From the NCBI GenBank assembly GCA_951406725.2, contig OX597818.1:134354001-134418000 (forward strand): DNA of 64,000 bases, written 5' to 3'. Shown here in pieces: positions 1-64,000 of the stretch. The notes under the pieces are model-generated. The model made no database searches. It was given only the letters and a program-made list of their open reading frames with translations, and was not told the origin of the DNA. Every line of letters begins with the position of its first letter. The first letter of the stretch is position 1. This DNA comes from Octopus vulgaris (lineage: Eukaryota). Both the position numbers and the translations under genes were made by a program.

Positions 1-392
1 GCTTGAATACAAGTGCCCAAGCAAGGTCTCCCGCCTAGATGGTAATGTATTCTTTTTTTACACCTAGTCAAGATGACCGCGAAAATGGTCGTGGGCGCTG
101 CTCTTTTTCTTCTGGTTAAATCATTATAAATGCAATCCACACTGAATTTTTAAAAACTCATTAGATATCACTATATACCAGAATAGGATTGCTTCGATAG
201 ACTATCGACCAGCGTAGGATGGCTTGAATAAAGAGTGAATACTGAACTTTTCTTCTTAAACTATCAGTGAATTTCCCTCGAGATTTATAATTGCTTGCAG
301 ACAGTTTTTCGAAATCAGTGACGAAAGTTACTGGAAAAACAATAGATAAGTATTTGCAAACGGTCTCCCTTTATCGAAAACCGGTGATTGCC

Positions 393-435
393 GTACGCCG
401 AAGACAGGCAAATACCTAGAAACTGCAGTCCGTGC
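393..435 (+). ncRNA. Minimal type I hammerhead ribozyme-like motif (Penelope-type), CCGAAGA core
   Basis: gtacg-CCGAAGA-c-agg-caaata-cct-a-GAAA-CTGCAG-TC-cgtgc. Stem I is gtacg/cgtgc, stem II agg/cct, stem III palindromic CTGCAG, with a GUC triplet. Confidence 0.65.
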
Positions 436-469
436 GTATCACTTAGGTTGGCGAGAGAAGGGGTGACCT

Positions 470-929
470 CCCTTTGCAAATACTATAAGAGCACAGAAAG
501 TGTGCCTAAAGCCAGCTGGAGACGATGATCTCCTGGGGCTAAAAGCTACAGTAACACCCACCCTTTACAAATACCATAAGGGCACAGAAAGTGAGCCTAA
601 AGCCAGCTGGAGACGATGATCTCCTGGGGCTAAAAGCTACAGTAACACCCACCCTTTACAAATACCATAAGGGCACAGAAAGTGAGCCTAAAGCCAGCTG
701 GAGACGATTATCTCCTGGGGCTAAAAGCTACAGTAACACCCACCCTTTACAAATACCATAAGGGCACAGAAAGTGAGCCTAAAGCCAGCTGGAGACGATG
801 ATCTCCTGGGGCTAAAAGCTACAGTAACACCCACCCTTTACAAATACCATAAGGGCACAGAAAGTGAGCCTAAAGCCAGCTGGAGACGATGATCTCCTGG
901 GGCTAAAAAGCTACAGTAACACCCACCCT
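470..929. repeat. Tandem repeat, 5 x 91 bp
   Basis: Unit ccctttacaaataccataagggcacagaaagtgagcctaaagccagctggagacgatgatctcctggggctaaaagctacagtaacaccca starts at 470, 561, 652, 743 and 834. Confidence 0.95.
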
Positions 930-1449
930 TAGTGGTTAGCCATATTGAGATGGCTAGTATACTTTACGTTGTCGTGCAGTTACTGTTTACATCTCGTTCA
1001 GAGATTTATTATTGCTATCAGTGAATTTATTGTAGGAAAAAAAATTACGGAAACCTGTCACTGGATGAGTAGAAAGAAGTTAATTCAATATAAGTGAAGA
1101 CCTAGAAGTCGGCATCGACTCATTGAGTGGGTAGCGACTCAGGGCGGGCCGAGAAGGAAACTAATTAAGTAATTAAAGAAAATAGAGCAGAGGATGATTA
1201 CATGAGAGAGACGGGGTCGGGGGGGGTGAGGATTAATGGGCTGAGAAGGAGTGATGGGGAGAGTCAAAGAAAAGGAAGAAATAGGAGAAAGTGTGAATTA
1301 TATGCTTGAGAAGTAACTTCAAATAAGTATGTTTCGCCTTATTTGCATCTTTATCGAAATCATCCCAATTATTACTTTCTGGTTATATCATCGCCATTTC
1401 CGGAGATGACTGTACATTTAATCTGAATTAAATGTGATATTTTTGTGCA

Positions 1450-1454
<5 letters not shown>

Positions 1455-1486
<32 letters not shown>

Positions 1487-1489
1487 GTG

Positions 1490-1570
<81 letters not shown>
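1455..1570. repeat. (TG)n microsatellite
   Basis: Direct read. Confidence 0.95.
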
Positions 1571-1571
<1 letters not shown>

Positions 1572-1711
1572 GTTCTCAAGCTATTTCTAAACATTTTATT
1601 TTGAATGAAATTTAAACAAAAGCTGTAATCGAATCGGAAAAACTTCAAGATTGAAATCCAGATACGAATCTAAATATAAATATAAATGGGCGAAATATTT
1701 ACAGAGAGAGA

Positions 1712-1786
1712 TGCCGAAGCCCGATAATGAACCAGAGACCTTTAGATTTTTTAAGTCTAGCGATCTCTCAAACGAGATGTTTTACC
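1712..1786 (-). pseudogene. Degenerate tRNA-Phe(GAA) pseudogene
   Basis: Reverse complement ...gagagatcgctagacttaaaaaatctaaaggtctctggttcattatcgggcttcggca aligns to metazoan tRNA-Phe (GAGAGCGTTAGACTGAAGATCTAAAGGTCCCTGGTTCGATCCCGGGTTTCGGCA). Anticodon loop and 5' half are damaged. Confidence 0.75.
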
Positions 1787-2673
1787 CAGATAAGTTGTTA
1801 GATAGTTAGACACTGTCAACAATGCGTCACAACTAGTAACCCATCGACATCGACACATAATATCAACAGAATCAATTCTTTAGTTTTCGTCTAATATTTC
1901 CGCATAAGTTTTCTTTCTTGTGGAATTTCACACTGTCAATCGCCTACATAAACTCTCCAGCAGTTTCCGTTTCTCCACCTTTTCTCATTCCTACGGTCTA
2001 TCATCGATCGGAGCGCCTATCCAGTCCTTACTCATAAAAACACCAACTGTCAGGAAATTACGTGTACCACACACACACTCTTCCTAAAGCGATTAAAAAA
2101 AACCCCAGCCAGAGCAAGTGTTGCAACACGATGTCGGGTGTGCATATCGCAGCACGTCGAAGGGTGGGGAAACTGAATGCTGGTATGTTTGAGTGTGTGA
2201 AAGTTGGTCTGTCAGTAAGCTAGGTTCTTTCTTCTTTTTTTTTTCCTCATTTTATTTTATTTATTTTTTGGTAGTGTGTCGGTCTCTGGCGACTAGATAT
2301 ATGTGTGAATGCACGTCTGTGTGTGCGTGCGCTTGCGAGTAGCGATACATCGGTTTGTATAACATCAATATTAGTGGGTGTGTCTCCGTGAGGGGAGTAT
2401 TACAACTAGATTACAGATAACACGCGCGCCCGCCCGCATGTGTGTGTGTGTGTGTGTGTGTGAAACAACTACATTAGGGTTTGCGTGTGAAGAAGCTGCG
2501 TCATCCTAGACAGAGGAGCTGTACTTTATTGTAGATGAGCAGAAACTGCTAACGGTGCAAAGTAATTTTCATTCTAAAAAAGAAAGCTAGCTAGAGTTTG
2601 TATTGCTCCTGTACAATATATGCACATAGGACACGGAATACTGCAGCGATATATATATATATATATATACATA

Positions 2674-2980
2674 TCACGTGATCACGTGACCCACCAGACC
2701 ATTAGATGTTGTTACACATCGCTGGTCACAATGCGTTCGCATTGTTTTAGCCTTCGAATGACGCCACCCTGCTGGCTAAGTGAGCAGGCCAACAGAAGAA
2801 AGAGTGGGAGAAAGTTGTGGTGAAAGAGTACAGCAGGGATCACCACCATCCCCTGCCGGAGCTTCGTGGAGCTTTAGGTGTTTTCGCTCAATAAACACAC
2901 ACAACGCCCGGTCTGGGAATCGAAACCGCGATCCTGCGACCGCGAGTCCGCTGCCCTAACCACTAGGCCATTGCGCCTCC
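2674..2980 (-). mobile_element. SINE-A head and body with alternative tail B
   Basis: Head ggaggcgcaatggcctagtggttagggcagcgg is shared with SINE-A. The tail ending cacgtgatcacgtga differs. Confidence 0.85.
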
Positions 2981-3042
2981 ACTGTGGTAAATCATTCTCA
3001 CAAAATATACATATATGCACACACACACACACACACACACAT

Positions 3043-3095
<53 letters not shown>

Positions 3096-3108
3096 ACGAG
3101 AGAGAGAG

Positions 3109-3177
<69 letters not shown>

Positions 3178-3179
3178 TA

Positions 3180-3353
3180 GGCATGTCTGAGTGGTAAGAA
3201 GTTTGTTTCCCAATGACACGGTCCCGGGTTCAGTTCCACTACATGGCATCTTGGGCAAGCGTCTTCTACTGTAACCCGAACCAACCAAAGCATTGTGAGT
3301 GGATTTGGTAGACAAAAACTGAAAGAAGCCCGTCGTGTGTGGTGCGTGCGTGC

Positions 3354-3400
<47 letters not shown>

Positions 3401-3705
3401 TGTGTGTGTGTATTTGTCCCCAATACCTATTTCTTTATTACCCACAAGGGGCTAAACATAGAGGGGACTAACATGGACAGACATAGGTATTAAGTCGATT
3501 ATATTTGTCCCCAATACCACTTGACAACCAGTGTTGGTTTGTTTATGTCCCCGGAACCTCAGGAATTCGGTAAAACAGACCGATAGAATAAATACCAAGC
3601 TTTTATAAAATAAGTACAGGAATCGATTTGTTCGACTCAACCATTCAAGGGGGGGGGGTGCCTCAGCTTGACTGCAGTCCAATGACTGAAACAAGTAAAC
3701 GAAAA
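3180..3705 (+). mobile_element. SINE-C (tRNA head, internal microsatellite) with a nested 5'-truncated SINE-B tail at about 3427-3502
   Basis: Family motifs gtgagtggatttggtagac and gactgaaacaagtaaa. The nested piece is flanked by duplicated tatttgtccccaatacc. Confidence 0.8.
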
Positions 3706-3829
3706 ATATCCATGAATAATCATCAGTGTTTGTGAAGCATTACTGTGAGAATTGGTAGAATAATGTTCTTTAGTCAAGAGTGTGTGTTTTACTGCATCTT
3801 CTCGATGTGTGGTAACTATGCCTTGATAT

Positions 3830-4003
3830 AGCATATTGCGTCGATTGACTAGCTTCAAAAAAGTCACACCATCAATGGAGAGCACTATACGAACTTGCTG
3901 AGAAGTTACGAAAGGTTATCAAGAACAAACGCCCAGGAAAACTGACGAGGGGTGGTCTTGTTTTCTCAGGACAATGCTCCAGCACACAAGTCCTTGGTTT
4001 CAT
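3830..4003 (+). mobile_element. Mariner transposase fragment (decayed)
   Basis: Frameshifted translation ID*LQKSHTINGEHYTNLL..KNKRPGKLTRG..QDNAPAHKS carries the second catalytic D motif. Confidence 0.8.
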
Positions 4004-4090
4004 GAATTTACTGCGTTAAATGCCGAAGGTTTGCGTCGAATGAAAATATTCACAAACTTACGAATACCAACCTCTCTCTCTCGCTCACAC

Positions 4091-4460
4091 TTAAATTATT
4101 TTCCCCAAGACTTCGAGTGAGGATGCAGACAGTATCACAGAATTTTTCAGCCACTTAAACTCAATGGAGAAATCTGAATCATTAATCCTTTCCAATGAGC
4201 GGGTTAGCTTATCCTCGGGACTGAGTTTGTTGAGGTCCGAAGTAGATTTTGTTGATGCGTTTTGACGTCGTCTGCCCTTGTTTATTCCGTGTTTGCTCTT
4301 GGCTATCATTAGGTCATGATCAGAGTAGCAATCGGCACCACACAAACTTGGCAATACATCTTGCACCAATCTTTTAGATGGCAAACCATGTAGTCAATCA
4401 AGTGCCAGAGCTGGGGTGCATCCAAGAGGCCCATTACAATCTTTTGCAGTATGTTCTCTT
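4091..4460 (-). mobile_element. RTE-like LINE endonuclease fragment
   Basis: HP..WHLIDYMV and GADCYSDHDLMIAK resemble the C-terminal motifs of the APE domain. Confidence 0.65.
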
Positions 4461-4754
4461 CCATGTCCTTAGATTTACAGAGAAGTCAGCTAACATAACG
4501 AAACTTCAACGTCAATATTTAGTACAAGGATTCAATTAATTTATTTATTTCAATTTGGAAGTAAAACAGATGAGGTTCAAAAACAAGATGATATAAAAAC
4601 AAATACGTATGGATTAAGATTCTGGATATGAATTTCCATTTCCCTGCTTAAAATTTTTAAAATATGATTGAAATTTGAAAATGTTCAACCAGATGTTTTC
4701 TTGAGAAAGTAAAATGAATATTGGAAATCTGAACTTGAATTAACAGAGATTTCT

Positions 4755-4991
4755 TTCTTTTTTTTTTACTACCCACAAGGGGCTACACACAGAGGGGACA
4801 AACAAGGACAGACAAACGGATTAAGTCGATTATATCGACCCCAGTGCGTAACTGGTACTTATTTAATCGACTCCGAAAGGATGAAAGGCAAAGTCGACCT
4901 CGGCGGAATTTGAACTCAGAACGTAGCGGCAGACGAAATACGGCTACGCATTTCGCCCGGCGTGCTAACGTTTCTGCCAGCTTGCCGCCTT
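4755..4991 (-). mobile_element. SINE-B monomer
   Basis: Head aaggcggcaagctggcagaaacgttagc, core gcctttcatcctttcggagtcg, TSD attaacagagatttct. Confidence 0.9.
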
Positions 4992-5916
4992 ATTAACAGA
5001 GATTTCTAACATAGGCACGAGATCTTAAATTTCTTCATTTACGTGGGTGGGGGGAAATGGCAGTCGGTTATGATTAGTCCAGTTTCTGACAAGTACTTTA
5101 TTTTATCAATCCCAGAAGAATGAAAAGAAAAGTAGACTTTTGCATGATTTGAACTCAGAAGGTAAAAGCCATTGGTTAAATGCAGGAAACTATTTTGTTC
5201 CGGATTCAAACGCTTTAACCAATACACTGACCCAATTTGTGGCAACCTAAAAATAAAAAACACAATTGTTTTTCTACTGACCTGAATTTCACTTTTATTT
5301 CTATTAAATTTAAAGTACAATGGGGAAATTCATCTTCAGTTTCAAAATTAATTTTCTATTCTTTTATTTATTTATTACATCCCAAACATCCTGGAAATCG
5401 TTTTATGGGAAATACCATAGATTCAGCTTCTTTGTAGGAAATTTCAAATTTCAAATCTAAAATTATAAACTTTTAAAAAATGTATCTAAATTTCCATCAT
5501 TGATTGAAAAAATCACTTGACATTTGGGTCAGATAAAATGGAAATTCCTCTTCATGGAAAACCAGAATATATCTATTTAGACATGAGAAAAAAAATGATG
5601 AACAGCTGGGTAAGTTAATTAGAAGCAGCTGTAGTTTTCAGCGACAAATTGCACAGAGAATCATATCAGGTCTTGAAGAATGATGGCTAAAAATCTGTCA
5701 TCACAAACTTGGTGCCTTGATACTGTTTATATCGCTGTTTGATAATATTATTTCTTGCTTTTTTTTTTATTTTGTTCTATAATGTCAAGACACCATCCAA
5801 CAGCAGATGTTGGTCTTCAATAACGAACACGACAACCATTACGCCCGCCGCACTCGTAATCTGATAGGAACATTTATCACAATCACCATCACCTAAAACA
5901 CTAGCGCCAAGGCTTT

Positions 5917-6299
5917 TGGAAGCACTCCGTCGGTTACGACGATGAGGGTTCCGGTTGATCCGAATCAACGGAACAGCCAGCTCGTGAAATTAACGTGTGA
6001 GTGGCTGAGCACTCCACAGACACATGTACCCTTAATGTAGTTCTCGGGGATATTCAGCGTGACACAGAGAGTGACAAGGCCGGTCCTTTGAAATACAGGT
6101 ACAACAGAAACAGGAAGTAAGAGTGAGAGAAAGTTGTGGTGAAAGAGTACAGCAGGGATCGCCACCATCCCCTGCCGGAGCCTCGTGGAGCTTTAGGTGT
6201 TTTCACTCAATAAACACTCACAACGCCCGGTCTGGGAATCGAAACCGCGATCCTATGACCGCGAGTCCGCTGCCCTAACCACTGGGCCATTGCGCCTCC
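5917..6299 (-). mobile_element. SINE-A (young tRNA-derived SINE, about 380 bp)
   Basis: Pol III A/B boxes (tggcccagtgg, gtttcgattcc). TSD gcgccaaggct. Confidence 0.92.
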
Positions 6300-6516
6300 G
6301 GCGCCAAGGCTAACCCCATTGGGACTACAAACAACACAGCCATAAACACAACCACCACCACCACCACCACCACCTTCACCACCACAATCACCATCATCAC
6401 AACAACCAACACCACTACCATCCTTATCACTATCTCCGTCGCCATCAGCACCACAACCACAACCACCACCGTCATTATCATCGTCTTTAAACAGTGGTGG
6501 TTATTTATTAAATAGA

Positions 6517-6906
6517 CTAACAGTATCGCCCGGCGTTGCTCGGGTTTGTTTCGACCCTTTAGAATTGGAATTTTTGAAAAGTAAAAATTTTGCATTATGT
6601 AGCTTGTTATTCTCTTTAAGTGAACATTTTTCTGGTTGAAATACACCGAAAAATGCCGACACAGCAGTCAAAAAATCGTAAAAAATAAAGATTTTCATAG
6701 AAAAAAAGCACCTTTTTGATGTAAATAATTTTTGGTGTTAACATGGTCCGATTTGAATTTTTTTTCTACGGAAGGAAGAGCAAGCCTTCTTTTTCATACT
6801 CTCAATTTTGGTCAATTTGCGCCGCAGGGTCTCGGAGGAGATAGTGTTAGTTGAGGGCTACCAAACCTGCCATAAACAGACAACTTCAGCTTTATATATA
6901 TAGAGA
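6517..6906 (-). mobile_element. Non-autonomous Helitron, internal type II
   Basis: 5' TC(TC)TATATATA, 3' hairpin cccgagcaacgccggg, 3' end TTAG. Inserted at A^T. Confidence 0.8.
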
Positions 6907-7699
6907 TTAGTGTAACAGATTAACTATTGCTCAGAATTGAAATAACTTTTCAGTGTTTTAATAACAATGCGTACCTGTACTTCTATTGTTATTCAAACCT
7001 CATTTACCTTTTTGCATCTTTGATTTTCGAAATTTATTCCTTAAACCATTGTAGTTTTTAAAAGCGAATATTTAGAGATGTCACAAGTCCATAACATTTT
7101 CAGCTCCCCCTGCACTGCTGGCATTGCTTTTTTTTATTTTCTGCTTGAAGATATAAAGATAGGAAAAAGAGAATTTAAAAGGTTGCCGTTGAAGGTTCCC
7201 AAGGATTTTGGGAAGCAAAAGTGTTAATGAAGCAAATGAGACACAGCAGAGTGTTGACGAGAATGGATTTTCGAATGATATTGTTTTCAGATTTTGGCAT
7301 CAAGGCCACAAATTTCGGAGGAGGGGTAAGTCAATTACATCGACCACCGTGTTCGAACGGTACTTATTTTATCGACCTCGAAAAGATGAAAGGCAAAGTT
7401 GACCTCGGCGACGAAAGTACACCGATAAATTCAAAAATAAACTTTAGAATTTAAATGATATACAGTATAACATTCATAAACACCTACTGTAAGAGGCTCC
7501 AATCGCTGCCTCATCCGTCCAAAAGAGGTAATCAACTGAACTGTAAAGTCACAGCCATGCAATTTTAAGAGAAAAATCAAAGCGATGGTATTGCTCGAAA
7601 CCGCGTTGCAGCCGTTATTTTAATTTTATCTAGTTTCAGCTCACGAGCTGTGGCCATGCTGGGGCACCAGATATATACGTGTATGTGTGTGTACTTGCT

Positions 7700-7916
7700 T
7701 TTATTCTTTTACTTGTTTCAGTCATTTGACTGCGGCCATGCTGGAGCACTGCCTTATAGAGCTTTTAGTCGAAGAAATAAAGCCCAGGACTTATTCTTAG
7801 TAAGCCTTAGTATTTATTCTATCGGTCTACTAAGTTACAAAGAAGTAAACACACCAAAATCGGTTGACAAGTGATGACGGGCGGGAGAGCAAACACAGAC
7901 ACACACGCACATAAAT

Positions 7917-7997
<81 letters not shown>

Positions 7998-8162
7998 CAC
8001 GACAGGCTTCTTCCAGTTTCCGTCCACCAAATCCACTCACAAGGCTTTGGTCAGCCCGAGGCTATAGTAAAAGACACTGGCCCAAAGTGCCACGTAGTGG
8101 GACTGAACCCGAAACGATTTAGTTGGGAAGCAAGCTTCTTACCACATAGCCACGTCTGCACC
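7700..8162 (-). mobile_element. SINE-C
   Basis: Family motifs with internal (CA)n(TA)n. Confidence 0.85.
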
Positions 8163-8775
8163 TATACATACATACATCCATAGATACATACATACACACA
8201 TACATACATACATTCATACACACATACATACACACACACATACATACATACATACATACATACATACATACATACATACATACATACACACATACATACA
8301 TACATACATACACACATACATACACACATACATACATACACACATACATACACACACATACATACATACATACATACATACATACACACACACACATACA
8401 TACACACATACATACATACATACATACATACATACATACATACACACATACATACATACATACATACATACACACATTCATACATACACACATACATACA
8501 TACATACATACATACATACGTACACATATTCATACATACATACATACATACACACATACATACATACACACATTCATACATACATACATACATACATACA
8601 TACATACATACATACATACATACATACATACATACATACATACATACATACATACATGCATACATACATACATACATACATACATACACACATACATACA
8701 TACACATGCATACATACATACATACATACATACATACATACATACATACATACATACATACATACATACATACAT
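8163..8775. repeat. (ATAC)n microsatellite, about 610 bp
   Basis: Direct read. Confidence 0.95.
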
Positions 8776-8794
8776 GCTTATATAGATATAACAG

Positions 8795-9084
8795 TGAAGG
8801 TGCGTGGCTTAGTGGTTAGGTTATTCGGCTCACGATCCTGATGTCGTGAGTTCAATTCCCGACTGCATGTTGTGTCCTTGAGCATTACGTCGCACTCAAC
8901 TAGAAAAAAAGGAGCTGTACCAGTAATTCAAAGGGCCAGCCTCGTCACATTCTGTGTCACGCGGAATCTCCGTTAACAGTACGCGTGTCTGCGGAGTACT
9001 CAGCCACTAGCACGTTGATTTCACGAGCAAGCTGTTCTCTTGGCTGGATCAATTGAAACACTCGTAGTCGCATCCGACGGAGTG
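8795..9084 (+). mobile_element. Older SINE with a different head and body but SINE-A tail
   Basis: Head gaaggtgcgtggcttagtggttagg, tail ...ccgacggagtg. Confidence 0.7.
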
Positions 9085-9114
9085 ATAAGCACTTTTTAAT
9101 AACTTTATATGATA

Positions 9115-9510
9115 CTAGCAGTATCGCCCGGCGTTGCTCGGGTTTGTAAGGGAAATAACTATATAAGCATTTTTAGAGAGTTATAGCCAAAAAATAGCAA
9201 AAAAATGCATTAAAAATGGGAAAAAAATTATGGTAAATTTTTTTTAAATCGTTGACTCATCGTAGACATTTTTAGAGAATTACTTCCCTTATATAATAGC
9301 GAAAAAATGCATTAAAATGGAAAAGAATGATGGTAATTTTTTTTTAAATCGTAGACTCATCGTAGACGCGCGCTAATACCCAGAAGGGCTCGATATGAAT
9401 CACGACTATAAGATACCCGGTTTTGGTTAAACTGCACCGCAAAATGTGGGAGTAGTTAGGAATCTAAATCGTAGGAGACAGACACACAACTTCTCTTTTA
9501 TATATAAAGA
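9115..9510 (-). mobile_element. Non-autonomous Helitron, internal type I
   Basis: 5' TC, 3' hairpin plus CTAG, A^T target. Confidence 0.88.
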
Positions 9511-9580
9511 TTATATATAACACATGCATATATATGAATACAATATTTATTCAGACACACGCTCGCACAGACACATAGAT

Positions 9581-9620
<40 letters not shown>

Positions 9621-10155
9621 TGCAGGCATATGTGAGTGCGTGATTATGTAATATCATGACAACTATCCGAAAATGAATTTTAAGGTAAGGTCCAGCGATA
9701 ATTATTTGCTCTAGCTCAAAACTTTAGGATGGTTTGTTTGTTATTTCAGTGCTTTTATCTGTGAAGCTGATTCCTAATTCAGTGGTACCTATCCGGTTTA
9801 GATGACGTAGTTAAACTGTAATTGTCATAGTCGTCGTCGTTGTTATTTAGTCCCAGGTCTGCCTGGGGCTTAACAACAATCTATGAGCGAAGACATTCCA
9901 CTTGTGATCCTTTTAGGGCTGTGTATCTATCTTTTATCTTTTACTTGTTTCAGTCATTAGACTGCGGCCACGCTGAGTCACCGCCTTGAAGAATTTTTAG
10001 TCGAATAAATCGACTGCAGTACTTTTTTTTTTTTCGTTAAGCCTGGTACTCATTCTATCGGCTCCTTTTCGCTGAAGTGCTAAGTTATGGGGACGTAAAC
10101 ACACCGATACCGGTTATCAAGCAGTGGTGGTCGACAAACACATACACACACACTC

Positions 10156-10195
<40 letters not shown>

Positions 10196-10255
10196 GTCGT
10201 CTAAGAGTCCATATGTTAGGAAAACATGCCCTCGTGTCAATAGAGTGGGTATATT

Positions 10256-11743
10256 AAGGCAGAAACGTTAGCATGCCGGGCGAAATGCGTAGCCGTATTT
10301 CGTCTGCCGTTACGTTCTGAGTTCAAATTCCGCCGAGGTCGACTTTGCCTTTCATCCTTTCGGGGTCGATAAATTAAGTACCAGTTACGCACTGGGATCG
10401 ATGTAATCGACTTAATCCGTTTGTCTGTCCTTGTTTGTCCCCTCTGTGTTTAGCCCCTTGTGGGTAGTAAAGAAATAGGTATTTCGTCTGCCGTTACGTT
10501 CTGAGTTCAAATTCCGCCGAGGTCGACTTTGCCTTTCATCCTTTCGGGGTCGATAAATTAAGTACCAGTTACGCACTGGGGTCGATGTAATCGACTTAAT
10601 CCGTTTGTCTGTCCTTTTTTGTCCTCTCTGTGTTTAGCCCCTTGTGGGTAGTAAATAAATAGGTATTTCGTCTGCCGTTACGTTCTGAGTTCAAATTCCG
10701 CCGAGGTCGACTTTGCCTTTCATCCTTTCGGGGTCGATAAATTAAGTACCAGTTACGCACTGGGGTCGATGTAATCGACTTAATCCGTTTGTCTGTCCTT
10801 GTTTGTCCCCTCTGTGTTTAGCCCCTTGTGGGTAGTAAAGAAATAGGTATTTCGTCTGCCGTTACGTTCTGAGTTCAAATTCCGCCGAGGTCGACTTTGC
10901 CTTTCATCCTTTCGGGGTCGATAAATTAAGTACCAGTTACGCACTGGGGTCGATGTAATCGACTTAATCCGTTTGTCTGTCCTTTTGTCCTCTCTGTGTT
11001 TAGCCCCTTGTGGGTAGTAAATAAATAGGTATTTCGTCTGCCGTTACGTTCTGAGTTCAAATTCCGCCGAGGTCGACTTTGCCTTTCATCCTTTCGGGGT
11101 CGATAAATTAAGTACCAGTTACGCACTGGGATCGATGTAATCGACTTAATCCGTTTGTCTGTCCTTGTTTGTCCCCTCTGTGTTTAGCCCCTTGTGGGTA
11201 GTAAAGAAATATATTTCGTCTGCTGTTACATTCTGAGTTCAAATTCCGCCGAGGTCGACTTTGCTTTTCATCCTTTCGGGGTCGATAAATTAAGTACCAG
11301 TTACGCACTGGGATCGATGTAATCGACTTAATCCGTTTGTCTGTCCTTTTTTGTCCTCTCTGTGTTTAGCCCCTTGTGGGTAGTAAATAAATAGGTATTT
11401 CGTCTGCCGTTACGTTCTGAGTTCAAATTCCGCCGAGGTCGACTTTGCCTTTCATCCTTTCGGGGTCGATAAATTAAGTACCAGTTACGCACTGGGGTCG
11501 ATGTAATCGACTTAATCCGTTGTCTGTCCTTTTTTGTCCTCTCTGTGTTTAGCCCCTTGTGGGTAGTAAATAAATAGGTATTTCGTCTGTCTTTACGTTC
11601 TGAGTTCAAATTCCGCCGAGGTCGACTTTGCCTTTCATCCTTTCGGGGTCGATAAATTAAGTACCAGTTGCGTACAGGGGTTGATCTAATCGACTGGCCT
11701 CTCCCCCAAAATTTCGGCCCTTGTGCCTAGAGTAGAAAAGAAT
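10256..11743 (+). mobile_element. SINE-B tandem array (head, about 7 x 184-bp headless units, older tail)
   Basis: tatttcgtc recurs at about 10296, 10480, 10664, 10848, 11030, 11212, 11396 and 11579. Flanking duplication gtgrgtatatta. Confidence 0.92.
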
Positions 11744-11756
11744 AGCGTGAGTATAT

Positions 11757-12417
<661 letters not shown>

Positions 12418-13213
12418 TGCTGTAGAAGGATGTAGAGTTTGGGAAGGATGTAGAGAGGTATGGACTGATGGATGGATGGGTGGGTGGATGGATGATATGC
12501 TTTGTGGCATTTCTTCCGTCTTTACGTTCTGAGTTCAAATTCCGCCAAAGTCGACTTTGTCTTTCATCCCTTTCGGGGTCGATAAAATAAGAACCAAGGG
12601 GTTCTTTTTGAGTCGAATAAACCGACTCCAGTACTGATTTTTTTTTCGTTAAGCCTGGTACTTATTCTATCGGCTCCTTTTCGCTGAAGTGCTAAGTTAT
12701 GGGGACGTAGACACACCGACACCGGTTATCAAGCAGTGTTGGTCGACAAACACATACACACACACTCGTGTATGTGTGTGTGTGTGTGTAAGTCGTCTAA
12801 GAGCCCATATGTTAGGAAAACATGCTCTTGTGTCAATAGATAAAATAAGAACCAAGGGGTTCTTATTTTATCGACCTAAACCCCCAACTTAACCCCAGCC
12901 CGAAATCGTCTTAACCCTCGCCCGAAATTTCTGGCCTTGTGCCAAAATTTGAAACCACATAACAACGTCATTAATAATTTTCTAAAAGCAGCGAACTGAT
13001 AGACTCGTTAGCACGCTGAACAAAATGCTTAGTACAATTTCGTCCGTCTTGACTTTCTAAATTCAAATTCCACTGAGGTCGACTCTGCTTTTCGTCCTTA
13101 TGAGGTCGATAAATTAACTACCAGTTGAGCACTGGGAAGCAAGTAACTGATTAGTCCCCTCTCCCCAAATTTCTGGTCTTGTACCTATAGTAGGAAAAAT
13201 TATTGATTATCTA

Positions 13214-13810
13214 CAAGGAGGTGCTGCAAAGTTCTTGACTTCAGGTAAAAGAGATTATGATTTTATTCAACACTAGCAGTATCGCCCGGCGTTGCTCGGG
13301 TTTGTAAGGGAAATAACTATATAAATATTTTTAGAGAGTTATAGCCAAAAAATAGCAAAAAAATGCATTAAAAATGGGAAAAAAATTATGGTAATTTTTT
13401 TTTTTAAATCGTTGACTCATCGTAGACATTTTTAGAGAGTTACTTCCCTTATATAATAGCGGAAAAAATGCATTAAAATGAAAAAAATGATGGTAAATTT
13501 TTTTTTAAATCGTAGACTCATCGTAGACACGCGCTAATACCCAGAAGGGCTCGATATGAATCACGACTATAAGATACCCGGTTTTGGTTAAACTGCACCG
13601 CAAAATGTGGGAGTAGTTAGGAATCTAAATCGCAGGAGACAGACACACAACCTCTCTTTTATATATAAAGATATTCCCATGTCAAATTCACACACCCACC
13701 GCAACGGCCCTTCGGGTTTTCTAAGCCCTGTAAAAGAACTCAGAAGGTTGAACCTCCAACTAGGCATTTCGCAACACCCTTAAAACCAAGAACTTTTCAG
13801 CACTCCCTCG
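13214..13810. mobile_element. Mariner-type MITE interrupted by a Helitron
   Basis: TA flanks, TIR ...aagaacttttcagcactccctcg. Homologous to 18317-18532. Confidence 0.8.
13273..13671 (-). mobile_element. Non-autonomous Helitron, type I
   Basis: TC...CTAG ends. The empty site caaca^tattcc is seen in the paralogous MITE at about 18390, with no TSD. Confidence 0.92.
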
Positions 13811-14005
13811 TATATAAAACACATTCTCGGCGAGACTATTTTCATGAAAGATCTATTTCTGTAGTGTCAATATACATAATAACATAATTACATTGAAATG
13901 AATCCTGCTTTGCTATAAATATCTCTATTGTTTAGTAAGAAGTTTGCTTTCCAGCCACATGGTTCCGGGTTTAGTCCCACCGTGTAGTACTTGTGTTTTG
14001 TAACC

Positions 14006-14300
14006 CAGTGCTACTCAAAGAGGTGGTCCGCGGACCGGTGCCGGTCCGTGACCCATCAGCTGCCGGTATGCGGCGTGTTTCCAGAAAAGAAAGAAACATA
14101 AAATGCTTATAGAATGCTTATGTAGTATTGTATTATTTGATTACAAAATAAATATAAGATAAAAAAATTTGTCAACTTTTATCATATTCATTATATATAC
14201 TGTTTCCGGTATAAATTAATATTGCTAAGAAATATTACCGGTCCCTGGCACTTTGGAAAAAACTGCGGGTACTTCCCGTCATATAGTTTGAGAAGCACTG
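14006..14300. mobile_element. hAT-type MITE
   Basis: TIR cagtgctactcaaa/tttgagaagcactg. Degenerate 8-bp TSD ttgtaacc/ttctagcc. Confidence 0.75.
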
Positions 14301-14411
14301 TTCTAGCCAACCCCAGGCCGAGCAAAAGCCTTGTGAGTGAATTTGGTAAGCGGAAACTGAAAGAAGCCTGTCGAATGCATACATACATACATACATACAT
14401 ACATACATACA

Positions 14412-14440
<29 letters not shown>

Positions 14441-14443
<3 letters not shown>

Positions 14444-15180
14444 ACTTAGAATAACTTAGAAAGGTTTTGGCCAGTATTGGCCCAGGCCATGTCTAACTTA
14501 ATAGCACCACCTGGTGAAGTCTTTCAGTTCAGGATTTGGGCACCAAGGCCCATTCAAGCAGAGAGTTATTGTTTGCGGAGACATATCCGGGTGTGGGTGG
14601 TTTGTCCGGTACTGTTTGAAGGAATTTGTCCAAAGACTTCTTGAATTTTGTGTGGTCAGTTTCTTTTTTGACGTGTCCTGGTGTAATGTTGAAGAGAGCG
14701 GGTCCAATTGAGGTGAAATAGTTGTGCCGTATTGTCGTTATGTGATGCGATTTAGATTTTTGTTGTGGACGGATGGCACGTGGTCCAAGCCTTGGATGCA
14801 TTTTGAAGGTGATGCCAACATCATTCGGACAGTGCTGATGGAATATTTTCCACATCATACAGATAATGTAGCGTTCACGGCGTCGTTGGAGTGAATACAA
14901 TTTCAGCTTTTCTAGTCTACCCCAGTAGTCAAGGTCTGATATGCCATCTATCTTTTTTGTGATTGACCTTTGGGGAGCTTCAATTCTCATAATATTTTGT
15001 TTTGTGTAGGGAGACCACAGTGGACAGCAGTATTCAAGGTGGGGTCGGGCAAAAGTGGAGAAGAGAAGGATAATAGCGTGGGAATCTCTCGACTGGAAGG
15101 TTCTGAGAATCCAGGAACACATTCTGCGGGCCATGTCAACTTTGCTGCTTGTGTCGTCTTCTAGGTGGTTCACGTTCTTG
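14441..15180 (-). mobile_element. 5'-truncated CR1/L2-group LINE (ORF2 C-terminus, 3' UTR, repeat tail)
   Basis: [13 protein letters not shown] and [16 protein letters not shown]. Tail (tctaagttat)2. Confidence 0.88.
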
Positions 15181-15208
15181 TCCCAGTTTGTATATATTTT
15201 TTACTTTT

Positions 15209-15295
<87 letters not shown>

Positions 15296-15988
15296 TTTTG
15301 TCCGCCACCGTCACTACCCGACGGTGTTAATTTGATCTCGTTCCCGTAAATTAACGGTTCGGCAAAAGAGTCCAATTAATGAAGTACCAGATTTAAAGAT
15401 TTAAAAAAAAACAAGTACAAGGGGCGATTTGTTCGACAAACCCTTCAAGGCAACGCTCCAGCATGGTTGCAGTTTAATGACAAAACAATTAAAAGATAAA
15501 AGATAAAAGATTAAAGATTCATTAAACAAAGGGAAAACATTCTTGTTAATTTCATAATCTCTACCAAGTCTCACATTTATGAATAATAGGTTCTCTTGTC
15601 ATTCTTAATTTGTTGTTTGGAGATATTTTCCCAGTTTTGACCCACTTCAAAGAATCTCTTGATGCGTGACTCATCTACTCCTTTTAGATGTCGGTCGAGA
15701 AGTGATATAAATAAATTCTATTCTATTTAGTTAATACATTTTACCTTTACTTGACACCCACATATGATTGTTATCGCTTATAGTTTGGGCACAATGATTT
15801 AGATATACTATTTCCTGTCTCCCTCCCACCCTACTAATTATTCCTCCAACATCATCACCGTCACAATCAATATATACTTCTCTATCTCTCCAACCTCCTC
15901 CTCCTCTTCATGTTTCTTCTCTTACTCATCATGTTCTTCGTCACTATCATCGAATTACATTATTGCTTGTTTGGGCTGCAGAACCCAC

Positions 15989-17019
15989 TGTAGCGTGACT
16001 GATAACCTTACTGTTTGAGAGACACATTAGGAATAATCTCGTGGTAGTTAACAACCATCTTTGGCTTTTTTGGCCCTGTTGTGTCAACTGCTCTGATTGG
16101 TTGGCATTTGGCGCAGTTTGTCTTTCGACTTATTTCACGCCAACCAATCACGGCCTTTGGATAAGGTCTCGTGACGCTGTTTTTCTGATGCTTCATTTGA
16201 GCCTACCCAAGGCTATAAAAAGGCCAGCATTCACTATTCCAGGTCTTTGGCTCTAGACCTTCTAAGGTAAAGGTCTAGTCACTGACCACAGAGATACTCA
16301 GCCGTGTTCCAGTTCCAGCGACAGACGGCCAGCCAGTCAGCCATGCCGACGCTAATGTACACCAGCAGCATAGAACGTTCTCCATCTCCGTCCCCGTCAT
16401 CACCACCGTGGCCATTACCACCGTCAACTTCAAATATGTACACAGCACTCGTCCAGGTCTATTCTCCACGCTGTTTGTGAATACTTCACCGAGGGAAAAC
16501 AGTTGCAGTCTACCTGAAAGAACTTTCTGTATCAAGAGACTCGGCACGGCATTGAAGCCCCAACCGCGGCACATGTGCCCAACCGGCCTCTCCCTCGTGA
16601 CCTCCAACATCTTGTTATAGAACTTGCTATCGTGAACCTCACTTACGAACTGGTAAACAAATTCCATCTTAGCTCAATATGCTGAGAAACTTCCTGGTTG
16701 TTACCGAGTACGTTCTGTAAATTATTGTTTCTCATATTTTTTTTTGCAAACTTCTCTGGTGGGGGACACCTTCACTTCGTTCCCCTCCCTTTTAATCATT
16801 TCCTTGAATTTACTTCATTCCTCCAGCTTCACCTCTTCGCTTTTTTCCTTCGTCGCCTCTGCATAATTCTTCGTCTCCATTACTTCGTCAATTTTCCTCA
16901 GACTTCTAACCAACTCTTCCTCAGGCGACACAAAGTCTGATGAAGAATAACTCAACTTTTCACAACTCATCACACGACGTCCCTCCATTAAACAAGAGGG
17001 AAAACGTCGCACCGCTATG
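15989..17019 (+). mobile_element. Possible solo LTR
   Basis: Starts TGTAGCG and has cgcta near 17013. CCAAT-like boxes (ctgattgg, ccaatca) precede ctataaaaagg at about 16213. GC-richer than flanks. No clean TSD. Confidence 0.35.
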
Positions 17020-17096
17020 ACAACCAAAAATATACGTGTATTACACACAAAGACAGTAGTTCGACTAACCAAAACGATAAACCGGAAGCAAGCTTC

Positions 17097-17700
17097 TTAT
17101 TTCTTCATTGCCCACAAGGGGCTAAATATAGAGGGAACAAACAAGGACAGAGAAACGGATTAAGTCGATTACATCGACCCCAGTGCGTAACTGGTACTTA
17201 ATTTATCGACCCCGAAAGGATCGAAGGCAAAGTTGACATCGGCGGAATTTGAACTCAGAACGTAACGGCAGACGAAATACCTATTTATTTACTACCCACA
17301 AGGTGCTAGACACAGAGAGGACAAACAAGGACAGAGAAACGGATTAAGTCGATTACATCAACCCCAGTGCGTAACTGGTACATATTTAATCGACCCCGAA
17401 AGGATGAAAGGTAAAGTCGACCTCGGCGGAATTTGAACTCAGAACGTAGCGGCAGACGAAATACCTATTTCTTTACTACCCACAAGGGGCTAATTAATCA
17501 CAGAGGGGACGAACAAGGACAGACAAACGGATTAAGGCGATTACATCGACTCCAGTGCGTAACAGGTACTTAATTTATCGACCCCGAGAGGATGAAAGGC
17601 AAAGTTGACCCCCGGCGGAATTTGAACTCAGAACGTAACGGCAGACGAAATACGGCTACGCATTTCGCCCGGCGTGCTAACGTTTCTGCCAGCTCGCCAC
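17097..17700 (-). mobile_element. SINE-B array (head plus 3 units)
   Basis: Junctions gacgaaatacctattt. Confidence 0.9.
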
Positions 17701-17757
17701 CACACAGCCAATCCTGATTGCCCTACGTAAAAGATTCGTGACTGCTTCTGCCTATAC

Positions 17758-17945
17758 CAGTTCTCCGCAACCGGTATGCCGCGGCACACTGGTGTGCCAC
17801 GAGACGATGCTAAGTGTACTGCAGTGTAACCTAAATATAATTTCTTTCCCCTATACTTTTAGTTATATTTTTAGCTTAGGCGTGACGCCGAATTTTGAAA
17901 AGAATATAAGTGAACCGCAAATGCAAAAAAGGTTGCGGAGCACTA
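17758..17945. mobile_element. hAT-type MITE
   Basis: TIR cagttctccgcaacc/ggttgcggagcact. Confidence 0.65.
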
Positions 17946-18316
17946 ACTTGTACTACAGTTCCCATGTGATGAAATTGCAGAAGTAACAGTATTTCGTGGT
18001 CACAGCTTGATTTGCGCTGAAGTTGAACTTGGATTATAGGAGGGAATAACTAGCCTTACTCTCCATTTTCTTTATTTTGTTGAGCTTATTTTGTGGAGCC
18101 ACGAAGGATGAACAGTAACTTCTATTCTGGTGATGCTTGAAGTCAGAACGTAAAGAACAATTAAAAATTGCCTGATATTTTCTCTGTCTCTCTACTGTGC
18201 CAACCAACTACATTGTCTGTCCCATAGCTCTTACAGGAGTATAAATACTGACTTCTACAATTGTTAGAACTAGAAGATTCCTTGTTTGTAAGGAAGAAGT
18301 TTAGTCTACAGCAGTA

Positions 18317-18532
18317 CGAGGGGCTACTGAAAAGTTCCTGGCTTTAGACAAAAGAAAATACAAGAAGATCAGTTAATTATGATTTTATGCAACATATTCC
18401 CCTCTCAGATTCACACAGTTATTGCAGTGGTCCTTCAGTTTTTCTAAGCCCTGTAAAAGAACTCGGAGGGTGGGCCTCCAGTCAGGCCTTTCACGACACC
18501 CTTAAAGCCAAGAACTTTTCGGCACTCCCTCG
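18317..18532. mobile_element. Mariner-type MITE
   Basis: TA|cgaggggctactgaaaagttc...gaacttttcggcactccctcg|TA. Confidence 0.82.
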
Positions 18533-19049
18533 TATATTACTGCTATTTTATTTTACAGACTCCGGAAAGATAAAACTGTTTAAACAAATCCTAATCGTTC
18601 CTGATGGAATTTGAAACCGGAATATAAGGAGTGGAAAATTGATAGCATAAGTGATTTATTGTGATGTTCTACTTTTCCTATATATCAAAGTACAAATATT
18701 GCTAGTTTATTTCGTCTTTTCTTTTGAAAGTAATATCGATTTCGGATTTTGGCAGGGGGCCAGTAAATTCGGGGACATGGCGTAAGTCGATTACATCGAC
18801 CCCAGTGTTCAACTGGTACTTATTTTATCGACTCCTAAAGGATAGAAAACAAAGTCGGAATTTGAACTGAGGACATAAAACCGGAGGAAATGCCGGTAAA
18901 CATTTTGTCCGGCGTGCTAACGATTCTGCCAGCTTACCATCCTCTCATTTGAAAGTAATATCGAATGATATATTTTTTTAATTAATGTTCTGTGCGTGAT
19001 TGGTTGAGATTGGGTTGGAAGGAACTGATTTATAATGTTACGAATATAG

Positions 19050-19355
19050 GTTGTTGTTTGTTCCTTCTCAAGCCACGCCTGACTCATAAGGGCCGGTTTC
19101 CCAGTTTCCTTAGCGTATAGGTTCCCCACCCGGACGGGAAGCCGGTCCATCGCAGGTGAGCTGGAAGATGCAGGAGGAAAGAGTGAGAGAAAGTTATGGC
19201 GAAAGAGTCAGTAGAAGTTCGCCATTACATTCTGCCGGAGCCGCGTGGAGCTTAGGTGTTTCGCTCATAAACACAAACATCGCCCGGTCTGAGATTCGAA
19301 CCCGCGATCCCTCAACTGCAAGTCCGCTTCTCTAAAGACTAGGCCATGTGCCTCC
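19050..19355 (-). mobile_element. SINE-A-related element with tail C
   Basis: Related head and body. Tail cctgcgatggacc...aacaaacaacaac. TSD acga(a/c)tatagg. Confidence 0.8.
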
Positions 19356-19940
19356 TCACGACTATAGGTACAAGGCCTGAAATTTGAAGGGTAAGAATTA
19401 GTCGATACCACTGACTCTAGTACTTGACTTAATTTACTCTGGAGGGATGAAAAACAAAGATGACTTCGGTGAAGTTTGAACTCAGAATGTAAAGTGTCGT
19501 AACAAATGCCGCAAAGCCTTTTCCCGAAAATTCAACGATTCTGCAAATCTACTGCCCGTTGGGATTTACTAATATTGGTTTCAAATTCTGGCACAAGGCC
19601 AGAAATTTTTGGAAAGGGTGTAATTTGATTACATCGACCCCAGTGCTCAACTCGTACTTATTTTGACGACCCTCAAAGTCGACCTCGGCGGAATTTGAAC
19701 GCAAAGATGGACGAAATGCCGCTAAGCATTTCGCCTGACACGATAATGATTCTTCCAGCTCGCCGCCTTGAGACTGACTAATATTAATTGATAGTGATGT
19801 CGGAAGATAGGGTGATCTCGAGTTACAACTAATGTACTCGTGATTGTTAGTCTCTTTGTTTAATTGTATGGCCGTATACATTACTATCCGACAGTCTGTC
19901 TCTGTGTATTTAATCTTTAGTTACGCTGGTGGTCTTCCGG

Positions 19941-19974
<34 letters not shown>

Positions 19975-20068
19975 CGATGACTAAATACGAGTTCCAGTTG
20001 GTAATGAGGAAAAGGAATGTTTTACAGAGTAACCAAACGAATTCGTTTGCAGTAAACTATATTGGTGA

Positions 20069-20451
20069 TGGAAGCACTCCGTCGGTTACGACGATGAGGG
20101 TTCCGGTTGATCCGACCAACGGAACAGCCTGCTCGTGAAATTAAAGTGTAAGTGGCTGAGCACTCCACAGACACGTGTACCCTTAACGTAGTTCTCGGGG
20201 ATATTCAGCGTGACACAGAGAGTGACAAGGCCGGCCCTTTGAAATACAGGTACAACAGAAACAGGAAGTAAGAGTGAGAGAAAGTTGTGGTGAAAGAGTA
20301 CAGCAGGGATCACCACCATCCCCTGCCAGAGCCTCGTGGAGATTTTAGGTGTTTTCGCTCAATAAACACTCACAACGCCCGGTCTGGGAATCGAAACCGC
20401 GATCCTACGACCACGAGTCCGCTGCCCTAACCACTAGGCCATTGCGCCACC
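20069..20451 (-). mobile_element. SINE-A
   Basis: Near-identical to the other copies. Confidence 0.92.
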
Positions 20452-21039
20452 ATTATTGTATATAGTAAGCTCAAATATGTTATTGCATTACCCGGGTTCA
20501 ATTTTAGTCTTTTTATGATTAAAAAAAGCTGTAATTTTTGATAATCCTATGCCTGCTGTTTCATTAAAATAAGTTGACAAAAATGTTAAAATATTATCCA
20601 TAATAGGTATTTCCGCTTATTTTTACACCATTATAAAGTATATTATAATAATTTTTTTTCACATTCTAATTTGCTTATTTCTCTTTATCAAGTTCATAAA
20701 ATTCCATGACAATGGTATGGTTTTTTTTTTTACAAATGACGACATGTTTCTTTCGGTGAATGTTTTATTTTGTCCTTCTCGTGATTTAAGCTAAGTTTCC
20801 TGCTTTATCATTTTTTAAAATTCCTTACCAAATCTCCGATTCGCTATATCCCAGCCTATGCCTGTCTCTTGCTTTGAATATTTCTCCTTCGAAAGTTTGC
20901 AGAGATATTTTTCACACGGATATTTGCTATAGGATATCACGAAGTTGATATTAATACAAGTAAAGGGATAATCTAAATGGATGATGGTTTCAACTTTTGA
21001 CACAAGGTCAGCAATTCTAGTGGGAGGTATTACATAGAT

Positions 21040-21272
21040 AAGGCGGCGAGCTGGCAGAAATGTTAGCACGCCGGGCGAAATGCTTAGCGGTATTTCGTTT
21101 GCGTTACGTTATGAGTTCAAATTCCGCCGAGGTCGACTTTGCCTTTCATCCTTTCGGGGTCGATAAATTAAGTACCAGTTACGCACTGGGGTCGATGTAA
21201 TCGACTTAATACCTATGTCTGTCCTTGTTTGTCCCCTCTGTGTTTAGCCCCTTGTGGGTAATAAAGAAATAG
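21040..21272 (+). mobile_element. SINE-B monomer nested in an older SINE-B relative
   Basis: TSD aggtattacatagat. Confidence 0.9.
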
Positions 21273-21829
21273 GTATTACATAGATCCCAGTGATGAATTG
21301 GTACTTTATTTTATCGACCCCCGCAAGGGTGAAAGGCAAAGTTGACCACGACGTTAATTGAACCCGGAATGTACTGAGCCGGAAGAAATACCGCTAAACC
21401 TATTATCCGACGCGCTAACCATTCTGTCTGTTCACTATCCTAAATTAATCTGATAATGACATCAATTATGCTGTCTAGATTTGTGTCATCCAATAATATG
21501 AATGAGAAATATTTTATCAAAACTGAAAGGATAGTATTCGGAAGTGATATCTTATATTCAGCGGAAGCATAAAAGGGTGGAGTGAGAGAGAATAGATTAT
21601 TTGGCTTAAGATATGTACTTTTATTCTTGTTATCAAGAGGACATTTATGAAAAGACGTCACGCTAGGAAAGATCTTATCCTAGCTTGATGGCACGAAGCA
21701 ATTAAAAGATATTTCTGTTCTTGCTATTAAATGTGCCATCGACATTACCAATTAACAAGGATATGCTTGTCAATTATGACAAGGATATAGCCAACAGTGG
21801 CGATACATCTTCTAAAATAATAAATGCGA

Positions 21830-22428
21830 AAGGCGGCGAGCTGGCAGAAACGTTAGCACGCCGGGTGAAATGCTTAACGGTATTTCATCTGTCGCTACGT
21901 TCTGAGTTCAAATTCCGCCGAGGTCGACTTAGCCTTTCATCCTTTCGGGGTCGATAAATTAAGTACCAGTTACGCACTGGGGTCGATGTAATCGATTTAA
22001 TCCGTTTGTCTGTTCTTGTTTGTCTGTTCTTGTTTGTCCCCTCTGCGTTTAGCCCCTTGTGGGTAGTAAAGAAATAGGTATTTCGTCTACCGCTACGTTC
22101 TGAGTTCAAATTCCGCCAAGGTCGACTTTGCCTTTCATCCTTTCGGGGTCGATAAATTAAGTACCAGTTACGCACTGGGGTCGATGTAATCGATTTAATC
22201 CGTTTGTCTGTCCTTGTTTGTCCCCTCTATGTGTAGCCCCTTATGCGTAGTAAAAGAAATAGGTATTTCATCTGTCTTTACTTTCTTAGTTTAAATTCTG
22301 CTGAGGTCGACTTTACCTTTCATCCCTTCGGAGTCGATAAATAAAGTACCAGTTGCCAGCTGGGGTCGATCTAATCAACTGGCCCCTCCTCAAAAGTTTC
22401 GGGCCTTTTGCCTAGAGTAGAAAAGAAT
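21830..22428 (+). mobile_element. SINE-B array (head, 2 units, older tail)
   Basis: aaataggtatttc junctions. Confidence 0.88.
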
Positions 22429-22605
22429 ATAATAAATGCGAAAACTAATTTCTGTGTGTCAGTGTGTCAAACTTCGACCCCCCACTCCGCCTCTCTCACT
22501 ATTTATTGACAATCCTACTATTGCTCATGTTAGCGTGAGAGTAATAGTAGGTATAGAAACGCTGAGGGCGGTGGTGAAGACAGAAAGAAAGAAAGAAAGA
22601 AAAGA

Positions 22606-22647
<42 letters not shown>

Positions 22648-22664
22648 AATTTCAGGAGAGTTAC

Positions 22665-22860
22665 TCTTACTCTTTACTCTTTTATTTGTTTCAGTCATCT
22701 GACTGCGGCCATGCTGGAGCACCGCCTTTAGTCGAGCAAATCGATCCCGGGACTTATTCTTTGTAAGCCCAGTACTTATTCTATCGGTCTCTTTTGCCGA
22801 ACCGCTAAATGACGGGGACGTAAACACACCAGCATCGGTTGTCAAGCAATGCTAGGGGGA

Positions 22861-22910
<50 letters not shown>

Positions 22911-23074
22911 CATATATACGACGGGCTTCTTTCAGTTTCCGTCTACCAAATCCACTCACAAGGCATTGGTCGGCCCGGGACTATAGCAGAAGACACTTGC
23001 CCAAGATGCCACGCAGTGGGACTGAACCCGGAACCATGTGGTTGGTTAGCAAGCTACTTACCACACAGCCACTC
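22665..23074 (-). mobile_element. SINE-C
   Basis: Family motifs. Confidence 0.88.
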
Positions 23075-23786
23075 TTGATGATTTTTTTAATTAAAAGTAG
23101 TAGTGTTGATGGTGGCTGTGGAAGTAATAATAAGAGAGAGTGCGAGAGGGGGCTATGTGAGAGAAAGAGGGACTGAACACTGAACTAAGATGCTGAATTT
23201 ACATACTGAACAAACACATACATTTAGCCTTTTTGTGATGGTAATGGGGTGATAATAACAGTATGAGCTGTAGTTGTGATAAAGGCCGAGGCGGCGGTGA
23301 TGATAGTGGTGGTAGCCGAGGCGGTCAGGGATGAGAGTAAGCGATGTGAAAGACATTGGTGATGGTGGTGGAGGGGAAGGCGGCGAAGTCAAAGGTATTG
23401 ATGGTGGTGGCGTCAGAAGTCTAAATGATGTGGTGTACGGCAGATGTGGTGGCGATGGTGGTGGTGGTGGTACTGTTGTTTATCATGAAGCTTTGCAATA
23501 AGTTCCTAGTCGACAAATTATATTATGGTTTTGATGAAAATTGTTCATTGCTTGAAAAATATTGTTCAAGTATAATAAAATTTAAAATGTACTCAATGTA
23601 TGAAGTGTCACTGTTGGGATCAAGGCCTTATGAAGAGCCCTCCACAGGACGTAGCTTAAAAGCCGTTCCAATTAAATTATTTTGTATACGTATAACTCTC
23701 TATGGTTTTCTTATGCTAGTGAAATTGTTACATTGTGCTCTAGTAAACACCCGTGGCCTTATTTACACTGTATTTCGTCTAGAATG

Positions 23787-23822
<36 letters not shown>

Positions 23823-24188
23823 TTAAACACATCTGTTAGATTCTTATGTTACAGTTTCACTGCACATATACACTTGCATACACATTGATATATTTTCATT
23901 TTTATTTTCATTTTTATTTTTCGTCTCTCTCACCATTATTATTGTTGATATTATTTTTCCCATTCACAACTTGGTTTGTAAATTACCCGAATTCCCTTAT
24001 TGCCCCATCTGTGTTCTCTTGTTGCATTTTTACTTTATTTTTATTTTTTTTATCTCATTTTACTTCATCTTATTAAATTTTTTTGATGCCCTTCAAAAGA
24101 TTCCTCACTGATGAGAATGACAATGCATAAATTGAATTTTAAATTTTATTTTTATTTTTATTTTTAAATTTAATTTTTTTATTTTCAA

Positions 24189-24584
24189 CTAGCAGTATCG
24201 CCCGGCGTTGCTCGGGTTTGTAATGGAAATAACTATATAAGCATTTTTAGAGAGTTATAGCCAAAAAATAGCATAAAATGCATTAAAAATGGGAAAAAAA
24301 TGATGGTAATTTTTTTTTTTAATCGTTGACTCATCGTAGACATTTTTAGAGAGTTACTTCCCTTATTTAATAGCGAAAAAAATGCATTAAAATGGAAAAA
24401 AATGATGGTAATTTTTTTTAAATCGTAGACTCATCGTAGACGCGCGCTAATACCCAGAAGAGCTCGATATGAATCACGACTATAAGATACCCGGTTTTGG
24501 TTAAACTGCACCGCAAAATGTGGGAGTAGCTGGGAATCTAAATCGTAGGAGACAGACACACAACTTGACTTTTATATATAAAGA
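24189..24584 (-). mobile_element. Non-autonomous Helitron, type I
   Basis: TC...hairpin-CTAG, A^T target. Confidence 0.88.
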
Positions 24585-24883
24585 TTATAATCACTATGAT
24601 TTAAATTTTTCTTACATTTTTGCACTGTTTTTCGAAACGTACATATGCATTGAATCCAGTTTTATAGTAAATCTATTTCTGTTCCAACATCTTTTCTCCA
24701 CTTTTTAATACTTTTTATGGTATATACTTATAATTATAATGAATCTCCTCAAATATTATTTTCATATTCTTATAAACTGTTTTGGCTGTTTTTCAAGAAT
24801 ATCATGAATCCTTATTAGAAATCACTTTTCTCTCTTTTTGGATCCCCTAAAAAGCTTGAATTGCTCTTTTTGAACTTACTTTT

Positions 24884-24943
<60 letters not shown>

Positions 24944-25139
24944 TCTTGTATTTGTTTCAGTCATTTGACTGCAGCCATGCTGGAGCACCGGCTTTAGTCG
25001 AGCAAATCGAACCCAGGACTTATTCTTTGTAAGTCTAGTACTTATTCCATCGGTTTTTTTTCTCGAACTTCTAAGCTACGGGGACGTAAACGCACCAGTA
25101 TCGGTTGTTAAGCAATGTTGGGGACAAACACAGACACAC

Positions 25140-25188
<49 letters not shown>

Positions 25189-25410
25189 CACACACAGATA
25201 TACTGAAAGAAGCCCGTCGTATATATATATATATATATATATATATACGACGGGTTTCTTTCAGTTTCCGTCTACCAAATCCACTCACAAGGCTTTGGTC
25301 AGCCCGAGTCTATAGTAGAAGACACTTGCACAAGGTGCCACGCAGTGGGACTGAACCCGGAACCATGTGGTTGGTAAACAAGCTACTTACCACACAGCCA
25401 CACCTGCGCC
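24944..25410 (-). mobile_element. SINE-C
   Basis: Family motifs. Confidence 0.85.
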
Positions 25411-26380
25411 TATATATTCTGAGCAAACTAATTTTGATGACTAAAATTCAGCAACACAACATAGAACTAAATAGAATGGTTGTTTTGCAAGAATCAGTAA
25501 CTGAGAAAATTATTCCAGAGAATTCAGCCTCTCGGAACCCATAAAGGTAATTATAGAAACTCATTAGAGGAGTTTTACTATCACTTTAGTAACTTTAATT
25601 ACGTTTGAGATAAAAGCAAATACTTTGCAATGGGATGGGTCACAAACTTCTTTTGTTTTGATACAAAGACGTCAACTTCTATCCTTTGGCATTCTACATG
25701 TTTAGAGAGTGAGATTCTGCACTGATTGCAAGTATTAGAATTAACAGTAACACTACTTTCACTTTTGATGTCTGTTATACTATCAGATGCAATGACTGAT
25801 TTATTACGTAGTATTGAAGTGGTAGATTTGTCTTGTAAATGATAGTCAGGAATAGGAGAACAGAATGTGATCAGATGGGTTGAAAAGGATTGTTACATGT
25901 ATGAATCGTAGAGCTTGATGCGATTGGGAAAGATAAATATACTGGATACCTCAACAGGGTGGATCTCTTTCGATTTGTGGGTAAACGAATTTGTAGAACT
26001 CGGGCTTCACATTTTATTTCCCATCCCATAAAATAGTGAAGAGGGTGAGGTTATGCTTATGTAAGAAGTCGCCTGTTTTTCACTGCAATTTATTTTCTTT
26101 CTTCTTTGAAATTTTGACATTATATCCTAAAAATAAAGAATCTTCAAAAACAGATGCTTTGATTTATTATATCAAGATTAAGACATTTTGCCGTCAGAAT
26201 TTCCAAAAGAGTATATACGTTTGAAGAAAATTCTTGACGTAACAAATCATAATACCATTTCCGGCAATAAATAACTGAACTAAAGCAGCAACTAGGTGAT
26301 GGTTTGTAAAACTCTGAAATGAAAGAAGAACAGAATTCTTTCATACCAACATCCCAAGTCAACTCAGTACACAATTGTCA
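25405..26380. repeat. Inverted paralogue of the flanks of the satellite/telomere cassette
   Basis: 25405-25531 is the reverse complement of about 34147-34275. 26075-26380 is the reverse complement of about 31178-31495. Confidence 0.92.
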
Positions 26381-26495
26381 AGGTGCGGAACCATGTGGTT
26401 GGTAAGCAAGCTAATTACCACACAGCCATATATCAGAGAGAAAAATTATCATTTCTAAATCTCTGAACGAGAAATATTCAGTAACAGTACTTTAG

Positions 26496-26767
26496 AGTAA
26501 AGATTATTTGCCAACATAATGTGACAGTCCTTATTAGGACGAATTATTTAGCCCCAGGAAACATCATCTGCAGTTGTCTATCGATGTACTATCTGCATCC
26601 GAATATTTTCGAACAAGGGAGCGTAGCGCCCCCACTCCCTTGTTCGAAAACATAAGAACGCAGATAGTGCATTGGTAGTCAGCTGGAGACGATGTTTCCT
26701 GAGGCTAAATGACAATAGCATTCGTCCTAATCAGGACTGCCACGTTATGTTGGCAAATAATCTTTAC

Positions 26768-26768
<1 letters not shown>
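26496..26768. repeat. Fold-back palindrome, probable Penelope pLTR 3' end
   Basis: agtaaagattatttgccaacataa...ttatgttggcaaataatctttact, centre gaacaagggag/ctcccttgttc. The arm is related to the 91-bp unit. Confidence 0.8.
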
Positions 26769-26827
<59 letters not shown>

Positions 26828-26861
26828 CGTGCGCGCGCGTGTGTGTGTGTGTGCGTGTGTG

Positions 26862-27271
26862 TTAGAGGAAAAATCAAAAGCAATGCTTCTGCTTCAAGTC
26901 ATTTAGAATAATTTAATTGGAGTAAGGTGAATTTGAAGTCTCACAGCTGTTTCTGGGATAACTCAAGTGGTTGGTTAGCATGTCCGTGCTCTGGGTATTC
27001 CATAATCAGAGACAAGGTGTGAATATTTTAGACGGGGAAAATTTACAGTTTATAAACTGTGAAATTTATTCCTTGTAAACTGTAAATTTTCCCCGTCTAA
27101 AATAATCATACCTTATCTCTGATGACGGAATACCCGGTGCACGGATATGCTAACCAACCACTTGGGTTATCCTAGAAAACACTGTAAGACTTCAAATTTA
27201 TTTAACCCTAATTGAACTATACTAAATGACTTGAAATACTCGTTCCGCCTTGGTTTTGATTTTTCCTCTAA
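26862..27271. repeat. Fold-back palindrome (about 195-bp arms) carrying a hammerhead motif in each arm
   Basis: ttagaggaaaaatcaaaa...ttttgatttttcctctaa. Confidence 0.85.
27116..27190 (+). ncRNA. Degenerate Penelope-type hammerhead motif
   Basis: tct-CTGATGA-c-ggaataccc...gggttatcc-ta-GAAA-acactg-TA-agac. The opposite arm gives GAAA-CAGCTG-TG-agac. Confidence 0.6.
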
Positions 27272-27274
27272 TAG

Positions 27275-27659
27275 GGGAAGCACTCCGTCGGTTACGACGA
27301 CGAGGGTTCCGGTTGATCCGATCAACGGAACAGCCGCCTGCTCGTGAAATTAACGTGTAAGTGGCTGAGCACTCCACAGACACGTGTACCCTTAACGTAG
27401 TTCCCGGGGATATTCAGCGTGACACAGAGAGTGACATGGCCGGCCCTTTGAAATACAGGTACAACAGAAACAGGAAGTAAGGGTGAGGGAAAGTTGTGGT
27501 GAAAGAATACAGCAGGGATCACCACCATCCCCTGCCGGAGCCTCGTGGAGCTTTAGGTGTTTTCGCTCAATAAACACTCACAACGCCCGGTCTGGGAATC
27601 GAAACCGCGATCCTACGACCGCGAATCCGCTGCCCTAACCACTGGGCCATTACGCCACC
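27275..27659 (-). mobile_element. SINE-A
   Basis: TSD tttcctctaata. Confidence 0.92.
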
Positions 27660-27876
27660 ACGTTTCCTCTAATATAGATGTATACATGCTATAACGGGAC
27701 CCTAACACGGATCCCTAGATCCAGCCTTAGCTGTGATCTTGGAACTTAATAGTCGAAGAACTATAGCACTTACCCAGCGTACCTATTCGTTTAGATCAAA
27801 GAAAAGTAATTAAAGTGATAATTAAAATTTCAGATCATTTCGTGACTTTTGGCCCACACTGTATATAACCAGATAG

Positions 27877-28259
27877 GGAGGCGCAATGGCCCAGTGGTTA
27901 GGGCAGCGGACTCGCGGTCGTAGAATCGTGGTTTCGATTCCCAGACCGGGCGTTGTGAGTGTTAATTGAGCGAAAACACCTAAAAGCTCCACGAGGCTCC
28001 GGCAGGGGATGGTGGTGATCCCTGCTGTACCCTTTCACCACAACTTTCTCTCACTCTTTCTTCCTGTTTCTGTTGTACCTGTATTTCAAAGGGCCGGCCT
28101 TGTCACTCTCTGTGTCACGCTGAATATCCCCGAGAACTACGTTAAGGGTACACGTGTCTGTGGAGTGCTCAGCCACTTACACGTTAATTTCACGAGCAGG
28201 CTGTTCCGTTGATGGGATCAACCGGAACCCTCGTCGTCGTAACCGACGGAGTGCTTCCA
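27877..28259 (+). mobile_element. SINE-A
   Basis: TSD atataaccagata. Confidence 0.92.
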
Positions 28260-28307
28260 TATAACCAGATACCTTATAGGAATCATAGTCTCCATAAAAC
28301 ATATATT

Positions 28308-28559
28308 CTTTTATTCGTTTATTTACTCCAGTCATCTGACCGTGGCCAGGCTGGAACACCGCCTTGAAGGGTTTTAGTCGAACAACTCGATCTCAGGATT
28401 TATTTTTGTTGAAGCCTAGTACTTATTATGTTTTTGTCGAACCGCTGTGTTACGGAGACTTAAACACACCAGCATCGGTTGCCAAGCAGTGATGGGGAGA
28501 CAAACACAGACACACGCACACATAGATATATACATACATATATACATACATATATATAA

Positions 28560-28627
<68 letters not shown>

Positions 28628-28796
28628 GCACAAACGCGCGCGATGGGATTCTTTCGATTTCTGTCTGCCAAATCCACTCACGAGGCTTTGGTCGGCCCGA
28701 GGCTATAGAAAAAGACACTCGCCCAAGGTGCCACGCAGTGGGATTGAACCCAAAGCCATGTGGTTTGGAAGCAAACTTCTTACCACACAGCCAAGC
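28308..28796 (-). mobile_element. SINE-C (diverged)
   Basis: Family motifs. Confidence 0.8.
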
Positions 28797-29963
28797 ACAC
28801 ATTATTTATATAACAGTTTTAGAATTTCTCCTCGTGACATATCCTATCTTTTAGGCCTTCTTAAAGGACCAAAAATAGGCAAATTCAAGCCCTTAAATTC
28901 CCACAGAATGTAAGCCCACATCTCATATGTATTAAGGTAAATTAAATTTTTTTTAGTCGACGTTGTGAAGCTTCGAATAAATGTAGATAATTGCTGTATT
29001 GTTAGTATTTCCGTAGATAGAAAGATTAACTTGACCTGGTTTCAAATCTTTTCCTGGTATTGCAAAACTTCCGGGACAAGCCTAAAATATTACGCCAATA
29101 CTTCAAAAAATAATGTTTTCTATGTATTAGTTATATTCGAGCACCATCCTCTCCGAAATAGTCCCCTTTCGGAAAGTATGCAACGATCCTAACGCGTCGT
29201 CTTCAAACCTCAAAAGTAACATAGAAATCGTCTTTATGTAGGCCATTCAACAACTCCAGTGATTCCATTTAAATTTCATCTACCGTCTCGAATCGGTGAC
29301 CCTTCAGTTTTTATTGTATTTCAGACAACTCAAAGAAGTGACGAGGGGATAGATCATGCGAATACGGAGGTATTTTGTGACGATCACAAGAATGCGGTGG
29401 TAGTTCAGGTTTCTTGTGAGAATCTCCTTGTAAATTCCATAACTGATTCCAGTTACCGAAGAGGGTTTATAGATTGTTTGACAGCGATCCTCATGGATGA
29501 GTTAACGATTTTTTTCACTTTCTTTTTATCAGTGTTTCGATAGTGACTGGTCACCTTGAATGTCTGTCATCTTAATCCAGCATTCAATCAGTCTTGACAC
29601 GCATGTTCCACTCAAAAACCTGTATTTGACCTTACGAATGCTGCTAATACCCGAAAGAATTATTCTAAGGGTCTCTGGAGCCAATTTTTCAAGCTTTATG
29701 CAAAATTCAATGACGGCACATTACTCGAAATTGTTGGTCTTTGTGAAGAGAGCCGAGCCGTGCTAACACGACATTGCAAAACCTCTCTGAATAATTGGAC
29801 ATGTGTAGATAACATGAAACTTATTTGCTGACTGACACAGAAAGCTATCACAGATCGCACACATTTCAATTAAATAGTTAAATCACAAAATGTGCAGTCT
29901 GGAAATATTCTGATAACAACTCGAAATTTCCCAACGTCGCATCAATATAAGTTTAAAATTATA

Positions 29964-30466
29964 TCTATATATATAAACCTGTAGTTGTGTGAGTGTCTGT
30001 CCCCTTCGATTTAGATTCCTAACTACTCCCACATTTTGCGGTGCAGTTTAACCAAATTCGGGTATCTTATAGTCGTGATTCATATCGAGCCCGACTGAGT
30101 ATTAGTGCGCGTCTACGATGAGTCTACGATTTTAAAAATAATTTAACATCATTTTTTATTCCATTTTAATGCATAATTTTTCGTGTGTCGATGGCGGCGG
30201 AGTTGGCGTCCATGGTCACACCTGCACCTGTTTGCTTCTCCCCCTTCTTCCCTCCCTCGTGAAGCTGTGGGGAAGGGAGTGTAAGGAAATCAACGTCGTA
30301 AAGCGTTGTCAAGGAGACCAGCGTTCTTTTAGAACAACGACTTCATGGCTTGAAGACACCAAAACAGAAATGGCTAAGAAAGCCCGAATTGGCATCTATA
30401 AGGGAAGTAACTCTCTAAAAATGCTTATATAGTTATATCCCTTACAAACCCGAGCGATACTGCTAG
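29964..30466 (+). mobile_element. Non-autonomous Helitron, type IV (extra internal segment, 10-bp deletion in 3' hairpin)
   Basis: a^TCTATATATATAAA...cccgagcgatactgCTAG^t. Confidence 0.82.
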
Positions 30467-31500
30467 TTATATATAAATGCTTCTTAATGCTGTGATCGCG
30501 TCATTAACTATCTTTCAATCAAAACTAATAAATTTTGAAATCCCACCAACTTTTTTGTCGAGGTGGGTTTACATTCACTATGAAACGCTTGAATCCCCAA
30601 AATCTTCTAAATAAACCAGAAAGGGAGAAAAAATGTCAAAGCCATGTATTTCTATATAATTCTTTTCCAGGTATACGGCTTGAAATTTGAAATTGATTAT
30701 AGAAATTTTCTCATAAGAAGAAACTGAGTAAAAGAAGGGTATCTGAAATTAAACTTTGAATTTGAACCAACATTCAATAAAAAACTAATTTGCAATCTCT
30801 TCCAGCTTAAAAATTGGATGGACATTTTTTTTTTCTTTCGGTTCGAGTTTTAATTTAAATTACAGGCGTCGATTTGATTTCCTCCTTGAATTCTGTGAAT
30901 AAAAACTTCCTAGTTTTACTGATTTTAAATTTCCTGTGTAAAAAATATTTGGAATAGCAATTTTTTTTTAGATATTTAACTGGAATTCAAAGATTTCAAT
31001 GAGTTTGTTACTTTGATATGCAACCGTTCCATTTCATTTAGCTGCAAAGCACATAAATATAGAATAATTAAGTTAAAGGTCGATATACTGAAAATCGTAC
31101 GCAAATTTTGGAAACAGATGAAGGTATCTATTAAGATAAAATCATCTGTGAAATTCTCATCATCGAACGGTTTCCGCTGACAATTGTGTACTGAGTTGAC
31201 TTGGGATGTTGGCATGAAACAATTCTGTTCTTTCATTTCAGGGTTTAAAACTTACTAAGTTTTACAAACCATCACCTAGTTGCTGCTTTAGTTCAGTTAT
31301 TTATTGCCGGAAATGGTATTATGATTTGTTACGTCAAGAATTTTCTTCAAACGTATATACTCTTTTGGAAATTTTGCCTCCAAAATGTCTTAATCTTGAT
31401 GTAATAAATCAAAGCATCTGTTTTTGAAGATTCCTTATTTTTAGGATATAATGTCAAAATTCCAAAGACGAAAGAAAATAAATTGCAGTAAAAACTCTTA

Positions 31501-33940
31501 AGGGATTCCTCTTTGATCTCTTTCGACACCCTCTTTGATTTCTTTCGGCACTCTCTTTGATCTCTTTCGGCAGTCTCTTTTATCTCTTTCGGGAATCCCA
31601 TTTGATATCTTTCGGCACTCTTTGATCTCTATCGGTACTCCTCTTTGATCTCTTTCGGCACTCTCTTTGTTCTCTTTCGGCACTCTCTTTGTTCTCTTTC
31701 GGCACCCTGTTTGATCCCTTTCGGCACCCACTTTGATCTCTTTCGGCACGTCCTTTGATCTCTTTCGGCACGTCCTTTGATCTCTTTCGGGACACCCTTT
31801 GATCTCTTTCGGCACGTCCTTTGATCTCTTTCCGCACCCTCTTTGATCTCTTTCGGGACCCCCTTTGATCTCTTTCGGCACGTCCTTTGATCACTTTCGG
31901 CACGTCCTTTGATCTCTTTCGGTACTCCTCTTTGATCTCTTTCGGGACCCTCTTTGATCTCTTTCGGCACGTCCTTGGATCTTTTTCGGGACCCCATTTG
32001 ATCTCTTTCGGCACGTCCTTTGATCTCTTTCGGCACGTCCTTTGATCTCTTTCGGAACCCTCTTTGATCTCTTTCGGCACGTCCTTTGATCTCTTTCGGT
32101 ACTCCTCTTTGATCTCTTTCGGCACCCTCTTTGATCTCTTTCGGGACCCCCTTTGATCTCTTTCGGCACGTCCTTTGATCTCTTTCGGTACTCCTCTTTG
32201 AGCTCTTTCGGCACCCTCTTTGATATCTTTCGGCACCCTCTTTGATCTCTTACGCCACGTCCTTTGATCTCTTTCGGTACTCCTCTTTGATCTCTTTCGG
32301 CACCCTCTTTGATCTCTTTCGGGACCCCCTTTGATCTCTTTCGGTACTCCTCTTTGATCTCTTTCGGTACCCTCTTTGATCTCTTTCGGCACGTCCTTTG
32401 ATCTCTTTCAGTACTCCTCTTTGATCTCTTTCGGCACGTCCTTTGATCTCGTTCAGTATTCCTCTTTGATCTCTTTCGGCACGTCCCTTGATCTCTTTCG
32501 GTACTCCTCTTTGATCTCTTTCGGCACCCTCTTTGATCTCTTTCGGCACGTCCTTTGATCTTTTTCGGTACTCCTCTTTGATCTCTTTCGGCACGTCCAT
32601 TGATATCTTTCGGTACTCCTCTTTGATCTCTTTCGGCACGTACTTTGATATATTTCGGTACTCCTCTTTGATCTCTTTCGGCACGTCCTTTGATCTCTTT
32701 CGGTACTCCTCTTTGATCTCTTTCGGCACCCTCTTTGATCTCTTTCGGCACGTCCTTTGATCTCTTTCGGTACTCCTCTTTGATCTCTTTCGGCACCCTC
32801 TTTGATCTCTTTCGGCACGTCCTTTGATCTCTTTCGGTACTCCTCTTTGATGTCTTTCGGCACGTCCTTGGATCTTTTTCGGGACCCCCTTTGATTTCTT
32901 TCGGCACGTCCTTTGATCTTTTTCGGTACTCCTGTTTGATCTCTTTCGGCACGTCCTTTGATCTCTTTCGGCACGTCCTTTGATCTCTTTCGGCGCCCTC
33001 CTTGATCTCTTTGGACACGTCCTTTGATCTCTTTCGGCACGTCCTTTGATCTCTTTCGGTACTCCTCTTTGATCTCTTTCGGCACCCTCTTTGATCTCTT
33101 TCGGCACGTCCTTTGATCTCTTTCGGCACGTCCTTTAATCTCTTTCGGTACTCCTCTTTGATCTCTTTCGGCACCCTCTTTGATCTCTTTCGGGCCCCCC
33201 TTTGATCTCTTTCGGCACGTCCTTTGATCTCTTTCGGTACTCCTCTTTGATCTCTTTCTTCACCCTCTTTGATCTCTTTCGACACGTCCTTTGATCTCTT
33301 TCGGTACTCCTCTTTGATCTCTTTCGGCACCCTCTTTGATCTCTTTCGGCACGTCCTTTGATCTCTTTCGGTACTCCTCTTTGATCTCTTTCGGCACCCT
33401 CTTTGATCTCTTTCGGCACGTCCTTTGATCTCTTTCGGTACTCCTCTTTGATCTCTTTCGGCACCCTCTTTGATCTCTTTCGGCACGTCCTTTGATCTCT
33501 TTCGGTACTCCTCTTTGATGTCTTTCGGCACGTCCTTGGATCTTTTTCGTGACCCCCTTTGATCTCTTTCGGCACGTCCTTTGATCTTTTTCGGTACTCC
33601 TGTTTGATCTCTTTCGGCACGTCCTTTGATCTCTTTCGGGACCCCTTTTGATCTCTTTCGGCACGTCCTTTAATCTCTTTCGGTACTCCTCTTTGATCTC
33701 TTTCGGCACGTCCTTTGATCTCTTTCGGCACCCTCTTTGATCTCTTTCGGGACCCCCTTTGATCTCTTTCGGCACCTCCTTTGATCTCTTTCGGCACGTC
33801 CTTTGATCTTTATCGGCACGTCCTTTGATCTCTTTCGGGACCCTCTTTAATCTCTTTCAGCACTCTCTTTGATCTCTATCGGGATTCCATTTTGATCTCT
33901 TTCGGGACTCCCTTTTGATATCTTTCGGCACCCCCTTTGA
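31501..33940. repeat. 22/23-bp minisatellite, about 110 units
   Basis: Constant tttgatctctttcgg plus variable cacgtcc, tactcctc, caccctc or gaccccc. Confidence 0.97.
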
Positions 33941-34071
33941 TAGGGTTAGGGGTTAGGGGTTAGGGTTAGGGTTAGGGTTTAGCGTTATGGTTTAGGGTTA
34001 GGTTTAAAGTTAGGGTTAGGGTTGGGGTTAGGGTTAGGATTAGGGCTTAGGGTTAGTGTTAGGGGTTAGGT

Positions 34072-34106
<35 letters not shown>

Positions 34107-34146
34107 GTTTAGGCTTAGAGTGTTAGGGTTAGGGGTAGGTTTAGGG
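33941..34146 (+). repeat. Interstitial degenerate (TTAGGG)n
   Basis: About 34 TTAGGG/TTAGGGG/TTTAGG units. Confidence 0.95.
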
Positions 34147-34267
34147 GAGGCTGAATTCTCTAGAATTATTTTCTCAGTTACTGATTCTTGCAAAACAACC
34201 ATTCTATTTAGTTCTATGTTGTGTTTCTGAATTTTAGTCATCAAAATAAGTTTGCTCAGAATATATA

Positions 34268-34459
34268 GGCGCAGAAGTGACTGTATAGTAAGTATAGTCG
34301 CAGGAGTGGCTATGTGGTAAGTATCTTGCTTACCAACCACATGGTTCCGGGTTCAGTCCCACTGCGTGGCACCTTAGGCAGGTGTCTTCTACTATAGCCT
34401 CGGGCCGACCGAAGCCTTGTGAGTGGATTTGGTAGACGGAAACTGAAAGAGGCCTGTCG

Positions 34460-34517
<58 letters not shown>

Positions 34518-34779
34518 CGTGTGTGTGTGTGAGTGAGTGTGTGTGTGTGTGTGTGCGTGTGTGTGTGTGTCTGTGTTTGTGTGTCTGTGTTTGTCCCCCC
34601 AACATCGCTTGACAACCGATGCTGGTGTGTTTACGTCCCCGTCACCTAGCGGTTCTGCAAGAGAAACCGATAGAATAAGTACTAGTCTTACAAAGAATAA
34701 GTCCTGGGGTCGATTTGCTCGACTGAAGGCGGTGCTCCAGCATGACCGCAATCAAATGACTGAAACAAATTAAAAGAAT
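34268..34779 (+). mobile_element. SINE-C
   Basis: Family motifs; duplicated start of head. Confidence 0.88.
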
Positions 34780-35847
34780 TGATATATATATTCATATAAT
34801 ATTCATATAATACACACATATATATATATATGTAAATTATATATACATACATACATACATACATACACATATACATACATACATACGTTTGGTGTCTATA
34901 AGGCATATTAGCAGTTGATATTGTATATATGTGTACACACATATATGTATATATGTGTGTGTGTAGTATGTATGTATATTTATGAAAGTGTTAACCTCTT
35001 TAAACCACTTTAAACAACAACAACAACAACAACACTCCTTTAACCCAGACTCGTCCCTAACATAATTTGTACTTCCAGAACTGTGTATCTACTACGTCGT
35101 ATTTTAGTTTGTTTCCCATGATACAGTCAACTTCTTGTAAAAAAATACTTTTTACTTATTTTGTCCTTGGGTTGGGGCGTTGATTACGACTCTGTAGTAT
35201 CGGAATTTGTATAACCTCTAATCTTTTGGTCCATGAACAGAAAAAAAAAAAACTTCCTTTGCGTTCTGTTATGTGGAAATCTTTCTCATTCTCAATTGAA
35301 AACCACAATATTCACCCATTTCCTTTTTTTTTTTTTCATCCGGAATCTCTTTCCGCTTTACCTCAGTCAGCAATGACCTTCAGAGGTAAGTTGTAGCATC
35401 AAGTACATTTTATGAATGAAGACATAGACTATACATGCATCAGACCATTATACGGGTCAGTCCAGGTCAGTCCAGTAACTTCAACTTAGTTTAATGGGAA
35501 AGAGAGAAAGAGTTTAGAGAGAGACCGTGAGAGCACTATTGAAACATATCGCTGACTCGCTCTTCTACAGGAAGTTTGATCAACTTTCATATTGGCTGAA
35601 CACATTGATTTTGTTTAACCCATTTCGTCCTGGTTGTCAGCAGTATTATTGAATGGACGCCATAGCATTGCATTTGCGAGACATGAGGGAATAATTCCAA
35701 TCACTTCTTTATAAACACATATTTTTACATCTCTGTTGTTACAAAGTGGTTGTAATTGTAACTCTCTAATAAATAATTTGTCTATTTGCAAAACTGTAAC
35801 ACGCAATCGGCTTTCGTCTAGGACATTTTTATTTTTTAATTTACATA

Positions 35848-36259
35848 GGCGCGGGAGTGGCTGTGTGGTAAGTAGCTTGCTTACCAACCACATGGTTCTG
35901 GGTTCAGTCCCACTGCGTGGCATCATGGGCAAGTGTCTTCTGCTATAGCCTCGGGCCAACCAAAGCCTTGTGAGTGGATTTGGTAGACGGAAACTGAAAG
36001 AAGCCCGTCGTATGTATATATATATATATGTGTGTGTGTATGTTTGTGTGTCTGTGTTTGTCCCTCTAGCATTGCTTGACAACCGATGCTGGTGTGTTTA
36101 GGTCCCCGTCACTTAGCGGTTCGGCAAAACAGACCGATAGAATAAGTACTGGGCTTACAAAGAATAAGTCCTGGGGTCAATTTGCTCGACTAAAGGCGGT
36201 GCTCCAGCATGGCCGCAGTCAAATGACTGAAACAAGTAAAGGAGTAAAAGAGTAAGAGT
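35848..36259 (+). mobile_element. SINE-C
   Basis: Full-length, with (gtaaaa)n-like tail. Confidence 0.9.
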
Positions 36260-36680
36260 ATATACTCAGCATTTCAATCGGTTCCATCTCCAGGAGTCTC
36301 GTATGTTTTATTTATGGATATGTGCATATTACTGGACGAATTTTACCTCAATACTTTTATGTTATGTAGATGCATTTTTCACTACAGGCAGCCATATTGT
36401 TAAATCGCTTCTGATCCTTACAGCAACAGTGCAGTGAGATTATTGATGAAATACCATGGTGACGTTAATTCATTTTTATCCTTATCTTCACTTTCAGAGA
36501 AGATACTTAGCACAAACAGAATTTGCTTCAAAACAAATTAAAAGCTTAGGAAGTGAAATAGAATTAGTGTGCGTGTTTATTATTGGTATAACGACCCTCT
36601 CGAGATATAAGAAAATTAAAAATATCAACTGTCGAACGTTTCTTAAAATTTTAAATTTAACTTATTTTATAAGTATATAG

Positions 36681-37049
36681 TTATTACTTCCGCCTTAGCG
36701 AAGGCGGGGGGTATTGTTTTTAGTTGTGTTTTTTTGTTTGTCTGTCTGTAGACATGTCTCAAGAACCGCTGAATGGACTCGGATGAAACTTTCAGGGATG
36801 TTTGGCCTCGTGACTGGCACAAAATGATTAGATTTTGGAATCAATCTGCTACCGGACAAGGATTCTGGATTATTTTTCCTGTTTTTTTTTTTTTTTATTA
36901 ATTTTTGAGAGCCGTCGGGTTCATTTTTTAGTATTCTCGTTTGTGAGAGCAGTCGAGTTTATTTCAGACATTCTTATTTTGAAAATCGTCTCTGGCTCAT
37001 TGTTGAGTGCTACTTTGGCGGAGGTTTGCGCTCTCTGAGTGCTCTTGTT
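36681..37049 (+). mobile_element. Helentron-associated (HINE/DINE-1-like) element
   Basis: 5' ttattacttccgcc with short inverted copy, (tgtc)n, 3' subTIR ggcggaggt plus hairpin gcgctc-tct-gagtgc, TT ends. Confidence 0.72.
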
Positions 37050-37429
37050 ATCATGTACTGCTTTTGGGTTTGTTTGTTTTTTTAGTTTATTAATATTTTT
37101 TATTTAATTTTTTTTTTCTTTTACATGGTACAAAACGAATACTTTCCGATTGTAAATACCAAGAATCTCATTCAAAAGTAATACTTTACTGTCGGTATGT
37201 TCTGTGAAAAACACCCCGTCATAGTCTGGAAAAGAAGTGACCAGCCCCCTTAAGTCGCCCATGTGCAGGTTTGCAATTAAATGTTCCACTACTCTCCTAC
37301 CGCCACAAAATTCTGTGAGAGACCCATAGTGTGTTTTCCAAGAAGTTCCTATGCGTGAAATTGATTATAGTGAATGAAGCGTACGCGGAACTGCTGTCAC
37401 CCTCTCTCTTTCTCTCTCTCTTTCCCTCT

Positions 37430-37462
<33 letters not shown>

Positions 37463-37659
37463 ACAGATATTTAAAAAATAAATATCTATCATTTCAACGG
37501 CAATTGAAATCTAAATAAATGTTTAAAATGCAGAAAAAAACATAGCGTTCATTATTACAAGTCGGTGAATACGTGAGGAAAAGTACTGAATACATAATGT
37601 AGAGTTTAATAGTAATAACTAAAGGGTAATGTTTCTTCTATCATTAGTCTGAGGTGCCG

Positions 37660-38008
37660 CTATTTTTCGTGAGTGTAGTGGCCTGAAAGCATAACGCGGA
37701 ACGCAGAGAAACGACGGCGAAAAATCTCGTTGCCGTAAGCTTGCCGAAGCATGCTCAATGTCTCTGTAGCAGACTTTCCAAGTTTAACACAAAATTTCAC
37801 GTTGGCTTTTTGTTCCTGCCCATGACAAAATCGCAGACTACAGCATACACGAGATCACAAATTTCGCAACTTGTGAAGTAAATTCGGCGATGTCACTCGG
37901 CACACTGCCTCATGAAGGTCACTGCTAGCACTCACCGCGCACGCAACCATGTGCTGCCATCTGTTGACGCGCTACGGAACTAGTTCGGGAACTTTTACAT
38001 ACCACCTC

Positions 38009-38009
<1 letters not shown>
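37660..38009 (-). mobile_element. Mariner 5' end remnant
   Basis: QEQKANVKFCVKLGKSATETLSMLRQAYGNE (N-terminal HTH). TIR ends ...ccacctcg|TA. Confidence 0.8.
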
Positions 38010-38074
<65 letters not shown>

Positions 38075-38077
<3 letters not shown>

Positions 38078-38735
38078 TTATAAATAAGGGCAAAAGAAAA
38101 AAGTTATTATGCCAAATATTCCGAGAAATAGATTTTAAATCGTCAATAACCAAATATAATTCATCACTAAATTCTTTATTAATTAACTCAGAAATCGGAC
38201 GGATTTGGTAAAAACGGAATTTTTTAGAAATTTCTGACAGCTTGCTTCGAAATGCGTGCTTTTAGTGATGAACTAGCAGTATCGCCCGGCGTTGCTCGGG
38301 TTTGTAAGGGAAATAACTATAAAGCATTTTTAGGGAGTTATAGACAAAAAAGGGGAAAAAAATGATGATAAATTTTTTTGAGAGTTAAAAAGGTCGAGTT
38401 GCGTCTCCTAGACAGTCTGTGGTTTGTGTTTCTGATTCTCGACCCCATGTCGAATTTATCGATTTTTTTCAGAACTGGGGGAACTTTTCAAAATTTTCGC
38501 TGCGTTACTTTTGAATTATGACATTGGGCTATGTGTGTGTCAAGTGTCATCAGAATCGGTTGAAAGCCGCGGTCAGGGTGAGGGTACAACCTAACAGACA
38601 CACAGACACGCAGACAGACAAACTGCCGTTTATATATAGAGAGATTATATGTGGTTATTGACGATTTAAAGTCTATTTCTCGGCATATTTGGCATAGGAA
38701 TCTTTTTTTGCTTTTGCTTTATTTATAAGTTGTTT
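38075..38735. repeat. Fold-back palindrome between (TA)n tracts, right arm split by a Helitron
   Basis: aaatcgtcaataaccaaatataattcatcactaaa versus tttagtgatgaa^ttatatgtggttattgacgattt. Confidence 0.8.
38273..38644 (-). mobile_element. Non-autonomous Helitron, type III
   Basis: The opposite palindrome arm shows the empty site: precise A^T insertion with no TSD. Confidence 0.9.
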
Positions 38736-38901
38736 ATAATTTTCACCTTAAAAGGTATTTTTAATATGCTGGCTACTGATAAAATATTTTGAAAATGTTA
38801 TCCTCTGTTAGATGTTATATATATATATATATATATATACACACGCACGTACATAGACATGTACATACACATACATATACACATACATTTACACATACAT
38901 A

Positions 38902-39200
<299 letters not shown>

Positions 39201-39478
39201 TTTTTGTGTATGTGTGTGTTTGCATATATATTAAATGGAAAGTAACAAACTGAGGTTTAAGATTAAGGTGAATGTTTCTCCTTGGAATGAAGAAAGTAAA
39301 CTCCGGCACCCCCACTCTTAGCGGATCTGTGAGATTTGGAAATGAGGTGGAGGTGAGCTCGGGAAATTGCTTTGTTTAATAACATTAAAATGGCCTTAAT
39401 TCATTTAGACTTGTCCAACAACATGGCGAAGAAAGTTGAATTACATGGACGCAAAAGCTGTGTTGTCTTCTCCTTATT

Positions 39479-39749
39479 CAGTGGTTCTCAACCATTTTTT
39501 GCATATGGACCTCTTCGATTTCTATTCTACTCCACTGGACCCTCATACCCATTCAATGTTTTAAAATATCCAGTAGTACTTTCGTGATTAAATATAATTC
39601 GGAATTGTATAATAAAGATTATAAAAATATTTTGCGTATTGAATATAGCCAGTTCATTGCACATAGATTTTAACAGCAAAATCTTATATAGATCCCTTGG
39701 GGCCATATAGATCCCTTGGGGCCATATGGACCCCGGTTGAGAACAACTG
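39479..39749. mobile_element. hAT-type MITE
   Basis: TIR cagtggttctcaacc/ggttgagaacaactg. 8-bp TSD tccttatt/tccttaat. Confidence 0.85.
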
Positions 39750-39832
39750 TCCTTAATGAAAAAGAATGTCCTTAATATTTTTCTGGTGAAAATGGTTGTG
39801 ATATTCGTCAATTTGAGAACCATTGTTTTGGA

Positions 39833-40214
39833 TGGAAGCACTCCGTCGGTTACGACGACGAGGGTTCCGGTTGATCCGATCAAACGGAACAGCCTGCTCG
39901 TGAAATTAACGTGTAAGTGGCTGAGCACTCCACAGACACGTGTACCCTTAACGCAGTTCTCGGGGATATTCAGCGTGACACAGAGAGTGACAAGGCCGGC
40001 CCTTTGAAATACAGGTACAACAGAAACAGGAAGTAAGAGTGAGAGAAAGTTGTGGTGAAAGAGTACAGCAGGGATCACCACCATCTCCTGCCGGAGCCTC
40101 GTGGAGCTTTAGGTGGTTTCGCTCAATAAACACTCACAACGCCCGGTCTGGGAATCGAAACCGCGATCTACGACCGCGAGTCCGCTGCCCTAACCACTGG
40201 GCCATTGCGCCTCC
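39833..40214 (-). mobile_element. SINE-A
   Basis: TSD accattgtttt. Confidence 0.92.
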
Positions 40215-40913
40215 ACACCATTGTTTTAAGACAACGATCAATAAAATAAGCATTCTAATTCTTATTCTCATTTATGATTACTCCACATATTGAGCTGTGG
40301 AAAAATCTGTGTATGTCCCATATTCTTCGGCTGATTATTATTTTTGTTAAGACCCAAAACCACAAATTTTAATGGATGGTGAGATGGAAATTTATCACGA
40401 GTAATGTAAACTGTACAACTCGTGACTGTTTTTTTTTTTCTTTTGTTTCACCGGAAGTATATTCTCCACCCCGATCCCGCAAAAAATTTACGACGTCATT
40501 TGTAGTTAACAAAAGAGTGAAACAATGAAGCAAGATTAAGTCGAACGATAATGAACATCCTGGTCGGATTCTACAAGTGTCCTGGTCTGATTCTACAAGT
40601 GTCCTCGTCTCCTCCTTAAATTGCTTCATCATTTTTCGTTTTCTTATCCTTAAGATGGATTTATCTTACCACTTATTGCGTATTTCCTGTAATTTCCTTA
40701 ACGGATGCAATTTATAACACAGTAAATGTTCTTTGAATTTTAATGTAATATCCGAAGATCCTTCATTTTATAACAGCGGAAACTATAATAGTAATAACAG
40801 TTGTTGCTTTGTGAAGTGGAGATAACATCGCTATTAGTAAGCGAATGTTCCAAGGAGACATCTCTCTCTCTCTCTCTCTACTCCTTACCTACTTCATGTT
40901 AATATCTCTAACC

Positions 40914-41146
40914 TATTTCTTTATTACCCACAATGGGCTAAACATAGATGGGACAAACAAGGACAGACATAGGTATTAAGTCGATTACACCGACCCCAGT
41001 GCGTAACTGGTACTTAATTTATCGACCCCGAAAGGATGAAAGGCAAAGTCGACCTCGGCGGAATTTGAACTCACAGCGTAACGACAGGCGAAATACGGCT
41101 ACGCATTTCGCCCGGCGTGCTAACGTTTCTGCCAGCTCGCCGCCTT
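40914..41146 (-). mobile_element. SINE-B monomer
   Basis: TSD tcatgttaatatctctaacc. Confidence 0.9.
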
Positions 41147-41534
41147 CTCATGTTAATATCTCTAACCGATTTGCAAAATACTTTGCGGCATTTCGTCTGT
41201 CTTTACGTTCTGAGTTTAAATGCCGTTAAGGTCGACTTTGCTTTTCATGCTTTCGGGATCGATAAAATTAGTTGCAATTGAGCACTGGCATCGATGTAAT
41301 CGACTTGCCCCTTTCCCGAAATTACTGACCTTGTACAAAAATTTAAAAATCAATATCTCTAACCGGTATGAAAAACTAAACTGGACAAGAAGGCTTCAAA
41401 TGCTGTACATAGACAATCAACCAATTTTTTATATGGATGAATTATACGCTGCAAAGTGGTAAATCACTTGAACTACTGCTATAGGTAGTACACATACTCA
41501 ACAAAAGAATTTACTTTCGAGAATTGCGCAGGCG

Positions 41535-41900
41535 TTCAGTCCCACTGCGTGGCATCTTGGGCAAGTGTCTTCTGCTATAGCACCGGGCCGACTAATGCCT
41601 TGTGAGTGGATTTGGTAGACGGAAACTGAAAGAAGCCTGTCGTATATATGTATATATATATATATGTATGTGTGTGTTTGTGTGTCTGTGTTTGTCCCCC
41701 TAGCATTGCTTCACAACCGATACTGGTGTGTTTACGTCCTCGTCACTTAGCGGTTCGGCAAAAGAGACCGATAGAATAAGTACTGGGCTTACAAAGGAAT
41801 AAGTCCCGGGGTCGATTTGCTCGACTAAAGGCGGTGCTCCAGCATGGCCGCAGTCAAAATGACTGAAACAAGCAAAAGAGACAAAAGAGATAAAACGAGA
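41535..41900 (+). mobile_element. SINE-C (5'-truncated)
   Basis: Family motifs. Confidence 0.85.
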
Positions 41901-42063
41901 CAAGAGGCGTGGGTGGGTGTGTAGTAAAACGTTTGCATCCTGACCACATGGTTCCGGGTTCAGTTCTATTGCATGACACCCTGGGTGTCTTCTACTATAG
42001 CCTCGGACCGACCAAAGCCATGTGAGTGCATCTCGTAAACGGACACTATATATATATATATAA

Positions 42064-42256
<193 letters not shown>

Positions 42257-42326
42257 AGATAAAACGGTAAGATAACAAAAGAAAGAAAGAGACCTCAATA
42301 TTATGTAAATAGAGGAAATTTATCTA

Positions 42327-42500
42327 TACAATATGTTACATTACTCGGTAGTCAAGATAAAACTCTGAGTTTCAGATGCCGAAGTGGAAATCCACAACAC
42401 CATCTCTTCGAGATAACCGAAGAGATGGTGTTGTGGATTTCCACTTCGGCATCTGAAACTCAGAGTTTTATCTTGACTACCGAGTAATGTAACATATTGT

Positions 42501-42501
<1 letters not shown>
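42327..42501. repeat. Perfect palindrome, 84-bp arms, 7-bp spacer
   Basis: 42327-42410 is the exact reverse complement of 42418-42501. Confidence 0.95.
42411..42473 (+). ncRNA. Penelope-type hammerhead motif, CCGAAGA core
   Basis: agataa-CCGAAGA-gatg...catc-t-GAAA-ctcagag-TT-ttatct. Six-bp stem I and quasi-palindromic stem III. Confidence 0.62.
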
Positions 42502-42577
<76 letters not shown>

Positions 42578-42638
42578 ACAATCCGCGCTGTGGTAACTGC
42601 GGGTCAATAGAGTAGAATTCAGAAAGGATCTCCGTGTA

Positions 42639-42711
<73 letters not shown>

Positions 42712-42973
42712 GGCGCGTGTGCGTGTGACCTCCGCTTGGCAACCGTTGTTGGAGTGTTTACACCCCCGTAATTTAGTGGTTCGGCAAAATGAATCGATAG
42801 AATAAGTTACAAGCTTTAAAAAAAAATTGATCGCTGGGGTCGATTTGTTCGACTAAAAATTCTCAAAGGCGGTACCCCTGCATGGCTTTAGTCTAATGAC
42901 TGAAATATGTAAAAGATAAAAGATAAGGCAACATTGAAAAGAAGAAAATAAATAAAAACAAACTCTAATATTA

Positions 42974-43374
42974 TCTTTATATATAAAAGTGAAGTTGTGT
43001 GTCTGTCTCCTATGATTTAGATTCCTAACTACTCCCACATTTTGCGGTGCAGTTTAACCAAAACCGGGTATCTTGTAGTCGTGATTCATATCGAGCCCTT
43101 CTGGGTATTAGCGCGCGTCTACGATGAGTCTACGATTTTTAAAATAATTTATCATCATTTTTTTCCATTTTAATGCATTTTTTCGCTATTATATAAGGGA
43201 AGTAACTCTCTAAAAATGTCCACGATGAGTCAACGATTCTAAAAAAAATTTACCATCATTTTTTTTCCATTTTTAATGCATTTTTTTTTTGCTATTTTTT
43301 GGCTATAACTCTCTAAAAATGCTTATATAGTTATTTCCCTTACAAACCCGAGCAACGCCGGGCGATACTGCTAG
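42974..43374 (+). mobile_element. Non-autonomous Helitron, type I
   Basis: TC...cccgagcaacgccggg...CTAG. Confidence 0.88.
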
Positions 43375-43500
43375 AGTTAGATAAAGAAGAAATAACTGAA
43401 TTAAACCAAACCCTGACTTAAAAGCAAATACTTAGGAGCCAATAAATTTCACAAAGTACATCACACAGCTGAAAGAAATGGTTTTATTTAAACCGTATTT

Positions 43501-43890
43501 AAGGCGGCGAGCTGGCAGAAATGTTAGTACGCCGGGTGAAATGCGTAGCCGTATTCCGTCTGCCGTTACGTTCTGAGTTTTAAATTCCGCCGAGGTCGAC
43601 TTTGCCTTTCATCCTTTCGGGGGTCGATAAATTAAGTACCAGTTACGCACTGGGGTCGATATAATCGACTTAATCCGTTTGTCTGTCCTTTTTTGTCCTC
43701 TTTGTGTTTAGCCCCTTGTGGGTAGTAAAGAAATAGGTATTTTGTCCGGGTTCAAATTCTGCCGTTGTCGATTTTGCCTTTCATCCTTTCGGGGTCGATA
43801 AAATGAGTACCAGTTGAGCATTGGGGTCGATGTGATTGTCTTACCCCCTCCATCGAAATTGCCGGCCTTGTGCCAACATTTGAAATCAAT
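43501..43890 (+). mobile_element. SINE-B (head, 1 unit, older tail)
   Basis: aaataggtattt junction. Confidence 0.85.
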
Positions 43891-44691
43891 ATTATGAAGT
43901 ACTTGACATTTTCCACGTATTTCGATGGTTTTCCTGTAGATAAAGCACTGCTTTGTATAGTAAATTGCGTTACCTAAAACACTAGAATTTGAACTTAAAA
44001 AAGACAGGTTTGGATATTATAAAACATTCATGTCATTGCTCTACAATGTCCTTCTTTCACCGCAGGATATTAGTAAGGGTTACACCCAATTAAATGCATA
44101 TTTCATCCTATTAAAATTCTTTCATTCTCTCCGAGTTATTAGCACATACACCTTTAGGAAATCCTTTAAACTTAAGATACTAAATATAACAACTTCGTAA
44201 GAGAAAGGCTGAAACAATCGTTTCCTGTCAGTCGTAATAGTGTATCCCAAGTTCAGGTCAAATATTCAAAGCTGAATGGATGCCTGTTGTAGGACATTCC
44301 AACTAAAACACCATTTGATGGGTGGTGAATCAATTAGTAAACCGCCCAATACTAAGCATCCATTTAGAGGAATTCGCTTACAAACGGATTAATAGATGAT
44401 TGGCATCGTTAGTGAGATAGTCGAGGCTTGGTTCAATGAGTTAAATCAAGGCTGTAGCAAAATAATTATATGCTGAAATGGTGACAGCTATAGAATGGAT
44501 GGGCATTGGAGAATGTAAAATAAGGGGACATCTGAGAGATATGCAATAGGACACTAAAGGAAGCATTAAGGACTGTGGAGTTCAGTGACATTACTGACTG
44601 TAGAATAGGGGACAGTTTAACCCTGCCTTTGAAATTAGTTGGGGATGGAAACGTATCGGAATCTGAGCGGTGTCATTCTCTATAATATATT

Positions 44692-45277
44692 AAGGCGGCG
44701 AGCTGGCAGAAACGTAAGCACGCCAGGCGAAATGCGTAGCCGTATTTCGTCTGCCATTACGTTCTGAGTTCAAATTCCGCCGAAGTCGACTTTACCTTTC
44801 ATCCTTTCGGGGTCGATAAATTAAGTACCAGTTACGCACTGGGGTCGATGTAATCGACTTAATCCGTTTGTCTGTCTTTGTTTGTCCCCTCTGTGTTTAG
44901 CCCCTTGTGGGTAGTAAAGAAATAGGTATTTCGCCCGCCGCTGCGTTCTGAGTTCAAATTCCACCGAGGTCGACTTTGCCTTTCATCCTTTCGGGATCGA
45001 TAAATTAAGTACCAGTTACGCACTGGGGTCGATGTAATCGACTTAATCCGTTTGTCTGTCCTTGTTTGTCCCCTCTGTGTTTAGCCCCTTGTGGGTAGTA
45101 AAGAAATAGGTATTTCGTCTGCCGTTACGTTCTGAGTTCAAATTCCGCCGCGGTCGACTTTGCCTTCCATCCTTTCGGGATCGATAAAATGAGTACCAGT
45201 TGCGTACTGCGGTCGATCTAATCGACTAGCCCTCTCCCCAGGAATTTCGGGCCATTGTGCCTAGAGTAGAAAAGATT
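44692..45277 (+). mobile_element. SINE-B array (head, 2 units, older tail)
   Basis: The whole array is flanked by ctataatatatt. Confidence 0.9.
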
Positions 45278-45957
45278 CCCTATAATATATTCTAGGATAT
45301 CTTCCTTCACTCAATTGTCTCCCTTCACTTTGACGTCTTGCCCATGTGTATTGACTCGTTAAGCCATCACTGTTCTTTTCACATTCTCTTCCTCTTCAAT
45401 TTCATGTGTCGTTCGTACGAATAATTTAGGCAGAAAATGCCGTAACACCACGGAACACCGTATTTTTGGGTATTGTAAACACTTCCAACAATGATATTAC
45501 GTGTAACTGAAATTTTGCTGTCCATTTTTTTTGGAAGATTAAACCTCTTTCCAACGAACTTAAACTAATACCCTTTTCTTGCACTTGACGTGATCATTAG
45601 ATTAAATAAGTTGGTGGTGTTAATGAATTTGCATTATTTCATAAAACGGTCAATTCAAAGTTTTTTTTATCAATTGAAGGCACGTGAATCATAATTCATG
45701 ATACCAAATATTTACCCTCCCCAAATATGATGATATTTCTCTTGCAGGCGCCTTCAGAGAGGAAGGAAACACTTAACATAGAGACTTAGATACTCAGTTC
45801 ATTGAGTTCATTGGATTTGATAAGATGAGGTGATGGAAAGATATCATTGCATCTTATTGTGATGAGCTTTTATGAGGTAAATAATATAATTGAAATGTTA
45901 GGAGTAGTGAGCCAACAGAAATGGTAGAATGTAATACTTAGTACATTAGAAGAAATG

Positions 45958-46489
45958 TGGAAGCACTCCGTCGGTTACGACGACGAGGGTTCCGGTTGAT
46001 CCGATCAACGGAACAGCCTGCTCGTGAAATTAACGTGTAAGTGACTGAGCACTCCACAGACACGTGTACCCTTAACGTAGTTCTCGGGGATATTCAGCGT
46101 GACACAGAGAGTGACAAGGCCGGCCCTTTGAAAATACAGGTACAACAGAAACAGGAAGTAAGAGTAAGAGAAAGTTGTGGTGAAAGAGTACAGCAGGGAT
46201 CACCACCATCCCCTGCCGGAGCCTCGTGAAGCTTTAGGTGTTTTCGCTCAATAAACACTCACAACGCCCGGTCTGGGAATCGAAACCGCGATCCTACGAC
46301 CGCGAGTCCGCTGCTCTAACCACTGGGCCTTGTCACTCTCTGTATCACGCTGAATATCCCCGAGAACTACGTTAAGGGTACACGTGTCTGTGGAGTGCTC
46401 AGCCACTTACACGTTAATTTCACGAGCAGGCTGTTCCGTCGATCGGATCAACCGGAACCCTCGTTGTCGTAACCGACGGAGTGCTTCCA
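45958..46489. mobile_element. Fused inverted SINE-A pair (fold-back)
   Basis: Minus copy runs to 46329 and joins via ggcc to the plus-strand 3' half. Confidence 0.9.
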
Positions 46490-46795
46490 CCACTATGCGC
46501 TTTTATTTCAGCCCCTGATATCACAAAAAAAAGTGGGGCAAGACAATTGTCTACTCTGAATCCCTGCGATAGCATTGTGAAAAGTTATTGAGTAGAAAAA
46601 ATAATTAATTTAAAATAGGCAAGTAAATTCTACACTATTTTGGAAAACCAGCATATTTTTTAAGGAAACGAAAATGTAAAAGTAAATTATTATTTAAGGT
46701 TCTGTATTTGTTTATTTTGGGGCTCGTTTCTTTATGGAGCTCAATGTGAACCATCTTCTGAAAATCTCTGATGCAGCAATTCTGAGTAAATGAAC

Positions 46796-47226
46796 AGGTG
46801 TGACTGTGAGGCTCGGAAGCTTGCTTCCCAACCAAGTGGTCTTAGATCCTATCCCACTATGCGGAATCTTGGGCAATAAGTGCCTTATACTATAGTTCCA
46901 GGTTGATCAAAGCCTTGTGAGTGAGTTTGGTAGACGGAAACTGTATGAAACGCCGTCGTGTGTGTGTGTATCTGTGTGTGTGTGTGTATGGCAGGTATAT
47001 CCTTGTGTGTGTCTTTGTGCTATGTTTGTCCCCCACCTTCACTTTACAACCAGTGTTGGCGTGTTTACGACCCAGTAACTTGGCGGTTCAGCAAGAGACA
47101 TCAGTAGAATAAGTACCAAACTTGGAAAATAAATACTAGAGTAGACTTATTCAATTAAACCCTTCAAGGCGGTGACTCAGCATGGCTGCAGCTCAGTGAC
47201 TTAAGCATGTAAAAGATATAAAAGAT
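46796..47226 (+). mobile_element. SINE-C (diverged)
   Basis: Family motifs. Confidence 0.75.
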
Positions 47227-47769
47227 AGTTCCGGACCAACTGAATATTGTCTGCATTTTTTTATTTTTTATCCCAAATAAACTGAATTCATGTGATTGCA
47301 TATATTTTAGATATTAGTAAACGCTAGCAAGGCTGTCAATAATCTAAAACATTTTTTTGCAAGACAGATATCTGCCACCATTTCTGGTCACTTCTCCTTC
47401 ATATTTCTTTCCTCAATTTTTTTTTCTGTATTTCAATTTCTTTAAATAGTCGTGAGCTTAAGAAAACCGCTTAATTTGCTTCAGAGTTCAAAGTAATCGC
47501 GGGAAATTAGCTCGATGGAAACTTTTACACAAATTAATCGTATAGGCGGCTCGTTTTGGTATGATAAACTTAAACCATGTTCTTTCTTCTTCGCAGTAGA
47601 TCAAGAGCTACTTGCATTTAAGACCGCAAGTAGAACGGTGCAATTGAAGAGATTGGCGTACAAAATCTTGTTCAACAAGTTAAACGCTTTCCATCTTTTA
47701 AAGCTAAAAATGTACAGAATTATTTTCATTTATCATAGTTTATACCCCAAATAAGACTTTTATATATTA

Positions 47770-48170
47770 CTAGCAGTATCGCCCGGCGTTGCTCGGGTTT
47801 GTAAGGGAAATAACTATATAAGCATTTTTAGAGAGTTATAGCCAAAAAATAGCAAAAAATGCATTAAAAATGGAAAAAAAAATGATGGTAATTTTTTTTT
47901 TTAATCGTTGACTCATCGTAGACATTTTTAGAGAGTTACTTCCCTTATATAATAGCGAAAAAATGCATTAAAATGGAAAAAATGATAGTAATTTTATTTT
48001 TAAATCGTAGACTCATCGTAGACGCGCGCTAATACCCAGAAGGGCTCGATATGAATCACGACTATAAGATACCCGGTTTTGGTTAAATTGCACCGCAAAA
48101 TGTGGGAGTAGTTAGGAATCTAAATCGTAGGAGACAGACACTCACGCAACTTCACTTTTATATATAAAGA
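47770..48170 (-). mobile_element. Non-autonomous Helitron, type I
   Basis: TC...CTAG, A^T target. Confidence 0.88.
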
Positions 48171-48678
48171 TAGAAAACCAGATATTTTGCCGAAAATATT
48201 GACCATAAATGCTGAAGTAGAAAGGTCTTTTGCTGTGTGTGGCTGTTTTGAACATGAAAGTATCTTCGTTTCTTCAGTGCAAGATATGTTCTTGCATTGG
48301 CCTTTCAGTACACTAATTTATTTGGTCAGTGCACTCATTCCTTTAGTCATTGTACCCATTTCTTTGGCCATTACCCTTATACCAGTTATATGCACCGAAT
48401 TTCTAATCAGGTTTACAAGTGACATGTTCAGTTTTCAAGCATACCACAGTTACCACGAAATGATTGACGTCATTAGCTGTAGCGGAATGTAACGTTGTTT
48501 GTAGATGAAGTTTGAATAATGGGATTGTTAGGGAAGTACCAAACCCATAATAGAATCGTATCAGGATTAATAAATCTGTATCAGGATTCTTCTCTGTTAA
48601 AGTTCTTTACATTGGCCCAAGACACTGAGTGAAATGCTGTAACAACATAATTTGTCTCCGTATTTGACATATATATAT

Positions 48679-49062
48679 GGAGGCGCAATGGCCCAGTGGT
48701 TAGGGCAGCGGACTCGCGATCGTAGGATCGCGGTTTCGATTCCCAGACCGGGCGTTGTGAGTGTTTATTGAGCGAAAACACCTTAAAAGCTCCACGAGGC
48801 TCCGGCAGGGGATGGTGGTGATCCCTGCTGTACTCTTTCACCACAACTTTCTCTCACTCTTACTTCCTGTTTCTGTTGTGCCTGTATTTCAAAGGGCCGG
48901 CCTTGTCACTCTCTGTGTCACGCTGAATATCCCCGAGAACTACGTTAAGGGTACACGTGTCTGTGGAGCGCTCAGCCACTTACACGTTAATTTCACGAGC
49001 AGGCTGTTCCGTTGATCGGATCAACCGGAACCCTCGTCGTCGTAACCGACGGAGTGCTTCCA
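48679..49062 (+). mobile_element. SINE-A
   Basis: Full-length copy. Confidence 0.92.
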
Positions 49063-49274
49063 TCCCATATATACATTATACATATATGCATGTATAAGTA
49101 TATATATATATATACATATCATACATATATACATATGCATCTAAATATGTATGTATGTGTATATATACTTTTTCTTTACCCATTCTCTTCCGGTAATTCA
49201 AAATGTGACCGCGTGTGTAGCGTTGGTGATTTTTTTCCTCCGTCTTCCCTTCTTTGGGTCTTTCCTTTTCCTAT

Positions 49275-49309
49275 GTTTCTGACGAAGAGCTCCGCTCGAA
49301 ACGTTAAAC
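49275..49309 (+). ncRNA. Minimal hammerhead ribozyme (Penelope-type)
   Basis: gttt-CTGACGA-a-gagc-tcc-gctc-GAAA-cg-TT-aaac. Canonical core and palindromic aacgtt stem III. Confidence 0.75.
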
Positions 49310-49404
49310 CCTCCTTTCCTACCTTCCTGAGCGTCCAATAATACAATATTTGTTCCACGTCCTCGCGTTGTTGTTTTCTCTTTGTGTTTTCATGTTTGGA
49401 TTGA

Positions 49405-50104
49405 CAACTCAACTCCAGTCTGATCTATATGCTGTGAGTCAATGGGCAGACAGAAACAAAATGCAACTGAACGAGGGAAAATTTGAGCTGATGCATTTTG
49501 GAAGAAATTCCTCACTAAAGCAGCCATACTCTCTTCCTTCAGGGGAACCGCTCACAGCCTCTAACAACATCAGAGACCTAGGTGTAATTGTTGATGACGA
49601 TCTCAGTTGGAGTGCACACATCAACAAGAAGGTCGATATAGCTCGTAGGATGAGTTCCTGGATCTTAAGAACTTTCCGGTCCAGAGAACAAGGTGACATC
49701 ATACCACTCTTCTCCTCCTTTGTACGGCCACACCTCGAATACTGCTGTCCACTGTGGTCTCCCCATACAAGACAAAACATCTCGAGGATTGAATCACCCC
49801 AGAGAGCATTCACTAAACGAATTGAAGGCATGGCTGCTCTCGATTATTGGGATCGCCTTAAAGCCTTGAAACTCTACTCTCTCCAGCGTCGCCGTGAGCG
49901 GTACATCATTTGTACGATGTGGAGAATATACCGCCAACTTTGCCCAAACGACCTGAACATAAGCTTCAAGGTTCATCCAAGACTGGGACCACGGGTCATA
50001 CGTCCCCTGCCCAATTCAAGATCACATCATACATATCCACTACAACATAATTTCTTTTCCTCAACAGGCCCTGCCCTATTTAACATTGTCCCGAAAGAGA
50101 TCAA

Positions 50105-50105
<1 letters not shown>
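49405..50105 (+). mobile_element. CR1/L2-group LINE ORF2 C-terminal fragment
   Basis: [37 protein letters not shown] and [10 protein letters not shown]. Paralogous to 14529-15173. Confidence 0.9.
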
Positions 50106-50168
<63 letters not shown>

Positions 50169-50234
50169 TGTGTGTATGTATGTATGTGTGTGTGTTTGTA
50201 TGTATGTATGTATGTGTGTATGTATGTATGTATG

Positions 50235-50277
<43 letters not shown>

Positions 50278-50294
50278 TTATATATATGTATATT

Positions 50295-50346
<52 letters not shown>

Positions 50347-50446
50347 GATGAATATGGTTTGTCGTCTCGATACTTAAGCCGATTTACAATGGGTATAGGG
50401 TACCCGTTGGTTTCAATACCTCTAGGAAGTGTGTAGTGTGGGACAG

Positions 50447-50486
<40 letters not shown>

Positions 50487-50771
50487 CAGATACCCATCTG
50501 TCTATCATACTTAATGTATACACACCGTTGAAAGGTCAGTTACGGCAGTATTCGTCTTACTGCAGTCATGAGATAACATTTCCTCTGGGATTGGTTTCTT
50601 AGAAATGATATATATCATTAGGAGACGAAAAATCGCCTTAGCCGACTTCAGTAACGTGCACTAGCAGCCAATGCCTGGAAATAGTGTGTGTGTGTGTGTG
50701 TGTGTGTGTGATGAAGCGTATGAAGTATATATACATACATTCATATATGAATACACACAATACACACACAT

Positions 50772-50834
<63 letters not shown>

Positions 50835-51336
50835 CTATCTCTCTCTCTCTCACACACACACACACAAAGCCAGACAGACAGTTTTCGTCATCTGAATTTC
50901 ATTGAAAAGGCATTGGTCGAGACTTGCTTAAGGTGCCCCACAGTGGCCACACACCTGGAAACATCGAACATTTTAATCTTACAGTCACAGAATTTGCATG
51001 CAATAAAATTGAAGAGTGAGTTTTCTGTATTAAGTTTGTCCTTATCTTTCCTCCATATATATTCTTCCTCTGGCATAAACGTTAATCGGGGTCGATTAAA
51101 TAAGTACCAGTAATCGACTTAATCCGTTCGTCTATCCTTGTTTGTCCTCTCTGTGTTTAGCCCCATGTGTATAGTAAAGAAATAGGTATTTCGCCTGTGT
51201 TTACATTTTGAGTTCAAATTCCGTTGAGGTTGACTTTGCTTTTTATCCATTTCGGATCTATTCAACTTGACGTAGATATTATTTAATTAATTTTTTTTAA
51301 ACTTAAACACTTTGAAACTTCCGATACTTATGGGAA

Positions 51337-51689
51337 TGGAAGCACTCCGTCGATTACTACGACGTTGGTTCCGGTTGATCCGATCAACGGAACAGCCTGC
51401 TCGTGAAATTAACGTGTAAGTGGCTGAGCACTCCACAGACACGTGTACCCTTAACGTAGTTCTCGGGGATATTTAGCGTGACACAGAGAGTGACAAGGCC
51501 GGCCCTTTGAAATACAGGTACAACAGAAACAGGAAGTAAGAGAAAGTTGTGGTGAAAGAGTACAGCAGGGATCACCACCATCCCCTGCCGGAGCCTCGTG
51601 AAGCTTTAGGTGTTTTCGCTCAATAAACACTCACAACGCCTGGTCTGGGAATCGAAACCGCGATCCTACGACTGGGCCATTGCTCCGCC
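51337..51689 (-). mobile_element. SINE-A (internal deletion in head)
   Basis: TSD tccgatactta. Confidence 0.9.
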
Positions 51690-52166
51690 ACTCCGATACT
51701 TATACAATGTGTCACATATAACAAGGTTTACTCTGCCTCTCCAATTCACGGAACTCGCACTTTCTGACAGCCATCTCCGGCTCAATAGCGGTAAGCAGGG
51801 ATATGCTGCGGGAACCTAGAACGTCGTAAGTCTCCACTACCACAAGCTCGACCATAAACCTGTCGTCTTCCTTCTTGTTTCCCTGAGCGATATAAGCTTA
51901 ATTATTTTAAATCATGTGTTGACTGTTTTGTTGTTTTTAAGGAAGCTTTTCGTTGGATTTTTTTTTCTTTTGTAGCTCCTAAAACAGTACTTTCTTAAGA
52001 CTTGTTTTATTACCTCCACGTGAGAAGCGACTTCCAATAAAGAAATTACTCCAACCAAACTGATCTAAGTCTAGAATGTGTTATTTAACAATGGATGAAA
52101 TTAACACAAGCATGACTAATATTTGGGTGGCTCATTACGCCAACAATAAATATACGCAATGGTTAT

Positions 52167-52565
52167 ACTCTTACTCTTTATTCTTTTACTTGTTTCAGTC
52201 ATTTGACTGCGGCCATGCTGGAGCACCACCTTTAGTCGAGCACATAGACCCCGGGACTTATTCTTTGTAAACCCAGTACTTATTCTATCGGTCTCTTTTG
52301 CCGAACCGCTAACACACCAGCATCGGTTGTCAAGCAATGCTAGGGGGACAAACACAGACACACAAACACATACACACACATACATATATATATACATATA
52401 TACGACAGGCTTCTTTCAGTTTCCGTCTACCAAATCCACTCACAAGGCATTGGTCGGCCCGGGTCTATAGCAGAAGACATTTGCCCAAGATGCCACGCAG
52501 TGGGACTGAACCCAGAACCATGTGGTTGGTTAGCAAGCTACTTACCACACAGCCACTCCTGCGCC
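52167..52565 (-). mobile_element. SINE-C
   Basis: Family motifs. Confidence 0.88.
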
Positions 52566-52585
52566 TTATATTTCACTTCTTTAAC

Positions 52586-52621
52586 TATTATTATTATTAT
52601 TATTATTATCATTATTATTAT

Positions 52622-52688
<67 letters not shown>

Positions 52689-52707
52689 CGTCGTCGTCGT
52701 CGTCGTC
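52586..52707. repeat. Compound (TAT)n(TAG)n(TCG)n microsatellite
   Basis: Direct read. Confidence 0.9.
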
Positions 52708-53096
52708 AACTTGTAATGGCAACGAGCTAGCAGAATCGTTAACATGCTTGACAGTGCTTAGCACTATTTCTTCCGGCTTTGCGTTCTGAGTTCAAATTTC
52801 CCCGAGGCCGATTTTGCCTTTCATCCTTGTGGGGTCGATAAAATTAAAGTTGAGCACTGGGGATAGATATAGTCGCCTTGACCCTCCCCTTAAAATGGTT
52901 GGCCTTGTGCCAAAATTTTAAATCATTATTTATCAGCTACTTAATCATTTAACCAATCGAGTTTTGATTAATCGTTCGGTCAGTCAATCAGATGTTCGCA
53001 AAAGTTCTTCCATCAGTATTCATTACCTCATCAATGTCATGCCCTCTCTGCACCAGTTCTGCTTAACAAAATATTTGTGTTGTATTGATTTAACGT

Positions 53097-53482
53097 GGTG
53101 GCGCAATGGCCCAGTGGTTAGGGCAGCGGACTCGCGGTCGTAGGATCGCGGTTTCGATTCCCAGACCGGGCGTTGTGAGTGTTTATTGAGCGAAAACACC
53201 TAAAGCTCCACGAGGCTCCGACAGGAGATGGTGGTGATCCCTGCTGTACTCTTTCACCACAACTTTCTCTCACTCTTACTTCCTGTTTCTGTTGTACCTG
53301 TATTTCAAAGGGCCGGCCTTGTCACTCTCTGTGTCACGCTGAATATCCCCGAGAACTACGTTAAGGGTACACGTGTCTGTGGAGTGCTCAGCCACTTACA
53401 CGTTAATTTCACGAGCAGGCTGTTCCGTTGATCGGATCAACAGGAACCCTCGTCGTCGTAACCGACGGAGTGCTTTCATCCA
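53097..53482 (+). mobile_element. SINE-A
   Basis: TSD attgatttaa. Confidence 0.92.
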
Positions 53483-53691
53483 TTGATTTAATAGTTATTT
53501 AAAACTACTTTTTACCTTTCTTGCATAGAAAGCCAAATTTCATAATGCAGCCTTTATAATGTTCTAACATTAAGATGAAAGCCAATGGCGCGTTTTCTTA
53601 AGAAATGCTTTACTGCGTTTTGGTTCCGCTGAATGAAAATTGGCAAAAAATATCACGCTTGACTTCATGGCTTGATCCGTGCAGAACGTGG

Positions 53692-54068
53692 TGGAAGCAC
53701 TCCGTCGGTTACGACGATGAGGGTTCCGGTTGATCCGAATCAACGGAACAGCCTGCTCGTGAAATTAACGCGTAAGTGGCTGAGCACTCCACAGACACGT
53801 GTACCCTTAACGTAGTTCTCGGGGATATTCAGCGTGACACAGAGAGTGACAAGGCCGGCCCCTTGAAATACAGGTACAACAGAAACAGGAAGTAAGAGAA
53901 AGTTGTGGTGAAAGAGTACAGCAGGGATCACCACCATCTCCTGTCGGAGCCTCGTGGAGCTTTAAGTGTTTTCGCTCAATAAACACTCACAACGCCCGGT
54001 CTGGGAATCGAAACCGCAATCCTACGACCGCGAGTTCGCTGCCCTAACCACTGGGCCATTGCGCCTCC
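53692..54068 (-). mobile_element. SINE-A
   Basis: Full-length copy. Confidence 0.92.
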
Positions 54069-54222
54069 ACCATATGTATGCATATTTTGAATGTGTATGT
54101 GTGTGTTGGTACTCACACGCATTTGTTTGTATAAATGTATGTATACATGTGCAAATTTGTTTGCGTGCATATGTGTGAGTATTTGTTTGTAGCCGTTTTA
54201 AGAGTCAGAGTCAGAGTAGTGT

Positions 54223-54532
54223 GAAGGCGCGTGGATTAGTGGTTAAGGTATTCGGTTCATGATCGTAAGGTCGTGAGTTCAATTCCCGGCAACGCGTAGT
54301 GTCCTTGAGCAAGACATTTTATATCACGTTGCCCCAGTCTACTCAGCTGGCAAAAATGAGTAGTACTTGTATTTCAAAGGACTAGCTTTGTCACACTGAA
54401 TCTCCCTGAGAACTACGTTAAGGGTATACGTGTCTGTGGAATGCTCAGCCACTTGCACGTTGATTTCACAAGCAGACTGTCCCGTTGATCGGATCAACTG
54501 GAACCCTCGTCGTCGTAACCGACGGAGTGCCA
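54223..54532 (+). mobile_element. Older SINE, different body, SINE-A tail
   Basis: Body tgtccttgagcaagac...ctcagctggcaaaaatgag joined to tgtatttcaaagg...ccgacggagtg. Confidence 0.75.
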
Positions 54533-54573
54533 ATCAGAGTAGAAAGGATAATGTCTATGACGGCGATAATGTT

Positions 54574-54984
54574 AAGGTGGCGAGCTGGCAGAAACGTTAG
54601 CTCGCCGGGCGAAATGCTTAACAGTATTTCGTCTGCCGTTACGTTCTGAGTTCAAATTCCGCCGAGGTCGACTTTGCCTTTCATCCTTTCGGGGTCGATT
54701 AAATAAGTACCAATTACGCACTGAGGTCGATATAATCGACTTAATACCTATGTCTGTCTTTGTTTGTCCGCTCTGTGTTTAGCCCCTTGTGGGTAGTAAA
54801 GAAATAGGTATTTCGTCTGCCGCTACGCTCTGAGTTCAAATTCCACCGAGGTTGACTTTACCTTTCATCCTTTCGGGGTCGATTGAATAAGTACCAGTTA
54901 CGCACTGGGGTCGATATAATCGACTTAATCCGTTTGTCTGTCCTTGTTTATCCCCTCTGTGTGTAGCCCCTTGTGGGCAGTAAA
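54574..54984 (+). mobile_element. SINE-B dimer
   Basis: Head plus 2 units. Confidence 0.88.
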
Positions 54985-56393
54985 GGATGAAGAAAGGATA
55001 ATGTCCATGACCCTGTGCAGGGGCTCCGAGATTGGTTCGCGGAAGGTATCCTTAGACTGGAGGGCTGGTCCTAATGCTTACAATAGAGTGGACTCCGTTA
55101 TAGTACCCAGGGGCAACTTGTGATGGTAAACTGGGTGACGGATTAAGTGTGTTTATGTATGAGTGTACGTATGTGCGCGCTCGCGTGAGTGTTTGCGTGT
55201 GCATTGGTAGACTAAAAATACTTAATGCCAATTATGCATACTATATTTGGTTTTTATTTTCTAAGAAAAAAAATACATTATTAATATACGTAAGACTCTA
55301 AAATGTTAAAAAATAGTATTAATTGCGACAATCAAAATATGAGTTAGTAATCGATAAGAATTAATTAAATGTTACTGTTTTCTTTAAATTTTGCGGTTTG
55401 TTTTATTCTGGTCCTTATATATAACGATTATATGATTCTTAATTTGAAAATTACACATAAGCTAACAAAGATTCAAAGCTATTCATTGTGATACTGCCTG
55501 CAAATTCCAACAGGATCTGAGATAATTTCGTAACAGTTCTTCTTGCCCATAACACGGCTCATTTCATTAACTGGAATCTTTGGTGCTAAGTAAGAATGAA
55601 AAAGAAGTTATTGGTTAACAGATTATTGTTAATTAAAATAAAAGTAATATTCATATTAAAACATGTACAAGGTTCAAATTCCATATATTTTATTAGAAAC
55701 AATGGTCGGGATGGTTGGCTGGCTGGATAGATATGCTTATCTATATCTATAAGTCTCATGTTTGTCCAGAAACCAAATCTTCTTGGGAGCCCTACAAGAA
55801 GCTTGCACTATGCTAGAATACCTTACAGGGTCCGATTGGTTTATAATCCTAAAATATTCAAGTTTTATGTTCTATAAATTGGACTGATAATTTTTATAAT
55901 GTTTGAGTGTATTTCAGATCTGATAAAAATTAGCTGCCCGATTCATAAAACATAATACCATATTGTTTTAGAGGCATAAATTAATTTAAGAATAAGAATA
56001 ATTTCTTTTCTATATTCTGGTATATTTGGAACTATGTACTGACTTTTCGAAAATATAATTTTTTTTATTAAGGAATTTTAATATCGACAACTTTCAAACA
56101 TGCACTATCTGTGTAATTTGTTTAAAATATGATTGTTTCCCAGTATTGTTACAGATTTTGTAGACCACTTTAAGGAAACATAACTTAATATACACTGGCC
56201 AAAATAAGTTTAAAAGTGATGACGATAGTTCTATTCCTTCATTAATTTATTTTTAACAAAACTATATAAAATTATTGTTGTATTTAGGAATGGTCATTTT
56301 GCCAGTTTAGCCAATAAAAACACACGCACTATATATTTGGTGTTACTTTGCTTCAGTGTTATTTATTTTTTACATTAATCTTAATCTTATTTC

Positions 56394-56438
56394 GGCCAGA
56401 GTTCTTTCGTCACACTCCTGTGACCGCATCAGTGGTCC
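56394..56438 (-). ncRNA. Hammerhead-like motif within a ~220-bp insertion in the Tc1 TIR
   Basis: ggacca-CTGATGC-g-gtcac-aggagt-gtgac-GAAA-gaac-TC-tggcc (A9 to C). Confidence 0.55.
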
Positions 56439-56810
56439 TTTGTTTTCTTCTTACTTATTTGTGTCTCTCTTTACTAACTGTCAGCCATTTTGTATTATTT
56501 TACTTTTTACAATATATGTAGAATTTTTTCTCTTTCGAATGATATAGGCGTTATATATCCTTCTTCAATTTTAATAATTTTAATGAGCAATTAATAGAAA
56601 TGATTAAAAATTGTCGGCAAAATAAGTTGAAGACCGTACCAACATTATTTTGTTTAAATTGGAAATTTACGGCACAAATGATCAACAAACAAAATATTAT
56701 TATTAGTATCTGGTTCCATAGCCATTATTTTCAATTACGGCCTAAAAACGGTGGGACATGGAAGTTCGACAAATGAGCACAAAAATCACTTGGAATGTTC
56801 TGCCATATTT

Positions 56811-57031
56811 TTTATACTCTTTTATACTCTTTTACTTGTTTCAGTCATTTGACTGCGGCCATACTGGAGCACCGCCTTTAGTCGAGCAAATCGACCCGGG
56901 ACTTATTCTTTGTAAGCCCAGTACTTATTCCATCGGTCTCTTTTGCCGAACCGCTAAGTGACGGGGACGTAAACACACCAGCATCAGTTGTCAAGCAATG
57001 CTAGGGGGAACAAACACAGGCACACAAACAT

Positions 57032-57091
<60 letters not shown>

Positions 57092-57254
57092 GACAGGCTT
57101 CTTTCAGTTTCCGTCTACCAAATCCACTCACAAGGCATTGGTCGGCCCGAGGCTATAGCAGAAGACACTTGCCCAAGATGCCACGCAGTGGAACTGAACC
57201 CGGAACCATGTGGTTGGTAAGCAAGCTACTTACCACACAGCCACTCCTGCGCCT
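56811..57254 (-). mobile_element. SINE-C nested in Tc1
   Basis: Family motifs. Confidence 0.9.
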
Positions 57255-60218
57255 ATATTTCTTCAATAAAATTATATAATTGGGACCAATTTGTTGGTTT
57301 TTTTAGCCTGAACTATTTCAGAAACATAATTCCATAAATTTCTGTCGGATTCAAATCCGGGCTCTGCAAAGGCCACTCAATTGCCACCATATTATTGCGC
57401 TCAAAGTATTGCAAAACTTTCCTGGCCTTATGAACGGAGCGACTGTCCTGATGGAAAATAGATCCCGGTGGCCTCTGATTATTTGAATATGGCAGCATAT
57501 TTTCATTTACTAATTGCAGATAACTTACACTGTTCAGTCGGCCATCAGCCTTAACAACTGGACCAGCACCTAAGCTGTTAAACGCGGTCCACACCATTAC
57601 CCCGCCACCACCTACCGCTTGCGCCGTTTTTTTTTTTGACACACTTAGGATAGAATTCTTCAGTTGGACGACGTCTAACATAAGTCATTCCGTCTGATCC
57701 AAAGATGCAGAAGCAGGATTCGTCGCTCCAAAGAACTTTTGATCAGTCTTTGGCCCTCCATTCAATGTGGCTTTTAGCTTACTTGATCTGCTTCCGCTGG
57801 TTCGTCTCAGAAATTATCGGCTTCTTTGGAGCGATCCGGCCGAACAGTCCAAATTCTTTTAGGCGGTTTCTGACAGTTTGTGGTGTAAATCTGCTGTCAG
57901 TTTCATCAGATAATTGCTTGTAAATGTCCACTGCTGTTAGCATTCGGTTACATTCAGAGAGCCTATGAATTCGCCGATCCATCTGTACTGTTGCTTTTCT
58001 CGGAGCGCCCGTTCTTTGCCGATCTTTGTATTGGCCAGTGGCTTGGTAAAGCTTCCATGCTTGAACACAAGCCGTTTTGAAACATCCTAATTACTTCTTA
58101 ATGTTCATGAATGACACATTTTGCTTATGAAGCAACACGATATTTGATTTCGTAACTGGGCTGATACTACGACACTTTCACGTAGCGAATTAATGCGTAA
58201 CAATGCTTGATTATTAAACAAAACAGTGCAGTACGACCAGCCATATGATCACCCATTTGGGTTATTAATTTGCATAATCTTGGAATGGTCTTAAACTTAT
58301 TTTGCCGACAATTTCTAATCATTTCAATTAATTGTGCATTAAAATTATTCAAATTGTAGAAAGATATATAACGCCTATATCATTCGAAAGAGGAAAAAAT
58401 TCTACATAAACTGTAAAAAGTAAAATAATTTTATACAGTTTTGTTTAAAATATATTAATTAATGAAGAAATAGAACTGTCATAATCGGTCTTAAAATTAT
58501 TTTGGCCAGTATATATAAATGTAAATGTGACACAAGGAAAGAATGAACAATTTTCTTCTTCCGTGATATTTGAAACTATACACTCGCCTTTTGAATATGA
58601 TTTTTAGGTTAGGAATTTTAGAAACTAATTTTAGTAATTTTAGTAAACTCTGCCAAATATAACAAAGATCTGATCGTCATTAAAATTACTGTGATCTTAA
58701 GACATGTGGTTCCAGTACGAATTGTAGCTACAACTTTCAACCAAAATATTCTTTGGGTAACCTGCTAGGACGTTCATTAACTGGAAGAGTATATCCACAA
58801 AAGATATATTGTTTTTGGTTTCAGATAGTAAAAAGAATAACGTATACAAGAATCAAACAGCTGGTGACTTTTAACTCGCGAGAGAAAGTTTTCAGGTGTA
58901 ACAGACAAAACTTTATGATCAACCAAATTTTCACAAAAGTCCATTTTCCTAAACAGATTGCTATTACTCTGGCCTCACCGGGAATTGCTGCAACTTTGCT
59001 CACAAGTGGTAAGATTGCTCATTCTTATTTTAAACTCTCACTCAACCTTATATACAATAATAGCGCTGTGTGCAATATTAGCAAAAATCTGGACAGGCAA
59101 AGGCTCTGAAGCAGCTCAAGCTGAAAGATGTGAGTGCACAATCTCTCAAAGACTTGCATTTGAAGTTCTCAATCGCATCTTATAATATCTCAGAAGTAAC
59201 ATTAGCACCAAGGCTAGAGACACAGACTTGCTTTCTGGTGAGTTCAGGCAGACTCTGCCAGTCATTCCAAAGGGTATCCCTGCTGATGAGTGGAGAGCAT
59301 GCCTCAAAGAATTCTACAGAGACGGGAGATAAAACTTTCTCTTTTGACCAATATGAGAATTGCACCTAGAGAAATGTTTCAGTAACCCATTTAATACTGA
59401 GAGAAAGGATGTCAAAGTGCAAAAAGTTTGGGGCAATTTTCAACATATGTTAAGTTTATCCTAAACTCTCACAGAATTATAGAATCCAGCCTGAAACCCC
59501 AAAATGACACTGTGCATGATAGTAATGCCACTATAATTCAACAGGTACCAGTCCAATCCTGATGGCACATGTCAATTCGCACTGACATGTATTATCAGGA
59601 TTGACGATATTGCCAAATATATCACAAAGTTTCTTAATTCTCTTCAGTACACTGCTGTCCCTCTTTACAGACCGAAGCAAATTAGAAGCACCCGTTTTGT
59701 CGCCATGAAATTTGAATATACCGAAACTCTGTAACGGTACAAGACTAGCTATTGAATCTTTCATTCACCATATGATCAAAGCCACTATTATGACTGGTTG
59801 TTGAGCTAAGGGAGAAGATATTTTCATTCCACGTATTTCCTCGTCCCATCAAATATATTGTTTCAGTTTAAACGCCTTCAATTTCCAATGTCAATGCCTA
59901 TTTCTATGGCCACCAACAAATCTCAGGGACACCCCTCAGGGTTGCTGAAGTTAAATTGTCAAGTCTATGTTTAATCTCATAGTCAGCTCCATGTTGCAAG
60001 CTTATTTGTTGGGCCAAGCGGACATCTTTTCATCGGAGTGACAACCCGAAGATAAAACACATTGTCTATCGCCGAGCTTTTGCTGAATAAAGCACATTTT
60101 AAATCCGGATTGAAGATTCGGCTTGCCTGCAGGTTTGCCGCATGTTGAAAGGCAGTCGTCGAGCAAATATTATGGGATTTTTGGTTTTTGATTTTTTTTT
60201 TTAAGACTTAAAAATCTT

Positions 60219-60307
60219 AGAGAACCAAATATACGCCTTTAAGAGAACTAAATATACGCCTTTAGAGAACCAAATATACGCCTTTAGAGAACCAAATATA
60301 CGCCTTT
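60219..60307. repeat. 4 x 22-bp tandem repeat
   Basis: Unit agagaaccaaatatacgccttt. Confidence 0.9.
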
Positions 60308-60714
60308 AATGCTCTCTTCGAGAGCATTATCAAAGTGAAGTGAACTTGAGTAATCGAGTATCGAAACAGCGTTGGCTTGGATGTTAACTTCTGATCTACA
60401 CCACTCGATTTTACTAAACAGCAGCAGCTGGGGATAAAAACCGAAACTATTATATTTTGTAAAACCACGATTTACATAAAATTCTGTGCATAAAATTATT
60501 TTGCTTTTGGCTGTGAGAATATTTACAAATCTGTTTACATTCTGTTAAAATACAAACGACTCTGTTATCTCTCACTTTCTGCAGTTTCGCATAGATGTTT
60601 AAAATATCCGGTTGCTGAACAAGGCTGGGGGTATATAGTTAGTATTATAATAATAAACAGTCATGGGTATTTGGTGTCAGATATTATAAGACAGGGAGAA
60701 CAGGGCAAAACGGG

Positions 60715-60745
<31 letters not shown>

Positions 60746-61040
60746 GGTGGGAGAAATCCGAAATGTTAAAATATTTTTACAACATTTAGTTTTCTGCTTT
60801 TTAGTTTGATATTTTCATCTGTTAGTTTGAGAAGTTTTGAAATATATAATTGACCGAGATGTGAGATAAGATCTCACAAAAAGGTGGCATGAATCCCCGC
60901 CACGGGAGGTCAGCTGAACTTAAGCATTTATCAAACTAATATTAATCATTTACAAGTTCTGTTTGTTGTCTTTTTTCTGCATCACATAATTATATATAAT
61001 TAACTTCATTGTTTCCTACGTTGAGTATGTTAATGTTGGT

Positions 61041-61583
61041 GGAGGCGCAATGGCCCAGTGGTTAGGGCAGCGGACTCGCGGTCGTAGGATCGCGGTTTCG
61101 ATTCCCAGATGATATAGGTGTTATATATCCTTCTTCAATTTTAATAACTTTAATGAGCAATTAATTGAAATAATTAAAAATTGTCGGCAAAATAAGTTGA
61201 AGACCGTACCAACATTATTTTGTTTAAATTGGAAATTTACGGCACAAATGATCAAAAAACAAAAAAATGGCGTTGTGAGTGTTTATTGAGCGAAAACACC
61301 TAAAGCTCCACGAGGCTCCGGCAGGGGATGGTGGTGATCCCTGCTGTACTCTTTCACCACAACTTTCTCTCACTCTTACTTCCTGTTTCTGTTGTACCTG
61401 TATTTCAAAGGGCCGGCCTTGTCACTCTCTGTGTCACGCTGAATATCCCCGAGAACTACGTTAAGGGTACACGTGTCTGTGGAGTGCTCAGCCACTTACA
61501 CGTTAATTTCACGAGCAGGCTGTTTCGTTGATCGGATCAACCGGAACCCTCATCGTCGTAACCGACGGAGTGCTTCCATTCCA
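61041..61583 (+). mobile_element. SINE-A with a 159-bp Tc1-derived insert (61110-61268)
   Basis: The insert matches 56540-56695. TSD atgttaa(t/c)gtt. Confidence 0.92.
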
Positions 61584-61752
61584 TGTTAACGTTAACTGAA
61601 CCATTGTTTTTAATGTTCCATGAATTTATATGTTGATTCTAACATCGGTTGTTTTTCATGCGGTCGGCGTCACAGAGAAATTTGTTTTTCTACTTCATCT
61701 AACGCATACACGTGTACACTTTCTTAGAGATTCTTTCATTATTCTATAAGTA

Positions 61753-62136
61753 TGGAAGCACTCCGTCGGTTACGACGACGAGGGTTCCGGTTGATCCGAA
61801 TCAACGGAACAGCCTGCTCGTGAAATTAACGTGTGAGTGGCTGAGCATTCCACAGACACGTGTACCCTTAACGTAGTTCTCGGAGATATTCAGCGTGACA
61901 CAGAGAGTGACAAGGCCGGCCCTTTGAAATACAGGTACAACAGAAACAGGAAGTAAGAGTGAGAGAAAGTTGTGGTGAAAGAGTACAGCAGGGATCACCA
62001 CCATCCCCTGCCGGAGCCTCGTGGAGCTTTTAGGTGTTTTCGCTCAATAAACACTCACAAAGCCCGGTCTGGGAATCGAAACCGCGATCCTATGACCGCG
62101 AGTCCGCTGCCCTAACCACTGGGCCATTGCGCCGCC
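61753..62136 (-). mobile_element. SINE-A
   Basis: TSD ctataagta. Confidence 0.92.
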
Positions 62137-62286
62137 ACTCTATAAGTATATATGCTTAGTGAGTCTTCTTTTATTCTGTCAGTACAATGAAGTCTATGTT
62201 TTGCTAAGGAGATCTAATACAAACTAAACATGTTCGAAACTATCTTCTGTAGATTCCGTATTTAGACAATTAGTTAAAGACAATAT

Positions 62287-62497
62287 TGGTTTCACATTTT
62301 GGCACAAGGCCAGCAATTTCGGGGGACGGGGCAAGTCGATGACATCAACCCCAGAGCTCAACTGGTACTTATTTTACCCCGAAAGGATGAAAGGCAAGGT
62401 CGACCTCGGCGGATTTTGGACTCAGAACGTAAAGTCGAACGAAACACCTCTAAGCATTTTGTCCGGCATGCTAACGATTCTGCCAGCTCGCCGCCCT
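62287..62497 (-). mobile_element. Older SINE-B relative
   Basis: TSD ttagttaaagacaatat. Confidence 0.8.
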
Positions 62498-62579
62498 TAG
62501 TTAAAGACAATATCAATTTCTTTATTGCCCACAGGGGACCAAACAGAGATGGGACGATACAGATGAAGGAGAGGTCGAT

Positions 62580-64000
62580 TCTGATAAACAAAACAAATAC
62601 ACATACAATGAAGTGGGGCGGGTTTTGCCTCGACCTCGCAAGCCCCATGTAACCTTCAGTATAACCTTATGGATATACTATGTGGGTTCATTCATTTGCA
62701 ACAAACTCGCCACAGCCTTCCATCTTTTTCCATATACATCAGGTGACAGGCATTTTCTCTCCACCTTTATTTTCCTTTTAAGGTGGTAAATGAGGTAATG
62801 GATCAGTCCAAGGCTGGAGATGAAGGTGCCTATCACGATTCCTTTCACGCGGGTCTTCCATACCACTTCTTTCGCTACAGCGACCACAGCGAGAAAACAA
62901 GCCTTGCCTTCTTTGTTAAAAGAGGAAGGAGGAACAATCTTTACAATCGGCTCGGAAGACAGTTGTACTCTTCCCAGAGGTGACAGTAGATGTTCAATGT
63001 AAACCCACGTCTCAGAGATTTTGGGGCATTGCACAATTGCGTGCAGAACGATTTCCCCGTCCTGCTCGCATCTTGGGCACCTGGGTGAACAATGGGCACC
63101 ATGCCTTGCAAGTTTATCGCGAACTGGTAAGGCTCCTCGGTAACACTGCCAGGTCAGGGATTGTTGGAAGTTGTTGGGAGGCATCGTCTTGCTTCTCCAG
63201 ATGCCGAGCTGAAAACCGACTGATTTATCCTGGTTAACTTTTGCTCCTACCACTTCCTCGTAACCCTTAATGGCTTTGCCTACCCTCTGTAGATGTACCA
63301 TCTCGGACACGATGATGGTGATGTCATCCGTGTCGTGTACGCCGAAACCTTACTACTGCAACCTAGATCGTGTGGGACGCCCCTCAAGCCCTCTAACTTC
63401 CGCAGTAAGAGCTCCAGAGCCAACACATACAGAAGTGGGGAGATGGGACACCTTTGACGAACAGATCACTTGATGATGAACGGCTTGATGAAGAACCCAT
63501 TCACCCGAACGATCGAGACAACGTTGCTATCTAAAGACGGAAGACGGGGCCAAGCCCGAACGCTGCGAGGACCTACACCGGATATTGATGGTCAACCCTG
63601 TCAAAAGCTTTAGACCGGTCTAAATGGACCAGCGCCCCACCCTTGCCAGGAGACCCGTCAACCCTCTCTAGGGTGTAGCGCAGAAGGTGGAGAATGTCGT
63701 GTATGGATCTGCCAGGAACGGCACAAGTTTGTGCCTCCCCGACGATTCCACCCACGATATGCGCCAACCTTTCTGCTAACACCTTGACCAAAATCTTCAA
63801 CTCTGTGTTAAGCAGAGTGTTGGGCCTGAAATTATCTATAGCATCCCCCTTGTTTGGGTCCTCTCTAAACAGCGTCACCACTCCCTGGCTCACAGATCTG
63901 GGTATAAAACCATTCTGAAGACGCATGCCAGTAGGTGCCCAAACAAGTCTGGCGCACTGTTATAAATCTCATTGGGGAGACCATCTAGTCTCGGCGACTT
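62580..64000 (-). mobile_element. Tx1/L1-clade LINE ORF2 fragment (RT plus zf-RVT), disrupted, runs off the window
   Basis: KSPRLDGLPNEIY, NFRPNTLLNTELKIL, QTCAVPGRSI, LDRSKAFDRVDH and CPRC..E.VLH..VQC. Confidence 0.9.

What the first reader, a model, noticed from the sequence alone, without database searches (positions are those of the whole stretch)
31496..34146. Satellite plus telomeric-repeat cassette replacing ~540 bp, with the empty allele preserved nearby
Seen: unique DNA is followed by about 110 units of 22/23-bp satellite, then about 205 bp of (TTAGGG)n, then unique DNA. Both flanks match an inverted paralogue (26075-26380 and 25405-25531). In the paralogue the interval is 543 bp of ordinary sequence (25532-26074) that is absent here. 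Satellite followed by G-rich-strand TTAGGG is the polarity of a chromosome end, and no TSD or second TIR is visible. Inference: either capture of a subtelomere-telomere fragment (or telomerase healing) during break repair, or one arm of an undescribed mobile element whose subterminal repeats expanded beside an internal TTAGGG tract.
Basis: partly seen in the sequence, partly recalled or inferred. Interest (0 to 1): 0.8.

Follow-up and report, generated by a model that had tools for sequence, protein, structure and literature searches.

The report
Telomere-satellite patch in a repaired break
A piece of an abundant short satellite repeat with a stub of telomere repeats attached sits where ordinary DNA was lost, most likely as a scar of break repair, and both the satellite unit and its join to the telomere repeats resemble one short stretch of a LINE retrotransposon gene.

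Summary
109 units of a 22/23-bp satellite and 206 bp of degenerate TTAGGG replace 543 bp that survive in an inverted paralogue, 3.3% diverged. A short-read contig bridges the left junction (possibly the source sample). There is no TSD, TIR or second arm, and the array starts mid-unit. The satellite is an abundant family in three labelled organisms. The TTAGGG tract is more decayed than the flanks, so it probably arrived already old. Best reading (0.6): a ready-made satellite-telomere junction was copied or captured during break repair, then expanded in place. This is a variant of the mammalian 'deletion plus addition' interstitial telomeric sequence. New lead: the unit shares 20 exact bases with the antisense strand of a LINE ORF2 fragment at 50087-50106 (0 of 200 null windows above 17). 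In the same register the LINE continues with TAGGG, exactly where the cassette switches to telomere repeats. The satellite may thus descend from a LINE piece capped by telomerase. That rests on one LINE copy. Chromosome-end location of the satellite was not testable, because no genome is held.

The parts
31178..31495 (+). left flank, duplicated; inverted paralogue of 26074-26380
   Evidence: 10 substitutions in 302 aligned bases plus indels; contigs of X1 and X3 join it to the DNA upstream of 31178
31496..33941 (+). 22/23-bp satellite array, 109 units plus partial units at both ends; four main unit types, 67-bp higher-order period, decayed edge units
   Evidence: abundant family in runs X1, X3, X4, X8
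32663..33639 (+). recent internal duplication of the array, offset 668 bp (32663-32971 against 33331-33639)
   Evidence: 2 mismatches in 309 bases
33913..33945 (+). last satellite unit and switch to telomere repeats; aligns without gaps to the LINE antisense strand 50106-50074
   Evidence: 24 of 33 identical, including the last 6 bases across the switch
33942..34146 (+). degenerate (TTAGGG)n tract, G-rich strand pointing away from the satellite
34147..34270 (+). right unique flank; inverted paralogue of 25408-25531
   Evidence: 4 substitutions in 124 bases
34271..34802 (+). SINE-like dispersed repeat ending the duplicated segment, with a 29-bp extra piece at its start (SINE label recalled)
24918..26380 (-). 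inverted paralogue that keeps the pre-insertion state
   Evidence: paralogue-type contigs in X1, X3, X4
25532..26074 (-). 543-bp interval absent at the cassette locus; no relation to the cassette
   Evidence: 18 of 200 shuffles reach the observed local score
26386..26428 (-). 5' fragment of the same SINE-like repeat, cut off where the paralogue begins; suggests the paralogue is the derived copy
   Evidence: polarity is inference
49413..50106 (+). fragment of a LINE ORF2 (C-terminal part, open frame), cut at its 3' side at the stretch that matches the satellite unit

Best explanation
A repair scar holding a captured satellite-telomere junction. Shown: about 1.5 kb exists twice, inverted, and one copy lacks 543 bp and holds satellite plus TTAGGG instead, with at most 1 base of microhomology at each end and no TSD. 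Inferred step 1: after the segment was duplicated, a double-strand break at the 31496 copy lost 543 bp. Inferred step 2: the left end copied or was joined to an existing piece of the satellite family that already ran into decayed telomere repeats, most simply the inner edge of a chromosome end. The template could have been DNA (template switch, circle) or a TERRA-type cDNA; these were not told apart. Inferred step 3: copying stopped about 200 bp into the TTAGGG and was joined to the right end. Inferred step 4: the middle of the array expanded afterwards by unequal exchange or slippage. Deeper origin, inferred (about 0.65 for the monomer, about 0.45 for monomer plus telomere seed): the unit derives from the antisense strand of the LINE ORF2 codons for [13 protein letters not shown], whose TAGGG served telomerase as a seed. 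No function for the host is implied.
For: Collinear paralogue on both sides with a 543-bp loss. No TSD, TIR or second arm. The array starts mid-unit: satellite-only contigs align from 31495 with satellite letters in front (tables 5c and 8), and X1's junction contig stays unbroken at depth 63.5 (flank contig 54.4) for 41 bases into the cassette. The family is abundant: summed contig depth 485,323 against 54 in X1, 95,161 against 14 in X3, 293,570 in X4 and 8,459 in X8 (not a copy number). The tract is older than the site: 13 substitutions in 197 bases where 1.65% per copy predicts 3.3 (Poisson p 4e-5; p 0.002 if only 10 are independent). Edge units are decayed (22 differences in 308 bases against 34 in 2090 for the middle, p 4e-7), and a 668-bp internal duplication differs by 2 of 309. 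Deletion with addition is a known outcome at ITS insertion sites: 14 of 66 horse loci (PMC7215372, passages). LINE link: 20-bp exact match, 0 of 200 Markov windows above 17, expected number 0.0004-0.0014; 0 of 46 letter-permuted versions of the array above 17; seeds of 5 or more bases occur at 2 of 676 positions of the LINE antisense strand, one of them in register with the switch.
Against: No chromosome end carrying this satellite was seen; the donor is hypothetical (no genome). Both array edges are decayed and share old variants, as expected if a whole bounded array moved, not a piece cut from a long one. Edge decay in place is also known (bioRxiv 10.1101/2023.04.24.538079, passages). If the tract is measured against the full 3.3%, its excess decay is weak (p 0.016 to 0.12), and hexamer tracts may mutate faster than unique DNA. 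The variant carried by 31-43% of laid depth at 31544 in the four runs is absent from this array (0 against 80 units), so the array is not a typical sample of the family. LINE link: one copy only; 4 of the 22 monomer positions never match; only 8 of 109 units carry the 19-mer and 1 the 20-mer; three internal units score 24-25 of 33 against the LINE, as well as or better than the junction unit, so only the 4 bases AGGG are independent evidence; the link was found after the fact; an unrelated contig holds a 22-bp minisatellite with the same 15-base core (L001), which shows such likeness arises by chance in large collections.
Confidence: 0.6

Rival explanations
1. Remnant of a non-autonomous mobile element (Helitron/Helentron type or similar) whose body is a minisatellite plus a TTAGGG-like tract, inserted with deletion or later stripped of both ends.
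For: Both edges decayed and sharing variants, as in a bounded internal array. Helitrons with minisatellites and flanking telomeric repeats exist in Paramecium (PMC13085455, passages), and subtelomeric Helitron-derived arrays in Hydractinia (PMC11934779, abstract). Recalled, from no call: octopus genomes hold dispersed repeats with internal TTAGGG-like tracts. Records up to 21-49 kb long were laid in part in each run, so short satellite pieces may lie in unique DNA; which part of the stretch they fit is not shown.
Against: Every base between the two breakpoints is satellite or TTAGGG, leaving no room for element ends. No TIR, TSD or terminal hairpin. 543 bp are lost. The first 41 bases are single-copy in X1, and at most about 1 in 100 laid contigs run on into unlike sequence; the 24 loose ends shown (of 177) are almost all satellite.
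Confidence: 0.2
2. Two steps at this site: a satellite piece was captured, telomerase added TTAGGG to it at the break, and the far end was then rejoined (classical short ITS).
For: Polarity fits. Telomerase-made ITS with deletion and addition are documented (PMC2246262, passages; PMC7215372).
Against: The tract is more decayed than the flanks. The switch has 1 base in register although 689 of 2430 array positions offer 2-3; 60% of informative horse loci show 2 or more. The tract is long against the 46-81 nt means of primates and rodents. The LINE register would be coincidence.
Confidence: 0.13
3. Relic of a former chromosome end or an end-to-end fusion at this position.
For: Satellite then G-rich strand is end polarity. 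Internalised telomere relics tied to duplications are known in Magnaporthe (12 of 19 relics; PMC7367193, passages).
Against: The DNA beyond the tract is the collinear continuation of the left flank, so both sides came from one broken molecule. There is no head-to-head CCCTAA tract.
Confidence: 0.04
4. Assembly artefact.
For: The one bridging contig may come from the source sample. X3 lists no junction contig.
Against: X1 bridges the left junction with 0 differences. X1's paralogue contig ends exactly 30 bases into the stretch shared with the second right flank, as a two-copy graph requires. A misjoin would not land on the collinear flank. X4 (another organism label) has a contig with the cassette-locus alleles that continues into the first 4 cassette bases (a hint only).
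Confidence: 0.03

Closest known systems
Short interstitial telomeric sequences inserted at repaired breaks in primates, rodents and horse (PMC2246262, passages; PMC7215372, first ninth of the text and passages)
   Same: TTAGGG tract at a site whose empty counterpart survives; flank deletion; added sequence beside the tract; TERRA cDNA is raised there as a possible template
   Different: The added sequence is 2.4 kb of a satellite family, not a short random or TERC piece; the tract is about 200 bp and decayed beyond its flanks; only 1 base in register at the satellite end; the empty state is a paralogue
Subtelomeric ITS and internalised MoTeR relics of Magnaporthe (PMC6410037 and PMC7367193, passages)
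   Same: Once-terminal repeat plus telomere stub at an internal site, linked to a local duplication
   Different: No retroelement 3' end; both flanks are collinear with the duplicate; chromosome-end origin is not shown here
Satellites derived from LINE ORF2, such as chicken HinfI from CR1 and PROsat from L1 (PMC9659126, passages)
   Same: Monomer matches LINE ORF2 coding sequence
   Different: The monomer is only 22 bp, and the match extends in register to the telomere seed; evidence is one LINE copy
Endonuclease-independent LINE insertion at breaks and uncapped telomeres (PMC4700185, passages)
   Same: 3'-truncated LINE sequence without TSD at DNA ends; the LINE strand's 5' side faces the telomere repeats
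   Different: Here only about 33 bases would be LINE-derived, followed by telomere repeats and amplified; no such hand-over was seen in the passages read
Non-autonomous Helitrons with minisatellites and telomeric repeats (PMC13085455, passages; PMC11934779, abstract)
   Same: Minisatellite next to telomeric repeats
   Different: No terminal sequences, no hairpin, and a large target deletion

Membership tests
short ITS at a repaired break | four or more TTAGGG units, under one mismatch per unit, at a non-terminal site | tested here: met
   about 33 units, 22 differences in 206 bp, about 30 kb of window on each side
short ITS at a repaired break | empty counterpart showing sudden arrival with NHEJ-type changes | tested here: met
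   paralogue lacks any tract; 543-bp deletion plus addition
short ITS at a repaired break | [quoted passage not shown] | tested here: inconclusive
   1 base in register at the satellite end; tract more decayed than the flanks, p 4e-5 to 0.12 depending on the rate assumed
subtelomeric satellite | abundant tandem family | tested here: met
   1380, 583, 1220 and 244 contigs laid in X1, X3, X4 and X8, depth piled on the 85 satellite bases
subtelomeric satellite | located next to terminal TTAGGG at chromosome ends | not testable with these tools
   no genome held; contigs give no position
TIR DNA transposon / MITE | terminal inverted repeats and TSD | tested here: not met
   no TSD of 2-15 bp, at most 9 of 20 end complementarity, no inverted arm in 64 kb
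non-autonomous Helitron/Helentron | conserved non-repeat ends with subterminal hairpin or sub-TIRs | tested here: not met
   all cassette bases are satellite or TTAGGG; no hairpin inside the cassette ends; left end single-copy in X1
non-autonomous Helitron/Helentron | many dispersed copies with different flanks | tested here: inconclusive
   at most about 1 in 100 laid contigs run on into unlike sequence; 153 of 177 loose ends not shown
retro-insertion by TPRT | TSD and poly(A) or simple tail | tested here: not met
   no TSD; no A-tail at either end
LINE-derived satellite | monomer similarity to a LINE beyond chance | tested here: met
   20-bp exact match; 0 of 200 and 0 of 46 controls above 17; the partner is an APE-RT ORF2 by homologues
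LINE-derived satellite | match to the family consensus, or arrays still embedded in LINE sequence | not testable with these tools
   no second copy of this subfamily found
telomere fusion ITS | head-to-head TTAGGG/CCCTAA | tested here: not met
   single orientation

The most novel reading that the evidence does not exclude
The satellite family was founded where telomerase capped a short piece of a LINE: either a LINE broken at this point, or a cDNA of about 33 bases primed inside ORF2 on a broken chromosome end and handed to telomerase at the TAGGG that the codons for G-P-A-L spell on the antisense strand. The 22 bases next to the new telomere were amplified into a family of thousands of units, which spread with its telomere stub and now patches breaks elsewhere. 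The window's LINE copy ends at the monomer boundary, which would mark an internal priming site. The boldest form, in which the reverse transcriptase itself copied the 22 bases repeatedly as telomerase does, I put at about 0.05.
Probability: 0.3. Interest if true: 0.8.

Novelty: new variant of a known kind. Interest (0 to 1): 0.45.

Why it matters
At the least, it is a base-resolved case, in what looks like a cephalopod genome, of a satellite plus telomere stub entering a repaired break, with the earlier state kept in a paralogue 5 kb away. It also gives a probe for an abundant repeat that may mark chromosome ends; I found no description of it in searches. If the LINE link holds, it would name both the source of a satellite monomer and the telomerase seed beside it. 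That would make the question of how subtelomeric satellites are born testable with one assembly search.

Tried and rejected
No whole genome is held, so the genome-wide survey was not possible. Five look-ups of earlier findings returned nothing. A satellite dimer pattern gave 0 loci in viral contigs, 0 in genome contigs and 1 in metagenome contigs. That locus, L001, is an unrelated EF-hand-like coding contig with 7.3 copies of a similar 22-mer and no TTAGGG tract; I read it as chance. The 12-base satellite match inside the deleted interval (25962) is chance: 8.6 such matches are expected, and the interval-cassette alignment is matched by 18 of 200 shuffles. TTAA plus GG at 31498 as a piggyBac- or Kolobok-type end (labels recalled) was rejected: no matching right end, and the letters are a decayed unit. 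Rfam scan of 24000-37000: 33 matches, all below gathering score, none in the cassette. No ORF of 110 aa or more in the flanks or interval. More DNA copies of the LINE subfamily: none. Proteins top out at 72-74% identity and follow P-K-E-I-K with V, S or L, so the prediction that the LINE continues as the satellite does could not be tested. The two SINE-like copies in the duplicated segment share only 1 and 3 differences from consensus, so whether they are co-duplicated is unresolved. No RNA holder was listed. X3 lists no junction contig, and X4 and X8 have no cover over most of the flank; contigs do not show absence. X3's 921-bp contig has depth 18.2, nearer one copy of the interval (15-19) than two (28-34), which is weak. 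4 of 24 listed runs were laid.

Full report
Setting. The window is repeat-rich animal DNA with no long host ORF. From its repeat landscape I take it to be an octopus; that is recalled and no call established it. No genome is held, and five look-ups of earlier findings were empty.

Observation. The cassette 31496-34146 is 2651 bp. It has a partial unit, 109 units of 22/23 bp, six bases of a further unit, then 206 bp of degenerate TTAGGG. Its flanks match an inverted paralogue: 31178-31494 with 26380-26077, and 34147-34802 with 25531-24918. The unique flanks differ by 10 of 302 and 4 of 124 bases. The paralogue keeps 543 bp that are missing here and unrelated to the cassette. There is no TSD, TIR, second arm or other TTAGGG tract in the window. 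Microhomology is at most one base at each end.

Is it real? I laid contigs of 4 of 24 listed runs on 30500-31580. In X1, a 133-bp contig with no difference bridges the left junction (92 + 41 letters, depth 63.5; flank contig 54.4). A second contig with the paralogue's alleles (depth 59.3) leaves at 31494 and runs 595 letters further. That ends exactly 30 bases into the stretch shared with a second right flank. X1 may be the source sample, so it argues against misassembly but is not independent. In X4, another organism label, a contig with the cassette-locus alleles ends four bases into the cassette; this is below the bridging rule and only a hint that the event is shared. X3 lists no junction contig, which contigs cannot turn into absence.

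What the satellite is. It is an abundant family. Summed contig depth on its first units is 485,323 against 54 on the flank in X1, 95,161 against 14 in X3, 293,570 in X4 and 8,459 in X8 (not copy numbers). At most about 1 in 100 laid contigs run on into unlike sequence. Satellite-only contigs align from 31495 with satellite letters in front, so the cassette begins inside a unit. The X1 junction contig is unbroken for 41 cassette bases at single-copy depth, so no young family shares this end. A variant carried by 31-43% of depth at 31544 is absent from this array (0 against 80 units).

Order of events. Edge units are decayed (22 differences in 308 bases against 34 in 2090; p 4e-7), and both edges share variants rare in the middle. 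A 668-bp internal duplication differs at 2 of 309 bases, far less than the 3.3% between paralogues, so the array grew recently, probably in place. The TTAGGG tract has 13 substitutions in 197 bases, where half the paralogue divergence predicts 3.3 (p 4e-5). The test weakens to p 0.002 if only 10 changes are independent, and to 0.016-0.12 at the full 3.3%. I read the tract as older than its site, with that caveat. The paralogue starts at a SINE-like 5' fragment that is cut off there, which suggests it is the derived copy and the cassette locus the original site (inference).

The LINE link. The longest word shared between the array and the rest of the window is 20 bases, at 50087-50106 on the minus strand. 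No Markov window of 200 exceeded 17, the expected count is 0.0004-0.0014, and none of 46 letter-permuted arrays exceeded 17. The seven other arrays of the window tested share at most 15. The partner is the end of an open LINE ORF2 fragment (P0001). Three of its full-length relatives, all I scanned, carry endonuclease and RT domains; the label CR1-like is recalled. The 20 bases encode V-P-K-E-I-K, a motif conserved in homologues, so they are LINE coding sequence. The fragment stops there, before a TA run. Continued without gaps, the LINE antisense strand reads AT-AGGG 22 bases on, exactly where the cassette leaves the satellite for AGGG-TTAGGGG. Seeds of five bases occur at 2 of 676 positions of that strand, and AGGG has frequency 0.0026 in the window. 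The satellite itself offers only 1 base in register at the switch.

Against the LINE link: it is one copy, found after the fact. Four monomer positions never match. Three internal units match the LINE 33-mer as well as or better than the junction unit (24, 24, 25 of 33), so the 0-of-300 null for that 33-mer is not independent of the core match; only AGGG is. An unrelated contig among 241 million has a 22-bp repeat with the same 15-base core. No further copy of the subfamily was found.

Mechanism. Best (0.6): a break with loss of 543 bp was patched with an existing satellite-telomere junction, by DNA template switch, circle or TERRA-type cDNA, and the array then expanded. Rivals: mobile-element remnant 0.2, telomerase on site 0.13, former end or fusion 0.04, artefact 0.03. 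The deletion, replacement, missing ends and family abundance are shown. The donor's position at a chromosome end, the repair route and the LINE origin are inferred.

Comparison. It works like the mammalian short ITS with deletion and addition (14 of 66 horse loci; 6 of 130 rodent loci). It meets two of that class's three features and is inconclusive on telomerase action at the site. It fails the tests for TIR elements, Helitron ends, TPRT insertion and fusion. LINE-derived satellites are known, as are LINE insertions at uncapped ends and internalised telomere relics beside duplications.

What I read. PMC7215372: first of nine parts and passages. Passages only: PMC2246262, PMC9659126, PMC7367193, PMC13085455, PMC6795134, PMC6410037, PMC4700185 and bioRxiv 10.1101/2023.04.24.538079. 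PMC11934779: abstract and outline. No supplements were read; repeat libraries in supplements of octopus genome papers may already list this satellite. I saw no description of this satellite (listings of searches) or of a LINE-seeded telomere-satellite junction (listings of searches). The library lacks most subscription papers and Repbase.

Verdict. Real, and at its core a variant of a known repair scar. Interest 0.45, carried mainly by the testable LINE-telomerase origin (0.3; 0.8 if true).

Noticed in passing
window 49413-50106: LINE ORF2 fragment with an open frame of 240 codons, cut on the 3' side at the satellite-matching word and followed by a TA-rich microsatellite; a second, older-type copy at 14532-15143 (minus) runs to the ORF end.
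   Followed up: partly
window 26493-26771 and 26862-27271: Two adjacent fold-back elements (about 79-80% self-complementary) between the paralogue and the cassette locus; probably MITE-like.
   Followed up: no
window 27276-27659 and 27877-28260: Inverted pair of a 385-bp repeat (95% alike) that has at least ten copies in the window; together with the fold-backs, the 4.8 kb between the inverted paralogues is rich in inverted repeats that could promote breaks.
   Followed up: no
window 10295-11695, 17098-17653, 21879-22376, 44742-45227, 54624-54985: A 184-bp unit occurs as dispersed tandem arrays of 2 to 7.6 copies, apparently inside a dispersed element.
   Followed up: no
window 34271-34324: 29-bp extra piece duplicating the start of the SINE-like repeat, absent in the paralogue.
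   Followed up: no
window 31168-31180 and 26378-26396: The left end of the duplication shows an 8-9-base likeness between the SINE-like fragment and the DNA upstream of the cassette locus, offset by 4 bases; suggests a microhomology-guided template switch.
   Followed up: partly
window 49270-49420: Sequence abutting the LINE's 5' cut resembles a Penelope-type terminal repeat with a hammerhead-like core (label recalled, not tested).
   Followed up: no
L001 928-1087: Unrelated contig with an EF-hand-like ORF and a 22-bp minisatellite sharing a 15-base core with the family's common variant; read as chance.
   Followed up: partly
window 57316-57684 (minus); 62681-63349 and 63576-63959 (minus): ORF pieces that look like a Tc1-type transposase and another non-LTR reverse transcriptase (by eye).
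   Followed up: no
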